In this document: positions 1 to 49,788 of the stretch, one piece after another | Layout: every line of letters begins with the position of its first letter | Position numbering within the stretch: position 1 is the stretch's first letter | Sequence record: NC_047985.1 | Reading direction: 5' to 3' (one strand) | Source of the DNA: Escherichia phage LL5 | DNA length: 49,788 bases | Program-made: the position numbers and the translations under genes | The notes under the pieces: generated by a model | What the model was told of the DNA's origin: nothing | Database searches by the model: none | What the model saw: only the letters and a program-made list of their open reading frames with translations

Positions 1-31
1 GGCGCAACGTTCCACAACACGTATAACAACA

Positions 32-50
32 AAATATCTATATAATACAT
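32..50 (+). repeat. 19-bp AT-rich motif AAATATCTATATAATACAT (copy 1)
   Basis: see copy at 28885-28903; contains TATAAT. Confidence 0.7.
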
Positions 51-302
51 TGAAAAGTAAGATAATTATTATTATATATCTATATTGTTATATAACTTGT
101 TTTGCTTGTTTCTCATGATATTGATACCCCTTTACTGATTGATAGAGTATAAAATTATAAGATAGGTGCTCTTATTTATTATTGGTGGCGGTGATTTTTA
201 ACGAAATGGTGTAACGATTTAGAACATCGTTGATTTAAAAGGATAAATTTTCAATTACCGTTACATTGCGTGATGTTTTTGTTGTCTAATCAAAAATAAC
301 AC

Positions 303-330
303 TTGACGCACAAGCCAGATTTGCTAAGGT
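303..330 (+). promoter_or_regulatory. sigma70-like promoter (TTGACG-16 nt-TAAGGT) upstream of first early gene
   Basis: -35 TTGACG at 303-308, -10 TAAGGT at 325-330, then SD GGAGG and ATG 365. Confidence 0.45.
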
Positions 331-364
331 TTCTGCATTGAGCAACAACGGAGGATAACCAATT

Positions 365-652
365 ATGGTAATGGGCAAAATCGTAAAGCGTGACCTATCC
401 ATAGTTGACGCAACGCCAGAAGATGCAACAAAAGACATTATGTGCCTAATGTACATAGCGCGGATACTGGAGGCGGCAAAACCAAACAGGCTATATTACA
501 TCGACATTAAGGCATCAGGTCGCGACGTTAATTCATTGCGCCAGGCAATAAACACGATTGCGAAAGAGGATCGCATAACCATTAAGACAATAACCACTGA
601 TAACGGCTATATCGGCTTTGTTATCATCGACGTTAAAGAAGCATTTGTGTAA
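365..652 (+). CDS. hypothetical early protein (95 aa)
   Basis: ORF with GGAGG 10 nt upstream of ATG; no recognisable motif. Confidence 0.6.
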   Translation: MVMGKIVKRDLSIVDATPEDATKDIMCLMYIARILEAAKPNRLYYIDIKASGRDVNSLRQAINTIAKEDRITIKTITTDNGYIGFVIIDVKEAFV

Positions 653-663
653 AGAGGTGAATC

Positions 664-1107
664 ATGGAACAAATGACAAGTAAAGAGTTTTGCGAAAAAT
701 TGCGTGAAGCAGCAAGAGCGGCGGCTACAGGTGAGGCGATCAAGTTGCCAGTTGCCTACATCACAATGCACGTTCAGGCAGAGGACGCAAAGAAGCTAAA
801 TTCCTCATACATTCGCACGATCATGAATCGTGTTCCAGAAGTAAAAGAGGTTGGATCTGTAAGCGTCAAGAAAAAGACAAGCGATGACGGCGCGGAATAT
901 TACGAGATCGCAATCAATCGTGACACAAAGCGCCGCATCGTAACAACTAATGACCTTCCGGCAATCAAAGAGCATGAACGCGAAAAACTGGTTGAAAAGA
1001 TTATGCGCATATCGCCGGACTTCTCACACCTGGACGATGAAAAGGCACTTGTTGCAATGCGAGCGGTTGCCACGTTCAAAGATCTGATTAAGGAGATCTC
1101 AAAGTGA
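664..1107 (+). CDS. hypothetical early protein (147 aa)
   Basis: ORF with AGAGG SD; tightly follows previous gene. Confidence 0.6.
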   Translation: MEQMTSKEFCEKLREAARAAATGEAIKLPVAYITMHVQAEDAKKLNSSYIRTIMNRVPEVKEVGSVSVKKKTSDDGAEYYEIAINRDTKRRIVTTNDLPAIKEHEREKLVEKIMRISPDFSHLDDEKALVAMRAVATFKDLIKEISK

Positions 1108-1211
1108 AAACATTCGCCTTTGTCGCTGCAATGTGGTGTGTTGTTATTGATAGTCCTGGCGTGGCGCTGGTTGTGTTAGGTCTTATTTTGTTGGGGGTGT
1201 TTGATGAATAA
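1104..1211 (+). CDS. small hydrophobic peptide (35 aa, GTG start)
   Basis: GTG overlaps upstream stop (GTGA), AGGAG 8 nt upstream; predicted single TM helix. Confidence 0.35.
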   Translation: MKTFAFVAAMWCVVIDSPGVALVVLGLILLGVFDE

Positions 1212-1317
1212 GAAACTTTTAGATCATGCAGTGCTGTTCTTTATCGCTGCTGCTGGATTTTCGCTGTTGTCAATTGCTTTTTTAATACTTGCTTTTGCCG
1301 TGTCAATGCTGAAATGA
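1204..1317 (+). CDS. small hydrophobic peptide (37 aa)
   Basis: ATG preceded by GGGGG; hydrophobic core LFFIAAAGFSLLSIAFLILAFAV. Confidence 0.35.
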   Translation: MNKKLLDHAVLFFIAAAGFSLLSIAFLILAFAVSMLK

Positions 1318-1337
1318 CGGATTACATCCTGATTGGT

Positions 1338-1359
1338 AAATAGCACTTTTTGTTAAAAC
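1338..1359 (+). promoter_or_regulatory. conserved box copy 1 (AAATAGCAC-N5-TGTTAAAAC); function unknown
   Basis: TAGCA/TGTTA inverted repeat; hairpin GGGGTA..TACCCC follows; 74 nt upstream of ATG 1415. Confidence 0.7.
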
Positions 1360-1414
1360 TCGATTGGGGTAGTTTGGAATAATTACCCCATAGAAACACA
1401 ACGGAGAAAATAAA

Positions 1415-1678
1415 ATGCAATTCGAACTAACCCGCGTAACTGTTGAAATTCTGAATGACGGAACCTATGACGGAATGAAGCATTTAACATTCCCAATCAG
1501 AATTGAGAATTGCCTTGATTATGGCTTGGAAGTCGGAATGGTTGACGTTCCTCTTGATGCCCTGGTTGCGGCTGGTTATGACAAGGTAAAAGGCGGTATG
1601 AATCCAGAATCGCCGGATTGCATGGATAGTGACACGTTTTTACCGTTCAGCTATGGCGAATGCCGGATTGTTGATTAA
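1415..1678 (+). CDS. hypothetical protein (87 aa)
   Basis: ORF with GGAG SD. Confidence 0.55.
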   Translation: MQFELTRVTVEILNDGTYDGMKHLTFPIRIENCLDYGLEVGMVDVPLDALVAAGYDKVKGGMNPESPDCMDSDTFLPFSYGECRIVD

Positions 1679-1749
1679 GGTTATAAAATGAGCAGTTGGC
1701 ACAATGAGCACGTAATGCAATTCTACCGCCACAGAATAAAGAAAATGCT

Positions 1750-1771
1750 AAATAGCACGAATTGCTAAAAC
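1750..1771 (+). promoter_or_regulatory. conserved box copy 2 (AAATAGCACGAATTGCTAAAAC)
   Basis: perfect TAGCA-N5-TGCTA; followed by hairpin with loop ATTTGTTATAGC; 77 nt upstream of ATG 1830. Confidence 0.7.
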
Positions 1772-1829
1772 TAAATCAGGGGCATTTGTTATAGCGTCCC
1801 TCGTTGAGTTAAGCAAAGGAGAATCAACA

Positions 1830-2396
1830 ATGTTAAGCATCGAAAAAATCAACTTCCCGATCACCTTTAAATTCTATCATCCTGACATGCAAGTTACTTT
1901 CACCAGTAAAACGCACGGAGAATGGGGATGTGGTGGAATAACCGGATTTAAACTTGAGTATTTCGTTAACAAGCACAACAACAAAAATCCAGATAATATC
2001 CATGGCAAAGATGGGTATTATGAAATGGCTGCTTGTGGCAGAGAAGAAAAACGAGAGTATGACGATCTGTTAGACGCTTTGAAATATTTAAATATCAAGC
2101 CTGGCCAGGTCAATTTAAACGGTGCTGTATTCACTGCGTCAGTAGGTGCTAAAGATTACGATTACATTTGCAAGGTTGAAAACATGCCAGTTGGCGCAAC
2201 GCTGTTAGGTGTTCAGCGTGAAAACGGCGAATGGGACGAGTTGAAATTTAAACCACGCCGCATTGAAGTACACGACGATGTTATCTGCTTGCTTTCCGGT
2301 TATGCTGGCGGCTACAAGAGCGGCAATAATTACGGCGCTGAAATCAACATTAAGATCGGCACTAACGTAAAAATCAAAAACAGCACTAATTGCTAA
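1830..2396 (+). CDS. hypothetical protein (188 aa)
   Basis: ORF with AAGGAG SD; C-terminal residues NSTNC are encoded by box copy 3. Confidence 0.6.
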   Translation: MLSIEKINFPITFKFYHPDMQVTFTSKTHGEWGCGGITGFKLEYFVNKHNNKNPDNIHGKDGYYEMAACGREEKREYDDLLDALKYLNIKPGQVNLNGAVFTASVGAKDYDYICKVENMPVGATLLGVQRENGEWDELKFKPRRIEVHDDVICLLSGYAGGYKSGNNYGAEINIKIGTNVKIKNSTNC

Positions 2397-2399
2397 AAC
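2378..2399 (+). promoter_or_regulatory. conserved box copy 3, degenerate (AAACAGCACTAATTGCTAAAAC)
   Basis: TAG position is CAG, so upstream ORF reads through to TAA inside the box; 75 nt upstream of ATG 2456. Confidence 0.6.
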
Positions 2400-2455
2400 A
2401 AATTAACGGCCTTGCTATATAGTAAGACCATACCAAACAACGAGAGGATCACAAA

Positions 2456-2770
2456 ATGGAATTAGCACGCAACGCGGTTTATGGCTTACACCTTAAAGGC
2501 GGCAAAGGATCAACTTATGCACACCTGTTTCATGTTAACGAGCGAGGCCAAATTGATATTGCAATGTATGTTGACCAACTTGTTAAAGGTGGTGAGTACG
2601 ACAAGTTCAGGCCGGATCTGATTGAATACGATCACACATACAGTCACGACCACTGGTTAGATGGTTATAAATTTACAATGCTGGATAGCCATGTTATTGA
2701 CACAAGCAAATTAACGAATCGTGACTATAAGCGCATGGCTCGAAAAATCTTGAAGCAGAAAGCACAATAG
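2456..2770 (+). CDS. hypothetical protein (104 aa)
   Basis: ORF with GAGAGG SD. Confidence 0.55.
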   Translation: MELARNAVYGLHLKGGKGSTYAHLFHVNERGQIDIAMYVDQLVKGGEYDKFRPDLIEYDHTYSHDHWLDGYKFTMLDSHVIDTSKLTNRDYKRMARKILKQKAQ

Positions 2771-2842
2771 CACAAAATGTTAAGCGGTCATGTGTGCTGA
2801 TTGGTACAATGACCGCATCAACCAACAAGAGAGGATAGAAAA

Positions 2843-2950
2843 ATGTCAAAAGAATCAATCAAGCAGTTTCTGAAATACGGCTCTATGATTGTGCTCGCTA
2901 CCGTTGTGCTGGCTGGCATCGCGTATAGCATTATTGAGTTTGCGGGGTAA
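2843..2950 (+). CDS. small membrane peptide (35 aa)
   Basis: AGAGAGG SD; hydrophobic stretch MIVLATVVLAGIAYSII. Confidence 0.4.
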   Translation: MSKESIKQFLKYGSMIVLATVVLAGIAYSIIEFAG

Positions 2951-2953
2951 TTG

Positions 2954-3496
2954 ATGTTTACGATCAACTTGTGGGGAAGGGATTATGTTAATCCCTATGT
3001 TGCAACAAAACAGCGTTTCGTTATTTTCGACCTAGACGGCACATTGTCAAATGGTGAGCACCGCTTGCACCTGTTGCCAACGGTTGATTTGCACCTTACT
3101 GAAAGCTGGAGTGAGTTTAATCGCGCGGCTAAGGATGATTTACCGTTCAGCAATAACATTGCCGTATGCAATGCCATGTTTGATGCAGGATATCTGGTTA
3201 TCATCCTAACAGGTCGCAGTGATGAAGTTGAAGCGGAAACGCGAGAATGGTTGGCTGAAAACGGCGTTTCTTTCGATTGGCTTATTATGCGCCGCACGGA
3301 GGACAACCGGAAAGATACCGTAATCAAAGAGGAAGTTTTACGGACTATAGGACTTGATCGTATTGTGGCGTGTTGGGATGATTCACCAAACGTTATTGCA
3401 CACCTGCGCGGCCTGGGCTTGACGGTTTACCAGGTCATTGACTACGGCGACCAGTTGCACGATCACTTAAAGTCTCACGGAGTTGAGAAGTTATGA
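2954..3496 (+). CDS. HAD-superfamily phosphatase (polynucleotide 3'-phosphatase-like)
   Basis: N-terminal DxDGT motif (FVIFDLDGTL), later ILTGR and C-terminal acidic motif; resembles the phosphatase half of T4-type polynucleotide kinase. Confidence 0.65.
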   Translation: MFTINLWGRDYVNPYVATKQRFVIFDLDGTLSNGEHRLHLLPTVDLHLTESWSEFNRAAKDDLPFSNNIAVCNAMFDAGYLVIILTGRSDEVEAETREWLAENGVSFDWLIMRRTEDNRKDTVIKEEVLRTIGLDRIVACWDDSPNVIAHLRGLGLTVYQVIDYGDQLHDHLKSHGVEKL

Positions 3497-3669
3497 AACT
3501 AAAATGCATCGGTGAATATCCAGGCTTTACGGTTGGAAACATGTACAATGCGACAATAGGAATGGATCACACATTTTGTTATGAATGCTATGTTGTCATT
3601 GATGATGATGGTGATTCACGTAGCATTGATTTCGAAACAGAGGATTTTGTAGAGGATCGCTATCTGTGA
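3493..3669 (+). CDS. hypothetical protein (58 aa)
   Basis: ATGA start/stop overlap with upstream gene; GGAG SD. Confidence 0.45.
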   Translation: MKLKCIGEYPGFTVGNMYNATIGMDHTFCYECYVVIDDDGDSRSIDFETEDFVEDRYL

Positions 3670-3763
3670 TTGAAAACTATGATCCAATGGCGCTTGCCTG
3701 GGGCGTTGGTGCTTTCGTTGTGGCGGTTGTGATTTGCTTATGGGATATAAACAGGGGGGATAG

Positions 3764-3973
3764 ATGATCCTGTCCGTTGCTTATGCTAACCCCAGGGGGT
3801 GCAATATATTTGGTTTTAAGGTTGGCGGCATGGTTAACGCCAAATACGACGACAGAGGGCGTTTAATGGTTGAAGCGCCAAAGACAAAAGTAATGATGCA
3901 CGTTAAGGAGATTGGCGGAAGGTTGGCGATCAGGTCAATGGCAGGGCAAACGCTTGTTACTTTCTGTAAATAG
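3764..3973 (+). CDS. hypothetical protein (69 aa)
   Basis: ORF with GGGGGG SD; stop TAG lies inside box copy 4. Confidence 0.5.
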   Translation: MILSVAYANPRGCNIFGFKVGGMVNAKYDDRGRLMVEAPKTKVMMHVKEIGGRLAIRSMAGQTLVTFCK

Positions 3974-3989
3974 CACTTTTTGCTAAAAC
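3968..3989 (+). promoter_or_regulatory. conserved box copy 4 (AAATAGCACTTTTTGCTAAAAC)
   Basis: followed by perfect 8-bp hairpin 3995-4020 with loop TTTGATAAAG; 76 nt upstream of ATG 4047. Confidence 0.7.
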
Positions 3990-4046
3990 TTGCTAAGGCA
4001 CATTTGATAAAGTGTGCCTTGTCGAGACAAGCAAGGAGAATGACAC

Positions 4047-4301
4047 ATGAAACATTACAGGTGCGGCAGTCTTATTTATCGTGACGATTGGGTTAATATT
4101 TTTGTCGCATATTATGACAAGATGGAATTTTTTGAATCCATTTACACAAGGAGCGTTTTTAATTCAATGGTTGATGCCGGATTCATGAAAGAGTGTGAGC
4201 CACCAAAAGAGAAGCCGTTTTATAAAAATGGTGATTTCTGGCATAACGCCGTATTAATCACAGTTCTGTTAATTCTTTCTATGGGGTTTATTTTCTTATG
4301 A
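4047..4301 (+). CDS. hypothetical protein with C-terminal TM segment (84 aa)
   Basis: AAGGAG SD; C-terminal hydrophobic AVLITVLLILSMGFIFL. Confidence 0.5.
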   Translation: MKHYRCGSLIYRDDWVNIFVAYYDKMEFFESIYTRSVFNSMVDAGFMKECEPPKEKPFYKNGDFWHNAVLITVLLILSMGFIFL

Positions 4302-4480
4302 CACTTGATAATAAAGTTGAAACGCAAAAGACGATTGATTATCTGCGTGACCTGGCAGATAAGCTGGAGAATAACCAGATTCATTTAAACAAGATCGTTA
4401 TTGAATCGCGCAACGTTTGTTGGAACGTGGAAGAAGAAACATTGACAATGCAAGTTTTAAAGGCGGTAAACAATGGCTAA
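4298..4480 (+). CDS. hypothetical protein (60 aa)
   Basis: ATGA overlap with upstream stop. Confidence 0.45.
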   Translation: MTLDNKVETQKTIDYLRDLADKLENNQIHLNKIVIESRNVCWNVEEETLTMQVLKAVNNG

Positions 4481-5048
4481 AATTATCATCCTAAATGCGC
4501 CTCCTGGTGCTGGTAAAGACACAATCGGCAAGATGATTTCTTTCTATTCGCCTGGTGAGCAATGCCGCATCATTAGCTTTAAAGAGCCAATGTTTGATAT
4601 TGCATTAGCTATCCTGGGCAAAGAGAACTATCAGCGTTTCATGCTGGCTTACGATGACAGAGAGCAGAAAGAAAGGCCGCAAACGTTCCTGATGGGTATG
4701 TCGCCTCGAGAGTTCATGATCTGGATTAGCGAGGATGTGATCAAGCCTAAATTCGGCAAGGATTATTTCGGCGTAAGGTTTAACCAGAAAGTAAAAGAGT
4801 GTGATGCTCCTGTTGTTTGCACTGACGGAGGTTTTCCAGATGAAATTATCGCGCTAATCAATGCTGGTAATGAAGTGAAGCTATGCCGTTTGCATCGCGA
4901 CGGGTTCACGTTTGCAGGTGATAGCCGCAACTACATTCGAATCAATCCCTATTACCAGAAAAACGGATATAGCGAGCACGATTACTTACTAACGAATGAA
5001 AAGCCGATGATTACAGTTAGCGAAATCATTCGCGATCACCTTAAATAG
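4473..5048 (+). CDS. P-loop nucleotide or polynucleotide kinase
   Basis: Walker A near N-terminus (LNAPPGAGKDT), typical of small phage dNMP/polynucleotide kinases; stop TAG inside box copy 5. Confidence 0.65.
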   Translation: MAKIIILNAPPGAGKDTIGKMISFYSPGEQCRIISFKEPMFDIALAILGKENYQRFMLAYDDREQKERPQTFLMGMSPREFMIWISEDVIKPKFGKDYFGVRFNQKVKECDAPVVCTDGGFPDEIIALINAGNEVKLCRLHRDGFTFAGDSRNYIRINPYYQKNGYSEHDYLLTNEKPMITVSEIIRDHLK

Positions 5049-5064
5049 CACGAATTGCTAAAAC
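5043..5064 (+). promoter_or_regulatory. conserved box copy 5 (AAATAGCACGAATTGCTAAAAC)
   Basis: followed by hairpin 5071-5094 (AAGGCCA/TGGCCTT, loop TTTGATATAG). Confidence 0.7.
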
Positions 5065-5132
5065 TTGCGCAAGGCCATTTGATATAGTGGCCTTATTCAA
5101 GAGAAGCAACCAATCAGAGGAATAAACGATGA

Positions 5133-5172
5133 AAATCAAATGCACCAAATCAAATGCACCAAATCAAACACC
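5133..5172 (+). repeat. 14-bp tandem repeat (AAATCAAATGCACC x2 plus 12-bp partial copy) at 5' end of ORF
   Basis: two exact units at 5133-5146 and 5147-5160; third copy lacks TG. Confidence 0.8.
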
Positions 5173-5340
5173 CTGAATCTGACAGTTGGCGCGATTTACC
5201 ATATGGAAGAAGGTGTAAACGGGTTTAGCCAGACTGTTACGCATGAATACGGCGGTCACTTCTTCTTAAACGGTAAAGACGGATTATCTGTAAATGTTGG
5301 CTCTTTCGTTCTGGCAGAATTTGAGATCGTGGAGGAATAA
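5140..5340 (+). CDS. hypothetical protein (66 aa); start context disturbed by tandem repeat
   Basis: well-placed ATG 5129 (GAGG 8 nt upstream) is out of frame; in-frame ATG 5140 has no SD. Confidence 0.4.
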   Translation: MHQIKCTKSNTLNLTVGAIYHMEEGVNGFSQTVTHEYGGHFFLNGKDGLSVNVGSFVLAEFEIVEE

Positions 5341-5341
5341 A

Positions 5342-5506
5342 ATGTTCTGGATTCATTCGCCGCAAGGATTGCTTTATGTGCCTGGCGTTGAATTGGAAGA
5401 ACGACGCGACGGCGACACGGTAAACATCATAACGAAGGATTCAAAAGGCCATACGCTTAAAACGTATGTTTTTAACACTCCAGTTAAGGTTGAAAAAGAT
5501 GATTAA
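5342..5506 (+). CDS. hypothetical protein (54 aa)
   Basis: GGAGG SD 6 nt upstream of ATG 5342. Confidence 0.45.
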   Translation: MFWIHSPQGLLYVPGVELEERRDGDTVNIITKDSKGHTLKTYVFNTPVKVEKDD

Positions 5507-5625
5507 GATGTGGTTAATATTTATCCTGCTTGTCATAATTGGCAATATTTTGATTGTCGCTTATTGTGTTCCTTTTGGTGGCACTGTTTTGGCTATGGCT
5601 GGTTATTACGTGGGGTACAAATCAA

Positions 5626-5871
5626 ATGAATAGAAAAATGCTGGTACGCGCATTCGCAAAGATTGCTAAAAGATGGGGTGATTCAGCTAAAACGCCTTAC
5701 ACGTTTAGTATGTACGGTTACAAGAATGCTCGCGCCTGGGGTCGCTGCATTGCGGATAACTACAACTCCGAAATGCTGGAAGATTTCGCAAAGTGGATTG
5801 ATACGCCTTTGAAGGATTGGTGTCAATTTGACTATGACTATTTCGCAGAAGAAGAAATTTCTTGTTGGTAA
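5626..5871 (+). CDS. hypothetical protein (81 aa)
   Basis: first ATG of ORF; upstream part of track ORF uses TTG; a 44-aa membrane-peptide ORF (5499-5633) overlaps. Confidence 0.4.
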   Translation: MNRKMLVRAFAKIAKRWGDSAKTPYTFSMYGYKNARAWGRCIADNYNSEMLEDFAKWIDTPLKDWCQFDYDYFAEEEISCW

Positions 5872-5882
5872 GGAGAGTAAAC

Positions 5883-6353
5883 ATGATCGCTAAAAATGAC
5901 CTTTGCAACATGTTAACGGCTGGTAATGATTATCAGGTTTTGAATAGCACAGAAGACCATTATTTTATTGAGTGTGATAATGGGGATCGCATGTGGATTA
6001 AAAAATGCTTTTTCGAAAGCGAGCACCTAAGCAATGCAAAGCGGATCGCAGATGAAGCAAGCGCATTAGCAGAGCGTGAACGAATTCGCGATATAGTAGC
6101 TGAGCAGGTTAGAAATTCTTGTTTGCCTGGTGGCGATATCTTCAATCACGTAAAAGGCGTTGGCGGCTCAGGCTGGCAGATTAAAAAGACTGGTGATGCA
6201 ATCATTCAAAGCATCAACTATGAGCCTAACGAATACGTCAAAGTGCTGGATCAGTTGCGCGAAATCATGCGAGTGCCTGAAGGTGAAAGCATTGTGACAC
6301 ATGCAAAGGTTTTAATGGCGTTGGCTGATGCGCTGATTTGTCTGCAAAAATAG
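5883..6353 (+). CDS. hypothetical protein (156 aa)
   Basis: AGGAG SD then ATG 5883; stop TAG inside box copy 6. Confidence 0.55.
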   Translation: MIAKNDLCNMLTAGNDYQVLNSTEDHYFIECDNGDRMWIKKCFFESEHLSNAKRIADEASALAERERIRDIVAEQVRNSCLPGGDIFNHVKGVGGSGWQIKKTGDAIIQSINYEPNEYVKVLDQLREIMRVPEGESIVTHAKVLMALADALICLQK

Positions 6354-6369
6354 CACTTTTTGTTAAAAC
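6348..6369 (+). promoter_or_regulatory. conserved box copy 6 (AAATAGCACTTTTTGTTAAAAC)
   Basis: followed by hairpin 6377-6398 (loop TTTGTTAAAG, one G.T pair); 76 nt upstream of ATG 6427. Confidence 0.7.
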
Positions 6370-6426
6370 TTCCGCGAGGGCATTTGTTAAAGTGTCCTAA
6401 TTGAAGCGAAACATGGAGATTACGAA

Positions 6427-6630
6427 ATGGCTGTATACACTGGCAAGATGTTTGAATGTCTCAATCCGATTTACGGCGGCAACTATGAGCTAATCATTGA
6501 TGATGATCGCGTTATTCTTGCTAATGATGACGCTGAAGAATATCACGAGGTTGTAGCGGATAAGTACGATAATGACGTTATGATCTTAGCAGGAAACAAC
6601 CGCATCAAGTTTTACGCAGTGGAGGAATAA
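6427..6630 (+). CDS. hypothetical protein (67 aa)
   Basis: ORF with GGAG SD. Confidence 0.5.
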   Translation: MAVYTGKMFECLNPIYGGNYELIIDDDRVILANDDAEEYHEVVADKYDNDVMILAGNNRIKFYAVEE

Positions 6631-6633
6631 CAG

Positions 6634-6939
6634 ATGATCGAAATCAACCTATCAGAAGAACAAGCGAAATCGTTGCTAATGTGCCTGGGTTGGCGCATGG
6701 GCGCAGGTAGCGAGGCGGTTGTAAACATCAAAGAGGAAGTAGCAAGAGAGCTTTTTGCACAGCTTGAGCATAAACTGATGCCAGCCTCAACAAGCGCGGC
6801 GGAGTTGGCTGTGTGGAGGCATGAAAACGGCCTTAATGAAATGGATGTTGAAAAGTGGAAGCGTAAAAACGGGAAAGCTGTTGATAAGGTTGGTTTTGTT
6901 GGTCGCTGTATTATGGTTAACGTGGAGAAGTTCAGATGA
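6634..6939 (+). CDS. hypothetical protein (101 aa)
   Basis: ORF with GGAGG SD. Confidence 0.55.
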   Translation: MIEINLSEEQAKSLLMCLGWRMGAGSEAVVNIKEEVARELFAQLEHKLMPASTSAAELAVWRHENGLNEMDVEKWKRKNGKAVDKVGFVGRCIMVNVEKFR

Positions 6940-7253
6940 TTTATGTTCATAGCTACGGCGTTGGAAAGTTTGGCAGTAAGCAGATCCGAAATATTCACGA
7001 CACGCTCGATGAAGCAATGGCGCAGAAACGCGTTTTAGGTGGAGTGGTTCAGGCGTTTGAATCTGTTGAGAACATAGCTGCTAACGAGTATTACAAAGAC
7101 GTTGTTGTGGATGAGGTTTCGACAATCATCGACGAACTAAGCACGTCAGCGCTAGGCTCACCACGCGATCTTGAGTCGGGTTCTCCAGCGTGGGATAGCT
7201 ACAAGGTCAAGACTTTAAACAACATCCGCGAGCTACTTGACGAAATCAATTAA
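6936..7253 (+). CDS. hypothetical protein (105 aa)
   Basis: ATGA overlap with upstream gene. Confidence 0.55.
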   Translation: MIYVHSYGVGKFGSKQIRNIHDTLDEAMAQKRVLGGVVQAFESVENIAANEYYKDVVVDEVSTIIDELSTSALGSPRDLESGSPAWDSYKVKTLNNIRELLDEIN

Positions 7254-7271
7254 AAATCGATACTGTTTAAA

Positions 7272-7305
7272 GCGCCTCAGACGCATTCTAAGAGGCGCAA
7301 AATTT
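7272..7305 (+). terminator. putative terminator hairpin (GCGCCTC..GAGGCGC) with A/T tract
   Basis: 7-bp GC-rich inverted repeat then AAAATTT, 20 nt after stop of 6936-7253. Confidence 0.35.
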
Positions 7306-7319
7306 GGAAAGGTGATTCT

Positions 7320-7448
7320 ATGCCTAACTACATAAAACCGTCGCAGTGGTGCGCACAGAAGCAAGAGGAAGCGTTAGAGCGCGGCGACACTGATACAGCG
7401 TTGCACTATTTTGAAATGCACCAACTATGGATTAGCAGAGGAATGTAA
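7320..7448 (+). CDS. hypothetical small protein (42 aa)
   Basis: AAGGTG SD; below track length cutoff. Confidence 0.35.
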   Translation: MPNYIKPSQWCAQKQEEALERGDTDTALHYFEMHQLWISRGM

Positions 7449-7449
7449 A

Positions 7450-7677
7450 ATGTTTGGACTTAACGAGGAACAATACAACGCAATAAAGAAAATGGCTCGC
7501 GAGTGCAACAAAGAATTGAAATTCGAATGTGACAACGGCAAGAAGTATGATCACGTTGCAACGGGAATTATCACAAAGCACCACACGCCAGTTTCGACGC
7601 TAATCACTCGCATTAGTTTTATTTGGCTTTGCGGTCACTTAGCGGAGCGGTTCGGTAGGGTTGGCGAGTACGAATAA
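7450..7677 (+). CDS. hypothetical protein (75 aa)
   Basis: GAGG SD then ATG 7450 (track ORF extends upstream without SD). Confidence 0.45.
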   Translation: MFGLNEEQYNAIKKMARECNKELKFECDNGKKYDHVATGIITKHHTPVSTLITRISFIWLCGHLAERFGRVGEYE

Positions 7678-7859
7678 TAGCCAGTTGAATCTGGTAAGGT
7701 TGACGGCGTGTTGTCTGATTGGTAGATTAAACGCCGTGAACATAAGAGACTCAATAGAGCAAAGCGCGGCGCGTTAGCCGTAAAGCCAAATCGGATGGGA
7801 TTGCATTGCAAATGACCATCGCGGGAACCGTAACCCGCAACCACTCAGGAGATTAATTT

Positions 7860-8069
7860 ATGAAATGCACTTTGCTTTTCAAAGAAAGAGTTTTGCACCC
7901 TGGTAGCGAACTTCTTGTTAATCGCGTCATTGTTTCAGAAAAAGATTTCTATATTGATGTTCAAAGGGATGGTGTCATAATCTTAAACAAAGAAGATACA
8001 AAGGCGTTTTCATTCCCAAAACACAACATCATCCAGCTTATCGTAGAGGAAGAAAATAATGCAGAATAA
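7860..8069 (+). CDS. hypothetical protein (69 aa)
   Basis: AGGAG SD. Confidence 0.5.
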   Translation: MKCTLLFKERVLHPGSELLVNRVIVSEKDFYIDVQRDGVIILNKEDTKAFSFPKHNIIQLIVEEENNAE

Positions 8070-8220
8070 AGAAATTGCAAAGGTTACAATCATTGTTGAG
8101 CGCGACGGCAAGAAAACGCGATACAAAAAACGCTTTGCAAAAGGAGAGGCGGTATTAGGCCGGATCGGTGATTTCATGGTGAAATTGCAAGAGGATAAGC
8201 CTGATGAAGTGGAAAGTTAA
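8059..8220 (+). CDS. hypothetical small protein (53 aa)
   Basis: GAGGA SD 8 nt upstream; overlaps neighbours at both ends. Confidence 0.3.
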   Translation: MQNKEIAKVTIIVERDGKKTRYKKRFAKGEAVLGRIGDFMVKLQEDKPDEVES

Positions 8221-8386
8221 CTTTACCATTAGGCGCATTGGTCGCAATTGCGGATCATGCAAACAAGAATTTGAAACGGTTGTTACAGCATGTAGCGCTG
8301 AAATGGCTGTAAGATTTGCTAAAGAATATTCTGGAGCAGATCCAGAAACGCACCAATTTTCAATCAATTATGTGAGGGCTATATAA
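8204..8386 (+). CDS. hypothetical protein (60 aa)
   Basis: GAGGA SD 9 nt upstream. Confidence 0.4.
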   Translation: MKWKVNFTIRRIGRNCGSCKQEFETVVTACSAEMAVRFAKEYSGADPETHQFSINYVRAI

Positions 8387-8616
8387 TGCTGATGTTTTTT
8401 TATGGTGTTGGCGTGACTGTTGCTATTGGTTTTCTGATTCTTTGGGCTATTGGCAAAGCCTCAAAGAAAATGGAAGTTGAACGAAAAATTGCAAGCGCGT
8501 TTTATGACAGCAAGAATGATTGCTGGAAGGTTCGAGGGAATTATATTGCTATTGCGCAAATCATTGAGAATCGCATAAAGCATGGCAAGCCTGGAAGCAT
8601 CAAGTATATTGACTAA
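8386..8616 (+). CDS. small membrane protein (76 aa)
   Basis: N-terminal TM helix MLMFFYGVGVTVAIGFLILWAIG. Confidence 0.45.
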   Translation: MLMFFYGVGVTVAIGFLILWAIGKASKKMEVERKIASAFYDSKNDCWKVRGNYIAIAQIIENRIKHGKPGSIKYID

Positions 8617-8632
8617 TCCAAAGCCGAAACAT

Positions 8633-8657
8633 AACCCGCCTTGCGCGGGTTTTTTTG
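8633..8657 (+). terminator. rho-independent terminator ending the early region
   Basis: CCCGC..GCGGG stem followed by 7 T. Confidence 0.7.
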
Positions 8658-8678
8658 TGCATACAATTTAGCTATAAT
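8650..8678 (+). promoter_or_regulatory. candidate late promoter (perfect -10 TATAAT, weak -35)
   Basis: TATAAT at 8673-8678 between terminator and small terminase start. Confidence 0.3.
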
Positions 8679-8703
8679 CACGCATCAACAGGAGGATTTT
8701 ATT

Positions 8704-9228
8704 ATGGCTAAAAAAACAGAAGCGCCAGCGGCGGAAAGTCTAAACTTTAAAAAGTTATGGAATAAGCGATATTCCGATCTGGTAGGTAGTGAGATTGATA
8801 AGCGCGCAACGCTAACGCCGGAACAAGTCATGAACCTGATTGTTCAGTATTTTGAGTGGGCGGAGCTAAACGCCATTAAAGCAGGTGAAACGGCATCCTT
8901 TCAGGGTCGAGTGTATCAGGATACGATTCACAAGCCGCGTATTTTTACATGGGAAGGGTTAAAGCTGTTTTGCGGTTTTTCCGGCACAGCACTAGCAAAG
9001 TGGAAACTTAAACCAGGCTATGATGTTGTTATTGAGTTTGCGGAATCGGTAATCAAAGAACAAAAATACCAGTTAGCTGCAAACGGAATGATTAACAGCA
9101 CCATGATCGCAAAAGAGCTTGGCATTGATAAAGGCGACACGTTCAATATTAGCGCCAACGCAAAAGAGCAAGACAATACAGAAGAAGCGATGAAAAACGC
9201 AGTCGCAAGCGTCCTAAGCAAGATTTAA
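8704..9228 (+). CDS. terminase small subunit (putative)
   Basis: 174-aa ORF directly upstream of large terminase at head of late operon; AGGAGG SD; call is positional. Confidence 0.55.
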   Translation: MAKKTEAPAAESLNFKKLWNKRYSDLVGSEIDKRATLTPEQVMNLIVQYFEWAELNAIKAGETASFQGRVYQDTIHKPRIFTWEGLKLFCGFSGTALAKWKLKPGYDVVIEFAESVIKEQKYQLAANGMINSTMIAKELGIDKGDTFNISANAKEQDNTEEAMKNAVASVLSKI

Positions 9229-9230
9229 AG

Positions 9231-10811
9231 GTGAATGCTATGTTGATTTGGGAAGATTTAACAAAACTTGAAAAGCTGGCTATTAAGGAATTAAGCACAC
9301 ACGATTTTGATACTTTCGTTAAAATCTGGTTCCCGATCCAGCAGGGAGAAAAATGGATTCCTAACTGGCATCACCTTTATATTGCAAGGGCAATTGATGA
9401 AATTATTGAAGGTGTGCGCAAAGATACCATTTTTAACGTAACGCCAGGCTCAGGCAAAACCGAATTGCTTTCGATCCACTTTCCGCCTTATTCATATCTA
9501 AAATTGAACAAGGTGCGAAATCTGAATATTTCGTTTGCTGATACACTGGTTAAACGTAACAGCAAGCGTGTGCGAGATCTGGTTAACTCGCGAGAATGGC
9601 AAGAGCTTTACCCAGCAAAAACTGGTACAAGCAAGGATGATGAATTTCAGATCCTTAATGACGCTGGCAAAGTTCGCCTGGAAATGATTAGTAAATCAAT
9701 GGGCGGTCAGATTACTGGTAGTCGTGGCGGTTACATCACGCCTGGCGTTTATTCCGGTTGTGTGACGCTTGATGATCCAGAAAAGCCGGATGATATGTTT
9801 TCGAAGGTGAAGCGTGAGCGCGGTCAAATGATCGCAAAGAACACCATTCGATCACGTCGCGCACATTCAGAAACGCCGATTATCGTTATTCAGCAGCGTC
9901 TACACGCGCAGGATATGACCTGGTTTCTGATGAATGGCGGAATGGGTATTGAATTTGATCAGATATCAATTCCGTCGATGGTTACAGAGGAATACGGGAA
10001 ATCGCTTCCTGATTGGTTACAGCCTCATTTTGAAAAAGATGTGCTTTCGTCTGAATACATCGTTATTGACGGCGTGAAGTATTATTCTTTCTGGCCTAGC
10101 AAGGAAAGCATCCATGATCTTAAAGCGCTACGCGATGCTGATTTGTACACGTTCCTTTCTCAGTATCAGCAAGAGCCAATTGCTCTTGGAGGTAACGCAA
10201 TTAACGTTGGATGGTTCCAGTATTACGGAACCGGAGAAAAATCAACGATGCCAAAACCGGATCGCTTTGATTATACGTTTATTACAGCAGATACCGCTCA
10301 GAAAGAAGGTGAGCTAAACGACTACAGCGTTTTATGTTATTGGGGCATGTTCAAAGGCCGTATATATTTTATTGACGGTGTGCGCGGAAAATGGGAAGCG
10401 CCAATGTTAGAAACGCAGTTTAAAGCGTTTGTTAAACAGTGCTGGAACCGTAACAAAGAATGCGGAAACTTGCGTAAAATTTACGTGGAAGATAAAGCCA
10501 GCGGTACAGGTCTGATCCAGAATTGCCGCAAAGAATTTCCGATAGAAATTACGCCAGTGCAACGCGATAAAGACAAAGTAACGCGCTGCATGGACGCACA
10601 GCCAGTGATCAAGAATGGTTATGTTGTATTGCCTGAATCGCATCACATGCTTGCTGAATTTCTGGCAGAGGCGGCGGCATTCACTTATGATGATAGCCAT
10701 CCTCATGATGATATTATGGATAACCTTTTTGATGCGGTTAATATTGAGCTTAACCTTGCTGATAATGCGGTTGATAGAATGAAGCGTTTAGCTGGATTAG
10801 CGAAGCGTTAA
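9231..10811 (+). CDS. terminase large subunit
   Basis: 526 aa; N-terminal ATPase P-loop-like VTPGSGKTE; C-terminal RNaseH-like nuclease region. Confidence 0.9.
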   Translation: MNAMLIWEDLTKLEKLAIKELSTHDFDTFVKIWFPIQQGEKWIPNWHHLYIARAIDEIIEGVRKDTIFNVTPGSGKTELLSIHFPPYSYLKLNKVRNLNISFADTLVKRNSKRVRDLVNSREWQELYPAKTGTSKDDEFQILNDAGKVRLEMISKSMGGQITGSRGGYITPGVYSGCVTLDDPEKPDDMFSKVKRERGQMIAKNTIRSRRAHSETPIIVIQQRLHAQDMTWFLMNGGMGIEFDQISIPSMVTEEYGKSLPDWLQPHFEKDVLSSEYIVIDGVKYYSFWPSKESIHDLKALRDADLYTFLSQYQQEPIALGGNAINVGWFQYYGTGEKSTMPKPDRFDYTFITADTAQKEGELNDYSVLCYWGMFKGRIYFIDGVRGKWEAPMLETQFKAFVKQCWNRNKECGNLRKIYVEDKASGTGLIQNCRKEFPIEITPVQRDKDKVTRCMDAQPVIKNGYVVLPESHHMLAEFLAEAAAFTYDDSHPHDDIMDNLFDAVNIELNLADNAVDRMKRLAGLAKR

Positions 10812-10825
10812 TGTGTAAAATCAAA

Positions 10826-10850
10826 GGCTGGAATATTCCGGCCTTTTTTA
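10826..10850 (+). terminator. hairpin plus T-tract between terminase and portal
   Basis: GGCTGG-AATATT-CCGGCC then TTTTTT. Confidence 0.5.
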
Positions 10851-10864
10851 TTATGGGGGTATTT

Positions 10865-12151
10865 ATGAGCGACAAGGTAAAGGCCATTACTAAAGAAGAT
10901 GGTTACAACGAAATTTTCGGATCTAAAGATGTAGCGTTTAGGCCAAATGCTTTTTACATGCAAAGTGCGGCATTTAAAACGTTATCGCAATTTTATGAAG
11001 AAGATGGAATGGCGCGGCGCATTGTCGATGTTATTCCCGAAGAAATGGTAACGCCTGGTTTTAAAGTTGACGGCGTGAAAAATGAAAAGTCTTTTAAATC
11101 GCGTTGGGATGAATTGCGATTAAACGCTAAAATTATTGATGCGCTTTCATGGTCGCGTTTATTTGGCGGTTCTGCAATTCTTGCTGTTGTTGCTGATAAC
11201 AGAATGCTGAAATCACCTGTAAAGCCTGGTGCACAACTTGAAGATATTCGCGTATATGATCGCTATCAGATCACCATTCAGGAACGTGAAACTAATGCGC
11301 GGAGTGTTCGTTACGGTGAGCCAAAACTTTATAAGATCTCACCTGGCGGAGATATACCGGAATTCTTTGTTCATTACTCGCGTATTTGCATCATTGATGG
11401 TGAGCGCGTATCGAATGAAAAACGCAGTCAAAATGATGGTTGGGGCGCAAGCATTTTAAACAAGCGTTTGATTGAGGCGATTATTGATTATAACTATTGC
11501 CATGAATTAGCAACGCAATTGCTACGCAGAAAACAACAAGCAGTATGGAAAGCGCGTGATCTGGCTTTGATGTGCGACGATGAAGAAGGGCGCTATGCGG
11601 CGCGTTTGCGTTTGGCTCAGGTTGATGACGAAAGCGGAGTTGGTAAGGCAATTGGTATTGATGCCACCGATGAAGAATATGAGGTTCTAAATTCTGACGT
11701 TTCCGGCGTTCCAGAGTTCTTACAGGAAAAGATTGATCGAATTGTTGCACTAACTGGCATTCATGAAATCATCCTCAAAAATAAGAACACTGGCGGCGTT
11801 TCAGCGAGTCAAAACACGGCGCTAGAGACTTTCTATAAGTTAATTGATCGCAAGCGCGGAGAGGATTACAAGCCGATTCTTGAATTCCTTTTGCCGTTCA
11901 TGATCTCAGAAGCGGAATGGTCTATTGAATTCGAACCGTTAAGCGTTCCGAGTGATAAGGACAAAGCTGAAATTATGGCTAAGAACGTTGAATCTGTTGT
12001 AAAATTGAAAGCTGAACAGGCAATTAATCTCAAAGAAACAAGAGACACTTTGCGATCCATTTGTCCAGATCTTAAAATTATGGACAATGACAACATTGAA
12101 TTGCCAGAGCCGGAAGATTTAGATCCAGAGCCAGGGCAAGAGGGGGATTGA
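10865..12151 (+). CDS. portal protein
   Basis: 428 aa immediately after large terminase; GGGGG SD; acidic C-terminus. Confidence 0.8.
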   Translation: MSDKVKAITKEDGYNEIFGSKDVAFRPNAFYMQSAAFKTLSQFYEEDGMARRIVDVIPEEMVTPGFKVDGVKNEKSFKSRWDELRLNAKIIDALSWSRLFGGSAILAVVADNRMLKSPVKPGAQLEDIRVYDRYQITIQERETNARSVRYGEPKLYKISPGGDIPEFFVHYSRICIIDGERVSNEKRSQNDGWGASILNKRLIEAIIDYNYCHELATQLLRRKQQAVWKARDLALMCDDEEGRYAARLRLAQVDDESGVGKAIGIDATDEEYEVLNSDVSGVPEFLQEKIDRIVALTGIHEIILKNKNTGGVSASQNTALETFYKLIDRKRGEDYKPILEFLLPFMISEAEWSIEFEPLSVPSDKDKAEIMAKNVESVVKLKAEQAINLKETRDTLRSICPDLKIMDNDNIELPEPEDLDPEPGQEGD

Positions 12152-12155
12152 ATAA

Positions 12156-12827
12156 ATGATGTTTCCCGATATGACAGAGAGCGACGTTGAAAAGGCGCTT
12201 AATGATCTGGCGGTTGATATCACTGAAAACAAAGCTGATGTAGAGGCGGCAATTGCCGCCTTTATGTTGCTGGTTTACGGGTTCGCCGTTAGTGCATACA
12301 AATACCACACTCGCCAATTTATCAGAATGGCAAAGCAAACAGGAAGCGCAAATAATCGATCCGTTATCCTTCTGATTGGTGGCGTTTACGGAAATATGAA
12401 TGAACGTTGGTTCAATTCAAAATACATAACCTGGCGATCACTTATTGAGGCATCCGTAAGGAAATTTGCGTATAATGTGCTTGATGATTGGGAAGTGCAA
12501 CAGCGTTTAAATGAGTTACGCGAGCAAGCAGAAACAAGAGCGCAGATCCGAAAGCGTCTAAGAAAATATAAGGCGTGGGCTAAAAATAGGGCGTCTGGTT
12601 TTGTTGGTTCGTGGTATTCCGTGTTAATGTATCAACGCGTGGTTGATACAGGAGTTACCCATTATATTTGGCGTACTCAGGAAGATAACATGGTTAGACC
12701 TGAACACGCTAAATTGGACATGAAACGGATCTCATTGGCAATAAAGCACATATTCCCAGGGCAGGAATATAATTGTCGCTGTTGGGCGCAACCGGATTGG
12801 GAAACAGAGCAAGAGGTATATTTATGA
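12156..12827 (+). CDS. head morphogenesis protein (Mu F / SPP1 gp7-like)
   Basis: C-terminal motif VRPEHAKLDMK...PGQEYNCRCWAQP. Confidence 0.8.
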   Translation: MMFPDMTESDVEKALNDLAVDITENKADVEAAIAAFMLLVYGFAVSAYKYHTRQFIRMAKQTGSANNRSVILLIGGVYGNMNERWFNSKYITWRSLIEASVRKFAYNVLDDWEVQQRLNELREQAETRAQIRKRLRKYKAWAKNRASGFVGSWYSVLMYQRVVDTGVTHYIWRTQEDNMVRPEHAKLDMKRISLAIKHIFPGQEYNCRCWAQPDWETEQEVYL

Positions 12828-13933
12828 AGAAGGTGCAACGTTTTGATAGTGTCAGAGTAAAGGCGCATTTTGATGAACACGGCTTTTTAGTAGATCGGCC
12901 TATTGTGGCGCGAATTGGTTTGCAGATTTATCAAACGCCATACGGCGAGCGCAGAGAATTCAGGCCAGCAAGTGAAGTGTTTAAAGCTGATAGCTTGGCG
13001 ACTTACGCAGGTAAACCAATCACAGTAGGTCACGTAACAGTAACGCCGGAAAATGCGCGTGATGTTGTAGTTGGTACTTGTTCAGGGGCTGGCATTCCAA
13101 ATGGGATCGGAGTTGAGGCGCCTTTGAATATTTACGCAAAGGATGCAATTGAAAGCGCGAAGAAAAAACAAACGGCTGAAATTAGCGTGGGCTATACGTC
13201 AATTGATATTGATAAGCCTGGTTATGGATCTAATGAAACTGGTGAATACATCTTTGAAGAAGATCTAAAAGAAGATGAGCAGCCGCCTGAAGGATGGGTA
13301 AAATTTGATGCACTGCAAACAAGCATTAGTGTTAACCATATTGCGTTAGTGTTTAAGGGTCGCGCTGGAATTGCAAAATTGAATCTTGATAGCGAGCAAG
13401 AATTCCCGTATGATATCGACGTTAAATTAAATAAAGAGGACGAGGTTATGACCGTTAAAATTAAACTTGATGGTGCTGTTGAATTTGACGTACCAAAAGA
13501 AGTTGCTACTTTTATCGAAACCGTGAAAGCAGACGCTACAGCGGCAAAAACTAAAGCCGATAGCCTGGAAGCAGAGCGCGATGCTCTACAGGCGAAAGTT
13601 GACGGCATTCCGGCGCAGATTGAAGAAGCCGTTAAAAAGGCAAAAGCTGACGCTGATGAACATGCCGCACTGGTCGCTACCGCTTCCGAAGTTGGCGTAA
13701 AATGCGACGGACTAACAGCCAAAGAAATTAAGATCGCATATGTGAAAGAGGTCATGGGTAATGACATTAGCGAAAAGGCTGATGCATATATTGATACCGC
13801 TTTTGATATCGCGAAAGAATCTGATAAAATGGCGGCTCAACGTATCGCATTAAAAGGCGATGCAGCAAAAAACAAACAGGATGCAGCGGAAACCATTCTT
13901 GATCCTTCCGCACGTCTGAATAAAGCTAAGTAA
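12824..13933 (+). CDS. putative head scaffolding protein
   Basis: 369 aa between head morphogenesis gene and capsid; Ala/Lys/Glu-rich predicted coiled-coil C-terminal half. Confidence 0.5.
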   Translation: MKKVQRFDSVRVKAHFDEHGFLVDRPIVARIGLQIYQTPYGERREFRPASEVFKADSLATYAGKPITVGHVTVTPENARDVVVGTCSGAGIPNGIGVEAPLNIYAKDAIESAKKKQTAEISVGYTSIDIDKPGYGSNETGEYIFEEDLKEDEQPPEGWVKFDALQTSISVNHIALVFKGRAGIAKLNLDSEQEFPYDIDVKLNKEDEVMTVKIKLDGAVEFDVPKEVATFIETVKADATAAKTKADSLEAERDALQAKVDGIPAQIEEAVKKAKADADEHAALVATASEVGVKCDGLTAKEIKIAYVKEVMGNDISEKADAYIDTAFDIAKESDKMAAQRIALKGDAAKNKQDAAETILDPSARLNKAK

Positions 13934-13945
13934 GGAGAAAATATT

Positions 13946-14425
13946 ATGGCTCAGATTTCAGCAAGTTATCATGTTGCAATGGCTCGCGCCTTGCCTGGTC
14001 AAGTTTCTGACACTTCCGCGTATAACATCGACGGCGCTTGTGTTCTTGATGGTGATGCCGGATCAACAATTTATGTTGGCGTTGGTGTTCAACATGGCGG
14101 AGTTAGCGCAAGCGGTGATAAATTAATTAAGGCTATGGCAGCGTCTGGTAATGCTTATGGTGTTGCTATTCGATCCAACTTCCAGACCACATCTAAAGAT
14201 GGTCGCATGGTTTATGAGGCTGGTAGCGGAATTAACGTAATGACTAAAGGTCGCGTTTGGATGTTATCTGTAGAATCAGAAGCGCCAGAATTCAAAACAC
14301 CTATCAAACTTGATAATTCAGGACAGGTTGATTTAACGTCTGGATCAATTGAAACTACTTGGATCGCAACTGGAGACTTTACGAAATTCCAAGATCTAAA
14401 ACTCGTTGAGGTTCAACTGGTATAA
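13946..14425 (+). CDS. structural protein, tandem paralog A (decoration-like, putative)
   Basis: shares YNIDG, GRVW and C-terminal ...VQL with next ORF. Confidence 0.5.
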   Translation: MAQISASYHVAMARALPGQVSDTSAYNIDGACVLDGDAGSTIYVGVGVQHGGVSASGDKLIKAMAASGNAYGVAIRSNFQTTSKDGRMVYEAGSGINVMTKGRVWMLSVESEAPEFKTPIKLDNSGQVDLTSGSIETTWIATGDFTKFQDLKLVEVQLV

Positions 14426-14430
14426 TAATA

Positions 14431-14455
14431 AGGCCGGATTATTCCGGCCTTTTAT
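14431..14455 (+). terminator. hairpin plus T-tract between paralogs
   Basis: perfect AGGCCGGATT/AATCCGGCCT palindrome then TTTTAT. Confidence 0.55.
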
Positions 14456-14468
14456 ATATGGTGGTTTT

Positions 14469-14909
14469 ATGTCTGATTACGGTTCTATAATAGGTATAGT
14501 TGAAAATGGGTGCTTGGTAGATTCAAGCCTTTATAATATAGATGGCTCGCCAGTTATGGATGTTTCAGCCGTGATAGGTAATGCCGTATGTGTTGATCGC
14601 ATATCTTGCGGTTACAAAATAATCAGCCACAATTTTAATGAAAACTCAAATCATTACGGAATCGTTACGCGTGATTATATGGATTTTTGCAAAGAATATT
14701 ACGACGCCGGAGATCCGGTCAACGTAATAACTCATGGTCGAATTTGGGTAATCACTCAGGACGAACATGATATTCCATCGTATAAAGATCCTGTTTTTGT
14801 TAAAGACAATGGCTCTATATCAACAAGTGGATTTCCTACCAGTTGGTTTTTTACTGGCGAGTACGTAAGATATTCACACGGGTATATTTTACTATCAGTC
14901 CAGTTGTAG
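14469..14909 (+). CDS. structural protein, tandem paralog B
   Basis: paralog of 13946-14425; GGTGG SD. Confidence 0.5.
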   Translation: MSDYGSIIGIVENGCLVDSSLYNIDGSPVMDVSAVIGNAVCVDRISCGYKIISHNFNENSNHYGIVTRDYMDFCKEYYDAGDPVNVITHGRIWVITQDEHDIPSYKDPVFVKDNGSISTSGFPTSWFFTGEYVRYSHGYILLSVQL

Positions 14910-14958
14910 CGTGCTAACACAAAAAACACTTGAACGTTTAACAAAAAATGCTATATTA

Positions 14959-14983
14959 AAGCCGTTATTATGACGGCTTTTCT
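14959..14983 (+). terminator. hairpin plus T-tract upstream of capsid gene
   Basis: GCCGT-TATTATG-ACGGC then TTTTCT. Confidence 0.45.
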
Positions 14984-14998
14984 ATGAGGGAAAATATT

Positions 14999-15973
14999 AT
15001 GTCTAAAGAAATGAAATATGATGAGTTTGAAGCAAACGTGATCGCCAACCATATGCAGTTACGCGGCGCTAAAAACGACGCATCTGATATGGGTATTTGG
15101 ACGGCTCAAGAGCTTCATAAAATTAAGGCTCAAGCCTATGAAAAAGAATATCCGGCAGGTTCCGCACTGCGTGTATTCCCTGTAACGTCCGAGCTTTCCG
15201 ATACTGATAAAACTTTTGAATACCAGACTTTCGACAAAGTAGGTCACGCAAAAATCATTGCTGATTACACTGATGATCTGCCAACTGTTGACGCGCTGAT
15301 GACTTCTGAATTTGGTAAAGTGTTCCGCCTGGGTAATGCGTTCCTGATTTCCATTGACGAAATCAAAGAAGGTCAACGCACTGGCAAGAGCCTTTCCACT
15401 CGCAAGGCAAACGCCGCACAGAATGCGCATGATCAGCTTGTAAACCACCTGGTTTTCAGAGGTTCTAAACCGCACAAAATTATCAGTGTGTTTGAACATC
15501 CGAACATCACAACTATCGACTCAGGCGGCTGGAATAACGCAACAGGTACGACTAAGAATCCTGAACGTGCACAGGATGAATTAGAGCAAGCGATTGAAAA
15601 AATCGAAACGCTGACCAACGGGCAGCACCGAGCTACTCACATTCTGATCCCGCCGTCAATGCGTAAAGTTCTGATGGTTCGTATGCCGGAAACAACCATG
15701 AGCTATCTTGATTATTTCAAGCAGCAGAATGGCGGTATCACTATCGAATCCATTTCCGAGCTTGAAGATATCGACGGCTCAGGCACTAAAGCTGCACTGG
15801 TTTACGAAAAAGATCCGATGAATATGAGCATCGAAATTCCAGAAGCGTTTAACATGCTGACCGCGCAGCCTAAAGACCTGCATTTCAAAGTACCTTGTAC
15901 TTCTAAGTGTACTGGTCTGACGATTTACCGTCCGTTGACGCTGGTTCTAATTAAAGGTCTTGTGAACGGCTAA
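14999..15973 (+). CDS. major capsid protein
   Basis: 324 aa, largest head-module ORF after scaffold; GAGGG SD; followed by strong terminator. Confidence 0.75.
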   Translation: MSKEMKYDEFEANVIANHMQLRGAKNDASDMGIWTAQELHKIKAQAYEKEYPAGSALRVFPVTSELSDTDKTFEYQTFDKVGHAKIIADYTDDLPTVDALMTSEFGKVFRLGNAFLISIDEIKEGQRTGKSLSTRKANAAQNAHDQLVNHLVFRGSKPHKIISVFEHPNITTIDSGGWNNATGTTKNPERAQDELEQAIEKIETLTNGQHRATHILIPPSMRKVLMVRMPETTMSYLDYFKQQNGGITIESISELEDIDGSGTKAALVYEKDPMNMSIEIPEAFNMLTAQPKDLHFKVPCTSKCTGLTIYRPLTLVLIKGLVNG

Positions 15974-15989
15974 TAATTAGATTAATATA

Positions 15990-16016
15990 GGGAACCGTTA
16001 AAAGGTTCCCTTTTTT
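15990..16016 (+). terminator. rho-independent terminator after capsid gene
   Basis: GGGAACC-GTTAAAA-GGTTCCC then TTTTTT. Confidence 0.7.
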
Positions 16017-16034
16017 ATTTCTGGAGAAAAACAA

Positions 16035-16307
16035 ATGGCTAAAGAAAAAGAAATTACACTTGTTAACACTGGCGTTGCACTGATTATTATTGATCGCGTT
16101 GACGTTATGCCAGGTAAAGAAATTACCGTTGCGGAAAGCGTGTTAGAGCGTCAAGGCACTAAAGCACTTATGGCAGAAGGTAAGCTAACAATCAAAGATA
16201 ACAGCGATCTCAATGCTGAAATCGTTGAAGCGTTTAAGAGCAAGCGCAAAAAAGATCCGAACGAAGGCAAGACAAAAAAAGAGCTTGAGGACGGCGGCGA
16301 GTATTAA
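16035..16307 (+). CDS. hypothetical head-associated protein (90 aa)
   Basis: ORF with GGAG SD between capsid and connector genes. Confidence 0.45.
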   Translation: MAKEKEITLVNTGVALIIIDRVDVMPGKEITVAESVLERQGTKALMAEGKLTIKDNSDLNAEIVEAFKSKRKKDPNEGKTKKELEDGGEY

Positions 16308-16313
16308 TTAGAA

Positions 16314-16340
16314 AAGGCGCTCATGTAGCGCCTTTTTTAT
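16314..16340 (+). terminator. hairpin plus T-tract
   Basis: GGCGC-TCATGTA-GCGCC then TTTTTT. Confidence 0.6.
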
Positions 16341-16353
16341 TATGGGGGTTATT

Positions 16354-16773
16354 ATGGTTGATGAAATTTATGGTGATATTGAGATCCTAGAGCAAATTTA
16401 TAAAATCGCGCCAGCGTTCAAAAAAGTTGATCCTGAATTGATTCAGGCATGGATTGAACTGGCTAAAGATTTCGTTTGCGAAAAGCATTTCAAAGACAAA
16501 TATTTCCGCGCTGTTGCTCTTTACACTTTGCACCTGATGACTCTTGACGGAGCTATGAAACAGGAAAGTGAGAGCGTAGAAAGCTACTCGCATCGTATAG
16601 CATCATTTTCCCTGACTGGTGAGTTTTCGCAAACGTTCAGCAAAGTTAGCGACGACACAAGCGGTAACACGTTGCGCCAAACTCCGTGGGGTAAAATGTA
16701 CGAAGTTCTCAACAAGAAAAAAGGCGGCGGATTTGGCCTTACAACTGCATTTCATCGGAGGTGCTCACGATGA
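16354..16773 (+). CDS. head-tail connector / head completion protein (putative)
   Basis: positional call; GGGGG SD. Confidence 0.4.
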
Positions 16774-17141
16774 ATTATGAACAAATCAGATCTATGGCAT
16801 CGGCTGGAATTAATTTTTTTAGCGATGAAACTGGTGAATTTGATTGCATTACTCAACCTGGAAGCGTTGAAATTGTTGGCGGTATTGAGGTTGAAAAACC
16901 TGAAATAAAGGTGAAGATTAAAGGTCTTGTGAGAAAACCACGGACGCGAGAAGTTGACGGAGAGGTAATTAGAGTTACCGACAAGTTAGGCATTTTTAAT
17001 GCTGATGTAGAGCTTAAAAACGGATATCAGATTGATATAGACGGAGAGCGTTATGTTATGGTTGAAACAAGACCAATCAGACCAACAAGCATTACCGTTG
17101 CTTACCGTCCAATAATGCGGAGGATTTCGGTTCATGGCTGA
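16770..17141 (+). CDS. head-tail adaptor protein (putative)
   Basis: positional call; GGAGG SD 9 nt upstream. Confidence 0.4.
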
Positions 17142-17574
17142 CTATTCGATCCGAGAATTTCATGGCAATGTTGACAAATGGATCGAGCAAGTAGAAAGCG
17201 GATTGAATGATGTGATTCAGATTTTTGGTGAAAAGGTTCACGGCGCATTAGTTGATATTGCGCCAGTGGACACAGGCAGATTCAAAGCCAGTATGCAGAT
17301 CACAGCAAACAAGCCGCCTCTTTACGCGCTCAATCAATATGATCCTGATGGTGAGAAAACAAAGGCGGAAGGTCGCAGGACGCTTTATGCTTTATTGCAT
17401 GGCGGCGGCGCTATTAAATCAATATACTTTTCCAATATGCTGATTTACGCTAATGCTCTTGAATATGGTCATTCAAAGCAAGCGCCAGCGGGTGTATTTG
17501 GTATCGTTGCGATCCGGTTGCGCTCTTACATGGCGGAAGCGATAAGGGAGGCGAGAAAGAAAAATGCACTATGA
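17134..17574 (+). CDS. tail completion protein (HK97 gp10-like)
   Basis: VDTGRFKAS near N-terminal third and ALEYGHSKQAPAG C-terminal motif. Confidence 0.55.
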   Translation: MADYSIREFHGNVDKWIEQVESGLNDVIQIFGEKVHGALVDIAPVDTGRFKASMQITANKPPLYALNQYDPDGEKTKAEGRRTLYALLHGGGAIKSIYFSNMLIYANALEYGHSKQAPAGVFGIVAIRLRSYMAEAIREARKKNAL

Positions 17575-18087
17575 ATTATCTGTTGCGGCAAGAATGGCGC
17601 TGGCTCAAGAATACGAAAGCGAATATATGATCGCTTATGAAAACGTTGAATTTACTCCACCAAAAGGCGGAGGCATTTGGCTTAAATATGACTACAAAGA
17701 AGCAGATACAATAATTCATGATCTGAAAAGGAAATGCATTAGCTATATTGGAATGGTTCAGATCGGAATTGAATTCCCGCCAGGCTCAGGAATTGATAAG
17801 GCTCGCAAGCTGGCAAAAAATATTGCTGATTTCTTTGAAGATGGTAAAATGATCTGAAAAGGAAATGCATTAGCTATATTGGAATGGTTCAGATCGGAAT
17901 TGAATTCCCGCCAGGCTCAGGAATTGATAAGGCTCGCAAGCTGGCAAAAAATATTGCTGATTTCTTTGAAGATGGTAAAATGCTTGCGAATGGTTATATT
18001 TCAGAAGGTGCAAAAGTGCATCCAGTTCAGAAATCAGAATCAGGCTGGTTTTATCCAGTACGTTTTTATGTTCGTTATGATGGTTAA
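17564..18087 (+). pseudogene. tail terminator-like gene split by a perfect 131-bp tandem duplication
   Basis: ORFs 17564-17857 and 17884-18087 share MVQIGIEFPPGSGIDKARKLAKNIADFFEDGKM; removing one copy restores a 130-aa ORF. Confidence 0.6.
17718..17982 (+). repeat. perfect 131-bp direct tandem duplication (2 copies plus shared ATG)
   Basis: 17718-17848 identical to 17849-17979 by eye. Confidence 0.9.
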
Positions 18088-18101
18088 TAAAGGGGGCTAT
18101 T

Positions 18102-18764
18102 ATGCACTTACCTAACGGATCACAGATTTTTATTGAAAACACGCGCGGCGTGTCAGTAAGCGCAACCAACGTAAGCAATGCAACAAAACCGGAATTTACG
18201 CTTGAAAGCGGCGGTGATGGATTCCAGAAAGGTGATTACATTATCGTTACCTCCTCAAGTTGGGGTAAATTGCTTGATCGCGTTCTGCGTGTGACGGCGG
18301 CTGAATCAACTAAGGTTACTGTTGAAGGTATCGACACAACCGATACTAACGTTTTTCCGGCTGGATCTGTAACTGCGAGCTTTGCGAAAATAAACGGTTG
18401 GACAGAGATCCCATGCGTACAGGACTTGGGGCAGGACGGCGGCGAGCAACAGTATTACAATTACCAGTGCTTGAACGATGACCAGGAGCAGCAGTTACCA
18501 ACCTATAAAAGCGCGGTATCACTGACTTACACATTTGCGCATGAATACGATAACCCGATTTATCCGCTATTGCGTAAGGCTGACGAATCCGGCGACGTTA
18601 AAGCATTGCGCATGTATGTACCAAAAGCGAAAGAAATGCGCCTTTGGGCAGGTGTGCTTTCCTTCAACGAGATCCCACAAACGGCGGTAAACGAAATGGA
18701 AACCGTTTCTTTGTCGGTGTCCCTGAAAGGTCGCTTTACTTTCCTCCCTGCTAACCAGGATTAA
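18102..18764 (+). CDS. major tail protein
   Basis: 220 aa immediately upstream of G/G-T chaperone and tape measure; GGGGG SD; terminator follows. Confidence 0.65.
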   Translation: MHLPNGSQIFIENTRGVSVSATNVSNATKPEFTLESGGDGFQKGDYIIVTSSSWGKLLDRVLRVTAAESTKVTVEGIDTTDTNVFPAGSVTASFAKINGWTEIPCVQDLGQDGGEQQYYNYQCLNDDQEQQLPTYKSAVSLTYTFAHEYDNPIYPLLRKADESGDVKALRMYVPKAKEMRLWAGVLSFNEIPQTAVNEMETVSLSVSLKGRFTFLPANQD

Positions 18765-18770
18765 TATTAA

Positions 18771-18795
18771 GGGGCGCATTGCGTCCCTTTTTTAT
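18771..18795 (+). terminator. rho-independent terminator after major tail gene
   Basis: GGGGCGC..GCGTCCC then TTTTTT. Confidence 0.6.
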
Positions 18796-18841
18796 TTGAT
18801 GTAATATCACCTCAATATTTAACCACTCAGGAGAAATGACA

Positions 18842-19156
18842 ATGGCTAAAATGAAATTGACTCTTGCCCCGCTTCCAGATTTCAAACTTCCAGTTAAATT
18901 TGTATTGCCGGATGGTAACGAGCAAAAAATTGTGTTTACCGTTAAGCATAAAAAGGCCAGCGAGATTCAAGAGCTTTACCAGAAAGAAGGTATTAAAGAT
19001 CCTGAATTCATCATGAATGTTGCCGTGGGTTGGGATCTGGAGGAAGAATTCAACGAAGAAAACGCGCAACTGTTAGTTGATTATTATCCTGGCGCGGCGC
19101 TGGCTCTTATGGGATCTTATTTAAGTGCGCTGGCAGGGCAACGCGTAAAAAACTAA
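18842..19156 (+). CDS. tail assembly chaperone G
   Basis: 104 aa ORF upstream of tape measure; AGGAG SD; ends just after slippery site. Confidence 0.7.
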   Translation: MAKMKLTLAPLPDFKLPVKFVLPDGNEQKIVFTVKHKKASEIQELYQKEGIKDPEFIMNVAVGWDLEEEFNEENAQLLVDYYPGAALALMGSYLSALAGQRVKN

Positions 19157-19190
19157 AACGGGCGGTTTATCTGTATTATCAGAAACCGCC
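19147..19190 (+). other. candidate -1 programmed frameshift site with stimulatory hairpin
   Basis: heptamer AAAAAAC in X_XXY_YYZ register of G; GGCGGTTT/AAACCGCC 8-bp stem. Confidence 0.55.
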
Positions 19191-19473
19191 GACAGACGCA
19201 GAATTGCAAGCCGTAGGATTAACACGCGCAGACTATGAAGGAGAAGATCCGCCAGAGGTCATATTTGATGAAAGTATGATGCAATCATGGGATATATTTT
19301 GCGCGATGGGTACACAGTGGCGTAGTGCTGGCGCTGGTGCTTACGGTTTTGATTATAATGTTTTGCCTATGTTATTCAGAATCTATAAAATAGACGATGA
19401 AGAAATGGCCTTAAATGACTTGCGCATCATGGAACAAAAAGCACTGGAAATGATGCAAGCAAATAACAAATAA
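19147..19473 (+). CDS. T-frame extension of G-T fusion (-1 frame, no own start)
   Basis: -1 frame open from slippery heptamer A_AAA_AAC (19147-19153) to 19473; stem-loop 19161-19190 lies 7 nt downstream. Confidence 0.6.
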   Translation, partial: KKLKRAVYLYYQKPPTDAELQAVGLTRADYEGEDPPEVIFDESMMQSWDIFCAMGTQWRSAGAGAYGFDYNVLPMLFRIYKIDDEEMALNDLRIMEQKALEMMQANNK

Positions 19474-19497
19474 AGCGCCTACGGGCGCTTTTTTTAT
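19474..19497 (+). terminator. hairpin plus T-tract before tape measure
   Basis: GCGCC-TACG-GGCGC then 7 T. Confidence 0.6.
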
Positions 19498-19510
19498 GAG
19501 GGTAAAATAT

Positions 19511-22420
19511 ATGGCTGAACAATTTGCAGGTTTAACACTTGGCGTTAACGTCGAGCAGTTAAACAGGGCTGTAAAGTCATTGCAGGACTTTAAAAAAGCA
19601 AACGACGAAGCAAAGAAAGGCGTTGAGAGCTTTGTTAATGAGGAAGAAATTGCAAAGCAAAGAGCAAAACAATTAGCTGATGAATTGGCGAAACAGAGCC
19701 GTGAATTTAAACGCATTCAGGACACTGTTGATCCGACAGCGGCGAAAATGCGCAAGCTATCTCAGGCAGCAAGAGATCTTGATAAGCTATGGCAAAAGGG
19801 CCTTGTTCCCGATGAAACGTTTTTCCAGTTGGGGAGTATGCTGGAAACTCAGATCAGTAAGCTGGAGCGTAATAAAAAGGCGTTAACGGAAGAAGGCCGC
19901 GCAGCACTTGAGGAATCAAAAGCCAAAGATAAAGCAGCGTTAGCCGGAAAAACTTTCCTTGCGGATCTGGAATCGCAAGCAGCCGCTCTTGGCAAAACAA
20001 AAGCCGAATTACTGGAAATGAAAGCGGCGCAACTTGGCGTAAGTGCTCAGGCAGCGCCATTCATTGCACAGCTTAAAGCGCAAGAAAAACAGATGAATTT
20101 AACCGGAATTAGCGCAGGGCAATATAACCAGGCAATGCGAATGCTTCCGGCTCAGATCACTGACGTTGTAACGTCGCTGGCTTCCGGTATGCCTGTTTGG
20201 TTGGTTGCAATCCAGCAGGGTGGACAGATTAAAGATTCTTTCGGCGGCGTTGGTAATACGTTTAAAGTGCTGTTGTCGTTTCTGAATCCGGTAAACGTTG
20301 GCCTTGCCGCATTAGCCGTTTCAATGGGTGCTCTTGTTAAGGCTGGTTATGATGCGTATAAGTCGCAACGTGACTTGCAAGAGGCGTTGGTGCTGACTGG
20401 TGGCTATGCTGGCACAAGCGGCGCACAGTTCGATAAGCTGGCGCAGGACATTAATAACAGCACTGATGCGACGATAGGAAGCATCCGATCCATCGCAACA
20501 GAGCTTGCAAAATCCGGCAAATTCACGATTGATCAGATTAAATCGATCACAAAGACTACCGCTCAGTGGTCAACGGTAACGGGTGAATCAAGCGACAAGA
20601 TAACCGATTACTTTAATAAGATTGCTGGCGATCCGGTTAAAGGTCTTGCAGAGCTAAACGAGCAATTCAACTTTTTAAGCGAAGGGCAGTTAACTTATAT
20701 TGCAGACCTGGAGGAAACGAAAGGAAAAACGGAAGCAGTGACGGCGGCGACAAAGTTATTTGCTGATGTTATGGATCAGAGATTAGCTAAACTGGCAGAC
20801 TCCGCAACGCCATTAGAAAAGATGTGGACGAACATTAAAAAATGGGCGTCAGATGCATGGGGTTGGGTTGGAGATCACACGCTGGCGGCGCTTAACCTGA
20901 TTATTGACGTTGTAGCCGGAACCGTTGAGCAGGTTCGTTACTTGCTTAATCAGGGTGATATTCTCATTGGTGAGTTTATCGTGTCTGCAACAAAGGCTAT
21001 GCAAAAAATACCTGGTCTTGATGGAGTTGGTGATTCAGTAATTGCACAGCAGCAACAGATCATTAATAAATCAAAAGAGCAAAACAAAGAGCTATTAAAA
21101 TCAATTGCCGAACGTAACGAGCGAGTCAAAAAAGGCGAGCAGGGTTACATTGACATGATAAAAAATCGTGCGGCGGTTGAACAGCAATATGCTACTAAAA
21201 CAAAGGATAATATCAGGAAGGAAGCCGAGGAATTAGCCAAACGCGATAAAAAGCAAAAGGCTGAAAAAGTTAAGGTATCGGCTGGCGATAAGCTGGAAGA
21301 ACAATATCAGCGTGATATCCTGGCGTTAGAAACTCAATTAAGAGTTTTGAAAGAGCACAAGACGATCACAGATACCATAAGCCAGCAACGTAAATCTTTA
21401 TGGGCTGAACAAGCTAAAATTCAGATTTTGCAAGAAGCCTCAACAAAACGGCAACTTACTGATGAAGAAAAAAGCATTTTAGCCAACAAAGATAAGATCC
21501 TAGCGATGGCTGAACAAAAAGCTATTTTAGGAGATCAGATTGTTGCACAAACGCGCCTTAATCAGTTGCAAGATAGCTCAATCAAGTTTATCCAGCAGCA
21601 GAAAGCAGCAACAGAAGCACTAGCCAAAACCAGAGGGTTAAGTGAACGTGAAGCAGCAAGAGCGGCGGAACGTGCAAAGGTTGAGGCTGATTATCTTGCC
21701 AAAGGAGGCAAGGAAGGAGATCCGCAACTTAAAGCCATGATGGATGCCTTAGACAACCGCTATAAAGAGGAAGATGATAAACGCGCTGATTGGTTAGCTG
21801 GCGCTAAAAATGCCTTTGCGGAGTATGGCGAGGAAGCAATGAACATGTATGATAATATCGGCAACATTGCGAGCCAGGCGCTAAACGGCCTATCGCAACA
21901 AATGGCTGATTTTTTGACTACTGGACAAGCCAACTTTAAAGACTTTGCAAAATCGATCATTAGCCTTATTGTTCAGATGATCACAAAGATGGTTATCTTC
22001 AATAGCATTTCCGGCATGATGGGCGGCTCAACATGGACGCTTGGAAGCCTTTTAAGCGGTGCTGGTTTTTCTGGCGGCGGTTATACTGGCGACGGTGGCA
22101 AATATGATCCGGCTGGAGTTGTTCATAAAGGTGAGTTTGTTTTTACCAAAGAGGCAACGCAAAGGATCGGAGCCAAAAACCTGTATCGCATGATGCGAGG
22201 TTATGCAAACGGCGGTCAAGTAGGAAGCGTGACAACTGGCGGCGCTGGCATCAATCGCGGTGCATCGCAATTTGCATTTGGTGATATCAACGTTAACATT
22301 GACAACGGTCAAGATCCAAAAGGGATGGAAACTGGTATTAAGATGATTTTCACCGAAATGATTCAACGTTCATGCTCGCAAGGTGGCGAGGTTTATAATT
22401 TTGTTCATGGGAGGGCTTAA
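19511..22420 (+). CDS. tail tape measure protein
   Basis: 969 aa, coiled-coil-rich with internal hydrophobic segments; GAGGG SD. Confidence 0.85.
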   Translation: MAEQFAGLTLGVNVEQLNRAVKSLQDFKKANDEAKKGVESFVNEEEIAKQRAKQLADELAKQSREFKRIQDTVDPTAAKMRKLSQAARDLDKLWQKGLVPDETFFQLGSMLETQISKLERNKKALTEEGRAALEESKAKDKAALAGKTFLADLESQAAALGKTKAELLEMKAAQLGVSAQAAPFIAQLKAQEKQMNLTGISAGQYNQAMRMLPAQITDVVTSLASGMPVWLVAIQQGGQIKDSFGGVGNTFKVLLSFLNPVNVGLAALAVSMGALVKAGYDAYKSQRDLQEALVLTGGYAGTSGAQFDKLAQDINNSTDATIGSIRSIATELAKSGKFTIDQIKSITKTTAQWSTVTGESSDKITDYFNKIAGDPVKGLAELNEQFNFLSEGQLTYIADLEETKGKTEAVTAATKLFADVMDQRLAKLADSATPLEKMWTNIKKWASDAWGWVGDHTLAALNLIIDVVAGTVEQVRYLLNQGDILIGEFIVSATKAMQKIPGLDGVGDSVIAQQQQIINKSKEQNKELLKSIAERNERVKKGEQGYIDMIKNRAAVEQQYATKTKDNIRKEAEELAKRDKKQKAEKVKVSAGDKLEEQYQRDILALETQLRVLKEHKTITDTISQQRKSLWAEQAKIQILQEASTKRQLTDEEKSILANKDKILAMAEQKAILGDQIVAQTRLNQLQDSSIKFIQQQKAATEALAKTRGLSEREAARAAERAKVEADYLAKGGKEGDPQLKAMMDALDNRYKEEDDKRADWLAGAKNAFAEYGEEAMNMYDNIGNIASQALNGLSQQMADFLTTGQANFKDFAKSIISLIVQMITKMVIFNSISGMMGGSTWTLGSLLSGAGFSGGGYTGDGGKYDPAGVVHKGEFVFTKEATQRIGAKNLYRMMRGYANGGQVGSVTTGGAGINRGASQFAFGDINVNIDNGQDPKGMETGIKMIFTEMIQRSCSQGGEVYNFVHGRA

Positions 22421-22767
22421 TGTTAGATGAATTTACCTGGTGTACGCAGATTCAGAGCGGCGGCGGTGTAATGACAACTACCAATAACGACAGGGAAGTT
22501 GTTTTTGGTAACGGTTATCGCCAAAAGGCATCTTCTGGATTTAACACGGAGCGGAGGGAGTTTTCTATTGTTTACGCTGGAACTGATTATAAAAAAGTGA
22601 AAGCGTTCATGACGGATCACAGATTAAAGCCTTTCTTGTGGAGGATGCCGGATGGTGATTTAGGTTTGTTTACGGTTAAAGCTGGAACGGTAGGGCTAAC
22701 GCCAATAAGCCCAACCGCTCAGGAAGTCAAAGCAACTTTTACGGAAGAATTTACATCCATGCGATAA
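22420..22767 (+). CDS. minor tail protein (lambda gpM-like)
   Basis: FGNGYRQKA and LKPFLWRMP resemble lambda M FGDGYSQRA / WKSFLWTPP. Confidence 0.8.
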   Translation: MLDEFTWCTQIQSGGGVMTTTNNDREVVFGNGYRQKASSGFNTERREFSIVYAGTDYKKVKAFMTDHRLKPFLWRMPDGDLGLFTVKAGTVGLTPISPTAQEVKATFTEEFTSMR

Positions 22768-22772
22768 ATCAA

Positions 22773-22797
22773 AGCCGCCATTGTGCGGCTTTTTTAT
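22773..22797 (+). terminator. hairpin plus T-tract between M-like and L-like genes
   Basis: AGCCGC-CATTGT-GCGGCT then TTTTT. Confidence 0.55.
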
Positions 22798-22834
22798 TGT
22801 GTCTATAATGGTGCTTTATTGGAGGGCATATAAT

Positions 22835-23593
22835 ATGGCTGAAAAACAGATCAAAAAGACTTTTGAAAATTGTCTGCAATCGCTTTTCCCTGGTGAAATA
22901 ATTACGCTTGTTGAGGTTGACGGCACAAAATTTGGTGCGCAGGTTTACCGCTTTCATGCTGAAAATATCGCGTACACTCCAGAGGAATTAATGCAAGCGC
23001 GTGAAACTGGAATATTGCCGCCGAAAGATATTAAATTTCGTGGCGAGGTTTACGGGGCGCGGCCTTTTGGGATTACTGGTATTGGCTTTACAAGTAACGG
23101 AAAGGCAGAGAAACCACAATTAGCGCTTTCAAATTTAGATAGCCGCGTATCTGCATTAATCAGATCATATAATGGAATGATGCAAGCCAAAGTAACAATT
23201 TGGGTTACATCGGCTGATTTAATTGATGAAGAAGGAAACGTGGAGGACGGCGCATATAGAAAGTTGGTTTATTATATTGAGCGTCCGAATTTTGTTAATC
23301 AGACGGTTGCACGTTTTGAATTAACATCACCTTATGACATGGACGGAATCATGATCCCGCCACGACTCACGCAAAGCGTTTGTTATTGGGCGCAAATGGG
23401 ATGGTATAGAAGCGGGAAAGGTTGCGGATATAACGGATCGGCAATGTTCGATAAAGATAATAATCCGGTAACAGATCCGAGCAAGGATTATTGCGCCGGA
23501 ACAGTGACAGCTTGTAAATTGCGCTTTGGCGCTCAAAATGAATTAGATTTCGGCGGTTGCGCAGTTGCATCACTATTGAGGAAAAATCAATGA
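22835..23593 (+). CDS. minor tail protein (lambda gpL-like)
   Basis: Cys-rich C-terminus CYWAQMGWYRSGKGCGY...CKLRF...FGGC as in lambda L. Confidence 0.85.
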   Translation: MAEKQIKKTFENCLQSLFPGEIITLVEVDGTKFGAQVYRFHAENIAYTPEELMQARETGILPPKDIKFRGEVYGARPFGITGIGFTSNGKAEKPQLALSNLDSRVSALIRSYNGMMQAKVTIWVTSADLIDEEGNVEDGAYRKLVYYIERPNFVNQTVARFELTSPYDMDGIMIPPRLTQSVCYWAQMGWYRSGKGCGYNGSAMFDKDNNPVTDPSKDYCAGTVTACKLRFGAQNELDFGGCAVASLLRKNQ

Positions 23594-24312
23594 TTAACGC
23601 AAAAATTAAACTTGAAATTATGCGCCATGCAAATGACGTTTATCCTAATGAATGTTGCGGCCTGGTAACTCAAAAATCACGCGTACAGAAATATCACCGG
23701 ATCGACAACGTAAGCAAGGAGCCGGAAAAGCATTTTGAAATGGACGCGGAACAATATGCAGAAGTTGAGGACGGCGGAGCAGATATCATCGCGATAGTTC
23801 ATAGCCATACAGGGGAGGGAGCAACCACAATCCCTAGCGCACACGATTTGTGCATGTGTGATGAAACTGGTGTTTCTTGGGTTATAGTTTCGATACCAGA
23901 AGGAGACATGAGAATCATAGAGCCACAATCACGACCTTTGATTGGTCGCCCCTGGTCGCTTGGCGCTTATGATTGTTGGGGGCTTATTATGGCCTGGCAT
24001 AAAGAGCAAGGCGTGATCCTGAATGATTTTCGCAAGCCGTATGAATGGTGGAAGCCGGAACATGGTGAAAACCTTTATCAAGATAATTACTTGAAAGAAG
24101 GTTTTATAGAAACAGGAGAGCCACCAAAGCCAGGTGATATGATCATAATGCAGTTGCAAGCGCCAGTATGGAACCACGCCGGAATTTATTTAGGCAACAA
24201 TCAACTATTGCATCATGCATTCGGCAAGTTGTCGCGAGTTGATTTATATTCTGGATGGTATCAGGAACACACAACAATGATTTGCAGACATAAGGATCTG
24301 AAAAATGAATAA
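23590..24312 (+). CDS. tail assembly protein (lambda gpK-like; JAMM/MPN plus NlpC/P60)
   Basis: JAMM motif HSHTGEGATTIPSAHD; Cys-His pair CWGLIMAWH. Confidence 0.85.
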   Translation: MINAKIKLEIMRHANDVYPNECCGLVTQKSRVQKYHRIDNVSKEPEKHFEMDAEQYAEVEDGGADIIAIVHSHTGEGATTIPSAHDLCMCDETGVSWVIVSIPEGDMRIIEPQSRPLIGRPWSLGAYDCWGLIMAWHKEQGVILNDFRKPYEWWKPEHGENLYQDNYLKEGFIETGEPPKPGDMIIMQLQAPVWNHAGIYLGNNQLLHHAFGKLSRVDLYSGWYQEHTTMICRHKDLKNE

Positions 24313-24904
24313 GGTTATCAACGTAAAATTATCAGGCTCATTAGGTCGCCGCTTTGGTGTTTTCCATAAATACGCCGTTGAGAGTTGGCCTGAATGCGTA
24401 AGGGCATTATCAAGCCAGGTTGAAGGATTCAAAGAATTTATGCAAAGTGAAATCGGATCAAAGATGAAATTTGCAATTTTCGTTGATGGTAAAAATGTTG
24501 GCCTGAATAATGATAGCGCATGGCGTTGCGCTCGTGAGGTTAGGATTGTTCCAGTTCCAACCGGTTCAAAATCTGGAGGTTTATTTCAAGTTGTATTAGG
24601 AGCTGTAATTATGGTTGCTGCATTCTATACTGGTGGCGCTTCACTTGCTGCAATGGGGGCTTTTTCTTCATCGGCTTTTATGATGGGCGGTGCTATGGTT
24701 CTTGGCGGAGTAATGCAGATGATTAGCCCACAACAAGGAGGAATGAGGATGGAGAGCCAAAGCGCAGCAAATAAACCATCATATGCGTTTGGTGGTGCTG
24801 TTAATACTACGGCGGCAGGTTATCCGGTATGTTTGCCATATGGTTATAGAACGGTTGGCGGCGCTGTATTCAGTGCTGGCTCATACGCAGAAGATAAACT
24901 TTAA
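24305..24904 (+). CDS. tail assembly protein (lambda gpI-like)
   Basis: 199 aa, Gly/Ala-rich hydrophobic C-terminal half; position between K-like and J-like. Confidence 0.75.
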   Translation: MNKVINVKLSGSLGRRFGVFHKYAVESWPECVRALSSQVEGFKEFMQSEIGSKMKFAIFVDGKNVGLNNDSAWRCAREVRIVPVPTGSKSGGLFQVVLGAVIMVAAFYTGGASLAAMGAFSSSAFMMGGAMVLGGVMQMISPQQGGMRMESQSAANKPSYAFGGAVNTTAAGYPVCLPYGYRTVGGAVFSAGSYAEDKL

Positions 24905-24912
24905 TTATATAA

Positions 24913-24936
24913 ACCCGCCGTTGCGCGGGTTTTTTG
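24913..24936 (+). terminator. hairpin plus T-tract before J-like gene
   Basis: ACCCGC-CGTTGC-GCGGGT then TTTTT. Confidence 0.6.
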
Positions 24937-24985
24937 TTACATGTACAATGGCAGCACGTTTAAATAGCATAAAAGGTTAAAAGCT

Positions 24986-27900
24986 ATGATCAAAAATATG
25001 ATAACTGGCAGTAAGGGCGGTTCTTCAAAGCCTCATACACCTGTTGAAATGGAAGATAACCTAATTTCAATCAACAGGATCAGAATTCTTTTAGCCGTTT
25101 CTGATGGTGAAGTTGATCCAAACTTTTCATTGAAAGATTTATATTTTGATGACGTTCCGGTTATGAATCAGGATGGTTCACTAAACTTTCAGAATGTTAA
25201 GGCAGAATTCAGACCAGGGACGCAAACGCAGGATTATATTCAGGGCTTTACTGATACAGCCAGCGAAGTTACGGTTGCTCGCGATCTGACAGCCGCAACG
25301 CCTTATATTATTTCTGTTACCAATAAAAACATTTCTGCGATCCGTATTAAAATTTTAATGCCTCGCGGGGTTACTCAGGAAGATAACGGAGATCTAACAG
25401 GCGTTCGCGTTGAATATGCTGTTGATATGGCTGTTGATGGTGCTGAATATAAAGAGGTTTTGCATGATGTAATTGAAGGTAAAACAATGAGCGGTTACGA
25501 CAGAAGCCGCAGAATTGATTTACCTGCTTTCAATGATCGTGTTTTATTGCGCGTCCGTCGCATGACAGATAGCACGTCAGCAAGGGTTACGGATTTGATT
25601 AAGATGCAGAGCTACGCAGAAGTAGTAGACGCTAAGTTTCGTTATCCCCTGACTGGTTTAGTTTACGTTGAGTTTGACAGTGAATTATTCCCTAATGATT
25701 TGCCGAATATAAGCATTAAAAAGAAATGGAAAATCATTAATGTTCCGTCTAATTACGATCCGATTAGCCGCACATATTCAGGCTCTTGGGATGGAACTTG
25801 GAAAAAGGCATGGAGCAATAACCCTGCTTTTGTTCTGTATGATTTAATCACCAATCAGCGTTACGGACTCGACCAACGAGAATTAGGCATTGCGATTGAT
25901 AAGTGGAGTATTTACGAATGTGCGCAATATTGCGATCAGATGGTTCCAGATGGCAATGGTGGAACAGAGCCGCGCTATCTATGCGACGTTGTGATCCAGA
26001 GCCAGGTAGAAGCGTATCAGCTTGTGCGTGATATTTGTTCAATCTTCCGTGGCATGAGCTTTTGGAATGGTGAGAGCCTTTCAATCGTGATCGATAAGCC
26101 TCGCGATGCGTCATACATCTTTACTAATGACAACGTTGTTAACGGTGAATTCACTTACACGTTTGCCAGCGAAAAAAGCATGTACACGCAATGCAACGTG
26201 ACTTTCGACGACGAACAAAACATGTATCAACAGGATGTTGAGGGAGTTTTCGAAACGGAGGCGGCGTTACGCTTTGGCTATAACAGCACGTCAATTACTG
26301 CGATTGGATGCACACGACGCAGCGAAGCCAACCGCCGTGGGCGATGGATTTTAAAAACCAACGTCAAGAGCACAACGGTAAACTTTGCTACAGGTCTGGA
26401 AGGTATGATCCCAACAGTAGGCGATGTGATTGTTGTATCTGATAACTTTTGGTCAAGCGCTCTAACGCTGAATCTATCAGGTCGCGTGATGGAGGTTAGC
26501 GGGTTGCAGGTGTTCACGCCGTTTAAGGTAGACGCAAGAGCAGGTGATCGAATTCTGGTAAATAAGCCGGATGGTAAGCCAGTTGGTAGAACCATTGCGC
26601 GTGTGAGTGATGACGGTAAAACGCTAACGCTAAACACGACATTTGGTTTTGACGTTCAGCCGGATACCATTTTTGCAATTGAGCGAACCGATATTGCACA
26701 GCAACGATATGTTGTAACAGGAATCACTAATGGTGACGGTGATGAAGAATTTACCTACAACATAACGGCTGTTGAATACGATCCGAACAAATACGATGAA
26801 ATTGATTATGGCGTAAACATTGATGACCGTCCGACTTCAATCGTGCAGCCTGACATTTTGCCAGCACCGAAAAACGTCAAGATCGAATCTTATTCGCGAG
26901 TTGTCCAGGGCACGAGCGTGGAAACAATGCATGTTTCATGGGATAAGGTTGAATATGCAAGCCTTTATGAAATGCAGTGGAGAAAAGACAATGGCAACTG
27001 GAACAACACGCCGCGCACAGCCAACAAGGAAACGGAAGTTGAAGGAATTTACGCGGGTAACTATCACGTAAGGGTTAGATCTGTTGCAGCTAATGGTTCA
27101 GCGTCTGGATGGTCAGCCATTGTAAGCGCCGGATTAACTGGCAAGGTTGGCGAACCGGAAAGGCCAATTAACCTTACTGCGTCTGACAATGAAGTTTTCG
27201 GAATTCGCGTAAAATGGGGTATGCCAGAAGGAAGCGGAGACACGGCATATATTGAGTTGCATCAAGCGCCAAACGGTTCTGATGGTCATCCTATTGTTGA
27301 TGAAGCAACGCTCTTAACGCTGATACCGTTCCCGCAATATGAGTATTGGCATTCAATACTGCCAGCGGGTCATGTTGTCTGGTACAAGGCAAGGGCAGTT
27401 GACAAAATCGGTAACGTTTCTGATTGGACTGATTTTGTGCGCGGCATGGCTTCCGACGATACGAGCATTATCACGGATCATATTAAGGTCGATATTGAAA
27501 ATTCTGATGGCTATAAGTGGTTGCAGGAAAACGCAATAAAGGCCAATGATAAGATCCACAGCACAGCGGAATCAGTGATTGAAAACGCATTAGCTAATGA
27601 TAAAGATGTTCGACGTATGCGAGTTGAAAACGGCAAGCGTAAAGCGGAGTTCTTGCAATCGCTGAAACTCATTGCAGACGAAACAGAAGCTAGGGTAACA
27701 CAGGTCACTCAAATGAGTGCGCAATTTGACGAGAAATTAACGGCTCAAAATAGCGAATTGAGAGAGGTTATTGCTAACAGCACAGAAACCATTAGCCAAA
27801 GGATTGATCAGCTTACAGCCACATTTGAGAGTGAAATTGATGGTGTTAAGCAGGATATCAAAGCGCAGATAACTGATGTTAACAAGGCAATTACCAATGA

Positions 27901-28762
27901 AGCGGAAGCGCGAGCGTCAGCGGATAGGGCGTTATCAACTCAAATTGGTGATACCCAATCAGCGGTTAACCAGAAACTTGATTCATGGGTTAACGGTACA
28001 AGCGTTGGTGCGATGTACGGCGTTAAGTTGGGGATCAGGTATAACGGGCAGGAATATAGCGCAGGTATGGCTCTTTCTCTTGTCGCTGATGGTGGCGGAG
28101 TTAAATCACAATTCCTGTTTGATGCCGGAAGATTTGCGATCATAAACAACCAACAGAGCGGAGCCTTTACATTGCCGTTTGTTGTTGAGAATAATCAGGT
28201 GTTTATCAACAGCTTACTTGTGAAAAATGGCTCTATTGGTAACGCTCAGATTGCGGATCAGATTAACTCTAACAACTGGAGCAGCGGCGCGGCTGGATGG
28301 ATGATTAATAAGAATGGTTATGCTGAATTTAACCAGGTAACGGTAAGGGGTACAGTGTACGCAAACGCCGGATCATTCACTGGTAACGTTTACGCTACTG
28401 ATGGTTGGTTTAGGGGTACTGTTTACGCTGAAAAAATCGAGGGCGACGTTGCAAAGGCTGTTGTTCTTGGGTTTAACGGATCGGTTCACATTCCGGCAGT
28501 AAACTACAACAGACACCTTGTGATTCCTTATGTTGGTTTGCATGGCTATACCTATTCAGGCGGTACGTGGGGCGGTGGTACTGTTTGGGTTGATTCATCA
28601 TATGGCGGTCGCTTGGCTGACGTTCAAGCTACGGCTATGCATGGCGGTTCAAGTGGATACCTTCTGTTGCCAGCGGGTAACGCAACAACGCTTTCATATG
28701 GTGGCAACCTGAATCACGCTAACGCGGTTCCAGTATTAACAATACTGCTATTCAAAGCATAA
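24986..28762 (+). CDS. tail tip / host specificity protein (lambda gpJ-like)
   Basis: 1258 aa following M-L-K-I; conserved N-terminal two-thirds, divergent C-terminus. Confidence 0.9.
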   Translation: MIKNMITGSKGGSSKPHTPVEMEDNLISINRIRILLAVSDGEVDPNFSLKDLYFDDVPVMNQDGSLNFQNVKAEFRPGTQTQDYIQGFTDTASEVTVARDLTAATPYIISVTNKNISAIRIKILMPRGVTQEDNGDLTGVRVEYAVDMAVDGAEYKEVLHDVIEGKTMSGYDRSRRIDLPAFNDRVLLRVRRMTDSTSARVTDLIKMQSYAEVVDAKFRYPLTGLVYVEFDSELFPNDLPNISIKKKWKIINVPSNYDPISRTYSGSWDGTWKKAWSNNPAFVLYDLITNQRYGLDQRELGIAIDKWSIYECAQYCDQMVPDGNGGTEPRYLCDVVIQSQVEAYQLVRDICSIFRGMSFWNGESLSIVIDKPRDASYIFTNDNVVNGEFTYTFASEKSMYTQCNVTFDDEQNMYQQDVEGVFETEAALRFGYNSTSITAIGCTRRSEANRRGRWILKTNVKSTTVNFATGLEGMIPTVGDVIVVSDNFWSSALTLNLSGRVMEVSGLQVFTPFKVDARAGDRILVNKPDGKPVGRTIARVSDDGKTLTLNTTFGFDVQPDTIFAIERTDIAQQRYVVTGITNGDGDEEFTYNITAVEYDPNKYDEIDYGVNIDDRPTSIVQPDILPAPKNVKIESYSRVVQGTSVETMHVSWDKVEYASLYEMQWRKDNGNWNNTPRTANKETEVEGIYAGNYHVRVRSVAANGSASGWSAIVSAGLTGKVGEPERPINLTASDNEVFGIRVKWGMPEGSGDTAYIELHQAPNGSDGHPIVDEATLLTLIPFPQYEYWHSILPAGHVVWYKARAVDKIGNVSDWTDFVRGMASDDTSIITDHIKVDIENSDGYKWLQENAIKANDKIHSTAESVIENALANDKDVRRMRVENGKRKAEFLQSLKLIADETEARVTQVTQMSAQFDEKLTAQNSELREVIANSTETISQRIDQLTATFESEIDGVKQDIKAQITDVNKAITNEAEARASADRALSTQIGDTQSAVNQKLDSWVNGTSVGAMYGVKLGIRYNGQEYSAGMALSLVADGGGVKSQFLFDAGRFAIINNQQSGAFTLPFVVENNQVFINSLLVKNGSIGNAQIADQINSNNWSSGAAGWMINKNGYAEFNQVTVRGTVYANAGSFTGNVYATDGWFRGTVYAEKIEGDVAKAVVLGFNGSVHIPAVNYNRHLVIPYVGLHGYTYSGGTWGGGTVWVDSSYGGRLADVQATAMHGGSSGYLLLPAGNATTLSYGGNLNHANAVPVLTILLFKA

Positions 28763-28884
28763 AAAGGAGGTAAATCAATGCCCTGGCTTAACGGTCGGGG
28801 CATTTTGTTTTCTTTTGTTCCACGATGTTCGCAACCGAATACGGCGTAAAATTGAAAACGTCTTGATAACAAAAAGAACAAATT

Positions 28885-28903
28885 AAATATCTATATAATA
28901 CAT
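28885..28903 (+). repeat. 19-bp AT-rich motif AAATATCTATATAATACAT (second copy at 32-50)
   Basis: identical 19-mer in both large noncoding regions, each followed by similar TAATTATTATTATATAT stretch. Confidence 0.7.
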
Positions 28904-29167
28904 ACACTTAGAGTTTAATTATTATTATATATATCTATTTGTATTATTATTGTTTCTATTGTTCTATATGGTTTGTGGTGGTTGTGTGTTTTGTATTGGT
29001 TGATGGTTATATATCACATGGTATGTATTTATATATGGTATGCGGCGCAAATGCGTGAACAATGGAACACAAAAACAACAATTAGTAAAATCATAAATTT
29101 ACGATGTGATTTTGTTGTCAATGCTAGTTGTAAACGTATGCAAAACAAAAAGAACACTTAAAGGGTA

Positions 29168-29195
29168 TTGACTACATGCAACAAAGACATATAAT
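29168..29195 (+). promoter_or_regulatory. strong sigma70-like promoter for exonuclease-Erf-SSB operon
   Basis: TTGACT-16 nt-TATAAT; about 28 nt upstream of SD/ATG 29224. Confidence 0.6.
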
Positions 29196-29223
29196 GCAGG
29201 CATACCAACGAGGGGATGACAAA

Positions 29224-30279
29224 ATGAGCGATTTTAAAGTTTACACCTTTGACCAGTTAACCAATGATAAATATCACGATCCTAAAGGTTGGGCGGCTGA
29301 ATACGTTAGCGGTTCAAGCCTGGCAGAAATCTTTGCAAGTTGTCCGGCAGCATGGAAATACAGACCACGCGAGGAAAGCAAAGCGCTTGTTTTCGGTACG
29401 CAGTCACATACCAACTTTCAAAGCAGTGAGTTGTTCGCAAAAGAGTACCGCCGAGCGCCAGCGCCGGAAGATTACGAAAACTTAATCACAAGCCAAACGG
29501 CATTAGCCAGCAAGTTAAAATCTTTTGGCCTGACTGGTACAAGCGGGAAAACTTATCCAGACCTGATAAAAATGATGGTTGATTGTGGTGAGGATCTTAA
29601 TGTTCAGTGGCTGATTGAAATGATCGCAGAAAGCGAGGCGCGAGCGGATAACGTTGAATTGGTTCCTGCTAAAGATTACGACGCTTGCGTTACCATGCGC
29701 CGCGTACTGGAAAGCATACCTGAACACAACGCTTGTATGAATAGCCCAACAGCACAACGCGAGCTATCAATTTTCGGCACTATAAAAGGCGTGAAAGTCA
29801 AAGTAAGGCTTGACCATGTTGATATTTGCAAGGATGTGCTTGCAACGGTGATTTCCGGCTATGACGGTGAAGGGAATCCGGTTTATGAAACAACGCGATT
29901 TGATGAAGCGATTGTGATCACTGATTACAAAACAACGTCAAGCGCTAACCCAACGGAGTTTTCACGGCTGGCATTTAATCATGGTTACTACTTGAAAATG
30001 GCATTGCAGCATGACCTATTCAAGAAAGCGTATCCAGAAGAAACGCGCCCCGTAGTAGTCAGATTGCTGGCGCAGGAAAAGAAAGAGCCTTATTTACCTA
30101 TTGCATACCGCATGACGGATGAACAATTGAAGATCGGACGGCTTCAATACATGAGTGTGATAAACCAGTTTGCAGAATGCCAGGAAAATGACGTTTGGCC
30201 TTCATACGCAAACGGAGAGCCTGAAATTGATCTTCAAACGCCTGATTGGGTTCGTCGTCAATACAAAGGTTTTTTATAA
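29224..30279 (+). CDS. PD-(D/E)xK exonuclease (recombination exonuclease, putative)
   Basis: motifs RLDHVD and ITDYKTT; sits upstream of Erf-like annealase. Confidence 0.6.
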   Translation: MSDFKVYTFDQLTNDKYHDPKGWAAEYVSGSSLAEIFASCPAAWKYRPREESKALVFGTQSHTNFQSSELFAKEYRRAPAPEDYENLITSQTALASKLKSFGLTGTSGKTYPDLIKMMVDCGEDLNVQWLIEMIAESEARADNVELVPAKDYDACVTMRRVLESIPEHNACMNSPTAQRELSIFGTIKGVKVKVRLDHVDICKDVLATVISGYDGEGNPVYETTRFDEAIVITDYKTTSSANPTEFSRLAFNHGYYLKMALQHDLFKKAYPEETRPVVVRLLAQEKKEPYLPIAYRMTDEQLKIGRLQYMSVINQFAECQENDVWPSYANGEPEIDLQTPDWVRRQYKGFL

Positions 30280-30299
30280 ATAGCACTTTTTGCTAAAAA
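30278..30299 (+). promoter_or_regulatory. conserved box copy 7 (AAATAGCACTTTTTGCTAAAA)
   Basis: followed by perfect 8-bp hairpin 30308-30331 whose loop holds TATACT; 76 nt upstream of ATG 30357. Confidence 0.7.
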
Positions 30300-30356
30300 A
30301 GCCATTAGATGCGTGGTATACTACACGCATCAACCAACGAGAGAGAGGAAATAAAA

Positions 30357-30647
30357 ATGGAACAGCAATTCAATGAACAAGACATTCAAGATGTACGCGA
30401 TCACGTAGGCGGATTTGTAAACGCATTAGGAATTATGCAACGCCAGTTCTTGCGCGTAATTGATCCAAGCGAATCACCGGAAACTCTTGAATATGTTCGC
30501 AAGGTTGCATATTTGATTGATAACGTTGTGTTAACGGTTCTTCAAATGGAAAATAACGAAGAACATCGCAAGATGATTAATCAGGCAAGTGAAATCATGA
30601 TCCAGAATTTGATTGATTATCACAACGAGAACAAAGAAAAGTATTAA
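30357..30647 (+). CDS. hypothetical protein (96 aa)
   Basis: GAGAGAGG SD. Confidence 0.5.
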   Translation: MEQQFNEQDIQDVRDHVGGFVNALGIMQRQFLRVIDPSESPETLEYVRKVAYLIDNVVLTVLQMENNEEHRKMINQASEIMIQNLIDYHNENKEKY

Positions 30648-30693
30648 TTAACATGGCGGCGCAAGCCGCCATTATTAAACCGGAGCCAATGAA

Positions 30694-31356
30694 ATGAAAT
30701 TTTCCGAACAAAACGCAAACGTAATTAAGGCATTGTTTGAGGCGCGTCAATTATTCACCAAAGTAAAAAAGGATAAGCAAAACACGCACCTGAAAAATAA
30801 ATATGCAACTCTTGACAGCGTTCTTGATGCTATTATGCCTGGCCTTACTGATAAGGGTTTATTCCTTACTCAAGATCAGAAAGTTGGCGAAGATTTGAAA
30901 TCAATGACGGTTTTAACTCGCTTCATTCACGTTGAATCAAATGAATGGGTTGAATATAGTTTCACGTTGCCAATGCAGAAATTAGATCCACAAGGCGGCG
31001 GCTCAACAAACAGCTATGCGAGACGTTATGCTCTTTGCACGGCTCTTGGCCTGGCAACGGCTGACGATGACGCAAATCTTGCCACCAAAAACGCGCAGGA
31101 TTGGAAAAAAGATCTTGATGCTTGCGATAACCTTACAGACTTGCAAGAAACGTTTAAAACTGCTTACAAGCAATCTGACGCAGCAAACCGCCGAATCATT
31201 AAAGAACATTACGACAAGCTGAAAGCTAAAATGGAAATCGGAAAGGCTCGCGGTTTTAATCCGGCTGAACCAGCGGCGAATGTTGCAAAGAATGAAAAGG
31301 TTGAAAAGGAACCGCAACAGGAAGTAAAATCACAATCTATCACTGACTTTGAATAA
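30694..31356 (+). CDS. erf: Erf-family single-strand annealing protein
   Basis: KYATLDSVLDAI and GSTNSYARRYALCTALGLATADDD resemble P22 Erf. Confidence 0.75.
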   Translation: MKFSEQNANVIKALFEARQLFTKVKKDKQNTHLKNKYATLDSVLDAIMPGLTDKGLFLTQDQKVGEDLKSMTVLTRFIHVESNEWVEYSFTLPMQKLDPQGGGSTNSYARRYALCTALGLATADDDANLATKNAQDWKKDLDACDNLTDLQETFKTAYKQSDAANRRIIKEHYDKLKAKMEIGKARGFNPAEPAANVAKNEKVEKEPQQEVKSQSITDFE

Positions 31357-31394
31357 TTTATCGCGGGGCGATAACGCCCCGATAAGGAAATAAA

Positions 31395-31820
31395 ATGCAC
31401 GTTATCACCGGAGAAATTCGCAAAGAGCCTTTTGTTAATCAAGGGCAAAACGGCACGCTTTATATTGTTGATCTTTCAGAATCATATAAAGATCGAGAAG
31501 GTAACAGACAATACACCAATTACAAATTCTTCTTTAATGCAAAAAGCGAGGGAATGAATAATTGGTATCGTGAAGCATTTCAGCAGGGTAAAGTTATTTC
31601 TGTATCATGCGATCAGTTGCGCATTGATAGCCAGGAATACAACGGGCAGGTTTATAACACATTGACGGCGGCGGGTTGGCCTAATCTTTTATTCAGCCAG
31701 CGCGGAGAAGGGAAAGCGCCACAACAGCAACGACCTACTCAGCAACAGCCACAACAGAAACAACAAGCACCACAAAACAACGAGCCTCCAATTGATTTCG
31801 ACGACGATATCCCATTCTGA
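31395..31820 (+). CDS. ssb: single-stranded DNA-binding protein
   Basis: Gln/Pro-rich linker and acidic tail DFDDDIPF as in E. coli SSB. Confidence 0.9.
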   Translation: MHVITGEIRKEPFVNQGQNGTLYIVDLSESYKDREGNRQYTNYKFFFNAKSEGMNNWYREAFQQGKVISVSCDQLRIDSQEYNGQVYNTLTAAGWPNLLFSQRGEGKAPQQQRPTQQQPQQKQQAPQNNEPPIDFDDDIPF

Positions 31821-31825
31821 TAAAA

Positions 31826-31852
31826 TAAAACCCCGCAATGCGGGGTTTTTTA
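31826..31852. terminator. bidirectional terminator between ssb (+) and tail fibre (-)
   Basis: AAAACCCCGCAATGCGGGGTTTTTT flanked by A- and T-tracts. Confidence 0.75.
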
Positions 31853-34363
31853 TTACTTAGTAAGCTGAACAAGCATTGCTTTCATTTCAGCCATTGCGGT
31901 TTTCATTTCAGTAATTTCTTCTTTCATTTCCTCATTGTCTTTTTGTAACTCTTGAATCACAACAATAAGATCAGAAACAACAGCGCGATCATTAACGTTC
32001 ATGATTTCGAATTCATCACCATTTTCATCTGTTGCAGTGCCGCCAAAGAAAACGTAAGTATCATCTATTTCAGCCATTTGTTGCGCAAGATAACCACGCT
32101 GCAAAACATTATTTCCCTTATATGAAAACTCCATTACACCAATCTGCTTAACTCGATCCCACGCACCGACCTTTGGTTTTTCAAAGCGATCTTTAATCCT
32201 AACGTCAGACCCCTGAATTGCCACCACTCCTAGCGGCGTATTCATTATGCCGTCATCCCTAATTGAATAACTCAAACTTGAGCCATTCGATTTTGTAAGT
32301 TGCCAAGAGTAATATGTAATACCATCAACAGCGGTAATGATGTAGTTTGTTACACCGCAATTTGAATTTGCCAGATAGGAAAGCTGGTTAATTTTGTATG
32401 AATCATTTGTTTGCTGATCTGCAAGTTTTTGCACAGCCGCAACATCGGAACCACCAGTACCATAAAAAGCCCTTGAAAGCGCATTGCCTGGAATAGTAAG
32501 GTTTCCATCAGATCCAAAAATCATAACAGATGTATTATCACCAACAGCACTTATTTTTGCTTCGGTTATCCCATTTCCTATTGTTTGCGATGCATAAAAA
32601 TCAGCGCTAAAGTTGTCAGCAGTTCCAACTTTATATTTAGATTGAATCTTACCTCCAGTAACAAAAGTTCCCTGTTGTGGCAATTCTTTATCACCATTAA
32701 TAACGCTCCATGAAGTATTAGCAGCAATAAATCCGCCAAATGCTCGAATAACCCAAACACCAACAAAGTTTTTAGGAATTATGTTGTTTGAAATAGCATA
32801 TCTGCCATATACAGAATCGCTTCTTTCTGCGTTAAAATTAGTTGTAGCATTATTACGTATTCTACCAAAAGTCCCATCATTCGGTAAAAATGTTTCCTCT
32901 GTAGAAGATGCATATCCGAAAGCTCCAGATACAGTTCTAGGGGATGGCATCCATACTTTACCACTAGTATCATTAGCAAATGTACCGATTATATTTGGTG
33001 CAGCCGCTTGATAAATACGCCCATCTTCTGATGAAGTACCACCATCACCACGACCGAAAAGGCTTGTAACTGATCCAGGTTGAACACCGTTTCTATCAGG
33101 TACACGGAAAGTTGTAGTTCCGTCGCCTGTAGAATATCTGCCCCTTTTTTCTACATCAGCAAGCCAATCAGAATCACTAATCGGGCTTAATAGTTGTGCA
33201 TAAGACCATAACTCTGGATAATCTTCTCTTGATAGTAGTTGTCCGTCAGATGTTATCTCATACGGCTGTATATATGCTCGTGAATCTCTTAGGTGAAAAT
33301 CACCCACACCATAATTCATAACGCCATTCATAGTTGGGCCAAGAATCCCAGAATTTATTCTATTTTCCACCCATCGCACTGTTGTGGCATCATAATCGTT
33401 AACTGGGTCACCAGCTAGAGGAGTTGGTCCTATAGGCCGAACGTTAAGCCATGCCGCAGCGCGATCCGCGATACCATCAAGATTATCTTTCTTTAGGAAT
33501 GCTTCAGATATTGATGGAACTTTTAAATTTGCCCTCGCTTCTTCAATGTTTGCTATATCATTAAGATTCTGATCTTTATGCAACATATTGTCTGGATTAA
33601 CCTGTTGCGCCCATTGGCGAGCTTCATCACGCGCAGTTTCAGCGCCAGACTTTGCATTATCAGCACCAACCTTTGATTGCTCTGCGGCTAATTGTGCGTT
33701 TTCAGCTTCATCACGCGCGTCTAATGCTTCATTTTTAATTCCGGTTATCTCAGTAACGGCAGAATCTTTAATCTGTTGCGTTTGGTTTTTTATTGCGTCC
33801 GTGTCTGCCTTAATCTGATTGGTTTCAGCAATAGCGGAATCTTTAATCTGTTGCGTTTCATTAACAGCGGCATCTTTAATTTGTTGAGTTTCATTTACAG
33901 CAGAATCCTTAATCTGTTGCGTATCATTTTTTAATTGTTCGGTTGCAACTTTATCAGCGGCAACTTGTGCGGCATCAGCATGAACCTTATTGATTAAATC
34001 CTGCAATTCTTTCAGATCAAAATTCCTGAAAAAGTCAAGAGCTTCCTCAATGACCGTTTCTTTGCTTTGATAATAACGCAGCGTTTCCGCTACATCTTGC
34101 GCCATTCCGTCAACAGTTAACGAGTCATTCAACAGGATCACATATTTACCATCAGAAACAACAGCGCCATCAGTGCTAATAGCCTTCATTTCAGTGTCGC
34201 TAACAATTTCACTAATAACGGCAAGCTGAATAACTGGTTGCTCAAGAAATACAATGGTTGCGCCAGTGCGAATTAATGACAAAGGTTCACGCCATTTTGT
34301 TCCAGTGCCAGTAATAACGCCTTGTGCGTCCATAGCGGCGGTTCCAATACGATATAAAGCCAT
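31853..34363 (-). CDS. tail fibre with C-terminal intramolecular chaperone (peptidase S74-like) domain
   Basis: 836 aa; C-terminus SDVRIKDRF...coiled-coil [26 protein letters not shown]; 11-aa repeats in N-terminal part. Confidence 0.8.
33750..33935 (-). repeat. imperfect 33-bp tandem repeats inside tail fibre gene
   Basis: about 5 copies of GAATCTTTAATCTGTTGCGTTTCATTAACAGCG-like units. Confidence 0.7.
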
Positions 34364-34400
34364 AATTTCACCTCATTTGCTTGTTTAAAATAGTGTAGTG

Positions 34401-34430
34401 ATTATGCGATATTGCTATGTTACATGCAAT
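34401..34430 (-). promoter_or_regulatory. sigma70-like promoter for tail fibre gene
   Basis: on - strand TTGCAT-18 nt-CATAAT. Confidence 0.45.
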
Positions 34431-34453
34431 AAAAAAACCCCGAATAGCGGGGC
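34431..34453 (-). terminator. rho-independent terminator after primase gene
   Basis: on - strand CGCCCCGCTATTCGGGG then 7 T. Confidence 0.65.
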
Positions 34454-34494
34454 GTTGAAAGGCAACAAAAGAAAGTAGCAGTGACAAAGAAATA

Positions 34495-35421
34495 TTATAA
34501 TAAGTCAGATGCCTTGTAAAGCATCCTTTCTATTCCGTTTTTGAATTTACCGTTAATAGGCAACATAACGTCTAAATCGCGATCATCAGCGGCAATTATC
34601 GTTTCCTTGTCATCAGGCTTGCACACTACGCGCATTTTTCGATCACCTTTGTAGCGATATGCAACAATCTCAAGATTCGACGCAGAAAAGCAAGCCCATA
34701 CCTCTTGCCCAGTTGCTAAATGGATGTGTTGCGCATCAATCCAATCAACGCAAAGGTAAATTGTTTTGTCAGTCTTGCCAGTTACCGCAACAGCGCCGCG
34801 TGTGTAATCCTTAGCGTAAAAACTGCTTTTACCTTCCTCATTTACGAAAAGAATATTGCACATTTCATCATCCAATTCATCGCTATGCACCAGGTGGCAA
34901 GGAATAGCGTGAATATGCTCGCAATATCCATTGTCATGAGTTTTTACGCCAACTTGATACGATTCGCCGTCTAATGGATAAAACGCCTCAAAAACGCTTA
35001 GATTTGTTATTTCCATGCGTTCAGTTTTATCCATCACCTCAACACATTTTTCATGTGGTGCTTGCGATCCGAAATTGTAACCGGAGTCACGTTTTGCCGC
35101 TTTGTTAGCCTTGTTTACAACCTCAACCGGAACCAGGTTTAACCATTCACCTAGAGTGTCGATTGCTTCACTGTAATTTTCACCACGTATTCGCATGAAT
35201 AATCCGATCCCTGAATCATTCCCGCATTGGTTGCAAATGTTGCCGCCGTCGCCTTTCTCGTTGATTTTGTCAGTCCAACGAAAGCGATCTTTACCGCCGC
35301 AATAAGGGCAAGATTGATGCTTTCCGTTAAAGGTTAATTGAGGAATATCGCAAAGTTTCATTAATGCCGCTTGCCACATGCCGCGCATCTTTGGGATCAC
35401 TTCTTCTTTTTGATAATGCAT
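34495..35421 (-). CDS. DNA primase (zinc-ribbon type)
   Basis: N-terminal CPYCGG...CNQCG zinc ribbon; GGAGG SD. Confidence 0.65.
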   Translation of the reverse strand: MHYQKEEVIPKMRGMWQAALMKLCDIPQLTFNGKHQSCPYCGGKDRFRWTDKINEKGDGGNICNQCGNDSGIGLFMRIRGENYSEAIDTLGEWLNLVPVEVVNKANKAAKRDSGYNFGSQAPHEKCVEVMDKTERMEITNLSVFEAFYPLDGESYQVGVKTHDNGYCEHIHAIPCHLVHSDELDDEMCNILFVNEEGKSSFYAKDYTRGAVAVTGKTDKTIYLCVDWIDAQHIHLATGQEVWACFSASNLEIVAYRYKGDRKMRVVCKPDDKETIIAADDRDLDVMLPINGKFKNGIERMLYKASDLL

Positions 35422-35478
35422 TTATCAACCTCCAAATAAAAACCTGGCACGATGATAAACCATGCCAGGCCGGAATTT

Positions 35479-36087
35479 TTAGCAATCAGTGCTATCGACG
35501 GAAATCACAACGCGTTTCTTCTGATTGGCTTCCTTTGCTTTGCGCCGTTCTTCTTTCGCCTTTTCGCGTTCAGCTTTGCGCCGCGCTTTCTCCTTCTCGC
35601 GTTCTTCTGGACTCATAGACCTCAACGGATCGTAAGGCCGGACAAATCCTCTTGCTTCCGCTTCCTCTTTGGTTACAAATCGCATCAGCTTTCTGTTGCT
35701 GCAACGATTCTCTAATGGCTTGCCGTTATTATCAAATTTGATATCTGGACGGCAATATGAAGCGCGGAAGCCGTTAAAACCTTTGCGTCGGTAATCTTTC
35801 TGGATCAGTTCAGCGCCTTTAGTTGAAATCATTCCGCGCTCTTTCCATCCCCATACTGTTTTAAGGTTAACGCCAATTTCACGCGCCAGGGCAGCGCAAC
35901 CGCCGTAAGCGTTGACAACTTCATCAAGCCGTGCTTTTAATCCTGCTCTTACTTCTTCCTTTAATACAAGATAACCGCTAACAGGTGAGCGACGTTTACG
36001 ATCTTTACCACGTCTTACGCCGTTGTTACCATTGATTGTGCGTTTGTCGATTTCGCCAGTTGAGGCAGCAATTTTGATTTCGCTCAT
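35479..36087 (-). CDS. putative DNA-binding protein with basic C-terminal tail
   Basis: HTH-like AALAREIGVNLKTVWGWKERG; Lys/Arg/Glu-rich C-terminus. Confidence 0.45.
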   Translation of the reverse strand: MSEIKIAASTGEIDKRTINGNNGVRRGKDRKRRSPVSGYLVLKEEVRAGLKARLDEVVNAYGGCAALAREIGVNLKTVWGWKERGMISTKGAELIQKDYRRKGFNGFRASYCRPDIKFDNNGKPLENRCSNRKLMRFVTKEEAEARGFVRPYDPLRSMSPEEREKEKARRKAEREKAKEERRKAKEANQKKRVVISVDSTDC

Positions 36088-36095
36088 ATTTTCAC

Positions 36096-36119
36096 CTATA
36101 GCACTTTTTGCTAAAAAAC
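36096..36119 (+). promoter_or_regulatory. conserved box copy 8 (TATAGCACTTTTTGCTAAAAAAC)
   Basis: in divergent intergenic region; 77 nt upstream of ATG 36176. Confidence 0.65.
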
Positions 36120-36175
36120 TTGATTAAGTTTGTGTATGATATTCCGCAAATGGCATTTAGTCAAAAGGATAAAAA

Positions 36176-38149
36176 ATGATTCCTAACATTGAAAAGCAGA
36201 TCGCCGATCTCGGAGAAGAAAAGATCAGAGAAATCCAGAAACGATTCACGGTTGGCGATATTGTCCCTTACGAATATCAATGCGTTGCGTATGTTGAGAT
36301 CGCAAAGCGCATAAGCAGATATGAGCACCCATTCTTTGTTAAAGCGGCTGTATCGGCTGGCAAAACAATTACGTTTGCTATGGTTGCGTCACAATGCCGC
36401 AAAATGGCATTAAAGGCTTTATTTCTTGCGCGTCAGTCTGAAATTGTCGATCAGGATTCGAAAGAAATTAGCGCCTTTGGTGTTCCGAATTCCGTTTATT
36501 GCGCTGGCCTGAATACCAAGAGCGCTTATTTCCCGATTGTTGTCGGATCGGAAGGTACTGTAATTGGCGGATTGAATAAGGCGTTAGGTGATTACGTCCC
36601 ACAGGTTTTAGGTATAGATGAATGTCATCAAGTAAACTGGAATGATATTGTTGAAGCCGATGAAAACGGCGAAAGCATAGAGCAGATGATGACGCCGAAA
36701 GGGGAACCAGTAGAAGGGAATCCGTTGCTGATTGGTACAGGCCGCGCACAATACACAATTATTATTTTTGAAATGCGCCGTCGTTGTCGTGAGGTTCACG
36801 GTCATGAATTGCGCATATTTGGAATGACAGGATCGGAATATCGGGGAATTGATCCAATATTGGTTGAAGATAAGCGAATCCCTGGATTTTGGCGCGAACA
36901 GGTAACAAACATTGATACTGATTACCTGGTTAAATTCGGCTCAGTTGTTCCAACTTATTTTGGCAATGTTGGTGATTTGGGTTACGACTTATCAGAATTT
37001 ACGCCAGTGCATGAATTTGGCGTTGCTGATTATGACCAGAAGCAATTAAAGGCCATGAGTGACAAGATTCACCAATCAGGAACCATGACGCAGAAAATAA
37101 TGCAGATGGTTCACGAGGTGATGAAAAACCGCTTGTGCGCTCTTGTTACTTGCGCTGACGAAAGGCACTGCAAAGAGGCAGCGGCGGCGCTTCCGTCTGG
37201 CACGAAATATCACATTATTACCGGAAAAACTGGAGAGAAACAGCGGCGCTTATGGCTTGAGGATGCCTATGAAGGGCGAGTGAAATATATTTTCCAGGTT
37301 CAGGCTCTAACAACTGGCGTTAACGTTCCGCCGTGGGATACCTCTGTTATTTTGCGCAAGATCGGAAGTCTTACGCTATTAACTCAGCTTTTGGGTCGTG
37401 GTATGCGTCAATTAAAGACTTACCACAAAGAAGTTTTGGGAATGCACAAAACAGATCATCTTGTTTTGGACTTTTCCGGCACGATGTTTGAAATGGGTAA
37501 TTTGTATTTCGATCCAATGCTTGAGCAAGCGCAATTCCAGTTGCGTAAATCGCAGGATAAAGATCCGAAATTTTGCCCGATTTGCGGCACGGAAAATTCA
37601 TTCTATGCTCGCCGTTGCATTAATGAAGATGAAAACGGAAATCGTTGTGAGCACTTTTGGACGTTTCAAACGTGTGATGATCAGATTGATGACCGCACAA
37701 AGAAAATAACGGTAAAAGGTTGTGGTGCAAAAAATGACGTTGCGGCGCGTGTATGCCGTTGCTGTAATGTTCAGTTACGCGATCCAAATGATAACTTATC
37801 CGGCAAGATGTACCGTAAAAACGATTGGTGCGACGTGTTAGATTTTAATGTGACGCTGACAAAAAACCAGGCTGGAGTAATATTCTGCTACACGTTGCGT
37901 GATAGTGGCGGCGTAGAATTCAGGGCATACGAAAAATATTTCCCTGAATCAGAACACAAGATATGTAAAACGCTTTGGACAAAGGCGGTTAGAACACACG
38001 TTATAGATCGCCAGGCTGCAAACTTTATGATCACTTGCAGAAATGCAATTAAGATCATGAGTTATACTGGGCAAATATTGCCGCCAAAACGTGTTACCCA
38101 TCGCAAGAACACAAAGAAAGAAGATTTGATCGCACAGAAGGAGTTTTAA
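36176..38149 (+). CDS. SF2 (DEAD/DEAH-box) helicase with C-terminal zinc ribbons
   Basis: motif I AAVSAGKT, motif II DECH, motif VI QLLGRGMR; C-terminal CPICG...C..C and CRCC clusters. Confidence 0.85.
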   Translation: MIPNIEKQIADLGEEKIREIQKRFTVGDIVPYEYQCVAYVEIAKRISRYEHPFFVKAAVSAGKTITFAMVASQCRKMALKALFLARQSEIVDQDSKEISAFGVPNSVYCAGLNTKSAYFPIVVGSEGTVIGGLNKALGDYVPQVLGIDECHQVNWNDIVEADENGESIEQMMTPKGEPVEGNPLLIGTGRAQYTIIIFEMRRRCREVHGHELRIFGMTGSEYRGIDPILVEDKRIPGFWREQVTNIDTDYLVKFGSVVPTYFGNVGDLGYDLSEFTPVHEFGVADYDQKQLKAMSDKIHQSGTMTQKIMQMVHEVMKNRLCALVTCADERHCKEAAAALPSGTKYHIITGKTGEKQRRLWLEDAYEGRVKYIFQVQALTTGVNVPPWDTSVILRKIGSLTLLTQLLGRGMRQLKTYHKEVLGMHKTDHLVLDFSGTMFEMGNLYFDPMLEQAQFQLRKSQDKDPKFCPICGTENSFYARRCINEDENGNRCEHFWTFQTCDDQIDDRTKKITVKGCGAKNDVAARVCRCCNVQLRDPNDNLSGKMYRKNDWCDVLDFNVTLTKNQAGVIFCYTLRDSGGVEFRAYEKYFPESEHKICKTLWTKAVRTHVIDRQAANFMITCRNAIKIMSYTGQILPPKRVTHRKNTKKEDLIAQKEF

Positions 38150-38151
38150 AG

Positions 38152-38559
38152 ATGGTTACTGACAAAGGAGATTATCTGGAGTATTACAACAAATCAGATC
38201 CAGACGATAGGAAGGAGGAAGCGCACCAGGTTGATTCTTATTCATGGCTAACATATGAGTTTCCCATGTGGCTTGTTTGGCACACTAAAAACGAGGGGAA
38301 GAAAACCATAGGCACAGCCGTAAAGGATAAGCAAGCGGGTGTGAAGAAGGGAGTTAGCGACATTCTAATTCTGACTGGTTTTATTGGCTGCAAGTATTCA
38401 TTTATAGCCATTGAGCTTAAACGCGCCAACAAGAAAGGCACGAAGGTAAGCTACGAACAAAAGGAATTCTTGCGACGTGTCAGAGAGTGCGGAGGATTTG
38501 CCGCCGTATGCTATGGAGTAGAGCAAGTAAAATTGGCTATCGCAGACGCTACAAAATAG
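38152..38559 (+). CDS. VRR-NUC domain nuclease
   Basis: GVSDILIL...IAIELKR...YEQKEFL core. Confidence 0.65.
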   Translation: MVTDKGDYLEYYNKSDPDDRKEEAHQVDSYSWLTYEFPMWLVWHTKNEGKKTIGTAVKDKQAGVKKGVSDILILTGFIGCKYSFIAIELKRANKKGTKVSYEQKEFLRRVRECGGFAAVCYGVEQVKLAIADATK

Positions 38560-38575
38560 CACTTTTTGTTAAAAC
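38554..38575 (+). promoter_or_regulatory. conserved box copy 9 (AAATAGCACTTTTTGTTAAAAC)
   Basis: TAG is the VRR-NUC stop; hairpin GGCGCA/TGCGCC 38577-38594 then CATAAT; 74 nt upstream of ATG 38631. Confidence 0.7.
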
Positions 38576-38630
38576 AGGCGCAACGGAATGCGCCATAATG
38601 CACCCATCAGAACGAAACGGAGAATTAACC

Positions 38631-38909
38631 ATGAAAAAGATGTTATCAGTAGTTGCTTTATCACTTGCTCTTGTCGGTTGCATGGATAAACCCAAAACAT
38701 ATATTTGCGGAAATGAAGCGTTTGAGGTTACAAGCGACTATATGAAAGTTGTGCAAGGAAAAAGCACAGGCGTTGTAATGGATAATATCAGCAAAAATCA
38801 ATATAAGTTGTTTACGCCAATTGGAACGGCTTTCTACACAGTTAATGAAAACACAATTGATATTAAAGTTGGCGTTTATCAGAACACTCTAACTTGCGAG
38901 GTAAAATAA
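38631..38909 (+). CDS. small lipoprotein (candidate receptor-blocking superinfection-exclusion protein)
   Basis: signal peptide MKKMLSVVALSLALVGC with lipobox LVGC; function is speculative. Confidence 0.6.
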   Translation: MKKMLSVVALSLALVGCMDKPKTYICGNEAFEVTSDYMKVVQGKSTGVVMDNISKNQYKLFTPIGTAFYTVNENTIDIKVGVYQNTLTCEVK

Positions 38910-38910
38910 A

Positions 38911-39651
38911 ATGGCTAAAGATATTCAGGACAAAACCACAATTGACACTTTCGCACAGGAAATGTATTTTCATGAACTGCAACACGGCAGATATTCAGAT
39001 ATTGCGTTGCGTTCAGGTGGTCATTATCAGCCAGTTAGAGAAAACCCAATGTTCAAGGTTAGCGGAAACCGTTATGCAGGAAGCAAAACGCCGGACGTTG
39101 TGCGCGATTTGTGGGAAACGCCAGATGAAATTGTTGAATATCTTGCTGGACGTTACGGAAAATATGATCTTGATGCAGCCGCAACGGAAGATAACAAAAA
39201 ATGCGATAAGTTTTACAGCAAAGAAACAAACTGTTTAAAGCGTTGGTGGGGTAGCAATAAGCACGTTTGGTTAAATCCACCATATAGCAATCCAGATCCA
39301 TTTATCAAAAAAGCAATTGAGCAGATGGAACACGGAAATCAGATTGATATTTTGCTTCCCGCTGATAATTCGACGGCATGGTTTAGTGACGCACAAAAAC
39401 ACGCGGCAGAAATTATCTGGATTACTGGTGAAACCTGGAAGGATGAAGAAGGTCGCGAATATTCCAGAACTGGTCGAGTAGCGTTTATTTCTGGCATGAC
39501 AGGTGAGCCAGTTAGCGGAAACAATAAAGGTAGTGTAATTTTTATCATGCGCCAATTGGAAGAAGGTGAGCAACAGCAAACGCACTATGTGAAGATTAGC
39601 GACATTTGCCCTTCCGTAAAAAATAAACGAGCCAAAGCGCGGAGTATTTAA
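38911..39651 (+). CDS. DNA N6-adenine methyltransferase (phage Dam-type)
   Basis: DLDAAAT (motif I-like) and NPPYS (motif IV). Confidence 0.85.
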   Translation: MAKDIQDKTTIDTFAQEMYFHELQHGRYSDIALRSGGHYQPVRENPMFKVSGNRYAGSKTPDVVRDLWETPDEIVEYLAGRYGKYDLDAAATEDNKKCDKFYSKETNCLKRWWGSNKHVWLNPPYSNPDPFIKKAIEQMEHGNQIDILLPADNSTAWFSDAQKHAAEIIWITGETWKDEEGREYSRTGRVAFISGMTGEPVSGNNKGSVIFIMRQLEEGEQQQTHYVKISDICPSVKNKRAKARSI

Positions 39652-39652
39652 A

Positions 39653-39883
39653 ATGAGCATTCGATTAGCCGATCACATGAAATGGGATTTATTTGTCGGT
39701 ATGACAATTCGCTTACTTGATAAGCATGGTTATAACGATGATAAAATGGAGTTGATAAACTGCCTGGATATGACATTTGACGAAATCAAAGTTGCGCCTT
39801 TGTACATGTGGGAAAGAAAAATTGAGCACGACCTGATACAATACAAACGCAGAGAGGGCGCACGATTTTTTAATGTGAAATAG
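39653..39883 (+). CDS. hypothetical protein (76 aa)
   Basis: start adjacent to MTase stop; stop TAG inside box copy 10. Confidence 0.5.
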   Translation: MSIRLADHMKWDLFVGMTIRLLDKHGYNDDKMELINCLDMTFDEIKVAPLYMWERKIEHDLIQYKRREGARFFNVK

Positions 39884-39899
39884 CACTTTTTGTTAAAAC
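39878..39899 (+). promoter_or_regulatory. conserved box copy 10 (AAATAGCACTTTTTGTTAAAAC)
   Basis: followed by CCCGCTACGGCGGG plus TTTT (same hairpin as after copy 12); 74 nt upstream of ATG 39955. Confidence 0.7.
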
Positions 39900-39954
39900 C
39901 CGCTACGGCGGGTTTTGTATTATGTTCTTAACGGAAAACAAGAGGATTTCAAAA

Positions 39955-40119
39955 ATGAAAATCGTAAACGTCGAATACTTCAAAGATGCGCAATGGCTGG
40001 CTAAAGAATCATTATTTATGCTTGATCGCAAAAATCCAAAGGTTATTGCACAAATACTTTGGAATGACGCAATGGAGTTACTTAAAAAGGCTTACGGTTA
40101 TGAAAGTGACAAAAGGTAA
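39955..40119 (+). CDS. hypothetical protein (54 aa)
   Basis: AGAGGA SD; same frame stays open after TAA for 74 more codons. Confidence 0.45.
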   Translation: MKIVNVEYFKDAQWLAKESLFMLDRKNPKVIAQILWNDAMELLKKAYGYESDKR

Positions 40120-40224
40120 AAGGAAACTTGGGAGTTAGCGAAAAAAGGCGGTCTTGATGATGGGATCGCCAAAATAGCGCAATATTTCGATATTAAAGAC
40201 GTGTGCATTATTGTAGGTGATGAA

Positions 40225-40341
40225 ATGGCGTATGTGGATGAAAAGCCGCGACGTGTTCACCGTGTTCCAGCAATACCAACTACAATCGACTATAAAGAAG
40301 TTATTAACAAAACTAAAGAGCAAAAGAAAAGGTTTAAGTGA
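40225..40341 (+). CDS. hypothetical small protein (38 aa)
   Basis: AGGTGA SD; lies in downstream part of the frame opened after TAA at 40117. Confidence 0.3.
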   Translation: MAYVDEKPRRVHRVPAIPTTIDYKEVINKTKEQKKRFK

Positions 40342-40823
40342 TTATGTGGAGCGATATATTTTATTACAAAGATGGTGTTATTTATTGGAAGGTAAGGATG
40401 AACGGAAGAAACGGAGGTGTTAAGCCTGGGGATATTGCAGGATGTAAGAATGAATATGGATACGTTGTGATTGGTTATAATGGAAAGTTGTATTATAGAC
40501 ACTCTATAGTTTGGGAAATGCATAATGGCAAAATTCCAGATGGTTTTATTATAGATCATAAAAATCCTGTTGTTGATGGTCTTGAATCAGATGACAGAAT
40601 AGAAAATCTTAGAATAATAAAACACGCAGATAATTTAAGGAAGGGATCTAATAGGTTAAGATCCAGTAATTCAAGCGGCATAACAGGAGTTTCATATATA
40701 AAACAACATGATTGCTGGAGGGCTGCAATTTGCGTAAATGGTAAAAAGATGCAAAGGAATTTCAAGTCAATTGATGCAGCAATTAATCAGCGTGTTTATT
40801 GGGAATCTATTTATATAAAATGA
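40338..40823 (+). CDS. HNH homing endonuclease with AP2-type DNA-binding domain
   Basis: HNH core HSIVWEMHNGKIPDGFIIDHKNPVVDG...ENLRIIKHADN; AP2-like GITGVSYIKQHDCWRAAICVNGKK; ATG at 40344; AT-rich region. Confidence 0.8.
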   Translation: MIMWSDIFYYKDGVIYWKVRMNGRNGGVKPGDIAGCKNEYGYVVIGYNGKLYYRHSIVWEMHNGKIPDGFIIDHKNPVVDGLESDDRIENLRIIKHADNLRKGSNRLRSSNSSGITGVSYIKQHDCWRAAICVNGKKMQRNFKSIDAAINQRVYWESIYIK

Positions 40824-40906
40824 GATACATTTATGTTATTTTGTTGCCGCCTGTTATCGCTTGGGTTATTATGTACGCTGTTGTTATGAATTAAGAGGAT
40901 GTTAAA

Positions 40907-42022
40907 ATGAGTTTAAAAAAGATTACCGACGAGCAATTGATCGCTGAACGTGAGGCGGGTTTAAAACTGCGTGAGATTGCGGAAAAATACGGAATGAGCT
41001 TGCGCCAGGTTGAGCACCGACACAGTAAATTGGCTAAACGTGGTGAAATATCAACAATCGGATCACCTGGCTTTGCGGTAATTGGTGAATCACAGCTTAA
41101 ACGTGCAAATGGTGAGGTTGTAATGACCTGGACTAAAACGCACAAAGACAAAGCGCAATTAGAGGCAATAATGCAAGCGGCTATGGCTGCATTTTCTGAC
41201 GAATTGCCACGCCTTGAGCCTAAACCGGAAAAGATTACTGACTATTCGAAAACGCTTGCTCTATATCCGATCTTTGATATTCACATTGGCGCAATGGCTC
41301 ATAAGCATGAAAGCGGTGAGAATTACGACACGGCAACGGCGGAAAACGTCATGAATGAGTTTTTCGATTATGCAGTTTATAAAGCGCCGAATAGCGAAAA
41401 GGCTGTATTGCTGATTGGTGGTGATATGATTCACAGTGACGGATTAGAAGCCGTCACACCTGCAAGCGGTCACGTATTGGATCAAGATTCACGTTATGCA
41501 AAACTGGTTTATGTTGCCATTCGTGCCACGCGTCGAGCAGTAAGCCGGATGCTTGAAAAGCATAAAGAAGTTGAGATCCAGATCATTGAGGGTAATCACG
41601 ACCAATCAGGAATGATCTGGCTACGTGCTGCAATGGCGGCGGCGTATGAGAATGAGCCACGCGTAAAGGTTGATGTTTCTCCGCGTGTCGTGCATCACAC
41701 TCAATATGGTAAAACGTTCCTGGCTTATCATCATGGTCACACTGTACGCAAGCCAGAAACGCTTTTAATGATGTGTGCAGCGGATTGGCGGGAAGATTTC
41801 GGAAACTCCAATTCAATGTATGCTCATGTAGGGCATTGGCATCATCAGACTGTGACGGAAACTAGCTTGGGCATTGTTGAGGTTCATAGCACTATGGCGG
41901 CTAAAGATGCTTATGCGGCTCGTGGCGGTTGGCGTTCACGTCGCAGAGCGGCGGTAATTATTTACGATAAGGAATATGGCGAAATAGGAAGATTTATGTT
42001 TTACCCTGAAATGATTGCTTAA
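40907..42022 (+). CDS. calcineurin-like metallophosphoesterase with N-terminal HTH
   Basis: DIHIG, GGDMIHSD, GNHD, HHGH, GHWHH motifs; N-terminal EREAGLKLREIAEKYGMSLRQV. Confidence 0.75.
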   Translation: MSLKKITDEQLIAEREAGLKLREIAEKYGMSLRQVEHRHSKLAKRGEISTIGSPGFAVIGESQLKRANGEVVMTWTKTHKDKAQLEAIMQAAMAAFSDELPRLEPKPEKITDYSKTLALYPIFDIHIGAMAHKHESGENYDTATAENVMNEFFDYAVYKAPNSEKAVLLIGGDMIHSDGLEAVTPASGHVLDQDSRYAKLVYVAIRATRRAVSRMLEKHKEVEIQIIEGNHDQSGMIWLRAAMAAAYENEPRVKVDVSPRVVHHTQYGKTFLAYHHGHTVRKPETLLMMCAADWREDFGNSNSMYAHVGHWHHQTVTETSLGIVEVHSTMAAKDAYAARGGWRSRRRAAVIIYDKEYGEIGRFMFYPEMIA

Positions 42023-42040
42023 TTAAATTATCAAGAAAAA

Positions 42041-42066
42041 GGCTGGCTAAGTGCTGGCCTTTTTTT
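42041..42066 (+). terminator. terminator hairpin (with G.U pairs) plus T7
   Basis: GGCTGGC-TAAGT-GCTGGCC then TTTTTTT. Confidence 0.5.
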
Positions 42067-42133
42067 GTTTTTGTGGTTAACATATTCACACTAATTTTTG
42101 CATTTACATTTTAATTTAATTGAGGATCAGATT

Positions 42134-42358
42134 ATGAGGGACTTTCTTTTAATGGCGCAAAACTCTTTCGGAGGTGCAACGGTAGTTGGATCTTTTACTG
42201 GTGAGTTTTTGCTTGCACTTGCTACGTTTATTTTGTTCGCTATTTTCGGCTGTTGGGGCGCATGGCTGAAATGGCGTGATAGTAAAGCGATCCGAGAGGC
42301 TTTAGATTCAGGGGATTTAAAAACAGCGCTTAATCTACGGCAGAAAGAGAGGGTATAA
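42134..42358 (+). CDS. holin (dual-start, two TM segments)
   Basis: GAGGA SD; dual-start Met pattern MRDFLLMAQ; two hydrophobic helices; directly upstream of endolysin. Confidence 0.7.
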   Translation: MRDFLLMAQNSFGGATVVGSFTGEFLLALATFILFAIFGCWGAWLKWRDSKAIREALDSGDLKTALNLRQKERV

Positions 42359-42798
42359 TGACAATCAAGAAAGGTATAGCCGCCACCGTCACAGGGGCGG
42401 CTTTAATGTTGGCATCGCCTTTGATTGAAGAAATTGAGGGCGTAAAGTATAAGCCTTACAAGGATATTGCTGGAATCTGGACGGTATGCCACGGCATTAC
42501 CGGAAAGGATGTGATTCTTGGAAAGGAATATACCAGGAGAGAATGTGACGCGCTATTAGCAAAGCATATGAAAGTAGCGGCTGACGCTGTTGATAAGGCG
42601 GTTAATGTTGAAATTCCTTTATCAATGCGAGCGGCTTTATACTCATTTACTTTCAATGCTGGTACTGGTGCGTTTCGTAAGTCAACCATGCTGAAAAAGA
42701 TCAACAATGGTGATCTATGGGGCGGTTGTGGCGAGCTATGGAACTGGACATATTACAGGAACCCTAAAACGGGTAAAAGGAAAAATCAAGAGGATTGA
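42358..42798 (+). CDS. endolysin (GH24 lysozyme, possible N-terminal SAR anchor)
   Basis: catalytic region EEIEGVKYKPYKDIAGIWTVCHGIT; N-terminal Gly/Ala-rich weakly hydrophobic segment. Confidence 0.9.
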   Translation: MTIKKGIAATVTGAALMLASPLIEEIEGVKYKPYKDIAGIWTVCHGITGKDVILGKEYTRRECDALLAKHMKVAADAVDKAVNVEIPLSMRAALYSFTFNAGTGAFRKSTMLKKINNGDLWGGCGELWNWTYYRNPKTGKRKNQED

Positions 42799-42844
42799 AG
42801 AACCGCCGCGCCGTCGAATATAAATATTGTGTGAGGGATCTTAA

Positions 42845-43249
42845 ATGAAATGGCTAAAATTGCTTTACCCGTTTGCAGTAATCATATTTGCGTGTTTTAT
42901 TGTAGCTTGTTCGCCGTCAAGCGTGTTACCTGGTCTGATTGGTAGCAAGCCTGATATAACGGCACAGGCTGGAGCTGAGAATGTGAAACAGACTGTTGGT
43001 GTAACCGCAAAGCAGGATACATCAAGCAAGCAGGAAACCACATTTAAAGAATCGGCTGTTGGAAAGGTTGACACGTCGAATAAAAAACAGGTGAGCACTT
43101 CAAGCATTAAGGCAGACAACATCACAGCGGAAAGAATAGAGATCCGCAATAATGATGGTCTTAATGTTACTGCAATCGCAATTGGTATATTGATGTTTAT
43201 TGCTGGTATGCTGGCAGGGTGGACACTTAAACGTAACAAGGCGGCATAA
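42845..43249 (+). CDS. unimolecular spanin (lipoprotein with C-terminal TM anchor)
   Basis: lipobox IVACS plus C-terminal TM AIAIGILMFIAGMLAGW; follows endolysin. Confidence 0.7.
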   Translation: MKWLKLLYPFAVIIFACFIVACSPSSVLPGLIGSKPDITAQAGAENVKQTVGVTAKQDTSSKQETTFKESAVGKVDTSNKKQVSTSSIKADNITAERIEIRNNDGLNVTAIAIGILMFIAGMLAGWTLKRNKAA

Positions 43250-43264
43250 GCCGCCTTTTCTTTT
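43240..43264. terminator. terminator hairpin overlapping spanin stop
   Basis: GGCGGC-ATAA-GCCGCC then TTTTCTTTT. Confidence 0.6.
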
Positions 43265-43265
43265 A

Positions 43266-43460
43266 CTAAAATTTTCTAACATGAATTAGCAATTCACCAT
43301 CATGATTTGTCAGTTGATGCTCTTGATCCCCAAACGCTCGCATATCGCTGTAAAGCAACAGCATTAACGCATATACAAAATCATCATGCGGAATTTGCAT
43401 TGCTGAACTTTCTTTCAAAATAAGATCTATAAAATGCTGGCTTGCTGAATAATTCTTCAT
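43266..43460 (-). CDS. hypothetical ORF (64 aa), possibly the frameshifted C-terminal part of the upstream gene
   Basis: no convincing SD; ends just before terminator. Confidence 0.3.
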   Translation of the reverse strand: MKNYSASQHFIDLILKESSAMQIPHDDFVYALMLLLYSDMRAFGDQEHQLTNHDGELLIHVRKF

Positions 43461-43776
43461 CGCTCATTTTCTCAATGTTCATCATCTCCCACACATAACG
43501 ATTGGAATCACCTTCCAAGCTATGCAACTCAAAATTAAACGGCCTTTTCATCTTGTTTTTGCACCAGTACACGCAATGAACGCCGTCAAGATATCCATAA
43601 CCCATCATTCGCGCTATAAACTCTTTGCTTGAGCTTGAAGCGAAATAGCGTGGCGTTATCCCCGCATTTTTGGCGAGCCTTTCACATTCACGGTGACGGA
43701 ATATAAATCTTGCTAACTCTTGGCGGTTGAATTTCTCGCGAGACTCGCAAAAGCGATACAGATCTAATAAGAACAT
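43384..43776 (-). CDS. hypothetical protein (130 aa)
   Basis: start overlaps stop of upstream P-loop gene; overlaps ORF 43266-43460 by 77 nt in another frame. Confidence 0.45.
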   Translation of the reverse strand: MFLLDLYRFCESREKFNRQELARFIFRHRECERLAKNAGITPRYFASSSSKEFIARMMGYGYLDGVHCVYWCKNKMKRPFNFELHSLEGDSNRYVWEMMNIEKMSDEELFSKPAFYRSYFERKFSNANSA

Positions 43777-43778
43777 GA

Positions 43779-45359
43779 TTACCCCATTAACGCCGGATTT
43801 ACATAAACAAATTTACCAACGCTGCAAACATAATTCTTTTCTTCAAGCATTGGCAATAATTGTTCCTCAATTCGTTTCATCACGCCTGATTGACCTGTAA
43901 ACGGCTTAACCTTACGCGCACTTTCATAGATAGCTCTTGCATTGGTAACTCCTTTATTTTGACGTGAGATCTTAATGATGATTTCAATTAACTTGCTCAT
44001 TTCGGCATCATCGCCAGCGTGACCTGAAGCATTCGCGGCGTTGATATATGTTTTGCTTAATTCGCTGAACATCACCAAAGCCTCTTGCATTGTCTCAACT
44101 TCAATTTCTCGAGACTTTTGCGGCGTACAGTTTGGATTAAACCAATTACGGATCGTGTGCAATACTGACGCAATGCGGATCACTTGCTTATCCATTTTAC
44201 CCAAAGCACCACGCAACATTGTATGTGAATATTTCCCGCCGTCTGCTAAATCTGGCTCTAATTGCTGGCGAGCAATATTAAGAACACGCATTGCAGAACG
44301 TGACGGCTTCAATACCACATTTTGTTCAGTCATAATGTTATGAATCAACTGGAAATATTGCGCCTTTAATTCTTTATCAACTGGCGTGTAATCAAGATCA
44401 CCATTTTCATCAATAAATACACGCTCGCCTAACATTGTTTTTTCACGTACAAGCAAGAAACGTTCACTAACACCAATACCCCGCGCCCCTGCATCCATGA
44501 TCCCTTTTATCGTTTCATCCTGGGCAATTACGCTCATGCAGCCCAACGCAACAAAACTCATATTGTTTTCAGAGGTGGCGCGAGCTATTGAAACGTGTCC
44601 TGCGTCCCATGCTTTTAGAACCAATTCACTGTTAGTCTTGCGATCACTATTAGCGTAAGTCAACCCTAGTAAGCTGTTGATGCTTGTTGCTTCATCGGAA
44701 ATGACAGCAAAGTTACCCTGGCGATTGTTAATCTTTGCTAACCCTTCCGGCGTGGTGTCTGATACCGGAAAAACGATATCGCACATTTTTTCTAACTTTT
44801 CCTCTAATTCCTCCTTTTCCTCAAACAACGCCGCTAACTCAGTGCCTGAACGTTCAGCTTTCAATTCCTTTTCAACGCCTTTTAATTTAGCCGCGATCTT
44901 CTTTCGCTCTTTCTTGCGTTGTTCGTTGATTCGCTCAACTTCACAGACCATTGGCGCAATAGCCAGGCTGTTGATTGCTGATTTACCAGTTGATGGCGGC
45001 TGACTGGTTACAACATAAAGCGCCGTTGGTTGTTCAGTGCCGTGGTACTCAACCTGGAAGCGTCCAACCATAGCTGCGGAAACGCAACCTATGAAATGCA
45101 TATAGGCCGATGATTCAGGAAATTGAACAGATTGCGCAATGCTGCGTGACAGTTTACCCACAACATCAACATCATTACCCAAAGAGATCACAGGATAACG
45201 GTCATTAGCTCCGTTGATATCCTTCACAGGTTCCCAAAAGCTGGACGATTGGCGGTAGCCGTTCGACTGAATAGCAACGCGAAGCGGCGATGTTCCCTGC
45301 GATTCTGCAATGGCTATAACTTGTTGAGGTGTCAATTTGTTGGTGTCAAAGTCAAACAT
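43779..45359 (-). CDS. P-loop NTPase (putative replicative helicase / DNA-dependent ATPase)
   Basis: Walker A QPPSTGKSA, Walker B FAVISDEAT; AGGAG SD. Confidence 0.55.
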   Translation of the reverse strand: MFDFDTNKLTPQQVIAIAESQGTSPLRVAIQSNGYRQSSSFWEPVKDINGANDRYPVISLGNDVDVVGKLSRSIAQSVQFPESSAYMHFIGCVSAAMVGRFQVEYHGTEQPTALYVVTSQPPSTGKSAINSLAIAPMVCEVERINEQRKKERKKIAAKLKGVEKELKAERSGTELAALFEEKEELEEKLEKMCDIVFPVSDTTPEGLAKINNRQGNFAVISDEATSINSLLGLTYANSDRKTNSELVLKAWDAGHVSIARATSENNMSFVALGCMSVIAQDETIKGIMDAGARGIGVSERFLLVREKTMLGERVFIDENGDLDYTPVDKELKAQYFQLIHNIMTEQNVVLKPSRSAMRVLNIARQQLEPDLADGGKYSHTMLRGALGKMDKQVIRIASVLHTIRNWFNPNCTPQKSREIEVETMQEALVMFSELSKTYINAANASGHAGDDAEMSKLIEIIIKISRQNKGVTNARAIYESARKVKPFTGQSGVMKRIEEQLLPMLEEKNYVCSVGKFVYVNPALMG

Positions 45360-45411
45360 CTAAAAATCTCCTTCTTGTTGCCGCTAATTATAACGGCAAC
45401 ATTCTACAGCC

Positions 45412-45432
45412 TTTTAGCAATTCGTGCTATTT
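45412..45432 (-). promoter_or_regulatory. conserved box copy 11 (- strand AAATAGCACGAATTGCTAAAA)
   Basis: TAG is stop of ORF 45427-45675; hairpin 45377-45400 follows; 71 nt upstream of ATG 45359. Confidence 0.7.
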
Positions 45433-45675
45433 GATCGGCTCAACCCTGGCTAATAACTTTCCGTCTATAATGCTATGACATTCAAGAGTTTTAGGATCGA
45501 ACGCAAGCGAACGATGGAACGTATGACCAATCAGCAAATATGAATGCTTATCCCTGATGCGATATACCGTTTCACCTTCATTTAATGACGATATCGCACT
45601 AAAAACAACCTTGTAACGGTATTTTTGCATGGCCTCAGAACGGTGAGGGATGTAGTCTTTTTCCGGTAGGATCAT
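45427..45675 (-). CDS. hypothetical protein (82 aa)
   Basis: ORF; stop inside box. Confidence 0.45.
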   Translation of the reverse strand: MILPEKDYIPHRSEAMQKYRYKVVFSAISSLNEGETVYRIRDKHSYLLIGHTFHRSLAFDPKTLECHSIIDGKLLARVEPIK

Positions 45676-46061
45676 GAATATTTAGCCTCAAACAGATAAG
45701 CGCCGCCAGCGGCTGAAAATCCAACTTCTTCCCTATACAGCGTGAAACGATCGCCGTTTTCGTCGAATACGTATCCAGCAACAGCACCTAACACGCGGCC
45801 TTGCTCGATCTGGTAACGCTTATCGGCTTTGAAAGTTTTCTTGATCTGCATGGAGTGATTTACCCATGTGCATTTAATGGTTTTGGTCTTAACGTGGCGA
45901 TAGCCTGGCTCATAAGCATCACACCATTTTGAACCTTTCGCCAACTCGCGAACCTGGAATACCTCCATTTCAACAACTTCACCGCTATCATTAAAAGGAA
46001 CCATTACCGCTTTAAAGCGAGCATTCATTAGTTTGTTGTCAGAGTTGCGAATTACTTTCAT
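45672..46061 (-). CDS. hypothetical protein (129 aa)
   Basis: GGAG SD before first ATG (46061). Confidence 0.5.
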   Translation of the reverse strand: MKVIRNSDNKLMNARFKAVMVPFNDSGEVVEMEVFQVRELAKGSKWCDAYEPGYRHVKTKTIKCTWVNHSMQIKKTFKADKRYQIEQGRVLGAVAGYVFDENGDRFTLYREEVGFSAAGGAYLFEAKYS

Positions 46062-46062
46062 T

Positions 46063-46257
46063 TTATTTCTCCACAATTTCAAATTTAGCAACAGTGCCGC
46101 AACAAGTATCCATTACAAGATTTTTATCTAACTGGATTTTTGCCCTTCCATATTTAACCAACACTTTACCGTTATCATCAATCCATCCTTTGTGTATGTA
46201 GTCAACCGTATAACTTTTTGCGCGGCTGGCTACGCATTTCAACTTTATAGGCTTCAT
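46063..46257 (-). CDS. hypothetical protein (64 aa)
   Basis: AGGAGG SD before ATG 46257. Confidence 0.45.
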   Translation of the reverse strand: MKPIKLKCVASRAKSYTVDYIHKGWIDDNGKVLVKYGRAKIQLDKNLVMDTCCGTVAKFEIVEK

Positions 46258-46301
46258 TGTTTCCTCCTGTTGTCTGTAATGTAACAAACCCGCCGTAGCG
46301 G

Positions 46302-46323
46302 GTTTTAACATTTTGTGCTATTT
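46302..46323 (-). promoter_or_regulatory. conserved box copy 12 (- strand AAATAGCACAAAATGTTAAAAC)
   Basis: TAG is stop of the C5-MTase-like gene; followed by CCCGCTACGGCGGG hairpin plus TTTG; 63 nt upstream of ATG 46257. Confidence 0.7.
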
Positions 46324-47013
46324 CTGATTTGCAAGGCAGATCGCCAGGGCGAAGCCGCGAGGGGTGAGAGAGCGGATCAGTTTTGTGCGCTTAGACTTGC
46401 CTCCCAACTTCTGCCAGCCTGGATTGTTGTTCCCTGTTGGCAATACTGCGTTTGTATCCGGCATCACAAAACCGTTACCCGTCCAAAGGCAAGTTTTTTT
46501 GGTGTACGCATCGCGAGCAGGAATGATTTCAGGAAAGTGAGGATGCTTATCATCTTCCGGCAACAGACCGCCAAACGCGCAAGGATGAAAGATAAAATCA
46601 GGTTGCCGCCACATCGACGACAGGACGCTAACAGGATTCTCGATCATGTATGGCGCATTGAACCAATCCGCAATTTCAGCCGCAATCTTGCATGTTGAAA
46701 CGGCCTTATCCTGGAATAGCGGATCACGTTCACGCTTTGCGGCAAAGTGACGCGAACCGCTAACAGCTAAATCAGTGCAGGGAGGAAATGCAATTACAAA
46801 ATCAGGCTTTCCGTAAACCTCATTGCGAGCCTTAAAGCTGAAATCTGAATCAATCCAAACGTTTACATACTCAATGTTGGGATGACTTACCCGCACTGAA
46901 TGGTAATCACCATGATCGGCATCATCATAATTGAAACAGATTACTTTGTTACCACGTTCAGCCCACGGCAAAGCGGCATAACCTGAACCATCAAAAAGAG
47001 AGAAAATCAACAT
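46318..47013 (-). CDS. DNA (cytosine-5)-methyltransferase-like protein, unusually compact (231 aa)
   Basis: motif I-like FSLFDGSGYAALPW, motif IV-like FPPCTDLAVSG, ENV-like MIENPV; no room for a normal target-recognition domain. Confidence 0.6.
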   Translation of the reverse strand: MLIFSLFDGSGYAALPWAERGNKVICFNYDDADHGDYHSVRVSHPNIEYVNVWIDSDFSFKARNEVYGKPDFVIAFPPCTDLAVSGSRHFAAKRERDPLFQDKAVSTCKIAAEIADWFNAPYMIENPVSVLSSMWRQPDFIFHPCAFGGLLPEDDKHPHFPEIIPARDAYTKKTCLWTGNGFVMPDTNAVLPTGNNNPGWQKLGGKSKRTKLIRSLTPRGFALAICLANQK

Positions 47014-47120
47014 GTTTAAATCCTTTGTGTATGACCTTGTAAGGAGTTTTGTTTAGTGGTGTCGCAATTGTATTAGTTGCAGCCTGAAATCGCCACGCGA
47101 TGCGAAACAGGCCGCAAATT

Positions 47121-47198
47121 TTACTTACAGAACGGGCAGGTAGTTTTATCTCCGCTACCGCCGTGACGTGGACAGCAAATTTTTTCGATTGGAGTCAT
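47121..47198 (-). CDS. small zinc-ribbon peptide (25 aa, putative)
   Basis: GAGGA SD; CCPRH...CPFC. Confidence 0.3.
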   Translation of the reverse strand: MTPIEKICCPRHGGSGDKTTCPFCK

Positions 47199-47208
47199 GA
47201 TAAAATCC

Positions 47209-47448
47209 TCAAAATGGAAAACATCTTTTGCAAGATGGGTCGAAGTTACAATCGCAATCATTAACAATCGCGTTAGGATCAGCAAGCATAAAGCCGCTTT
47301 CATGGTTCATATCCATAGCGCCTAATGCATCATCAAGCGTCATTTCAAGATACGCAACTTTTAAAGCATACTCGCGATTTAATCCAGCTTGTTCAGCCTC
47401 ATGCAGTCGAGCAAAAAACGGATCATCATATTTCTTTGCGTCAACCAT
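47209..47448 (-). CDS. hypothetical protein (79 aa)
   Basis: GGAG SD 9 nt before ATG 47448. Confidence 0.45.
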   Translation of the reverse strand: MVDAKKYDDPFFARLHEAEQAGLNREYALKVAYLEMTLDDALGAMDMNHESGFMLADPNAIVNDCDCNFDPSCKRCFPF

Positions 47449-47453
47449 CTTTA

Positions 47454-47675
47454 TTAACTCCACTTTTCAATAAACATAGAAAGGTCATCAATTAGCGCGT
47501 AAACGTCAGCCTCAGTAAAGCGGCGAATCTTACCGCCTGGATGTTCTCCAACAGCGTAACCAGTTTTTACGCGGGTAATCGTTAACTGATGGAATCCAGA
47601 AGCGCGATCCATTTTCAAAACTACTTTCCCGTGAGCTTTGACAATGTTCATGATGGATTCAGTTTTCAGTTTCAT
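47454..47675 (-). CDS. hypothetical protein (73 aa)
   Basis: ORF 74 nt downstream of box copy 13. Confidence 0.45.
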   Translation of the reverse strand: MKLKTESIMNIVKAHGKVVLKMDRASGFHQLTITRVKTGYAVGEHPGGKIRRFTEADVYALIDDLSMFIEKWS

Positions 47676-47731
47676 TTTTGATTCTCAATTTTGTTTGTGT
47701 GAAAGTATGATACCAATCAGAGCGATATAGT

Positions 47732-47752
47732 TTTTAACTATTCGTGCTATTT
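47732..47752 (-). promoter_or_regulatory. conserved box copy 13 (- strand AAATAGCACGAATAGTTAAAA)
   Basis: upstream ORF reads through the box in frame (C-terminal NSTNS) and stops at its TAA. Confidence 0.65.
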
Positions 47753-47901
47753 ACAGCGATAAACGGATATCCGGTTAAATCTGCGTTGCGGTATCTGGCA
47801 GACCTTACCCAACAGCCCGACTTACTCATAATCAACGCGTTTTTGTGGCGAAGGTTTACGCGGTAAATCCTTCCTGTTTTGATGTTTTTGAAATAGGTCA
47901 T
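47734..47901 (-). CDS. hypothetical protein (55 aa)
   Basis: GAGG SD; ATG overlaps stop of upstream gene. Confidence 0.4.
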   Translation of the reverse strand: MTYFKNIKTGRIYRVNLRHKNALIMSKSGCWVRSARYRNADLTGYPFIAVNSTNS

Positions 47902-48131
47902 AATTTAACCTCATGATATTCTATGAATTCTTGCACATATGCGCATTCGCGCGGCGACTCCTGGCCTTTTAGAACTTCACAGCCACCATTAAACAGATAG
48001 CAATGCTGGCAAATGTTGCCGCCTACGTTTTCCTAAGCGATCTGAATTCCGGTACACAAACCGCCACCAAACCTATGAGGAAAATCGTAAGCCTGGCAGC
48101 GGCACGTTACTTGATGCCGCTTTCTGGTCAT
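47898..48131 (-). CDS. small Cys-rich protein interrupted by an in-frame TAG (amber) codon
   Basis: ATG overlaps upstream stop; TAG at 48033-48035 after 32 codons; frame continues 44 codons with no start to TGA that overlaps next ATG. Confidence 0.4.
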
Positions 48132-48400
48132 TAAATGTTCTCGCTGATAAATTTGATTACTTCACGAAGATGTTTTTCATCTTTGATAGTTGCTGGCAAT
48201 TCTTCCTTAACTTCTTGTTTCAGGTAAACGTTGCCGTTCCAGGTAAAAGAGCCATCATTGTTAATCAGGTAATAGCAAAGCCATTCGCAATCGTTATCCG
48301 CTTCCCAAATGCAAAGGATATCGCCATTCCCGAAATCCTCAACGCTTAACTTAATGCCACGCTTAACAGCAAAGTTAGTAGTTGTTTTTGATACCATCAT
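48131..48400 (-). CDS. hypothetical protein (89 aa)
   Basis: GGAG SD; 74 nt downstream of box copy 14. Confidence 0.5.
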   Translation of the reverse strand: MMVSKTTTNFAVKRGIKLSVEDFGNGDILCIWEADNDCEWLCYYLINNDGSFTWNGNVYLKQEVKEELPATIKDEKHLREVIKFISENI

Positions 48401-48456
48401 TTTAAATTCTCCGGTTCGTTTCGATGAATGTATTATGCCAAAACAAACCGGATCGC

Positions 48457-48477
48457 TTTTAACAAAAAGTGCTATTT
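48457..48477 (-). promoter_or_regulatory. conserved box copy 14 (- strand AAATAGCACTTTTTGTTAAAA)
   Basis: TAG is stop of ORF 48472-48684; GCATAAT motif in downstream region. Confidence 0.7.
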
Positions 48478-48684
48478 AACAAGTTCGGCCTCAGACCCTA
48501 AAACAAAATTAAAATATCCTTGTATTGGAAAAACATTCTTTTTTACTCCAAACTTCAAAAACTCATCACATGGAACCCTTACAAGGCGACTGCAATTTAA
48601 ATTGCATCCTTTTACTATGATGGGAAAGTTAATTTCACATGCAAAAGAAAAGCCGCCATCATTTAACAATTTATATTGTTTCAT
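48472..48684 (-). CDS. hypothetical Cys-containing protein (70 aa)
   Basis: GGAGAG SD; stop inside box. Confidence 0.45.
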   Translation of the reverse strand: MKQYKLLNDGGFSFACEINFPIIVKGCNLNCSRLVRVPCDEFLKFGVKKNVFPIQGYFNFVLGSEAELVK

Positions 48685-48878
48685 TAATCACTCTCCATGA
48701 CAATTACAGGCTCAAGGCGCTCAAGCACCACTTTGAAATCGGCGTAAAAAGTCGTACGGCGTTCAGTTAATTCTGTGTAGGTATCGGTTGCAAGGCAAGC
48801 GCGATCACCTTCATAGTACACAACGCGGTTACCATTTGCGCGACTGATTGCAACCACGCGGTAAGTGTTCTTGATCAT
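48684..48878 (-). CDS. hypothetical protein (64 aa)
   Basis: GGAG SD. Confidence 0.45.
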   Translation of the reverse strand: MIKNTYRVVAISRANGNRVVYYEGDRACLATDTYTELTERRTTFYADFKVVLERLEPVIVMESD

Positions 48879-49078
48879 TTTACGATCTCCATAACAGTCT
48901 GTGAGTCACCAGCCAGGCAGAAGTAAAACTCATTGACGCGCTGAACGTTCCAGATCAGGCCGCAATGATAGGCCACCATATCTTCAAGATCGATTGTGAT
49001 TACACGGCCTTTCTTGAATGCTGATTTATCCAGTTCTTTATTGCGGCTGATAACTTTAACGTCGATTTGAGTTTCCAT
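48875..49078 (-). CDS. hypothetical protein (67 aa)
   Basis: AGGAGAG SD; 75 nt downstream of box copy 15. Confidence 0.45.
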   Translation of the reverse strand: METQIDVKVISRNKELDKSAFKKGRVITIDLEDMVAYHCGLIWNVQRVNEFYFCLAGDSQTVMEIVK

Positions 49079-49134
49079 CGTTTGACTCTCCTGATTGGTT
49101 GATGTGTGTATTATGCCGGAATCAGATCCGGCAC

Positions 49135-49155
49135 GTTTAACAAAAAGTGCTATTT
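49135..49155 (-). promoter_or_regulatory. conserved box copy 15 (- strand AAATAGCACTTTTTGTTAAAC)
   Basis: TAG is stop of ORF 49150-49428; hairpin GCCGGA/TCCGGC 49115-49132 then GCATAATA. Confidence 0.7.
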
Positions 49156-49428
49156 AGCAAAAGCAATCAAAACTTTGTGGTGAAAATGAACATCAAGTTC
49201 AACGCTTTTGCAGTCATCCGTCATTTTGATACCGTTAAACGCAATGATGATTTCACCGTTTTCTGCGTCGATGTATTGTTCAGTGTTGGCGATGCGATAA
49301 ATGCGACCTACCGCATCCATAGGATCATCAATTTCAAAATAAGCGCATACGGCCTTTTTGAGTAGCGCATCTTTCTTACTGTTGACGGTATCGGCAATCT
49401 GTTTGGTGAATTCTGTAAGCATTGACAT
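49150..49428 (-). CDS. hypothetical protein (92 aa)
   Basis: AGGAG SD before ATG 49428 (track ORF extends to 49470 without SD). Confidence 0.45.
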   Translation of the reverse strand: MSMLTEFTKQIADTVNSKKDALLKKAVCAYFEIDDPMDAVGRIYRIANTEQYIDAENGEIIIAFNGIKMTDDCKSVELDVHFHHKVLIAFAK

Positions 49429-49482
49429 TGTTTTATCTCCTGTTGTTTCGATGTGCTCAATGTAGCGCATTCGTGCTGATTG

Positions 49483-49504
49483 GTTTTAACAAAAAGTGCT
49501 ATTC
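49483..49504 (-). promoter_or_regulatory. conserved box copy 16 (- strand GAATAGCACTTTTTGTTAAAAC)
   Basis: outermost - strand copy, next to the large noncoding region; 73 nt upstream of ATG 49428. Confidence 0.65.
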
Positions 49505-49788
49505 ATGCGATAGACCGATTGGTCTATACCGTTTGGTATAATGAACGCATCGTTTTCTGTATCGAACGCATTCATGATCCTGTTACGTGATCGTTATATG
49601 ATCGGGTGATGATTGATGTGTGAGATTTTGTGATTGAAATTGATTTGATTTGATTAGATTTGAGTAGTGAGTGAGTAGAAATGATTGCACCTTGCCGATT
49701 GCGTGAAAACTTTCCTGCAAAACATCAATCCATGCTCCGCGCGTTTCGTTTTGTTCCTCGTTGTTTTTTGTCAGACCTTCCGCAGTTT

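What the first reader, a model, noticed from the sequence alone, without database searches (positions are those of the whole stretch)
7678..7859. Unannotated 180-bp intergenic stretch with inverted repeats in the early region
The interval contains inverted repeats (CGCCGTG…CGCGGCG) and lacks the box element. It does not show a tRNA cloverleaf or a T-psi-C-like motif, but it could encode a small RNA or hold a regulatory site.
Basis: seen in the sequence. Interest (0 to 1): 0.25.

Follow-up and report, generated by a model that had tools for sequence, protein, structure and literature searches.

The report
Conserved promoter and structured leader RNA
The "empty" 182-bp gap in this T1/Tls-like phage holds an undescribed host-type promoter followed by a ~125-nt folded non-coding RNA that is conserved, with compensatory base-pair changes, across the whole T1 phage family, so it is a real new RNA element of unknown function.

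Summary
The window is a Tls-like phage (Drexlerviridae). The gap 7678-7859 lies between homologs of Tls gp24 and gp25. It is not a tRNA and matches no Rfam family. Comparison with about 50 distinct relatives shows two things. First, an invariant sigma70-type promoter: TTGACG 7700-7705, 17 bp, TAGATT 7723-7728, with a CTGATTGG box in the spacer. Second, a leader of about 125 nt (about 7735-7859). It has a conserved single-stranded 5' end, two small hairpins (7749-7760, 7766-7781) with abundant compensatory changes, two further hairpins (7794-7820, 7821-7838), and then the ribosome-binding site of gp25.

On a structure-blind alignment, 91% of cells pair, against 22-45% for slid controls. The element is single-copy and found only in phages. 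It occurs in T1, Tempevirinae, Braunvirinae, Webervirus and others. The gene behind it varies, and in one relative it is a tRNA. In many genera its 3' hairpin is followed by a U-run, like a terminator. This window has no such U-run.

My best reading is a cis-acting leader that controls transcription elongation or termination (confidence 0.4). A stand-alone small RNA or decoy is the main rival. Neither the 2024 Tls re-annotation nor any paper I searched describes the element.

The parts
7450..7677 (+). Upstream gene: homolog of Tls gp24 / T1 gp59 (phrog_303, unknown function). It lies 0-2 genes upstream of the element throughout the family.
   Evidence: (823 phage records)
7699..7741 (.). 10-bp inverted repeat bracketing the promoter: GTTGACGGCG (7699-7708) and CGCCGTGAAC (7732-7741), 9/10 complementary. 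The left arm contains the -35 element and the right arm covers the start site. It is exact in all 14 Tlsvirus-type loci and partly kept in HCF1/Vc1, but it is not family-wide.
   Evidence: (I1)
7700..7705 (+). -35 hexamer TTGACG. TTGAC is invariant in all relatives.
7715..7722 (+). CTGATTGG box in the promoter spacer, abutting the -10. It is invariant or CTGAYYGG-like in relatives. It is one copy of an octamer that is about 15-fold over-represented genome-wide.
7723..7728 (+). -10 hexamer TAGATT, with TG at 7720-7721 (extended -10). The TAnnnT pattern is kept in relatives, 17 bp from the -35.
7733..7748 (+). S1: the near-invariant single-stranded 5' segment GCCGTGAACATAAGAG (family consensus nCGTnnACAnAAGAG). 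The transcription start is inferred at about 7735-7736, 7-8 nt after the -10.
   Evidence: the start site is an inference
7749..7760 (+). HP1: small hairpin, CTC/GAG stem with loop AATA. In this window the outer pair is an A.C mismatch; most relatives have G-C there. All 4 pairs covary across the family.
7761..7765 (+). Conserved linker AAAGC (AACGC in most relatives).
7766..7781 (+). HP2: GCGGC / GCCGT stem with the conserved hexaloop GCGTTA (GCGATA in most relatives). It pairs in 92-100% of cells, and 4-5 of its 5 pairs show compensatory changes.
7794..7820 (+). HP3: GATGG/CCATC outer stem and TTGC/GCAA inner stem with loop ATT. Compensatory variants occur within Tlsvirus (GATTG/CAATC, TCGC/GCGA). 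In other genera it is replaced by different hairpins; in T1 and NBD2 the loop resembles a tRNA D-arm.
7821..7838 (+). HP4: GCGGG/CCCGC stem displaying the conserved loop AACCGTAA. The CCGTAA(G) motif is kept in nearly all relatives. No U-run follows it in this window.
7839..7859 (+). Conserved AACCACTCAGGAG ribosome-binding region (AGGAG at 7847-7851) and the spacer to the ATG. The downstream gene is swapped among relatives right after this point.
7860..8069 (+). Downstream gene: gp25 homolog (phrog_30084), absent in many relatives. It is followed by gp26 (8059-8220), gp27 (8204-8386) and gp28 (8386-8616).
8633..8651 (+). First strong intrinsic terminator downstream of the leader, just before terS and terL.
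   Evidence: T28 in Tls

Best explanation
Shown: the gap contains an unannotated sigma70-type promoter firing rightward and, from about 7735, a non-coding leader RNA of about 125 nt. The leader has a conserved unpaired 5' end and four hairpins, and it runs into the ribosome-binding site of gp25. It is a single-copy element conserved across Drexlerviridae.

Inferred mechanism: the RNA acts in cis on the polymerase that makes it, as an elongation/termination-control leader. The invariant 5' module (S1-HP1-linker-HP2) folds as it emerges. Alone, or with a bound factor, it decides whether RNA polymerase passes the hairpin that forms the 3' module and the terminators beyond it.

In about 20 distinct relatives the 3' module is a strong hairpin followed by a U-run, placed directly before the ribosome-binding site. 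The conserved downstream genes there can only be expressed by read-through. In this window the U-run is missing. Transcription should therefore continue into gp25-gp28, then meet the terminator at 8633 in front of terS/terL and the terminator-rich late operon.
For: Promoter: TTGACG-17-TAGATT with TG. TTGAC, the spacer box and TAnnnT are kept in about 51 distinct sequences from at least 6 genera or subfamilies.

Structure: a model built on 12 sequences finds one strong hit in the window (148.8 bits). It also hits T1 (48.9 bits, E about 1e-10), NBD2, haarsle and others, always on the + strand and always behind the gp24 homolog. On the model-fitted alignment 92.9% of cells pair, against 25-36% for slid controls. 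On the structure-blind MAFFT alignment 91.3% pair, against 22-45%, the covariation score is 0.681 against at most 0.117, and 8 of 9 pairs have double changes. G-U pairs fit only the + strand.

The leader is independent of the gene behind it: gp25, gp26, gp27 or a tRNA follows in different relatives.

Terminator-like 3' hairpins of 34-53 nt, dG -12 to -21 kcal/mol, with 4-7 U in the next 8 nt, sit immediately before the ribosome-binding site in about 20 distinct relatives.

At least 8 strong co-directional terminators lie downstream in the window, and 11 are annotated in T1. The Tls re-annotation found only 3 sigma70 promoters and 21 terminators and leaves transcription control open (PMC11447400).

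The leader is 94.9% identical to Tls, whereas the adjacent gp24 protein is 64% identical.
Against: There are no transcript data, so the start site and the RNA ends are inferred.

This window lacks the U-run, so there is nothing to attenuate within the leader itself. The simple terminator scan does not call the relatives' hairpins, because their loops exceed 8 nt or the run is only U4.

I found no conserved alternative (anti-terminator) pairing.

Several late terminators carry their own overlapping promoters (TTGCGN-17-TAnAAT). The late operon therefore need not depend on this promoter.

The model gives no hit on the HK022 region expected to hold the put sites. There is no boxA in the leader. 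The upstream protein has no Pfam match and its structure model is unusable (pLDDT 58.9).
Confidence: 0.4

Rival explanations
1. A stand-alone small RNA that works in trans. It would be released by termination (type-B relatives), by RNase P cleavage where a tRNA follows, or by processing of the 5' UTR (this window). It could pair with targets through its conserved 5' end, or act as a decoy or sponge for a protein. Candidates are an RNA-binding protein, a ribonuclease or a tRNA-directed enzyme, bound through its repeated CCGUAA(G)/GUAAG loops.
For: In many genera the layout is promoter, then an RNA of about 105-110 nt, then a hairpin with a U-run. This is the classic small-RNA gene layout, with an unpaired conserved 5' end and an AAC-rich spacer.

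The element is indifferent to what follows it, including tRNA-Ser 8 nt downstream in NBD2.

CCGTRA-like motifs recur three times in the window (7734, 7778, 7828, family D1). GUAAG-type motifs recur in the Braunvirinae and Rogunavirus versions. The T1/NBD2 HP3 has a D-arm-like loop, and HP4 resembles an anticodon arm. The last point is my reading from memory, not a test.
Against: The window version has no terminator, so a discrete RNA would need processing. The complement of the 5' segment is not enriched in the phage (3 hits against 2.0 expected). The complement of the loop is not enriched once a higher-order background is used. No host target search was possible. ARAGORN and the Rfam tRNA model do not recognise any tRNA-like fold.
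Confidence: 0.3
2. An ordinary 5' UTR whose hairpins stabilise the mRNA, direct RNase processing, or set the translation efficiency of whichever gene is placed behind the conserved AACCAyTCAGGAG ribosome-binding site.
For: The leader ends in a conserved ribosome-binding cassette, and genes are exchanged exactly behind it. The same AACCAnTCAGGAG context recurs at other gene starts, for example about 18821-18833, 5110 and 49091.
Against: Stabilising 5' hairpins normally sit at the very 5' end, whereas here 16 nt are unpaired. Near-invariance of unpaired segments and loops (S1, AACGC, GCGATA, CCGTAA) across a family whose proteins are about 40% identical is more than stability needs. The ribosome-binding site is not sequestered in any predicted fold. 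The element is kept where a tRNA, not an ORF, follows it.
Confidence: 0.12
3. A DNA-level element. One version is an operator: the 10-bp inverted repeat bracketing the promoter, or the CTGATTGG box, binds a repressor or activator. Another is a replication signal: a transcript-primed (R-loop) origin, or a single-strand initiation site whose hairpins form in DNA.
For: The inverted repeat GTTGACGGCG-N23-CGCCGTGAAC spans -35 to +1 and is exact in 14 Tlsvirus-type loci. The CTGATTGG box is invariant in the spacer even where its distance to the -10 shifts by 1-3 bp. The origin of T1-like phages is unknown (PMC11447400). ssDNA hairpins would also show compensatory change.
Against: The inverted repeat is lineage-specific, not family-wide. 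CTGAYTGG is dispersed 26-31 times in both orientations, mostly inside genes, so it is not specific to this promoter. S1 is not repeated elsewhere. The covarying hairpins lie downstream of the promoter on the transcribed side, with G-U (G-T) pairs on the RNA-like strand. RNA explains this more simply. An operator would explain the promoter but not HP1-HP4.
Confidence: 0.1
4. A missed small protein gene, or no function at all (chance structure in a spacer).
For: A 69-aa ORF on the minus strand (7635-7844) and a 38-aa ORF on the plus strand (7661-7777) exist. One record (Sephi301i) annotates a 36-aa CDS inside the leader.
Against: The 69-aa ORF is broken by stops or frameshifts in DanielBernoulli, phage 36, W011D, BananaBelafonte, HCF1 and Vc1. 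Indels in the region are not multiples of three. The Sephi301i-type ORF stops after 6 codons in the window (read directly from the sequence). Substitutions come in pairs across stems. Conservation exceeds that of the flanking genes.
Confidence: 0.03

Closest known systems
HK022 putL/putR RNAs (cis-acting processive antiterminator RNAs)
   Same: A conserved structured RNA made directly downstream of a sigma70 promoter of a coliphage. Its core is two stem-loops with conserved unpaired residues. No dedicated protein partner has been identified. It lies upstream of intrinsic terminators (features of put from PMC9378689).
   Different: The model of this family finds nothing in HK022 20,000-32,000, the span expected to hold both put sites. 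The hairpins here are much smaller and are preceded by a 16-nt unpaired segment. There is an extra 3' module. No binding to RNA polymerase and no anti-pausing activity have been shown.
Lambda late promoter region PR'-qut-6S RNA-tR'
   Same: A strong host-type promoter shortly upstream of the terminase and structural genes. Conservation extends through the promoter spacer and the initially transcribed region. In many relatives a short non-coding transcript ends at a hairpin with a U-run, which must be read through to express what follows.
   Different: No Q-like protein was found: gp24 is 75 aa with no Pfam match. No conserved -10-like pause element lies in the initially transcribed region. In this window there is no terminator in the leader. 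Small genes lie between the leader and terS. The spacer box is a dispersed genome-wide motif, not a unique Q-binding site.
conAn2 RNA / ConAn1 protein of pLS20-type conjugative plasmids (bipartite processive antitermination)
   Same: A non-coding RNA element near the head of a long operon that holds many intrinsic terminators. A small gene of unknown fold lies just upstream (PMC8191782).
   Different: That system occurs in Gram-positive plasmids and its elements are 260-600 bp. There is no sequence relationship. Nothing links gp24 to the RNA except synteny.
Riboswitch or protein-dependent attenuator leaders
   Same: A highly conserved folded 5' domain followed, in type-B relatives, by a terminator-like hairpin placed just before the ribosome-binding site.
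   Different: No Rfam class matches. No conserved mutually exclusive pairing was found. The window version lacks the terminator. No ligand or protein partner is evident.
Phage tRNA genes and leader-derived stable RNAs (P1 c4 / P4 CI RNA, T4 species 1 and 2 RNAs)
   Same: The same locus carries tRNA-Ser (NBD2) or tRNA-Arg (AHP24) just behind the element. The T1/NBD2 HP3 has a D-arm-like loop. c4 and CI RNAs are also cut out of operon leaders (from my own knowledge).
   Different: There is no cloverleaf and no T-arm. ARAGORN and the Rfam tRNA and C4 models are silent. No complementary target sites were found in the phage.

Membership tests
tRNA / tmRNA | Cloverleaf with T-arm and acceptor stem, detectable by ARAGORN or the Rfam tRNA model | tested here: not met
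   ARAGORN found 0 genes in the whole window. Rfam gave no hit at E<=10 in 7400-8100. In relatives only the genuine NBD2 tRNA-Ser is found, downstream of the element.
Any curated RNA family (Rfam 15: riboswitches, ribozymes, C4, known sRNAs and others) | Covariance-model score at or near the gathering threshold | tested here: not met
   There were no matches at gathering threshold in the window. At E<=10 the only hit is a chance snoRNA match outside the gap. Nothing overlaps the element in the T1, haarsle, JeanPiccard, NBD2, AHP24 or Sushi loci.
HK022 put RNA | RNA of about 70 nt with two stem-loops just downstream of an early sigma70 promoter | tested here: inconclusive
   A two-hairpin module (HP1, HP2) begins 16 nt after the inferred start. 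Stem sizes, spacing and the extra 3' module differ from the description in PMC9378689.
HK022 put RNA | Sequence and structure homology to putL/putR | tested here: not met
   Model R1 finds no match at E<=10 in HK022 20,000-32,000, the span expected to hold both put sites.
HK022 put RNA | Acts in cis by binding the RNA polymerase beta' zinc-binding domain, suppressing pausing and termination over kilobases | not testable with these tools
   This needs in vitro transcription or genetics. Only the context could be checked: at least 8 co-directional terminators lie downstream.
Lambda N / nut site | boxA (CGCUCUUUA-like) plus a boxB hairpin in the transcript, and an N-like protein | tested here: not met
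   No CTCTT-type boxA is present on the + strand of 7733-7859 (direct reading of the sequence). The neighbouring proteins have no Pfam or PHROG function.
Lambda Q / qut late promoter | Q gene upstream; a unique Q-binding element in the promoter; a sigma-dependent pause signal (-10-like) at +1 to +6; a terminated short transcript | tested here: not met
   gp24 has no Q-family domain. The spacer box CTGATTGG occurs 25-31 times genome-wide. No -10-like hexamer is conserved in the initially transcribed region. A terminated short transcript is plausible only in type-B relatives, not in this window.
Sigma70 promoter | TTGACA-like -35, 16-18 bp spacer, TATAAT-like -10 with A2 and T6 | tested here: met
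   TTGACG-17-TAGATT with an upstream TG. TTGAC and TAnnnT are conserved in about 51 distinct relatives. Activity itself was not tested.
Intrinsic terminator / attenuator | GC-rich hairpin immediately followed by a U-run | tested here: not met
   Window: HP4 is followed by AACCAC, with at most 1 U in 8, and the scan reports no site in the gap. About 20 distinct relatives have hairpins of -12 to -21 kcal/mol followed by 4-7 U, but the simple scan does not call them.
Hfq-type trans-acting sRNA | Own promoter, an unpaired seed, and a Rho-independent terminator with a U-tail | tested here: inconclusive
   The promoter and an unpaired conserved 5' end are present. The U-tailed hairpin is present only in type-B relatives. 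No enriched complementary sites occur in the phage. Host targets were not searched.
Protein-coding gene | An ORF conserved in frame among relatives | tested here: not met
   The ORFs are broken in more distant relatives and indels are not multiples of three.

The most novel reading that the evidence does not exclude
The element is a new class of phage RNA with a direct molecular activity. One possibility is a put-like RNA that rides on E. coli RNA polymerase and makes it terminator-resistant, which would give T1-like phages a protein-free way to express their terminator-studded late region. The other is a tRNA-arm-mimicking decoy that neutralises a host RNA-directed enzyme. In either case it would be a family-wide, single-copy RNA unrelated to any curated family.
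Probability: 0.22. Interest if true: 0.85.

Novelty: new variant of a known kind. Interest (0 to 1): 0.6.

Why it matters
T1 is one of the classic coliphages and a notorious laboratory contaminant, yet how T1-like phages organise transcription is openly unresolved. The 2024 Tls re-annotation found only three sigma70 promoters, 21 terminators and an unexplained 21-nt repeat (PMC11447400).

This work adds a fourth promoter, the best conserved of them, and the first structured non-coding RNA candidate for the family. The RNA has a clear covariation-supported model, so it can be deposited, searched for and mutated.

The element is small, single-copy and sits just upstream of the packaging and structural genes. 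Simple experiments could therefore test whether it controls terminator read-through, acts in trans, or counteracts a host factor. These include start-site and 3'-end mapping, read-through assays and compensatory mutants. It also corrects annotation errors in public records, where CDS starts run into the leader.

Tried and rejected
1. tRNA or tmRNA: none found.
2. Known RNA families: none in the window or in six relatives.
3. Small ORFs in the gap: not conserved.
4. The long-range repeat 7621-7634 / 7778-7791 (13/14 complementary): only 1-10 of 14 in relatives, so it is chance.
6. Complement of the 5' segment in the phage: 3 hits against 2.0 expected.
7. Complement of the HP4 loop: apparent enrichment (17 against 4.9) disappears against a higher-order background.
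8. S1 as a dispersed protein-binding site: 2 hits against 1.1 expected.
9. Copies outside phages: none in 5,426 E. coli genomes or 72,556 plasmids. A pattern scan of 185,579 species genomes gave two chance hits with no structure.
10. Homology to HK022 put: none.
11. The idea that this is the only promoter able to serve the late operon was weakened. Terminators at 18769, 22771 and 24911 (and T1 22793 and 24972) carry overlapping TTGCGN-17-TAnAAT promoters.
12. gp24 as a recognisable partner protein: no Pfam domain. Only 2 homologs were found by the indexed search. The AF2 model has pLDDT 58.9 and is too poor for a fold search.
13. A loose promoter pattern scanned over viral contigs returned mostly random loci. 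The single-protein locus search found one locus. The profile search gave the 80 loci that were used.
14. Literature searches for transcript maps or RNAs of T1-like phages found nothing relevant.

Full report
**What the window is.** The 1-kb stretch around the finding matches Tls-like phages at 88-89% identity (Drexlerviridae, Tempevirinae, Tlsvirus). In Tls the equivalent interval lies between gp24 and gp25 and carries no annotation. In the window the gp24-like ORF ends at 7677 and the gp25-like ORF starts at 7860. All neighbouring proteins are of unknown function.

**Checking the observation.** The gap is real and holds no tRNA, no Rfam family and no copy of the 21-nt 'box' repeat. The quoted repeat, CGCCGTG (7732-7738) and CGCGGCG (7765-7771), is present. 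It is short, and it is not what is conserved. Treated as a helix it pairs in only 66% of cells across 44 relatives, and it overlaps a hairpin that pairs in 92-100%. Folding the window sequence alone is unremarkable: z = -1.25 for the plus strand and +0.31 for the minus strand.

**A conserved promoter.** A consensus scan finds TTGACG (7700-7705), 17 bp, TAGATT (7723-7728), with TG upstream. An alignment of 11 and then 16 phages from several genera shows TTGAC, the spacer octamer CTGATTGG and TAnnnT to be invariant or nearly so. The same holds in about 51 distinct sequences. The 2024 Tls re-annotation lists only three sigma70 promoters (P01, P51, P57), and this one is not among them (PMC11447400). 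In Tlsvirus-type phages the promoter is bracketed by a 10-bp inverted repeat, GTTGACGGCG / CGCCGTGAAC. That repeat is not family-wide.

**A structured RNA.** Downstream of the promoter the alignment shows hairpins kept by compensatory changes. I built a covariance model from 12 sequences with a four-hairpin structure. I searched the window and 95 loci, 80 of them found through a profile of gp24 homologs.
- The model gives one strong hit in the window, 7733-7862, at 148.8 bits.
- It also hits T1 (48.9 bits), NBD2, haarsle, Klebsiella phages and others.
- Every hit is on the + strand, just behind the gp24 homolog or one gene further.
- Braunvirinae and Rogunavirus carry recognisable versions further downstream.

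Pair counts on the model-fitted alignment: 92.9% of cells pair, against 25-36% when partners are slid. HP2 is 100% paired, with double changes at all five pairs. On a structure-blind MAFFT alignment of 44 distinct 5' modules, 91.3% pair against 22-45%. The covariation score is 0.681 against at most 0.117, and 8 of 9 pairs have double changes. G-U pairs fit only the + strand.

**Anatomy in the window.**
- S1, 7733-7748: unpaired, family consensus nCGTnnACAnAAGAG.
- HP1, 7749-7760.
- Linker, 7761-7765.
- HP2, 7766-7781, with a conserved GCG(A/T)TA loop.
- HP3, 7794-7820.
- HP4, 7821-7838, with the loop AACCGTAA.
- The ribosome-binding region AACCACTCAGGAG, then the ATG at 7860.

**Evidence of selection.** The gap is 94.9% identical to Tls, whereas the gp24 protein beside it is only 64% identical. 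ORFs inside the gap are not conserved. The element is single-copy in the window and in T1. It is absent from 5,426 E. coli genomes, 72,556 plasmids and a pattern scan of species-representative genomes.

**Clues to function.** The gene behind the leader changes among relatives exactly after the ribosome-binding site: gp25, gp26 or gp27. In NBD2 a tRNA-Ser follows 8 nt after the last hairpin. The RNA is therefore not a gene-specific operator.

The 3' module comes in two forms. Type A, as in this window, T1 and NBD2, has HP3 plus an HP4 that shows CCGUAA in its loop, with no U-run. Type B occurs in about 20 distinct sequences, including Hanrivervirus. It has one long hairpin (-12 to -21 kcal/mol) with a CCGUAAGAC bulge, followed by 4-7 U directly before the ribosome-binding site. 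The simple terminator scan does not call these hairpins.

In type-B phages the conserved downstream genes can be expressed from this promoter only by read-through. Downstream of the window's leader lie gp25-gp28, a strong terminator at 8633, terS/terL, and at least seven more strong co-directional terminators. T1 has 11 annotated. This layout recalls lambda PR'-6S RNA-tR' and HK022 put, and the conAn system. I therefore rank a cis-acting elongation/termination-control leader first.

**Caveats.**
- There is no homology to put.
- No conserved alternative pairing was found.
- No partner protein is recognisable.
- Several late terminators carry their own overlapping promoters, so the late operon does not strictly need this one.
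- No transcript data were found in the literature.

**Rivals.** A trans-acting small RNA or decoy fits the type-B promoter-RNA-terminator layout and the repeated CCGUAA/GUAAG motifs. However, no complementary sites are enriched in the phage. A plain stabilising or translational 5' UTR does not explain the invariance of unpaired segments. A DNA-level operator or origin could explain the promoter-flanking repeat and the box, but not the covarying hairpins. Coding or chance is excluded.

**Verdict.** This is a real element: a promoter plus a structured leader RNA, conserved across the family. Rfam 15 has no family for it, and no paper I could search describes it. The mechanism is unproven. It is a new variant of a known kind, promoter-proximal regulatory RNA. 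Interest 0.6.

Noticed in passing
window, 25 sites, e.g. 1329, 2797, 5110, 7715, 10009, 18xxx-49476; T1 = L222: The octamer CTGATTGG (usually CTGATTGGT) occurs 25 times against 1.6 expected. CTGAYTGG occurs 31 times against 1.9 in the window and 26 times against 2.2 in T1, where CTGACTGG dominates. It is found on both strands and in both orientations relative to genes, in mixed contexts. Some copies abut a -10 (2797, 7715, 47713). Some, read in reverse as CCAATCAG-GAG, abut ribosome-binding sites (5110, 49091, and many in T1). Many lie inside genes. The sequence equals the eukaryotic Y-box core. Its function is unknown.
   Followed up: partly
It is the 21-nt direct repeat aaATAGCACnnnTTGnTAAAA reported for Tls as being of unknown function (PMC11447400). 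No + strand copy lies between 6350 and 30280.
   Followed up: partly
window 18769-18830, 22771-22815, 24911-24955 (also 8633-8675); T1 L222 22793 and 24972: Composite terminator-promoters. The loop of a strong intrinsic terminator contains TTGCGN, and a TAnAAT hexamer lies 17 bp downstream (15 bp at 8633), past the T-run. A -35 element is thus embedded in the terminator hairpin. The arrangement is conserved between this phage and T1.
   Followed up: partly
L004 (Sazh) CDS 2010-2219; L006 (phage 36) CDS 758-961; L002 (Sephi301i) CDS 1997-2107; L010 CDS 679-771: Public annotations run into the leader. Two gp26-type genes are started about 45-50 nt too early, inside HP3/HP4. Two short CDSs are called within the leader. 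The Sephi301i-type ORF stops after 6 codons in the window.
   Followed up: partly
L138 (NBD2) 969-1186; L139 (AHP24) 1017-1216: In Vilniusvirus NBD2 a tRNA-Ser gene starts 8 nt after the last hairpin of the element. In Rogunavirus AHP24 a tRNA-Arg follows a longer, divergent version. T1 and NBD2 HP3 has a tRNA D-arm-like loop (AUAGUGGU(U)AA) on the same UUGC/GCAA or GGGC/GCCC stem.
   Followed up: partly
window 7840-7851, about 18821-18833, 5103-5125, 49080-49100 (-): A recurring ribosome-binding context, AACCA(A/C/T)TCAGGAG, appears upstream of several unrelated genes. It partly overlaps the reverse complement of the CTGATTGG octamer.
   Followed up: no
one search hit list (OR786094.1; 19 'Campylobacter phage' records; Vibrio and Pseudomonas phage records): Records labelled Streptococcus agalactiae phage MBBL140 and Campylobacter jejuni phages are 80-89% identical to this enterobacterial Tls-like phage. 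The host labels are probably wrong, or the preparations were contaminated with T1-like phages.
   Followed up: no
window 7770-7783 and 7820-7833: Direct repeat CGCGTTAGCCGTAA / CGCGGGAACCGTAA (79% identical, 50 nt apart). The HP2 loop with its 3' arm resembles the HP4 5' arm with its loop. A third CCGTGA lies at 7734. This could reflect an internal duplication or three sites for one binder.
   Followed up: no

What the first reader, a model, noticed from the sequence alone, without database searches (positions are those of the whole stretch)
13946..14909. Tandem paralogous structural genes between scaffold and major capsid
The ORFs at 13946-14425 and 14469-14909 are diverged paralogs, sharing YNIDG, a central GRVW/GRIW block and a C-terminal …VQL, and are separated by a perfect palindromic hairpin plus T-tract. 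Their position suggests a capsid decoration or auxiliary head protein that has duplicated and diverged. Paired decoration proteins are uncommon, and the hairpin could set their relative expression.
Basis: seen in the sequence. Interest (0 to 1): 0.5.

Follow-up and report, generated by a model that had tools for sequence, protein, structure and literature searches.

The report
Paired capsid cement proteins, Tls-like phage
These two neighbouring genes are diverged copies of one capsid "cement" protein that glues the head of T1/Tls-type coliphages together, and both the gene pair and the hairpin between them have already been described, so the finding is real but ordinary.

Summary
ORF1 (13946-14425, 159 aa) and ORF2 (14469-14909, 146 aa) are true paralogs (31% identity, E 9e-19). 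A perfect 9-bp hairpin plus T-tract (14430-14451) lies between them.

The window is a Tlsvirus phage (Drexlerviridae), 95-97% identical to phage Tls and its relatives. Both proteins belong to Pfam Phage_cement / XM1_gp53. ORF1 is the ortholog of T1 gp49 and ORF2 of the N-terminal beta-tulip domain of T1 gp48.

T1 cryo-EM (2025) already shows 80 gp49 homotrimers and 60 heterotrimers (2 gp49 + 1 gp48) on the T=7 head. The 2024 TLS re-annotation already names the two genes decoration proteins and predicts the hairpin as terminator T34.

What I add:
- ORF2 has no Ig domain, although GenBank labels it "IgG-domain-containing".
- The pair occurs in 48 of about 75 distinct T1-like loci, and the second copy evolves much faster than the first.
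- A terminator hairpin follows the first copy in 76 of 78 loci, with 33 different sequences.
- A conserved sigma70-type promoter precedes the capsid gene, so ORF2 sits in a low-transcription slot. This fits the roughly 6:1:7 stoichiometry but remains an inference.

Verdict: interpretation supported, already known, low interest.

The parts
13803..13830 (+). Sigma70-like site TTGATA-16-(TG)TAAAAT inside the 3' end of the protease/scaffold gene. It is a possible promoter for ORF1 (inferred, weak).
   Evidence: Scored 10/12 with TG. An equivalent site lies at the homologous position in most of the distinct T1-like upstream regions scanned; 4 showed no site. It overlaps conserved codons (F-D ... 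D-K-M), so its conservation may be due to the coding sequence.
13946..14425 (+). ORF1, the major cement/decoration protein (Tls HtjA/Gp34), ortholog of T1 gp49. 159 aa, with a conserved 24-25-residue N-arm before YNIDG.
   Evidence: Pfam Phage_cement 86.3 bits; phrog_1989 E 4.5e-56; PDB 9kmg_a E 3.9e-45 over 1-158; 56% identity to T1 gp49; N-arm conserved across A copies.
14430..14461 (+). Intrinsic-terminator-like hairpin (9-bp stem, 4-nt loop) plus TTTTATATAT tail. This is terminator T34 of the TLS paper.
   Evidence: A hairpin plus T-tract sits at this position in 76 of 78 related loci, with 33 distinct sequences. A terminator is annotated at the same place in T1.
14460..14464 (+). Shine-Dalgarno-like GGTGG, 4 nt before the ORF2 start codon.
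   Evidence: Read directly from the sequence.
14469..14909 (+). ORF2, the minor paralogous cement subunit (Tls HdeC/Gp35), homolog of the N-terminal beta-tulip domain of T1 gp48 / FCWL1 gp29. 146 aa, no Ig domain.
   Evidence: Pfam XM1_gp53 87.7 bits and Phage_cement 51.6 bits, with no Big_2 hit. PDB 9kzj_H E 1.9e-13. AF2 pLDDT 88.8. Foldseek TM 0.81 to 9kmh_ak.
14930..14957 (+). Sigma70-type promoter-like site TTGAAC-16-(TG)cTATATT in front of the capsid gene. It contains the inverted 21-nt repeat DR7 (14937-14954).
   Evidence: A TTGnnn-16-TGnTATnAT site lies upstream of the capsid gene in essentially all related loci.
14958..14981 (+). Second hairpin (AAAGCCGT...ACGGCTTT), terminator T35 of the TLS paper. 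It starts 1 nt after the -10 hexamer.
   Evidence: A hairpin with varying stem sequences occupies the same place in other lineages.
14999..15973 (+). Major capsid protein (Pfam Major_capside, PF09950), which both cement proteins bind.
   Evidence: Pfam 184.5 bits; phrog_264; start as annotated in Tls.

Best explanation
ORF1 and ORF2 are the two paralogous beta-tulip cement (decoration) proteins of a Tls-type T1-like siphophage.

ORF1 (the A copy) is the abundant subunit. It forms trimers at the threefold and quasi-threefold positions of the T=7 head, and its conserved N-terminal arm helps lock neighbouring capsomers together.

ORF2 (the B copy) is a minor, fast-evolving subunit. By homology with T1 gp48, it replaces one A subunit in a subset of trimers. 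In T1 there are 60 heterotrimers; by geometry these are the penton-adjacent sites, which is my inference. In Tls-type phages B lacks the Ig-like display domain that T1 gp48 carries. Its conserved job is therefore structural rather than adhesive (inferred).

Expression of B is probably kept low by gene layout. An intrinsic terminator follows ORF1. There is no room for a promoter before ORF2. A strong sigma70-type promoter restarts transcription just before the capsid gene. ORF2 would then be transcribed only by read-through, which matches the roughly 360:60:415 A:B:capsid stoichiometry of T1 (inferred, not measured).

Confidence is about 0.9 for the protein identities and about 0.5 for the terminator-tuned dosage.
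For: Shown here:
- Paralogy, E 9e-19.
- Both proteins pass the Pfam cement-family thresholds.
- Sequence matches to the solved T1/FCWL1 capsid chains.
- A confident ORF2 model that superposes on FCWL1 gp29 and T1 gp48 with TM 0.80-0.81.
- 95-97% nucleotide identity to Tlsvirus phages, where the genes are annotated htjA/hdeC decoration proteins.

From the literature:
- T1 has 80 gp49 homotrimers and 60 heterotrimers of 1 gp48 + 2 gp49. Both proteins are beta-tulip. The gp49 N-arm inserts into the shell and the gp48 N-arm does not.

Comparative results:
- The A+B pair is present in 48 distinct loci.
- A N-arms are conserved, while B N-termini are 3-4 residues shorter with their own motif MSDYG/MAYENL.
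- A is more conserved than B in 96% of 946 locus pairs (62% vs 40% mean identity).
- B is under purifying selection within Tlsvirus (dN/dS 0.36, ORF intact in all).

Layout:
- A terminator hairpin follows A in 76 of 78 loci, with 33 different sequences.
- It is predicted as T34 in TLS and annotated in T1.
- A conserved promoter-like site lies before the capsid gene.
Against: - There are no direct data for Tls-type virions. The TLS paper only suggests that an 18.5 kDa gel band 'may' be Gp34 and says nothing about Gp35.
- The location of B is not settled. The FCWL1 portal-vertex entry holds five gp29 chains, and gp29 is recorded in no other entry, including the FCWL1 capsid entry. I could not read that paper.
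- Terminator efficiency is unmeasured. The Tls-type T-tract is short, and these phages carry about 20 such terminators, so this one is not special.
- The promoter before the capsid gene overlaps a repeated 21-nt element of unknown function, here in inverted orientation.
- Penton adjacency of the heterotrimers is my geometric deduction from '4 homotrimers + 2 heterotrimers' in a figure legend. The authors do not state it.
Confidence: 0.8

Rival explanations
1. ORF2 is a vertex-restricted subunit present only around the portal vertex (about 5 copies per virion), not at all twelve vertices. It would help adapt the cement lattice to the portal or connector.
For: PDB 9kmh, the composite portal vertex of the T1-like phage FCWL1, holds exactly five chains of the 255-aa gp29, and that sequence is recorded in no other entry, including the FCWL1 capsid entry 9kmg. 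Very low copy number would also fit a gene placed behind a terminator.
Against: The T1 icosahedral reconstruction models gp48 in 60 heterotrimers. Chain counts in a deposit are weak evidence, and I could not read the FCWL1 paper.
Confidence: 0.15
2. ORF2 is a decaying or non-structural duplicate. Having lost the Ig domain, it no longer joins the capsid and persists only as a neutral or differently used gene.
For: It lacks the Big_2 domain of T1 gp48. It evolves much faster than ORF1 between genera. Its G+C is lower, 0.38 against 0.44-0.45. No proteomic evidence for it was found.
Against: The ORF is intact and 95-99% conserved in 42 Tlsvirus records. dN/dS is 0.36, equal to ORF1. All core motifs are kept, and the fold is confidently predicted and matches the capsid-bound chains. 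Short Ig-less B copies occur in several separate lineages.
Confidence: 0.05
3. The hairpin does not tune the A:B ratio. It is simply one of the many operon-punctuating terminators or 3'-end stabilisers of T1-like late transcripts, and the protein ratio is set by translation or by assembly (excess B is just not incorporated).
For: About 20 similar terminators are spread through the genome, typically after abundant structural genes. The same hairpin follows the cement gene in lineages with no B copy at all. The ORF2 ribosome-binding site (GGTGG, 4-nt spacing) looks weaker than those of ORF1 and the capsid gene.
Against: In pair-bearing lineages B always lies exactly between this terminator and the capsid-gene promoter. 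No promoter fits in the 43-nt gap, so termination must lower B transcription to some degree.
Confidence: 0.3

Closest known systems
Phage T1 cement proteins gp49 and gp48 (PDB 9kzj; Viruses 2025, PMC11945409)
   Same: Same gene order: protease, A, terminator, B, capsid gene. ORF1 is 56% identical to gp49 and has the same length. ORF2 aligns with residues 14-139 of gp48 and has the same beta-tulip fold.
   Different: T1 gp48 is 255 aa with a C-terminal Big_2 Ig-like domain. ORF2 is 146 aa with no such domain. ORF2 and the gp48 N-domain share only about 30% identity.
Phage TLS Gp34 (HtjA) and Gp35 (HdeC), with terminators T34/T35 and repeat DR7 (PMC11447400; GenBank AY308796)
   Same: Essentially the same genes: about 95% nucleotide identity and ORF2 98% amino-acid identity. 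The hairpin sequence is identical to T34.
   Different: The TLS annotation calls Gp35 'IgG-domain-containing', a name carried over from its T1 homolog. No Ig domain is present. The paper does not discuss the paralogy or its stoichiometric meaning.
T1-like phage FCWL1 'cement protein II' and 'decoration protein gp29' (PDB 9kmg, 9kmh; Cai et al. 2025, Structure 33:663)
   Same: These are the best structural matches to the ORF2 model (TM 0.81, rmsd 2.3 A) and strong sequence matches to both ORFs.
   Different: gp29 is the long, Ig-bearing form. It is deposited only in the portal-vertex entry. I could not read the paper.
Pfam PF22758 Phage_cement (E217 gp24 / Pam3 gp6) and PF23982 (XM1 gp53 minor capsid protein)
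   Same: Both ORFs pass both gathering thresholds. XM1 7kmx_a and Pam3 8hdt_G are the next structural matches.
   Different: Those are myophage proteins with 18-19% identity. I did not check whether those phages carry a paralogous pair.
Lambda gpD / TW1 gp56 beta-tulip trimeric decoration proteins
   Same: The same general role (trimers at threefold and quasi-threefold sites) and the same fold class according to the T1 paper. TW1 5wk1_K appears as a weak structural match.
   Different: No detectable sequence similarity. Each is a single gene forming homotrimers only.

Membership tests
Pfam PF22758 Phage_cement / PF23982 XM1_gp53_minor_capsid | Profile-HMM score above the curated gathering threshold (27 bits) over most of the domain | tested here: met
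   ORF1 scores 86.3 and 60.0 bits. ORF2 scores 51.6 and 87.7 bits. Coverage is near full length.
T1-type cement proteins (gp49/gp48) | Beta-tulip fold matching the capsid-bound solved chains | tested here: met
   The ORF2 AF2 model has pLDDT 88.8. Foldseek gives TM 0.80-0.81 to 9kmh_ak, 9kmg_b and 9kzj_H. ORF1 was not modelled, but it matches 9kmg_a at E 3.9e-45 over residues 1-158.
T1-type cement proteins (gp49/gp48) | Tandem genes located between the prohead protease and the major capsid gene | tested here: met
   The same layout is found in 48 distinct related loci.
T1-type cement proteins (gp49/gp48) | Assembly as A3 homotrimers and A2B heterotrimers on the T=7 capsid | not testable with these tools
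   Known only from T1 cryo-EM. It would need virion mass spectrometry or cryo-EM of a Tls-type phage.
T1 gp48 / FCWL1 gp29 subtype (Ig-bearing minor cement protein) | C-terminal Big_2 Ig-like display domain after the cement domain | tested here: not met
   ORF2 has no Big_2 hit at E <= 1. The cement domain fills all 146 residues. Long B copies in other lineages do hit Big_2. ORF2 is therefore a homolog of the gp48 N-domain, not a member of the Ig-bearing subtype.
Rho-independent (intrinsic) terminator | G+C-rich stem-loop immediately followed by a U-tract, placed in an intergenic region in the direction of transcription | tested here: met
   Pattern scan; fold z = -4.9; the position is conserved while the sequence turns over; predicted independently as T34.
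Rho-independent (intrinsic) terminator | Measured transcript 3' ends and partial read-through at the site | not testable with these tools
   No transcriptome of a Drexlerviridae phage was found.

The most novel reading that the evidence does not exclude
The second cement gene occupies a conserved 'transcriptional trough'. A terminator lies upstream, and a promoter lies downstream whose -10 element abuts a second terminator hairpin. That hairpin would stop only read-through RNA, because promoter-initiated RNA would start inside its 5' arm. This layout would hard-wire the roughly 6:1:7 ratio of cement A, cement B and capsid protein.

The same slot also behaves as a swappable cassette for capsid display modules across T1-like phages: plain B, B plus one or two Ig domains, collagen-like ORFs, or a GDSL esterase. 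The Ig-less Tls form would show that the ancestral role of B is vertex-specific cementing rather than adhesion.
Probability: 0.3. Interest if true: 0.4.

Novelty: already known. Interest (0 to 1): 0.15.

Why it matters
It matters little for discovery. The gene pair, the fold, the capsid positions (in T1) and the predicted terminator are all published.

The comparative picture does have practical value:
- It corrects misleading database labels. The 146-aa protein is called "IgG-domain-containing"; elsewhere the pair is labelled "amidase" and "peptidase", and another record labels ORF2 a "putative scaffolding protein".
- It points to the second cement gene as a naturally variable, low-copy capsid display site that could be used for phage engineering.
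- It gives a testable example of structural-protein stoichiometry encoded by terminator and promoter placement.

Tried and rejected
1. AlphaFold on a 3-sequence alignment gave pLDDT 38.6 and was discarded. A 39-sequence alignment was needed.
2. The word-indexed homolog search with ORF2 returned only its own 90% cluster. The exhaustive HMMER search found just 41 representatives. The B family is small and divergent.
3. I considered the lower G+C of ORF2 as a sign of horizontal origin or low expression. B is lower than A in only 37 of 48 loci, and not in T1-like phages, so it was rejected as general evidence.
4. A neighbour-joining tree of all cement domains shows the A copies as one tight clade. 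The B copies are long-branched and paraphyletic, with single-copy lineages interspersed. The number and timing of duplications cannot be read from it.
5. dN/dS within Tlsvirus is the same for A and B (0.36). It rests on few substitutions, so it only argues against pseudogenisation.
6. The Rfam scan of 13700-15200 gave nothing near threshold. The weak RsmZ hit covers only the terminator part of that model.
7. Literature searches for Drexlerviridae transcriptomes and Tlsvirus virion proteomics found nothing usable. The FCWL1 paper is not held.
8. The conserved promoter-like site upstream of ORF1 cannot be separated from coding constraint, so it is reported only as a lead.

Full report
**What is in the sequence**

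ORF1 is 13946-14425 (159 aa). ORF2 is 14469-14909 (146 aa). A longer TTG-initiated frame from 14406 runs through the hairpin and is not the annotated start.

BLASTP of the two products gives 31% identity and 53% positives over 143 residues, E = 9e-19. The shared motifs (YNIDG, GRVW/GRIW, terminal VQL) therefore belong to a full-length homology and are not chance.

Between the genes lies AAGGCCGGA-ttat-TCCGGCCTT (14430-14451), followed by TTATATAT. It is the top terminator-like site in an 8-20 kb scan. In context it folds at -22.8 kcal/mol, z = -4.9, and none of 200 shuffles folds as well. No Rfam family matches it.

**Where the window comes from**

The 12.8-16.4 kb segment is 95-97% identical to Tlsvirus phages of the Drexlerviridae: Salmonella phage Sephi301i, FSL SP-126, Escherichia phage Tls and others.

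In the Tls record the two genes are htjA ("capsid decoration protein") and hdeC ("IgG-domain-containing decoration protein"). They sit between the capsid maturation protease and the major capsid protein. In FSL SP-126 both are simply called HtjA.

Other records label them less reliably. In Sephi301i they are called "N-acetylmuramoyl-L-alanine amidase" and "peptidase", and Reinasaurus calls ORF2 a "putative scaffolding protein".

**What the proteins are**

Both ORFs pass the gathering thresholds of Pfam PF22758 (Phage_cement, E217 gp24/Pam3 gp6) and PF23982 (XM1 gp53 minor capsid protein). Both fall in phrog_1989.

Against solved structures:
- ORF1 matches a 158-aa "cement protein II / decoration protein" found in the T1 and FCWL1 capsid entries, at E 3.9e-45 over its full length.
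- ORF2 matches the 255-aa T1 gp48 ("BIG2 domain-containing protein", 9kzj_H) and FCWL1 gp29 (9kmh) at E about 1e-13. The match covers only their first ~140 residues.

An AlphaFold model of ORF2 built on 39 homologs is confident (pLDDT 88.8, all-beta, only residues 1-8 disordered). Its best structural matches are those same chains (TM 0.80-0.81). They are followed by XM1, Pam3, Borrelia phage BB1, the phi29 head-fibre base, HFTV1 and TW1 decoration proteins. A first model from a 3-sequence alignment was useless.

**What is already known about these proteins**

The T1 cryo-EM paper (PMC11945409) reports the following:
- The head has 415 copies of the capsid protein.
- It carries 80 gp49 homotrimers and 60 heterotrimers of one gp48 plus two gp49, at the threefold and quasi-threefold positions.
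- Both proteins have the beta-tulip fold.
- The extended N-arm of gp49 inserts to the inner surface and touches two capsid subunits, while gp48 only sits on the outside.
- The unresolved Ig-like C-terminus of gp48 projects outward.

These numbers give A:B:capsid = 360:60:415.

A figure legend in that paper shows a hexon and a penton with six trimers, four homo and two hetero. In a T=7 lattice each hexon touches two penton-hexon-hexon sites, one icosahedral threefold and three hexon-only quasi-threefolds. The heterotrimers should therefore be the penton-adjacent sites. This is my deduction, not a statement of the authors.

One discordant hint comes from the FCWL1 deposits. The gp29 sequence is recorded only in the portal-vertex entry, with five chains. 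I could not read that paper.

The TLS re-annotation paper (PMC11447400) proposes that an 18.5 kDa virion band may be Gp34 and says nothing further about Gp35. Its supplementary table lists the hairpin as predicted terminator T34, a second hairpin before the capsid gene as T35, and a repeat, DR7, between them. The T1 RefSeq record likewise annotates a terminator between gene 49 and gene 48.

**What I could add: the second copy lacks an Ig domain**

ORF2 has no Ig domain. There is no Big_2 hit at E <= 1, the cement domain fills the whole 146 residues, and long B copies from other lineages do hit Big_2. The "IgG-domain-containing" name was carried over from the T1 homolog (E 2e-12) and is wrong for this protein.

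**What I could add: distribution and evolution of the pair**

I compared 79 related IMG/VR loci together with T1 and Tls.
- 48 distinct loci carry the tandem pair.
- The first copy is always 157-170 aa.
- The second copy is either short (143-173 aa) or long (250-338 aa, with one or two Ig domains).
- About 27 loci have a single copy (I took these to be Rogunavirus- or Webervirus-like).
- An exhaustive HMMER search of 1.84 billion representatives with ORF2 finds only 41 relatives, split roughly evenly between short and long forms.
- tblastn with ORF2 finds 818 phage records and 1122 places. Identity falls from 95% or more within Tlsvirus straight to 46% or less outside it.

Across the same locus pairs, A copies average 62% identity and B copies 40%, and A is the more conserved in 96% of 946 comparisons.

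A copies keep a conserved 24-25-residue N-arm (MAQIxASY...MAxALPGQVSDTS). B copies have a different N-terminus, 3-4 residues shorter (MSDYG... or MAYENL...). This matches the structural difference reported for T1.

Within Tlsvirus both genes show dN/dS of about 0.36, so B is not a pseudogene. A distance tree could not resolve how many duplications occurred.

**What I could add: the regulatory layout**

A G+C-rich hairpin plus T-tract follows the first cement gene in 76 of 78 loci. There are 33 distinct sequences built on many different stem cores, for example GGCCGGA, GGCGCTC, GGGGACTATCC, GGCACTC, AGCCGTTC, GACCGC, GGCTCC, CCCGC and GGGGC. The position is conserved while the sequence turns over, which argues that the structure is selected. 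The hairpin is also present in single-copy lineages.

Upstream of the capsid gene every lineage has a sigma70-type site with an extended -10 element:
- TTGAAC/TTGCAC/TTGACG-16-TGcTATcAT in most lineages
- TTGACG-16-TGATATTCT in the loci I took to be Webervirus-like
- TTGCGT-16-TGTATAAT in those I took to be Rogunavirus-like

In the window this site is 14930-14957. A hairpin with varying stems follows it directly (14958-14981, T35).

The gap between the first terminator and ORF2 is only 43 nt and leaves no room for a promoter. ORF2 is therefore the one gene placed between a terminator and the next promoter. That arrangement would give it less mRNA than either neighbour, in line with its one-in-six to one-in-seven requirement. 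Nothing here measures termination, and these genomes carry about 20 such terminators, so I rate this step at about 0.5.

**Verdict**

The residual points of interest are modest: an Ig-less minor cement subunit, a mislabelled annotation, and a conserved gene layout that plausibly encodes capsid stoichiometry. Interest is low (0.15) and the finding is already known.

Noticed in passing
window 14937-14954 (and 12 other sites, e.g. 1340-1357, 3970-3987, 6350-6367, 48458-48475): The motif TTTAACAAAAARTGCTAT occurs 13 times with up to 3 mismatches, against 0.49 expected. It is the reverse complement of the 21-nt 'direct repeat' of unknown function in the TLS paper. In that paper's table the copy before the capsid gene (DR7) is listed on the strand opposite to the surrounding genes, and the 1340-1357 copy I checked lies on the strand opposite to its neighbouring genes, i.e. 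in the other orientation. In the DR7 orientation it forms the spacer and extended -10 of a sigma70-like promoter.
   Followed up: partly
window 14952-14981: The hairpin T35 begins 1 nt after the -10 hexamer TATATT. A transcript started about 7 nt downstream would lack most of the 5' arm. The hairpin could then stop only read-through RNA from ORF2 while sparing capsid-gene transcripts. Stem sequences differ between lineages while the hairpin persists.
   Followed up: partly
window 13803-13830: A promoter-like site, TTGATA-16-TGATAAAAT, lies inside the 3' end of the protease gene about 115 nt before ORF1. It recurs at the homologous position in most of the related upstream regions scanned. It overlaps conserved F-D...D-K-M codons, so function cannot be inferred.
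   Followed up: partly
window 17718-17979: A perfect 131-bp tandem duplication (17718-17848 = 17849-17979, 100% identity) lies inside the homolog of Tls gp41 (minor tail / tail terminator protein). It is absent where the aligned Tls locus reaches that point (the locus ends a few bases beyond). It is not a multiple of 3, so the gene is split into 97-aa and 67-aa ORFs. It is either an assembly artefact or a disruptive mutation.
   Followed up: partly
L071 3999-4110; L056 4072-4524; L074 4280-5323: In single-copy lineages the slot after the cement gene holds other modules. One locus has an in-frame TAG followed by about 33 residues of collagen-like G-X-Y repeats. Another has a separate ORF with a collagen repeat. 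A third has a GDSL lipase/esterase ORF.
   Followed up: partly
database records hit by window 12800-16400: Some annotation and host labels look unreliable. The 146-aa Tls Gp35 is called 'IgG-domain-containing'. Sephi301i calls the two cement genes 'N-acetylmuramoyl-L-alanine amidase' and 'peptidase'. A 'Streptococcus phage MBBL140' is 95.9% identical to this enterobacterial phage, and 14-20 'Campylobacter' phage records also match.
   Followed up: no
window 14469-14909: ORF2 has lower G+C (0.38) than ORF1 (0.44) and the capsid gene (0.45). The trend holds in 37 of 48 loci but not in T1-like phages.
   Followed up: yes

What the first reader, a model, noticed from the sequence alone, without database searches (positions are those of the whole stretch)
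17718..17982. Perfect 131-bp tandem duplication splits a tail-terminator-like gene
The segment 17718-17848 is repeated exactly at 17849-17979; both copies start with ATG and are followed by a third ATG. Because 131 is not a multiple of 3, the upstream reading frame (17564-17857) hits a TGA two codons into the second copy, and the downstream part (17884-18087) is only readable from an internal ATG. Both ORFs therefore contain the same 33-residue block MVQIGIEFPPGSGIDKARKLAKNIADFFEDGKM. Removing one copy restores a single 130-aa ORF at the position where a tail terminator (lambda U-like) is expected, just upstream of the major tail gene. An essential morphogenesis gene split this way points to an assembly artefact, a very recent duplication, or a population with copy-number heterogeneity.
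Basis: seen in the sequence. Interest (0 to 1): 0.65.

Follow-up and report, generated by a model that had tools for sequence, protein, structure and literature searches.

The report
Untrimmed contig overlap splits tail terminator
The perfect 131-bp tandem duplication really is in the deposited sequence of E. coli phage LL5, but it is almost certainly left over from how the circular 454/Newbler assembly was closed, so the phage most likely has one ordinary, intact 130-residue tail-terminator gene.

Summary
Positions 17718-17848 and 17849-17979 are identical. The duplication frameshifts a tail-terminator gene (PF13554, PHROG 179) into a 97-aa and a 67-aa ORF. Removing one copy restores a 130-aa ORF that is 98% identical to TLS gp41.

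The window is Escherichia phage LL5 (MH491968): it has the same length (49,788 bp) and G+C as the published genome. [quoted passage not shown] It was then "reopened to be syntenic" with TLS.

An independent Logan assembly of the same run (SRR9134807) matches the window with 0 mismatches over 8.7 kb. It carries only one 131-bp copy and an intact 130-aa gene. It also runs unbroken through the locus, which a k=31 graph could not do if the junction k-mers were present at normal depth.

All 49 full-length relatives have one copy, and the junction was found in no public collection searched.

Verdict: this is an assembly-closure artefact, an end overlap that was not trimmed (about 0.93). The true genome is probably 49,657 bp, and the two deposited fragment proteins (AWY04343.1, AWY04344.1) are spurious. 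Biological interest is low. The practical value is a correction to a GenBank/RefSeq record.

The parts
17718..17848 (+). Copy 1 of the 131-bp unit. It lies inside the tail-terminator coding sequence (codons about 52-96).
   Evidence: TRF period 131, 100% identity; exact string identity to 17849-17979.
17849..17979 (+). Copy 2 of the 131-bp unit. This is the redundant copy; removing either copy restores the gene.
   Evidence: It is absent from the Logan assembly of SRR9134807, where L005 1-3982 and 3849-7705 map to window 13868-17851 and 17849-21706 and overlap by 134 nt. It is also absent from 49 relatives.
17980..17982 (+). ATG that extends the period-131 identity by 3 bp. This is either microhomology or a chance match at the repeat boundary.
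   Evidence: The chance of 3 or more bp of total extension is 0.055 at this base composition.
17822..17878 (+). Span of the 27 junction-specific 31-mers (k-mer starts 17822-17848). These are the only sequence in the window that a single-copy genome would not contain.
   Evidence: The junction 20-mer GGTAAAATGATCTGAAAAGG was not found in IMG/VR, and it gave only one chance match each, with unrelated flanks, in the JGI metagenome and GTDB genome collections.
17564..17857 (+). N-terminal fragment ORF of 97 aa: residues 1-96 of the terminator plus Ile. It is deposited as LL5 gp41 (AWY04343.1 / YP_009802543.1).
   Evidence: It matches PF13554 profile positions 5-93 of 127. Exact look-up names it 'Minor tail protein / tail terminator [Escherichia phage LL5]'.
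17884..18087 (+). C-terminal fragment ORF of 67 aa: residues 64-130 of the terminator, read from internal Met64. It is deposited as LL5 gp42 (AWY04344.1 / YP_009802544.1). No convincing Shine-Dalgarno sequence precedes it (CTATATTGGAATG).
   Evidence: It matches PF13554 profile positions 62-124 of 127. Exact look-up.
17564..18087 (+). The real gene once one copy is removed: 17564-17848 joined to 17980-18087, 393 nt, encoding a 130-aa tail terminator.
   Evidence: It is 100% identical to the 130-aa product called on the Logan contig and 98% identical to TLS gp41 and to the Sephi301i terminator. It matches PF13554 at E=3.8e-21, PHROG 179 at E=3.3e-36 and PDB 9jlf_D at E=5.3e-46 over residues 1-129.
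17134..17574 (+). Upstream neighbour: tail completion / Neck1 protein (LL5 gp40).
   Evidence: PHROG 169 at E=1e-49. The exact protein occurs only on Logan contig SRR9134807_8.
18102..18764 (+). Downstream neighbour: major tail / tail tube protein (LL5 gp43).
   Evidence: PF08813 at E=3e-67 and PHROG 584 at E=9e-96. The exact protein occurs only on Logan contig SRR9134807_8.

Best explanation
The duplication is an artefact of how the assembly was closed, not a feature of the phage.

LL5 is a T1-like, headful-packaging phage, so its terminally redundant and permuted genome assembles as a circle. The single Newbler contig therefore began and ended with the same stretch of genome, here 131 bp lying inside the tail-terminator gene. 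When the contig was declared circular and rotated to start where TLS starts, both copies of that overlap were kept. What had been a terminal redundancy of the contig became an internal, perfect, head-to-tail duplication.

Because 131 is not a multiple of 3, the gene caller then saw two ORFs, which were deposited as gp41 and gp42. The real phage most likely carries one copy, an intact 130-aa tail terminator and a 49,657-bp unique genome.

Shown: the repeat itself, the single-copy independent assembly, and the published closing and reopening procedure. Inferred: that the original contig ends lay exactly at this 131-bp unit.
For: 1. Identity of the window. Run SRR9134807 leads to the LL5 genome announcement. 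LL5 is reported as 49,788 bp with 42.5% G+C, and the window is 49,788 bp with 42.46% G+C.

2. Assembly method. The paper reports 454 FLX Titanium reads assembled with Newbler 2.5.3 into a single contig at 19.9x. [quoted passage not shown]

3. Gene numbering. The paper lists minor tail proteins gp41 and gp42 directly before tail tube gp43. Counting ORFs from capsid gp36 (14984-15973) puts gp41 at 17564-17857 and gp42 at 17884-18087, one gene more than TLS has there. Exact look-up confirms both fragments are LL5 proteins.

4. Independent assembly of the same reads. Logan contig SRR9134807_8 (27,228 bp) matches window 13868-22765 with 0 mismatches. It differs only at three 1-nt A-run lengths and by having a single 131-bp copy, with a 130-aa PF13554 gene called.

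5. De Bruijn graph logic. With the duplication, the k=31 graph branches at both ends of the unit (17717, 17821, 17848, 17952). Without it there are no branches. The unbroken Logan contig therefore implies that the 27 junction k-mers were absent or rare (plus an inference about how the assembler behaves).

6. Circularity. Logan contig SRR9134807_2 runs from window 49788 straight into window 1, so the reads do assemble as a circle.

7. Relatives. All 49 phage records that cover the 401-nt query do so within 270 bp, meaning one copy. The exact 130-aa sequence also occurs on 5 Logan/ENA contigs.

8. Junction searches. The junction 20-mer was not found in IMG/VR, and only chance matches turned up in JGI metagenomes and GTDB genomes.

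9. Biology. The terminator homologue is a full-length ordered virion component in solved structures (9jlf_D, aligned 1-129). LL5 grows to high titre and has a normal tail of about 150 nm.

10. Other residual error. The record carries at least one other likely 454 error, an A4 versus A5 run that truncates the endolysin.

11. Known problem. The Phage Annotation Guide warns that contigs may extend beyond 100% of the genome and that redundancies can end up internal to the contig.
Against: No individual reads were inspected. A de Bruijn assembler cannot count copies of a 131-bp repeat, so the argument rests on contig continuity and on my understanding of how low-coverage links are pruned.

The repeat boundary carries a 3-bp ATG match. 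This is typical of real microhomology-mediated duplications and is expected by chance only about 5.5% of the time.

454 Titanium reads of about 400 nt could have spanned a real 265-bp duplication, so Newbler could in principle have assembled a genuine one.

The paper does not state the length or position of the identical contig ends.
Confidence: 0.93

Rival explanations
1. A genuine, very recent microhomology-mediated tandem duplication (replication slippage or illegitimate recombination between two ATG triplets 131 bp apart) is present in a minority of genomes in the sequenced lysate. Wild-type co-infecting genomes would keep these defective genomes going. The junction reads would have influenced where or how the Newbler contig ended.
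For: There is a 3-bp ATG at both boundaries, with chance probability about 0.055. The copies are perfectly identical, so the event would be recent. A low-frequency junction would be pruned from the Logan graph, so it is compatible with the unbroken single-copy contig.
Against: A minority variant should not become the consensus of a single-contig assembly. The paper's description of identical contig ends already explains the repeat without any biology. The junction is seen in no other collection. Defective genomes carrying a frameshift in a tail gene would be selected against at every passage (established knowledge of lambda gpU-type terminators).
Confidence: 0.04
2. A genuine duplication is fixed in LL5. 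The phage would survive because the tail terminator works as two fragments (1-97 and 64-130, the second made by re-initiation after the TGA), or because the terminator is dispensable in this lineage.
For: The two ORFs together cover the whole PF13554 profile, with a 33-residue overlap. The TGA at 17855-17857 lies 27 nt before the ATG at 17884, a distance at which termination-reinitiation is conceivable (sequence). Only about six terminator copies are needed per virion (general knowledge).
Against: The independent assembly of the same run shows one copy and an unbranched path. There is no usable Shine-Dalgarno sequence before 17884. All 49 relatives keep an uninterrupted gene of about 130 aa at 93-99% nucleotide identity. 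The solved homologue is a single full-length chain. The only other 67-aa 'terminator' in the databases, from Salmonella phage 36, results from single-base deletions typical of sequencing error, not from a tolerated split.
Confidence: 0.02
3. A different kind of artefact: a local mis-assembly or an editing slip (for example a copy-paste error during manual reopening or polishing) that is unrelated to the contig ends.
For: It predicts the same outcome as the best explanation: a perfect tandem copy that is absent from the reads. The record was clearly curated or polished relative to the raw k-mer assembly, because it keeps three A-runs correct where the Logan contig is one base short at each, which breaks the capsid and DUF4054 ORFs there.
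Against: The published statement about identical contig ends offers a specific and sufficient cause. Nothing distinguishes this variant from the best explanation without the original Newbler output.
Confidence: 0.01

Closest known systems
Untrimmed terminal overlap of a circularly assembled phage contig (a known assembly artefact; see Phage Annotation Guide, PMC8785237)
   Same: The repeat is perfect and directly adjacent. Its length is below one read length. The genome is circularly permuted, reported as closed from identical contig ends and then rotated. The repeat is absent from an independent assembly of the same reads and from all relatives.
   Different: The best-known cases are k-mer-length repeats left at the two ends of a record, such as 127 bp with SPAdes (my own knowledge, not checked here). 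In LL5 the overlap comes from an overlap-layout assembler (Newbler), so it has an arbitrary length of 131 bp. It was also moved to the interior by re-orientation, where it disrupts a gene and looks like a biological duplication.
Tail terminator proteins of siphophages (PF13554 Phage_tail_terminator_5 / PHROG 179; TLS gp41; PDB 9jlf chain D; functional analogue of lambda gpU)
   Same: The collapsed 130-aa product matches the family over its full length. It sits between the tail-completion and tail-tube genes and is 98% identical to TLS gp41.
   Different: Nothing once one copy is removed. As deposited, the gene is split into two overlapping fragments.
Microhomology-mediated tandem duplications in phage genomes (classical spontaneous duplications, for example in T4 rII or lambda; general knowledge)
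   Same: The arrangement is head to tail, with a 3-bp identical triplet at the boundaries and perfect copy identity.
   Different: A real event should leave junction reads in the raw data and would have to be compatible with viability. Here the independent assembly lacks the junction, and the event frameshifts a conserved virion gene.

Membership tests
Assembly-closure artefact (untrimmed contig-end overlap) | The two copies are 100% identical and directly adjacent | tested here: met
   TRF 100% matches with 0 indels; string identity.
Assembly-closure artefact (untrimmed contig-end overlap) | The genome assembled as a circle with redundant contig ends and was then re-oriented | tested here: met
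   Stated in the LL5 announcement. Logan contig _2 joins window 49788 to window 1.
Assembly-closure artefact (untrimmed contig-end overlap) | The repeat is absent from an independent assembly of the same read set | tested here: met
   The Logan SRR9134807_8 contig has a single copy, 0 mismatches elsewhere and is unbroken through the locus.
Assembly-closure artefact (untrimmed contig-end overlap) | No raw read contains the copy-copy junction, and read depth over the unit is 1x | not testable with these tools
   Raw reads cannot be accessed here. There is only the indirect inference from contig continuity.
Assembly-closure artefact (untrimmed contig-end overlap) | The original contig started and ended with exactly this unit | not testable with these tools
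   The Newbler output is not available, and the paper gives no length or position for the identical ends.
Tail terminator, PF13554 / PHROG 179 | Sequence match above the curated threshold over the whole domain | tested here: met
   The collapsed product scores 76 bits against a 27-bit cut-off, covering profile 5-123 of 127, and matches PHROG 179 at E=3.3e-36. The deposited fragments cover only 5-93 and 62-124.
Tail terminator, PF13554 / PHROG 179 | Gene position between the tail-completion gene and the major tail (tube) gene | tested here: met
   The order is the same in TLS and Sephi301i.
Tail terminator, PF13554 / PHROG 179 | A homologue is seen as the terminator in a solved virion or tail structure | tested here: met
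   PDB 9jlf_D / 9kmh / 9l0e 'Terminator protein', E=5.3e-46, query residues 1-129 aligned to chain residues 1-128.
Tail terminator, PF13554 / PHROG 179 | Forms a hexameric ring that caps the tail tube and stops polymerisation | not testable with these tools
   This is a biochemical and structural property, inferred only from homology.
Genuine microhomology-mediated tandem duplication | Short identical sequence at both repeat boundaries | tested here: inconclusive
   A 3-bp ATG is present, but the chance probability is 0.055.
Genuine microhomology-mediated tandem duplication | The junction is present in the sequenced DNA | tested here: not met
   The independent assembly of SRR9134807 lacks it and is unbranched at the locus. 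This is assembly-level evidence, not read-level.

The most novel reading that the evidence does not exclude
The duplication could be real in at least part of the LL5 population. It would be a spontaneous ATG-microhomology tandem duplication inside an essential tail gene, carried either as a defective sub-population or made viable by reconstitution of the terminator from two overlapping fragments.
Probability: 0.05. Interest if true: 0.35.

Novelty: not a real feature. Interest (0 to 1): 0.07.

Why it matters
Biologically it matters little, because LL5 very probably has an ordinary intact tail terminator.

Practically, the GenBank and RefSeq records of a phage used in a commercial product (PreforPro) appear to contain four errors:
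- 131 extra bases, giving 49,788 bp instead of 49,657 bp.
- Two spurious fragment proteins (AWY04343.1 / YP_009802543.1 and AWY04344.1 / YP_009802544.1) in place of one 130-aa terminator.
- A gene count that is one too high.
- Probably a frameshifted endolysin C-terminus.

Such fragments spread into protein clusters and family annotations; both sit in 90%-identity clusters alongside full-length terminators. The case also illustrates that a contig-end overlap, once the genome has been rotated, can pass for a gene-disrupting biological duplication.

Tried and rejected
- **Junction search in public collections.** I searched the 20-mer in IMG/VR, JGI metagenomes and GTDB genomes. There were 0 hits in IMG/VR and 1 hit in each of the other two. 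Reading the flanks showed both were unrelated chance matches.
- **Exact look-up of the 97-aa fragment on contigs.** It is not on record.
- **Look-up of contigs encoding the collapsed 130-aa protein.** I judged it unnecessary: the exact flanking proteins occur only on the SRR9134807 contig, so the other contigs carrying the exact 130-aa protein must be different phages.
- **MH491968 in the local phage collection.** The record is not there, so its feature table could not be read directly. The annotation was reconstructed from the paper's gene numbers and from exact protein look-up.
- **Exact portal protein.** It is not on record in Logan. Window 10975-13868, which includes most of the portal gene, lies between the two Logan contigs examined.
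- **k-mer-length overlap idea.** I considered a de Bruijn assembler overlap (SPAdes 127, MEGAHIT 141). I rejected it because 131 fits none of the default values I recall (from memory, not checked here) and because the paper names Newbler.
- **Salmonella phage 36.** I checked whether its 67-aa 'terminator' shows that a split is tolerated. It does not: the record has two single-base deletions and no duplication.
- **Searches and predictions not run.** I did not run the large protein-homology searches or a structure prediction. The family assignment was already unambiguous from Pfam, PHROGs and PDB, and these steps would not bear on the question of artefact versus real duplication.

Full report
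**1. The observation**

The repeat is exactly as described. Tandem Repeats Finder reports 17718-17982 with period 131, 2.0 copies, 100% matches, no indels and score 530. A direct comparison shows that 17718-17848 equals 17849-17979. The period-131 identity ends at 17718 on the left and 17982 on the right, so it is two units plus a 3-bp ATG. It is the only long exact repeat in the window.

ORF 17564-17857 (97 aa) runs into copy 2 and stops at TGA 17855-17857. ORF 17884-18087 (67 aa) starts at an internal ATG. The two share the 33-residue block M64-M96. Removing one copy yields a 130-aa ORF.

**2. What the gene is**

The collapsed product matches Pfam PF13554 (Phage_tail_terminator_5) at 76 bits against a 27-bit cut-off, covering profile positions 5-123 of 127. 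It matches PHROG 179 'tail terminator' at E=3.3e-36. It aligns from residue 1 to 129 with PDB 9jlf chain D, 'Terminator protein', at E=5.3e-46.

The neighbouring genes are, in order:
- capsid;
- DUF7444-type small protein;
- DUF4054 virion protein;
- head closure;
- tail completion (17134-17574);
- terminator;
- major tail/tube (18102-18764);
- tape-measure chaperones;
- tape measure.

The two deposited fragments cover profile positions 5-93 and 62-124 respectively. They are two overlapping pieces of one domain, not two genes.

**3. What the window is**

The window is a complete Tlsvirus genome (Drexlerviridae, T1-like). It is 93-98% identical to TLS, Sephi301i, MBBL140 and others, but is not itself in the local phage collection.

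Looking up the exact flanking proteins led to a Logan assembly of SRA run SRR9134807. That run number occurs in one paper, the genome announcement of enterotoxigenic E. coli siphophage LL5, GenBank MH491968. LL5 is reported as 49,788 bp with 42.5% G+C. The window is 49,788 bp with 42.46% G+C.

Exact-sequence look-up confirms that the 97-aa and 67-aa ORFs are deposited LL5 proteins AWY04343.1 / YP_009802543.1 and AWY04344.1 / YP_009802544.1. They are named 'Minor tail protein' or 'tail terminator' and lie on a 49,788-bp contig.

The paper lists 'minor tail proteins (gp41, gp42...)' immediately before 'tail tube protein (gp43)'. Counting ORFs from capsid gp36 gives gp41 = 17564-17857 and gp42 = 17884-18087, one gene more than TLS has between capsid and tube.

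**4. How the duplication most likely arose**

The announcement states that 454 FLX Titanium reads were assembled with Newbler 2.5.3 into one contig at 19.9x. [quoted passage not shown] Suppose a contig has the form U-M-U and is treated as a circle without deleting one U. After rotation it becomes ...M-U-U-M..., which is exactly a perfect head-to-tail duplication in the interior of the record. The Phage Annotation Guide describes this class of problem: contigs extended beyond 100% of the genome, and redundancies that end up internal to the contig.

That the original contig ends were precisely this 131-bp unit is my inference. The paper does not give their length or position.

**5. Independent test with the same reads**

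Logan contig SRR9134807_8 (27,228 bp) aligns to window 13868-22765 with zero mismatches. The only differences are three single-base A-run lengths (window 15807, 16420, 19155) and the presence of only one 131-bp unit. The two BLAST segments overlap by 134 nt in the contig, and a 130-aa PF13554 gene is called there. Its product is 100% identical to the collapsed window ORF.

A de Bruijn assembler cannot count copies of a repeat longer than k, so I checked the graph logic instead. With the duplication, the k=31 graph of this region branches at 17717, 17821, 17848 and 17952. Without it there are no branch points. The duplication adds 27 junction-specific 31-mers.

A contig that runs unbroken from the left flank through the unit into the right flank therefore implies that those k-mers were absent, or rare enough to be pruned. 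At about 20x coverage, a fixed duplication should give junction k-mers at flank-like depth. This last step rests on my knowledge of how such assemblers prune low-coverage links, not on a run.

A second Logan contig (SRR9134807_2) joins window 49788 directly to window 1. This confirms the circular assembly and shows that the reopening point itself is clean.

**6. Comparative evidence**

All 49 phage records that cover the 401-nt query around the repeat do so within 270 bp, meaning one copy. TLS and Sephi301i annotate a single 393-nt 'tail terminator'.

The junction 20-mer was not found in IMG/VR. It occurs once in the JGI metagenome collection and once in the GTDB genome collection, each time with unrelated flanks, so these are chance matches.

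The exact 130-aa sequence is found on five Logan/ENA contigs.

**7. Biological plausibility of a real duplication**

As deposited, the N-terminal fragment lacks residues 97-130. The C-terminal fragment has no credible ribosome-binding site: the sequence is CTATATTGGAATG, and the AAGGA upstream serves a two-codon ATG-CAT-TAG mini-ORF.

Terminators of this kind cap the tail tube and are required for head joining in lambda (established knowledge about gpU). LL5 grows to high titre and shows a normal flexible tail of about 150 nm.

One point favours a real event. The 3-bp ATG at the boundaries is typical of microhomology-mediated duplication, and its chance probability is 0.055 at this base composition. 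I weigh this as a modest likelihood ratio that is outweighed by sections 4-6.

The only other 67-aa 'terminator' in the databases is from Salmonella phage 36. It results from two single-base deletions upstream, a different kind of sequencing error, and does not show that a split is tolerated.

**8. Assembly quality**

I mapped 83 TLS proteins onto the window. Only two genes change frame: the terminator, and the endolysin at 42358-42798.

The endolysin is 146 aa, against 164 aa in TLS. An A4 run replaces A5 at about 42774, and the conserved C-terminus KGLKNRRAVEYKYC continues in another frame. This looks like a residual 454 homopolymer error.

In the other direction, the deposited sequence keeps three A-runs at full length where the raw-k-mer Logan contig is one base short. 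Two of those shortfalls break the capsid and DUF4054 ORFs in the Logan contig. So the record was cleaner than the raw data, but not fully checked.

**9. Verdict**

A real minority duplication gets about 0.04, and a fixed and tolerated split about 0.02.

The feature is not a real property of the phage. Its value is as a correction to MH491968 and its RefSeq copy: true length 49,657 bp, one 130-aa terminator instead of two fragments.

Read-level counting of junction reads in SRR9134807, or a 270-bp versus 401-bp PCR product, would settle it.

Noticed in passing
window 42358-42842 (endolysin, about 42774): The endolysin ORF is 146 aa, against 164 aa in TLS. A one-base shorter A-run (GGGT-AAAAGG versus GGGCAAAAAGG) shifts the conserved C-terminus (KGLKNRRAVEYKYC) into another frame. 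This is probably a residual 454 homopolymer error in the deposited record. The two Logan contigs I examined do not reach this region, so it could not be cross-checked.
   Followed up: partly
window 15807, 16420, 19155 versus L005/L006: The Logan assembly of SRR9134807 is one A shorter than the window at three A-runs. Two of these break the major capsid and DUF4054 ORFs in the Logan contig, while the window keeps them intact. This is consistent with 454 homopolymer undercalls in the raw data.
   Followed up: yes
window 1338, 1750, 3968, 5043, 6348, 30278, 36096, 38554, 39878 (+ strand); 47726-49503 (4 copies in reverse orientation): A conserved box of about 22 nt, AAATAGCACTTTTTGTTAAAAC, recurs at least 12 times. 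It lies mostly between short early-region genes, and its orientation follows the direction of transcription. Several copies are followed by a GC-rich hairpin-like segment. It looks like a phage-specific promoter or regulatory motif of Tls-like phages.
   Followed up: no
window 33810-33929 (inside the minus-strand ORF 31853-34363, tail fibre): A 33-bp tandem repeat of 3.6 copies at 82% identity, in frame (11 codons per unit), lies within the tail-fibre gene. The central part of this gene (roughly TLS Stf residues 258-459) found no match in the window in the tblastn comparison.
   Followed up: no
L009 (Salmonella phage 36, KR296690.1 10842-11911): This 41,085-bp record also annotates a 67-aa terminator fragment starting at the same internal Met. 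The cause there is two single-base deletions (one in an A-run at the gene start, one at GTT to GT) that fuse and frameshift the tail-completion and terminator genes. It looks like sequencing error in another deposited Tlsvirus genome.
   Followed up: yes
window 49788 / 1 junction; L007: Logan contig SRR9134807_2 runs directly from the last base of the window into the first. The record's ends are therefore an arbitrary opening of a circular assembly chosen for synteny with TLS, not physical termini.
   Followed up: yes
OR786094.1 (hits H2, H88, H102): The record that covers the most of the window overall is labelled 'Streptococcus phage MBBL140', with host Streptococcus agalactiae. It is nonetheless a Tls-like enterobacterial siphophage, about 93-95% identical over most of the genome. 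The host label is implausible and may reflect contamination or mislabelling.
   Followed up: no

What the first reader, a model, noticed from the sequence alone, without database searches (positions are those of the whole stretch)
28763..29223. Two large noncoding regions share a 19-bp AT-rich motif and GT-rich repeats
The 460-bp gap after the J-like gene and the region spanning the window ends (49505-49788 plus 1-364) both contain AAATATCTATATAATACAT followed by a similar TAATTATTATTATATAT stretch, and both have GT-rich, repeat-laden sequence (GATTTGATTTGATTAGATTTGAG near 49640; GTTTGTGGTGGTTGTGTGTTTTG near 28965). The window ends are not identical, so they are not a simple terminal repeat; the genome is probably circularly permuted and linearised arbitrarily. 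These regions are candidates for divergent early promoters, a packaging site, or a replication origin.
Basis: seen in the sequence. Interest (0 to 1): 0.45.

Follow-up and report, generated by a model that had tools for sequence, protein, structure and literature searches.

The report
Duplicated AT-rich early-promoter module, T1-like phage
The two noncoding regions share a real, roughly 390-base control module that T1-like phages carry twice, each copy holding the genome's easiest-to-melt DNA just upstream of a host-type early promoter. It is probably a promoter-activating region, possibly also the family's unmapped replication origin, while the GATTT repeats belong to the nearby packaging site.

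Summary
AAATATCTATATAATACAT (32-50; 28885-28903) and TAATTATTATTATATAT (63-79; 28916-28932) are exact, ordered repeats far beyond chance.

The window is a Tlsvirus (T1-like) genome, probably phage LL5. Its ends are contiguous in relatives, so region B is one intergenic region of about 680 nt.

The shared motifs are the core of a module of about 390 nt found twice, in synteny, across Drexlerviridae. Its parts, in order:
- a T-rich GTTC arm;
- an A-rich box;
- the CTATATAATA core;
- TA-, T- and GT-rich tracts;
- an inverted GAACA arm;
- an IHF-type site (perfect in most lineages, one mismatch here);
- a second A-rich box;
- a near-consensus sigma-70 promoter (homologues of TLS P51 and P01).

The two cores are the least stable duplex DNA in the genome (z about 5).

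Best reading (0.45): a host-factor-driven upstream activating region of the two main early promoters. Main rival (0.30): paired replication origins.

The GATTTGATTT array at 49640 is not the counterpart of the 28965 GT tract. It lies at the pac site mapped in TLS.

I found no description of the module in the searchable literature.

The parts
28777..28814 (+). Intrinsic terminator after the J-like tail gene (homologue of TLS T50). It forms the left border of module A.
   Evidence: 12-bp stem plus T tail; listed as T50 in TLS Table S1.
28803..28838 (+). Module A left arm: T-rich block with TGTTC boxes at 28816 and 28826, inverted relative to the right arm.
   Evidence: Inverted repeat I1, 28803-28820 against 29057-29074, 83% complementary. 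The block is conserved in all lineages, including those with no terminator here.
28852..28884 (+). A-rich box 1 (AACAAAAAGAACA), first copy of a 29-nt internal direct repeat.
   Evidence: Direct repeat D3, 28852-28880 against 29128-29156, 83%; conserved column block.
28885..28932 (+). Shared core of module A: the 19-mer (containing TATAAT at 28894-28899), a 12-nt spacer and the 17-mer. This is one of the two least stable duplex stretches in the genome.
   Evidence: nearest-neighbour stability z=5.1-5.4; CTATATAATA is conserved in modules of several lineages.
28933..29040 (+). Tract that goes from T-rich to GT-rich and is C-poor, followed by a second TA-rich patch. The sequence varies between lineages but the composition is conserved.
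   Evidence: Composition scan; alignment.
29045..29082 (+). Module A right arm: GGCGCAAATGC-GTGAACA-ATGGAACA-CAAAAACAACAA, the inverted partner of the left arm. GTGAACA matches 7 of 8 bases of the P4 alpha iteron GGTGAACA.
   Evidence: GAACA/TGTTC is most clustered genome-wide here (7 in 400 nt, p=6.6e-5). P4 iterons read from the record.
29089..29101 (+). IHF-type site AATCATAAATTTA, one mismatch from WATCAANNNNTTR.
   Evidence: It aligns with perfect consensus sites fixed at -132/-140 from the recE ATG in 23 of 43 related loci, against a background of 0.07 per kb.
29128..29156 (+). A-rich box 2, the second copy of the 29-nt repeat. It sits at about -61 to -45 of the promoter, which is the position of an UP element.
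   Evidence: position computed.
29168..29195 (+). Near-consensus sigma-70 promoter TTGACT-16-TATAAT driving recE-recT-ssb (homologue of TLS P51).
   Evidence: 11 of 12 matches; present in 42 of 43 related loci; TLS Table S1.
49484..49504 (-). 21-nt family repeat (GAATAGCACTTTTTGTTAAAA on the - strand), the upstream element of the leftward promoter for the 49470 gene.
   Evidence: DR18 in TLS.
49511..49542 (+). Two palindromes (TAGACCGATTGGTCTA and TACCGTTTGGTA) overlapping an extended -10 (TGGTATAAT, 49534-49542) that points rightwards.
   Evidence: Sequence; regex scan. No function was tested.
49575..49667 (+). pac-region array: 10 TGAT motifs and 3 GATC sites, including the TTGAT x4.8 pentamer array at 49640-49667. 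TLS position 1 (the mapped pac cut) corresponds to window about 49623.
   Evidence: Densest TGAT cluster in the genome: 11 in the best 110-nt window (the eleventh lies at 49682, just outside this part), against a mean of about 1. TRF. TLS start sequence. TLS HindIII site at 5876 fits the published pac-HindIII distance of about 5,882 bp. 94% identity to TLS across 49469-49724.
49740..49788 (+). Module B, left end: T-rich GTTC block (counterpart of 28803-28838), running to the window end.
   Evidence: Alignments; contiguity across the junction.
1..31 (+). Module B, continued: GTTCCA box and an A-rich stretch before the core.
32..79 (+). Shared core of module B: 19-mer, 12-nt spacer and 17-mer. 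This is the other least stable duplex stretch in the genome.
   Evidence: z=5.0-5.3.
80..302 (+). Module B T-rich and variable tract, right-hand boxes (GTAAC at 211, GAACA at 222, GTTAC at 260) and the A-rich CAAAAATAACAC box.
303..330 (+). Sigma-70-like promoter TTGACG-16-TAAGGT preceded by TGn (positional homologue of TLS P01), upstream of the first rightward gene (ATG at 365).
   Evidence: TLS P01.

Best explanation
The 19-mer and 17-mer are the core of a conserved noncoding module of about 390 nt that T1-like phages (Drexlerviridae) carry twice. Module A is about 28803-29195, upstream of recE-recT-ssb. Module B is about 49740-49788 plus 1-330, upstream of the first rightward early gene.

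Each module ends, on its right, in one of the few promoters that unmodified host RNA polymerase should recognise. The most likely function is an upstream activating region for these early promoters that works with host factors only. The proposed parts are:
- A-rich boxes at the UP-element position;
- an IHF-type bend about 100 nt upstream of the start site;
- further upstream, the most easily melted DNA in the genome, which would take up negative supercoiling and hand it to the promoter when IHF binds. This is the mechanism described for E. coli ilvPG (cited from my own knowledge).

Shown: the homology, the architecture, the family-wide conservation, the promoter association and the duplex instability.

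Inferred: IHF binding, transmission of supercoil destabilisation, early timing, and any effect on promoter strength.

The GATTTGATTT array at 49640 is a separate element belonging to the pac region.
For: - Exact shared motifs in the same order and an extended alignment.
- The same ordered blocks appear in A and B modules of TLS, T1 and at least five other lineages.
- A sigma-70 promoter with a 16-18 nt spacer (16 nt in 41 of the 42) sits at the right end of module A in 42 of 43 loci, and TTGAC(G/A/T)-16/17 promoters sit in B modules. These are P51 and P01, two of only three sigma-70 promoters the TLS authors accept.
- Perfect IHF consensus is fixed at -132/-140 from the recE ATG in 23 of 43 loci and at -311 to -344 in 16, with the N positions varying; background is 0.07 per kb.
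- A-rich box 2 lies at about -61 to -45 of the promoter.
- The cores are the two global minima of duplex stability.
- The whole module is as conserved among Tlsviruses as the recE coding sequence.
- Relative to TLS, module B was exchanged together with its promoter and first genes, while the flanking pac region stayed 94% identical. That fits a cis element that needs only host factors.
Against: - The third sigma-70 promoter (the P57 homologue) has no such module.
- The best-conserved element (CTATATAATA plus the TA-rich tract) lies 270-310 nt upstream of the start site, beyond the usual reach of UP, Fis or IHF activation.
- In this window the IHF sites have one mismatch, and such near-matches are not enriched (2 per kb genome-wide).
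- A crude wedge-model curvature calculation shows no outstanding bend (z -1.6 and -1.8).
- No transcript or protein-binding data exist.
Confidence: 0.45

Rival explanations
1. Paired replication origins. The TA-rich core is a DNA-unwinding element, flanked by inverted short protein-binding boxes and IHF sites. It would be opened with help from negative supercoiling behind the strong outward-reading early promoter, or primed by a transcript from the conserved TATAAT. Two copies per genome would parallel SPP1 oriL/oriR or P4 ori/crr. This is not exclusive of the promoter-control role.
For: - The two global minima of duplex stability lie here.
- Inverted arms of about 18-27 nt flank about 215 nt of AT-rich DNA.
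- The boxes are lineage-specific and most clustered at the modules: GAACA in the window's module A and in both TLS modules, GTAAC/GTTAC in T1 module A (p=7e-6). Other lineages use GTAATC or GATAACA.
- GTGAACA matches 7 of 8 bases of the P4 iteron GGTGAACA, which occurs in both ori and crr.
- The phage primase is homologous to the primase domain of P4 alpha (E=9e-14).
- The TLS authors looked for an origin and found none.
- All 400 nt are under constraint.
- SPP1 is a precedent for two origins (abstract of PMC3485210).
Against: - Within this window the boxes differ between A and B: A has seven GAACA/TGTTC boxes, while B has two plus GTAAC/GTTAC boxes.
- Module B was swapped between close relatives, which is awkward for a lineage-specific initiator.
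- Box enrichment is absent for module B in the window and in T1.
- There are no DnaA boxes.
- No homologue of the P4 alpha origin-binding domain was found by BLASTP or tblastn.
- GC skew follows gene orientation only.
Confidence: 0.3
2. The conserved TATAAT in the 19-mer is the -10 of an additional promoter that lacks a -35 and depends on an activator or on supercoiling. It would give a long leader or a noncoding transcript through the module.
For: - A perfect TATAAT is conserved in A and B modules of many lineages.
- It sits in the most meltable DNA.
- A GAACA box lies at about -30, where an activator could replace the -35.
Against: - No -35 exists at 16-18 nt in any lineage (inspection).
- There is no terminator and no RNA structure signal: z = -0.05 on the + strand and -1.54 on the - strand.
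- Rfam gives nothing.
- Some lineages have TATATA or CTATAAAC instead.
Confidence: 0.1
3. The shared module is itself the packaging (pac) recognition site.
For: Module B lies within about 120-400 nt of the pac position mapped for TLS and T1. IHF sites are also typical of pac and cos sites.
Against: - Module A, 21 kb away, has the same structure.
- In TLS, submolar restriction fragments gave a single pac location; a single pac series in T1 is from my own knowledge of the older T1 literature.
- The mapped cut falls in the TGAT/GATC array, to the left of module B.
- Module B was replaced between LL5-type and TLS-type genomes while the pac array was kept.
Confidence: 0.03
4. The similarity is chance low-complexity AT-rich sequence, or a recent gene-conversion patch with no function.
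For: Both regions are AT-rich. The exact identity is limited to 19 plus 17 nt. TLS module B has a different version of the 19-mer.
Against: - 0 of 100 shuffles give two copies.
- The ordered blocks are conserved across lineages whose RecE is only 63% identical.
- A-B identity within a genome (0.58) is no higher than between genomes (0.57), so recent conversion is not the explanation.
- Purifying selection equals that on coding DNA.
Confidence: 0.02

Closest known systems
E. coli ilvPG upstream activating sequence (IHF plus supercoil-destabilised AT-rich DNA); also lambda pL and Mu Pe, which have upstream IHF sites. Cited from my own knowledge.
   Same: An AT-rich, easily melted region and an IHF-type site lie upstream of a sigma-70 promoter. 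Only host factors are needed.
   Different: The module is much longer (about 330 nt upstream), duplicated and conserved family-wide. The melt-prone core is about 300 nt from the start site. The IHF site in this window is imperfect. No SIDD calculation or expression data are available.
Satellite phage P4 ori and crr (type 1 iterons TGTTCACC bound by the alpha primase-helicase)
   Same: Two separated AT-rich noncoding loci carry the same short boxes in both orientations. GTGAACA matches 7 of 8 iteron bases. The phage primase is homologous to the alpha primase domain.
   Different: No homologue of the alpha origin-binding domain was detected. There are fewer boxes, they are less regular, and they are not the same in A and B of this window. 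The helicase is a separate MCM-like protein.
Bacillus phage SPP1 oriL/oriR
   Same: A pac-type siphovirus with RecT-type recombination that has two distant origins made of repeated boxes plus an AT-rich region (abstract of PMC3485210; details from my own knowledge).
   Different: The replication proteins are unrelated. SPP1 oriL lies inside a gene. No binding data exist here.
T4 oriF/oriG and the T7 primary origin (promoter followed by an AT-rich unwinding element). Cited from my own knowledge.
   Same: A conserved -10 is followed directly by about 50-100 nt of TA-rich DNA and then a G-rich non-template strand.
   Different: The host polymerase is used. There is no -35 and no known activator. 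No R-loop or priming evidence exists.
P1 pac (TGATCA/G hexamer arrays with Dam sites flanking an IHF site) and the TLS/T1 pac. This comparison concerns only 49575-49667.
   Same: A dense array of TGATC/TGATG/TGATT motifs with three GATC sites surrounds the position mapped as pac in TLS, and the phage encodes a Dam methylase.
   Different: The P1 resemblance is recalled from memory, not tested. The TLS authors relate their site to P22 pac (AGATTT). No terminus data exist for this genome.

Membership tests
Sigma-70 early promoter with upstream activating region (UP/IHF/SIDD type) | Near-consensus -35 and -10 with a 16-18 nt spacer at the gene-proximal end | tested here: met
   TTGACT-16-TATAAT at 29168-29195; present in 42 of 43 relatives; TTGACG-16-TAAGGT with TGn at 303-330.
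Sigma-70 early promoter with upstream activating region (UP/IHF/SIDD type) | IHF consensus site at a fixed upstream position | tested here: inconclusive
   Perfect and position-fixed in 23 of 43 related loci. In this window it has one mismatch (29089-29101), and near-matches are not enriched.
Sigma-70 early promoter with upstream activating region (UP/IHF/SIDD type) | Upstream duplex-destabilised AT-rich region | tested here: met
   The two global minima of nearest-neighbour stability, z about 5 against 3.2 for the next. A true SIDD calculation was not run.
Sigma-70 early promoter with upstream activating region (UP/IHF/SIDD type) | Promoter activity depends on the upstream region and on IHF | not testable with these tools
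   Needs reporter fusions or transcript mapping in wild-type and ihf hosts.
Iteron-type phage or plasmid origin (P4 ori/crr, SPP1 oriL/R, lambda ori) | AT-rich unwinding element next to the repeats | tested here: met
Iteron-type phage or plasmid origin (P4 ori/crr, SPP1 oriL/R, lambda ori) | Several copies of one initiator-binding box, the same at every origin copy | tested here: inconclusive
   Module A has seven GAACA/TGTTC boxes, the top cluster in the genome (p=6.6e-5). Module B of this window has only two, plus GTAAC/GTTAC boxes. Both TLS modules are enriched.
Iteron-type phage or plasmid origin (P4 ori/crr, SPP1 oriL/R, lambda ori) | A cognate origin-binding initiator is encoded | tested here: inconclusive
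   No homologue of the P4 alpha origin-binding domain. An MCM-like ATPase with a C-terminal winged helix is present and an HTH protein lies next to it. DNA specificity is unknown.
Iteron-type phage or plasmid origin (P4 ori/crr, SPP1 oriL/R, lambda ori) | Replication starts there | not testable with these tools
   Needs marker-frequency analysis, 2D gels or nascent-strand mapping.
Host DnaA-dependent origin | DnaA boxes TTWTNCACA | tested here: not met
   None in either region; 6 genome-wide.
pac site of headful-packaging phages | Coincides with the mapped first packaging cut of a close relative | tested here: met
   This applies only to 49575-49667. TLS position 1 corresponds to window about 49623, within a block 94% identical to TLS. 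The TLS HindIII site at 5876 fits the published 5,882 bp. It is not met for the shared 19-mer modules.
pac site of headful-packaging phages | Physical termini of this phage at that position | not testable with these tools
   No reads are available; PhageTerm would be needed.
Direct terminal repeat | Identical sequence at both ends of the record | tested here: not met
   No end-to-end repeat. The end-to-start junction is colinear in a relative.
Structured noncoding RNA | Match to a known family, or folding energy beyond shuffles | tested here: not met
   Rfam gives 0 hits in the whole window. Folding z-scores are -0.05 and -1.54.

The most novel reading that the evidence does not exclude
The two modules are the so far unmapped replication origins of the T1 family. 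Each would be a pair of transcription- and supercoil-activated unwinding elements whose inverted GAACA-type boxes (P4-iteron-like) are recognised through the winged-helix domain of the phage's MCM-like helicase or a partner protein. Each origin would be physically coupled to an early promoter, and one of them would sit next to pac.
Probability: 0.3. Interest if true: 0.6.

Novelty: new member of a known kind. Interest (0 to 1): 0.4.

Why it matters
T1 is one of the seven classical T phages, and Drexlerviridae are common in therapy collections and as laboratory contaminants. Even so, their origin of replication and early transcription control are unknown. The 2024 TLS re-annotation searched for an origin without success and accepted only three host-type promoters.

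A noncoding module of about 390 nt, conserved across the family, duplicated, and attached to two of those three promoters, gives concrete targets. The cores at 28885-28932 and 32-79 and the arms at 28803-28838 and 29045-29082 can be used for deletion, reporter and origin-mapping experiments. They also mark regions to leave intact when engineering these phages.

The analysis also separates the pac-region repeats from the shared module. This matters for choosing genome start coordinates.

Tried and rejected
- Rfam scan of the whole window: no hit.
- RNA folding of the module on both strands: no better than shuffles, so a structured RNA was dropped.
- DnaA boxes: none.
- IHF consensus in the window itself: only one-mismatch sites, at the background rate. 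The IHF argument rests on relatives.
- Wedge-model curvature, with parameters recalled from memory and so approximate: the modules are not outstanding. Only the pac-side stretch at 49506 reaches z -3.7. I treat this as inconclusive.
- Concerted evolution or gene conversion between A and B: rejected, identity 0.58 within genomes against 0.57 between.
- GC skew as an origin marker: it follows gene orientation only.
- P4 alpha origin-binding domain in the window: not found. PDB sequence search with the DUF3987 protein: nothing.
- Comparing the regulator, HTH and helicase proteins between T1 and the window to see which tracks the box change: all are 54-59% identical, so uninformative.
- Literature: no paper in the searchable library describes these regions, T1-family start sites or a T1 origin. 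The 2004 T1 genome paper is not held, so prior description there cannot be excluded.
- The simple promoter scan found no promoter at the 19-mer on either strand.

Full report
**Identity and context**

The window is a complete genome of a T1-like siphovirus in the genus Tlsvirus (Drexlerviridae). Regions A and B are 93-96% identical to TLS, Stevie, CF1 and related phages. The helicase-like protein at 43779-45359 is 100% identical to a protein named from Escherichia phage LL5, whose contig is also 49,788 bp long.

The end and start of the window join colinearly in a relative: 1252 nt at 92% identity across the junction. 'Region B' is therefore one intergenic region of about 680 nt (49471-49788 plus 1-364) between divergent genes. 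Region A (28763-29223) lies between the J-like tail gene and recE. The real recE start is 29224, as in TLS and Stevie.

**Observation**

- The 19-mer is exact at 32-50 and 28885-28903, with no other copy at up to 3 mismatches (0.02 expected).
- The 17-mer is exact at 63-79 and 28916-28932, 12 nt downstream of the 19-mer in both regions.
- ATATCTAT occurs twice in each region, 42-44 nt apart, and nowhere else.
- The two regions are the lowest-GC bins of the genome (0.29 and 0.32).
- The GT-rich stretches are real, but they occupy different places relative to the shared motifs.

**What the shared motifs belong to**

Aligning A with B, and then with the corresponding regions of TLS, T1 and five further lineages (RecE 63-83% identical), shows one ordered architecture present twice per genome in conserved synteny. 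In module A of the window the blocks are:

1. A T-rich arm with TGTTC boxes (28803-28838).
2. GGCGTAAA and an A-rich box AACAAAAAGAACA (28852-28884).
3. The core CTATATAATA inside the 19-mer, then the TA-rich 17-mer.
4. T-rich, then GT-rich, C-poor DNA. Its sequence varies between lineages but its composition is kept (28933-29040).
5. GGCGCAAAT-GTGAACA-ATGGAACA-CAAAAACAACAA (29045-29082), the inverted partner of block 1 (83% complementary).
6. AAAATCAnnnnnTTA (29089-29101).
7. A second copy of the A-rich box, part of a 29-nt internal direct repeat at 83% (28852-28880 against 29128-29156).
8. TTGACT-16-TATAAT (29168-29195).

Module B is built the same way (49740-49788 plus 1-330) and ends in TTGACG-16-TAAGGT with an extended -10 TG.

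Among Tlsviruses the 400 nt of module A vary no more than the recE coding sequence: 6-13 variable columns per 50, against 27 of 46 in the end of the J gene. A and B are no more alike within a genome than between genomes (0.58 against 0.57). They are therefore old copies held similar by function rather than by recent conversion.

**Promoters**

The 2024 TLS paper (PMC11447400) accepts only three sigma-70 promoters: P01, P51 and P57. Its Table S1 places T50 and P51 at the two borders of what I call module A, and P01 at the right end of module B. It does not discuss the 350 nt in between.

The P51-type promoter is present in 42 of 43 related loci. The shared 19-mer contains a perfect TATAAT, but no -35 lies 16-18 nt upstream in any lineage.

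**Physical and host-factor features**

- The two cores are the least stable duplex stretches of the whole genome at 60, 100 and 200 nt scales. Their z-scores are 4.8-5.4; the next best is 3.2-3.5.
- Perfect IHF core consensus (WATCAANNNNTTR) occurs at a fixed -132/-140 from the recE ATG in 23 of 43 loci. The consensus positions are kept while the N positions vary. It also occurs just after the TATAAT core (-311 to -344) in 16 loci. Background in adjacent coding DNA is 0.07 per kb. Several B modules also have the central site.
- In this window the corresponding site has one mismatch, and near-matches are not enriched.
- There are no DnaA boxes, no Rfam hit, no RNA-structure signal, and no outstanding curvature in a crude model.

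**Short boxes**

- GAACA/TGTTC is most clustered genome-wide at module A of the window (7 in 400 nt, p=6.6e-5) and at both TLS modules.
- In T1 the equivalent boxes are GTAAC/GTTAC (8 in module A, p=7e-6), and GAACA is not enriched there.
- Other lineages use GTAATC or GATAACA.
- GTGAACA equals 7 of 8 bases of the P4 alpha iteron GGTGAACA. I confirmed from the P4 record that this iteron occurs in both ori and crr.
- The phage primase is homologous to the alpha primase domain (E=9e-14).
- No alpha-type origin-binding domain is detectable.
- The boxes of module B in this window differ from those of module A.
- Relative to TLS, module B and the first two genes have been replaced as a unit, while the pac side stays 94% identical.

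**pac**

TLS position 1 is AGATTTTGTGATTGAAATTGATTTGATTTGATTAGATTTGAG, which corresponds to window about 49623. The TLS authors opened their sequence at the restriction-mapped pac, about 5,882 bp from a HindIII site. The TLS HindIII site is at 5876. The T1 record likewise opens inside its region B, with a 2.8-kb terminal-redundancy feature.

That repeat therefore belongs to the packaging region, about 100 nt to the left of module B, and has no counterpart in region A.

**Interpretation**

What is shown is a duplicated, family-conserved, strongly constrained noncoding module. Its right end is a host-type promoter and its centre is the most meltable DNA of the genome.

I rate an upstream activating region for the two main early promoters as most likely (0.45). 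The reasons are the invariant promoter association, the UP-position A-box, the position-fixed IHF site, and the fact that the module travels with its promoter and genes.

Paired replication origins are the main rival (0.30) and could coexist with that role. In their favour are the unwinding-element character, the inverted lineage-specific boxes, the P4-like iteron and primase, an MCM-like helicase with a winged helix, and the lack of any known origin. Against them are the unequal boxes in A and B and the cassette exchange.

A separate -35-less promoter at the 19-mer (0.10), the module acting as pac (0.03) and chance (0.02) are minor possibilities.

**Novelty**

Nothing in the searchable literature describes these modules. 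The 2004 T1 genome paper could not be read. In kind, this is an AT-rich promoter/origin-type control region, so I file it as a new member of a known kind, of moderate interest.

Noticed in passing
window 1340, 1752, 2380, 3970, 5045, 6350, 30280, 36098, 38556, 39880 (+); 35495, 45430, 46321, 48475, 49153, 49502 (-): The 21-nt family repeat aaATAGCACnnnTTGnTAAAA has an unknown function; the TLS paper lists this as an open question. It is a palindrome (TAGCA-N5-TGCTA). In 16 of the 18 matches found in the window (all 16 coordinates listed here), a -10-like hexamer (TAnnnT or CATAAT, often with TGn) follows 18-19 nt after its end (exactly 19 nt in 14). That puts the palindrome centre at about -42, the geometry of a class II activator-dependent promoter. 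In several copies (for example 3996-4020) the -10 is enclosed by covarying hairpin arms.
   Followed up: partly
window 17718-17979: A perfect 131-bp tandem duplication truncates the gp41-type tail gene at codon 97. Removing one copy restores a 130-aa protein almost identical to TLS gp41, and TLS has a single copy. This is probably an assembly artefact or a defective variant.
   Followed up: yes
[not shown]
   Followed up: partly
window 49575-49667: The pac region is an array of TGATC, TGATG and TGATT motifs with three Dam (GATC) sites on one side of the cut mapped in TLS and TGATT repeats on the other. From memory this resembles the P1 pac hexamer arrays. The TLS paper relates the site only to P22 AGATTT.
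   Followed up: partly
window 49725-49788 plus 1-1105, compared with TLS 103-1287: This is a mosaic replacement. Module B and the first two rightward genes are not alignable with TLS, although the flanks are 94-96% identical. Only 25 phage records share this version of region B, whereas 51 share region A.
   Followed up: partly
window 49511-49542: Two adjacent palindromes (TAGACCGATTGGTCTA and TACCGTTTGGTA) overlap a rightward extended -10 (TGGTATAAT). T1 and another lineage have ATTCCA/TGGAAT inverted repeats at the same place. This could be an operator or a terminase-binding site next to pac.
   Followed up: no
window 36088-36175: The third host-type promoter (the TLS P57 homologue, TTGACTAAATGCC..., on the - strand) shares its -35 context (TTGACTAAAyGC) with the P51-type promoters of other lineages. 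It overlaps the 21-nt repeat that serves the helicase gene on the other strand.
   Followed up: no

What the first reader, a model, noticed from the sequence alone, without database searches (positions are those of the whole stretch)
30653..31385. GC-rich palindromes without T-tracts flank the Erf gene
ATGGCGGC-GCAA-GCCGCCAT (30653-30672, GNRA-type loop) lies just upstream of erf and a CGGGGCG/CGCCCCG hairpin (31358-31385) lies between erf and ssb. Neither is followed by a T-tract, so they are unlikely to be intrinsic terminators; they may be RNA stability or translational-coupling elements, or protein-binding palindromes.
Basis: seen in the sequence. Interest (0 to 1): 0.25.

Follow-up and report, generated by a model that had tools for sequence, protein, structure and literature searches.

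The report
Conserved mRNA hairpins between phage recombination genes
Two short GC-rich hairpins on either side of the Erf recombinase gene of this T1/Tls-like coliphage are real and conserved RNA stem-loops, most likely ordinary mRNA-stabilising or weakly terminating elements between genes, not a new kind of signal.

Summary
The window is a Tls-like Drexlerviridae phage genome (96% identical to phage Tls over this region). HP1 is ATGGCGGC-GCAA-GCCGCCAT at 30653-30672. HP2 is CGGGGCG-ATAA-CGCCCCG at 31364-31381, with a weak A/U extension to 31358-31385. They lie in the orf96-erf and erf-ssb spacers of a four-gene operon (recE-orf96-erf-ssb) that has a strong promoter and a strong terminator.

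Neither is a chance match. HP2 is kept in 50 of 54 distinct erf-ssb spacers across the family, 5-8 nt after the erf stop codon. Five of its seven pairs show compensatory changes. Its loops are mostly UUCG or GNRA on the coding strand, and the T1 group has G.U pairs. HP1 occurs only where orf96 occurs (26 of 28 loci), and 18 of 19 variants have a GNRA loop.

This supports a sense-strand RNA element and argues against a DNA site bound by a protein. Most copies lack a U-tract, but some HP2 orthologues have one, and the Tls orthologue of HP1 is already published as predicted terminator T52.

Most likely function: decay barriers within the polycistronic mRNA, possibly with weak termination. This function is inferred, not shown. 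The finding is ordinary: a new member of a known kind.

The parts
30653..30672 (+). HP1: an 8-bp stem with a GCAA (GNRA) tetraloop in the orf96-erf spacer. It has no canonical U-tract.
   Evidence: It is conserved wherever orf96 is present (26 of 28 loci). 18 of 19 variants have a GNRA loop, one pair shows a C-G to A-U swap, and two variants have a G.U pair. The orthologue in phage Tls is published as predicted terminator T52.
31364..31381 (+). HP2 core: a 7-bp all-G/C stem with an AUAA loop in the erf-ssb spacer. It has no U-tract.
   Evidence: It is present in 50 of 54 distinct erf-ssb spacers across Drexlerviridae. Five of seven pairs show changes on both sides; the covariation score is 0.477 against 0.114 in shuffles.
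31358..31385 (+). HP2 with its optional outer UUAU/AUAA extension across a 2-nt bulge. The extension touches the first bases of the ssb SD.
   Evidence: MFE and centroid fold. The outer pairs are not conserved in relatives (pairs 7-8).
29168..29195 (+). Context: sigma-70-like promoter of the operon (TTGACT-16-TATAAT, 11 of 12 matches). It corresponds to P51 of phage Tls.
   Evidence: PMC11447400, Suppl. Table S1.
29224..30279 (+). Context: recE-like exonuclease gene. The alternative start is at 29176.
   Evidence: PF12684; annotations of relatives.
30278..30331 (+). Context: the DR9-type 21-nt direct repeat (30278-30298) followed by palindrome HP0 (30308-30331). The HP0 loop holds TGGTATACT, an extended -10-like box. 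HP0 is a different class from HP1 and HP2.
   Evidence: The direct repeat is described in PMC11447400.
30357..30647 (+). Context: orf96, a 96-aa protein of unknown function. HP1 follows it.
30694..31356 (+). Context: erf, encoding the ssDNA annealing protein.
   Evidence: PF04404, E = 1.6e-27; phrog_155.
31395..31820 (+). Context: ssb, a phage-type single-stranded-DNA-binding protein.
   Evidence: phrog_44, E = 4e-25.
31827..31849 (.). Context: canonical bidirectional intrinsic terminator that ends the operon. It lies between the convergent ssb and tail-fibre genes.
   Evidence: (z = -4.07).

Best explanation
HP1 and HP2 are cis-acting stem-loops in the sense-strand polycistronic mRNA recE-orf96-erf-ssb. 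That mRNA runs from the promoter at 29168-29195 to the terminator at 31827-31849.

[quoted passage not shown] The most likely role is as a decay barrier. After an endonucleolytic cut, the hairpin blocks 3'-5' exonucleases (PNPase, RNase II) and so stabilises the upstream cistron. It may also leave the downstream cistron with a structured 5' end that hinders RNase E. Either way, one transcript yields unequal amounts of RecE, orf96, Erf and SSB message.

The hairpins look like terminator hairpins that lack, or have lost, the U-tract, which lets RNA polymerase read through to the downstream genes. HP1 may still terminate weakly.

Shown here: the hairpins exist, they are under selection as base-paired structures on the coding strand, their position is fixed relative to the stop codon, and most copies lack a U-tract.

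Inferred only: the decay-barrier function.
For: 1. HP2 is present in 50 of 54 distinct erf-ssb spacers from T1-, Tls-, Rogue1-, ESCO41-, PHB17-, SRT8- and Webervirus-type phages. It starts 5-8 nt after the stop codon in 47 of the 50.

2. The HP2 stem is kept by GC/CG swaps and other double changes at 5 of 7 pairs. The covariation score is 0.477 against 0.114 +/- 0.025 in shuffles (0 of 500 reach it), and the slid controls score 0.10 or less. Pairs 1-5 are canonical in all 33 distinct tetraloop versions.

3. On the coding strand the loops are UUCG (8 versions), GAAA (6), GCAA (4) and GUAA (1). HP1 loops are GCAA, GAAA, GCGA or GAGA in 18 of 19 variants. The complements of these loops are not special tetraloops.

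4. G.U pairs occur on the coding strand: the T1 group has GGGCGGC/GUCGCCC, and L039/L040 have GGCGGC/GUCGCC.

5. HP1 follows orf96 in 26 of 28 loci even where the orf96 protein is only 30-35% identical, and it is absent where orf96 is absent.

6. U-tracts are lacking. The HP2 tail score is -1.96, the window median. Only 9 of 50 orthologous spacers have at least 5 T in the next 8 nt. HP1 orthologues are mostly followed by CAACCAAUCAGGAG-type leaders.

7. ssb has no promoter of its own in the 38-nt spacer, so the operon depends on read-through.

8. In the host E. coli, stable stem-loops not followed by U-rich sequence mark and protect mRNA 3' ends from PNPase and RNase II (PMC6061677). Conserved intergenic hairpins also set differential decay within operons, including several per operon (PMC5927463).
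Against: - There are no RNA-end or half-life data for any Drexlerviridae phage. Three literature searches found none. The function is therefore inferred by analogy.
- The HP1 core is almost invariant (3 of 7 pairs never vary; one swap event and one G.U event), so its covariation support is thin.
- The HP2 alignment was anchored on the loop, so the fraction paired is partly by construction. Related sequences also inflate the cell counts.
- Some HP2 orthologues carry a full U-tract, so termination may be part of the conserved function.
- The stem begins only 5-8 nt after the stop codon, so a terminating ribosome would partly melt it. This fits a translation-linked role equally well.
- No conserved RNase E motif was found next to the hairpins (read by eye from the spacer sequences).
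Confidence: 0.45

Rival explanations
1. Leaky intrinsic terminators (attenuators). RNA polymerase terminates at HP1 and/or HP2 in a fraction of rounds. This sets a transcriptional gradient recE > orf96 > erf > ssb.
For: - The Tls orthologue of HP1 was called a rho-independent terminator (T52, -17.1 kcal/mol) by ARNold/Genome2D.
- The HP1 tail AUUAUU scores -2.8 to -3.0, in the top 11-16% of window positions.
- 9 of 50 HP2 orthologous spacers have at least 5 T in the next 8 nt, for example GGGGCG-ATTG-CGCCCC-TTTTTT.
- The stem GGCGGC-N4-GCCGCC is also used by a true terminator at 43238-43257.
Against: - HP2 in the window has 1 T in 8, and its tail score is the window median.
- Most HP1 orthologues are followed by C/A-rich leaders with no U at all, so the conserved feature is the hairpin, not the tail.
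- By established knowledge, E. coli RNA polymerase needs the U-tract for efficient intrinsic termination.
- The downstream genes have no promoter of their own in the 38-46 nt spacers, so strong termination would silence erf and ssb.
Confidence: 0.25
2. Translational elements. One option is insulators that keep the downstream Shine-Dalgarno sequence single-stranded or uncouple the ribosomes of adjacent cistrons. The other is an operator in which the hairpin plus the A-rich unstructured leader is bound by the phage SSB (or Erf) to autoregulate its own translation, as T4 gp32 and gp43 do.
For: - HP2 ends 2 nt before the ssb SD, and the leader AUAAGGAAAUAAAAUG is unstructured and A-rich. The same layout is seen in relatives.
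- The stem starts 5-8 nt after the stop codon, so a terminating ribosome must open it.
- T4 gp43 binds an operator made of an upstream hairpin plus sequence overlapping the ribosome-binding site, and gp32 autoregulates on its own leader (PMC3014915).
Against: - No loop or stem sequence is shared across genera that a specific protein could read. Loops vary among UUCG, GAAA, GCAA, AUAA and CUUG.
- The distance from hairpin to start codon varies from 12 to 26 nt.
- A-rich leaders are the norm in this AT-rich genome.
- HP1 precedes erf, not an SSB gene.
Confidence: 0.12
3. DNA-level elements. One option is palindromic operators for a dimeric DNA-binding protein. Another is that HP1 forms the spacer of a promoter (TTAACA-16-CATTAT, 30648-30675). 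A third is single-stranded-DNA hairpins used in replication or recombination.
For: - The promoter scan reports a 9-of-12 match that spans HP1.
- Elsewhere in this genome hairpins do sit inside or next to -10-like boxes, as in HP0 and the DR-linked units.
- The HP1 core sequence is nearly invariant.
- G.T pairs and GNRA-type loops are also tolerated in single-stranded-DNA hairpins (established knowledge).
Against: - Promoter-like matches in the region are not above the shuffled expectation: 8 found against 10.1 +/- 2.9.
- The CATTAT box is not conserved in HP1 orthologues, which have TAACCT, CAACCA or TTTAAG in its place.
- The arms of HP1 and HP2 differ from each other, and the HP2 arms change between genera while pairing is kept.
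- The loop is asymmetric and strand-specific.
- The position is tied to the stop codon and SD of an mRNA.
Confidence: 0.05

Closest known systems
[quoted passage not shown]
   Same: - Stable G/C-rich stem-loops at gene boundaries that are not followed by U-rich sequence.
- Conserved between related genomes.
- There can be several per operon.
- The host and RNase set are the same as for this phage.
   Different: - No RNA-end or half-life data exist for the phage hairpins.
- The phage hairpins are minimal (5-8 bp with a tetraloop) and lie entirely in very short spacers of 38-46 nt.
- Many of the E. coli structures lie inside the downstream coding sequence.
Canonical intrinsic terminators of the same phage family (for example window 31827-31849; T28-T69/70 of phage Tls, PMC11447400)
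   Same: - The same hairpin style: a G/C stem, a 3-6 nt loop, and a position a few nt after a stop codon.
- The HP1 stem GGCGGC/GCCGCC is identical to that of the terminator at 43238-43257.
- The Tls orthologue of HP1 is listed as T52.
- Some HP2 orthologues carry a U-tract.
   Different: - HP2 has no U-tract, and HP1 has only AUUAUU.
- Both lie inside an operon whose distal genes need read-through.
Intercistronic C(UUCG)G hairpins of phage T4 mRNAs (Tuerk et al. 1988 PNAS; cited from my own knowledge, not checked here)
   Same: - Extra-stable tetraloop hairpins between phage cistrons that are not obviously terminators.
- T1-group HP2 orthologues are literally C(UUCG)G.
   Different: - The phage family is unrelated.
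- The function in T4 is also largely inferred.
- The window's own loops are GCAA and AUAA.
Translational operators of T4 gene 32 and gene 43 (PMC3014915)
   Same: A structured element lies upstream of an unstructured A/U-rich leader that includes the ribosome-binding site of a DNA-metabolism gene. For HP2 that gene encodes an SSB.
   Different: - There is no pseudoknot and no conserved loop sequence.
- No binding data exist.
- The hairpin is much closer to the SD.
Lambda-type nut sites (boxA plus boxB)
   Same: A small G/C stem with a purine-rich GNRA-like loop in an early or recombination transcript.
   Different: - The loop is a tetraloop, not the GAAAA/GAAGA pentaloop.
- No boxA (CGCUCUUA) lies next to either hairpin (sequence read directly).
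- No N-like antiterminator is known in T1-like phages.

Membership tests
Intrinsic (Rho-independent) terminator | A G/C-rich stem-loop with a short loop, just downstream of a gene | tested here: met
   HP1 has 8 bp and a 4-nt loop (-15.8 kcal/mol). HP2 has 7 bp and a 4-nt loop. They start 5 and 7 nt after the stop codons.
Intrinsic (Rho-independent) terminator | A U-tract directly after the stem (about 5 or more U in 8 nt) | tested here: not met
   HP2 has 1 T in 8 and a tail score of -1.96, the window median. HP1 has 3 T in 8 and a tail score of -3.0, which is borderline. The window's terminators score -3.8 to -5.4. The terminator scan lists neither hairpin.
Intrinsic (Rho-independent) terminator | Transcripts end at the site in vitro or in vivo | not testable with these tools
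   No transcript-end data for Drexlerviridae were found. The T52 call for the Tls orthologue of HP1 is a software prediction.
Protective intercistronic stem-loop (decay barrier; malE-malF type or Rho-dependent 3'-end type) | A stable stem-loop at a cistron boundary that is not followed by U-rich sequence | tested here: met
   The family-wide tails are given.
Protective intercistronic stem-loop (decay barrier; malE-malF type or Rho-dependent 3'-end type) | The structure is conserved in related genomes | tested here: met
   HP2 is present in 50 of 54 spacers, with 5 of 7 pairs changed on both sides. HP1 is present in 26 of 28 loci that have orf96.
Protective intercistronic stem-loop (decay barrier; malE-malF type or Rho-dependent 3'-end type) | Steady-state 3' ends at the base of the stem that depend on PNPase/RNase II, and a longer half-life of the protected segment | not testable with these tools
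   This needs Term-seq and rifampicin decay experiments in infected cells.
Lambda-type nut site | A boxB stem with a GNRA-like pentaloop plus a boxA element upstream | tested here: not met
   The loops have 4 nt. No CGCTCTTA-like box occurs in 30620-30652 or 31320-31363 (sequence read).
Palindromic DNA operator of a dimeric regulator | A shared arm sequence at several sites and conservation of sequence, not of pairing | tested here: not met
   The HP1 and HP2 arms differ (GGCGGC against GGGGCG). The HP2 arms change between genera while pairing is kept, and the loops are asymmetric.
Known Rfam RNA family | A match at or above the family's gathering score | tested here: not met
   No hit reached its gathering score in 28700-32000. 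The best hit over HP1 was PrrB_RsmZ, 25 bits against a threshold of 44.

The most novel reading that the evidence does not exclude
HP2 and the unstructured A-rich leader that follows it form a translational operator on which the phage SSB (or Erf) represses its own synthesis once single-stranded DNA is saturated. This would be a T4 gene 32-like feedback loop that arose independently and is conserved across Drexlerviridae. The hairpin would act as the fixed boundary or nucleation point for cooperative protein binding over the ribosome-binding site.
Probability: 0.08. Interest if true: 0.5.

Novelty: new member of a known kind. Interest (0 to 1): 0.2.

Why it matters
If the decay-barrier reading is right, these hairpins would explain how a T1-like phage that relies on host RNA polymerase sets different amounts of exonuclease, annealing protein and SSB from one transcript.

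They also give annotators a simple rule. G/C tetraloop hairpins without a U-tract inside Drexlerviridae operons are conserved RNA elements. They should not be called terminators by default, as T52 was in phage Tls.

The practical value is modest: small, portable, family-tested stabiliser or insulator hairpins for phage engineering. No open question in the field depends on this result.

Tried and rejected
- **Rfam scan of 28700-32000 at a permissive E-value.** It gave only sub-threshold hits, mostly on the terminator at 31827-31849. Nothing hit HP1 or HP2 credibly.

- **Plain MAFFT alignment of the HP2 hairpins (A2).** It shifted the register between stem types and could not be used. I re-aligned with artificial constant anchors to keep the loop-centred register (A4). 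Because of this, the percentage paired is partly by construction.

- **First census with six-frame greedy ORFs.** It mislabelled spacers as coding because of spurious antisense ORFs. I redid it with a strand-aware gene map.

- **HP1 as a promoter spacer (TTAACA-16-CATTAT).** Rejected. The -10 box is not conserved in orthologues, and promoter-like hits are not above the shuffled expectation.

- **RNase E RN|WUU motifs next to the hairpins (read by eye).** Single matches occur upstream of HP1 (GUAUU) and HP2 (AAUUU), but they are not conserved in relatives and are expected by chance in A/U-rich sequence. I dropped them.

- **Terminators for the opposite strand.** Rejected. The minus-strand tails are GTTAATTA and CGATAAAT, and there are no minus-strand genes there.

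- **Literature searches for Drexlerviridae or T1 transcriptomics.** Nothing was found.

- **Capped large-database tools.** I did not use the protein-homology, structure-prediction or metagenome tools. The question concerns non-coding elements, and the viral collections gave enough relatives.

Full report
**What the window is.**
- The region 29100-32000 is 96% identical to Escherichia phage Tls and 92-95% identical to many Tlsvirus phages of Citrobacter, Salmonella and E. coli. The window is therefore a T1-like Drexlerviridae genome.
- ORFs and family searches give this local map:
  - terminator, 28777-28804;
  - sigma-70-like promoter, 29168-29195 (TTGACT-16-TATAAT);
  - recE-like exonuclease, 29224-30279 (PF12684);
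  - orf96, 30357-30647;
  - erf, 30694-31356 (PF04404, E = 1.6e-27; phrog_155);
  - ssb, 31395-31820 (phrog_44, E = 4e-25);
  - bidirectional terminator, 31827-31849.
- The Tls paper calls the same promoter P51 (PMC11447400).

**Check of the observation.**
- HP1 is ATGGCGGC-GCAA-GCCGCCAT at 30653-30672. It has 8 perfect pairs and a GNRA loop, with an MFE of -15.8 kcal/mol and z = -2.35.
- HP2 is CGGGGCG-ATAA-CGCCCCG at 31364-31381. An optional UUAU/AUAA extension reaches 31358-31385. Its z-score is -2.78.
- HP1 lies 5 nt after the orf96 stop codon and 9 nt before the erf GGAG. HP2 lies 7 nt after the erf stop codon and 2 nt before the ssb AAGGA.
- I scored the tails with the d'Aubenton-Carafa/TransTermHP formula. 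HP1 scores -3.0, in the top 11% of window positions, so it is weakly T-enriched. HP2 scores -1.96, the window median. The window's real terminators score -3.8 to -5.4.
- Perfect G/C-rich hairpins with stems of 7 bp or more occur at 17 loci in the window, against 1.9 +/- 1.2 in first-order Markov simulations.
- Almost all the others are followed by T-runs. HP1 and HP2 are the exceptions in this genome.

**Relatives.** I fetched 23 and then 80 loci from IMG/VR with the Erf protein and with an Erf alignment. I also fetched annotated loci for T1, Rogue1, PHB17, SRT8, ESCO41 and KpV522.

**HP2 across the family.**
- Of 54 distinct erf-ssb spacers, 50 hold a G/C hairpin of 5 bp or more. Three of the other four hold a one-mismatch version, and the fourth (L082) has the hairpin but was missed by my spacer parsing.
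- The stem starts 5-8 nt after the stop codon in 47 of the 50.
- There are several stem types:
  - (C/U)GGGGCG...CGCCCC(G/A) in Tls-like phages;
  - GGGCGGC-UUCG-GUCGCCC in the T1 group;
  - GGGGC-UUCG-GCCCC in the Rogue1 and ESCO41 groups;
  - GGGCGG-GAAA-CCGCCC in Webervirus.
- In 33 distinct tetraloop versions, pairs 1-5 are always canonical. They show GC/CG swaps at pairs 1, 2 and 4, one at pair 3, and G.U at pair 2 in six versions.
- On a loop-centred alignment, 5 of 7 pairs show changes on both sides. The covariation score is 0.477 against 0.114 +/- 0.025 in shuffles (0 of 500 reach it), and the slid registers score 0.10 or less.
- Two caveats apply. The register was chosen by structure, so the fraction paired is partly built in. 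Related sequences also inflate the cell counts.
- The loops are UUCG (8), GAAA (6), GCAA (4) and GUAA (1), plus others.
- Only 9 of 50 spacers have at least 5 T in the 8 nt after the stem, and 25 have 2 or fewer.
- In more distant phages whose Erf is followed by a canonical SSB, the gap is about 10 nt and there is no hairpin.

**HP1 across the family.**
- T1, Rogue1, PHB17, SRT8, ESCO41 and KpV522 lack orf96 and lack HP1.
- Of 28 loci with an orf96 homologue (protein identity 30-97%), 26 have the tetraloop hairpin in the orf96-erf spacer. One more has a one-mismatch version.
- The core GGCGGC/GCCGCC is nearly invariant. Three sequences carry a C-G to A-U swap (GGGAGGC/GCCUCCC) and two carry a G.U pair (GGCGGC/GUCGCC). 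The flanks diverge.
- 18 of 19 variants have a GNRA loop (GCAA, GAAA, GCGA or GAGA). All the loop substitutions seen keep GNRA.
- The tails are mostly C/A-rich leaders such as CAACCAAUCAGGAG. Only the Tls group has AUUAUU, and a few have UUUAAGGAG.

**What this says about the level of action.**
- Three things point to a structure in the coding-strand RNA:
  - tetraloops that are special only on the coding strand;
  - G.U pairs that would be C.A mismatches on the other strand;
  - pairing that is kept while the arm sequence changes.
- They argue against a duplex DNA site for a protein. A single-stranded-DNA hairpin on the same strand cannot be formally excluded. However, the fixed position between a stop codon and a Shine-Dalgarno sequence fits an expression-level role.
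- The promoter-like match that spans HP1 is not conserved.

**Mechanism.**
- erf and ssb have no promoter of their own in the 46- and 38-nt spacers, so polymerase must pass both hairpins.
- In E. coli, stable stem-loops without U-rich tails define and protect mRNA 3' ends from PNPase and RNase II (PMC6061677).
- Conserved intergenic hairpins also shape differential decay within operons. They act either as 3' blocks for the upstream gene or as structured 5' ends for the downstream gene, and there can be several per operon (PMC5927463).
- That is the best-fitting known mechanism. I rate it 0.45 and it is inferred, not shown.
- Weak termination is the main rival, at 0.25:
  - the Tls orthologue of HP1 is a published predicted terminator, T52;
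  - some HP2 orthologues have a full U-tract;
  - the HP1 stem is identical to that of the true terminator at 43238-43257.
- An evolutionary reading consistent with both is that these are terminator-type hairpins whose U-tract is absent or eroded because the distal genes need read-through. HP1 would be the 3' boundary of the inserted orf96 cassette.
- A translational role (insulator, or an SSB/Erf operator like those of T4 gp32 and gp43, PMC3014915) is possible but has no specific support (0.12).
- DNA-level readings get 0.05.

**Novelty and score.**
- HP1 is already in the literature as a predicted terminator in Tls.
- HP2 is not listed there. I found no report of its family-wide conservation in the searches I ran.
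- Both are ordinary elements: minimal intercistronic stem-loops. Verdict: a new member of a known kind, with interest about 0.2.

**Side observation.**
- The recE-orf96 spacer holds a different element. The published 21-nt direct repeat (DR9-type, 30278-30298) is followed by palindrome HP0 (30308-30331), whose loop carries an extended -10-like box, TGGTATACT.
- The HP0 arms covary across the family while the TATAAT-like box is kept.
- The same layout, a direct repeat followed by a palindrome that encloses or precedes a -10-like box, recurs at many sites in the window.
- The Tls paper reports the repeats but found only three sigma-70 promoters and does not mention the palindromes.

Noticed in passing
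window 30278-30331; also 1340-1390, 2767-2815, 3970-4021, 5045-5094, 6350-6398, and on the minus strand about 45376-45430 and 49114-49153: The published 21-nt direct repeat (aaATAGCACnnnTTGnTAAAA; DR1-18 of phage Tls) is regularly followed, about 10 nt later, by a palindrome whose loop or 3' edge holds an extended -10-like box (TGnTATAAT-like, for example TGGTATACT in HP0). The arms of the recE-erf copy covary across Drexlerviridae while the box is kept. TTGnTA lies 21-22 nt from the box, which is too far for a normal -35/-10 pair. This looks like a family-specific promoter unit embedded in a hairpin. The Tls paper lists the repeats but found only three sigma-70 promoters.
   Followed up: partly
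window 30357-30647: orf96 matches phrog_11265 (E = 6e-55), which is labelled 'tail length tape measure protein'. It is only 96 aa and sits in the recombination operon. The label looks like an annotation artefact that has spread into RefSeq records (rows). The gene is absent from T1, Rogue1, PHB17, SRT8, ESCO41 and KpV522, so it behaves like an inserted cassette whose 3' boundary is HP1.
   Followed up: partly
window 7821-7838: This is another G/C hairpin without a T-tract: GCGGG-AACCGTAA-CCCGC, followed by the leader AACCACTCAGGAG. It may belong to the same class as HP1 and HP2, but it has an 8-nt loop.
   Followed up: no
window 12244-12261, 30653-30672, 43238-43257: Three hairpins share the same stem, GGCGGC-N4-GCCGCC, with loops AATT, GCAA and ATAA. 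The third is a bidirectional terminator (T69/T70 in Tls). The stem ACCCGC/GCGGGT likewise recurs at 8633, 24911, 39895 and 46286.
   Followed up: no
window 30332-30356 and many spacers in relatives (for example L056, L066): A leader motif, CAACCAA(C/T)(C/G)AGGAG, recurs between hairpins or promoters and start codons of unrelated genes. This suggests a shared, possibly mobile, translation-initiation cassette.
   Followed up: no
hit H1 (OR786094.1): A record named 'Streptococcus phage MBBL140', with host Streptococcus agalactiae, is 93% identical to this enterobacterial Tls-like region over its full length. It is probably a mislabelled host or a contaminant.
   Followed up: no
L007/L036 (IMGVR_UViG_2974598561) and L010/L043 (IMGVR_UViG_2706796530): The erf reading frame is interrupted in these two otherwise 99%-identical relatives: a premature stop in one and split ORFs in the other. 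These could be sequencing errors or real pseudogenes.
   Followed up: no
window 31827-31849: A single hairpin, AAAACCCCGC-AAT-GCGGGGTTTT, with A- and T-runs on both sides, serves as a bidirectional terminator between the convergent ssb and tail-fibre genes. In relatives this position holds unrelated terminator hairpins.
   Followed up: partly
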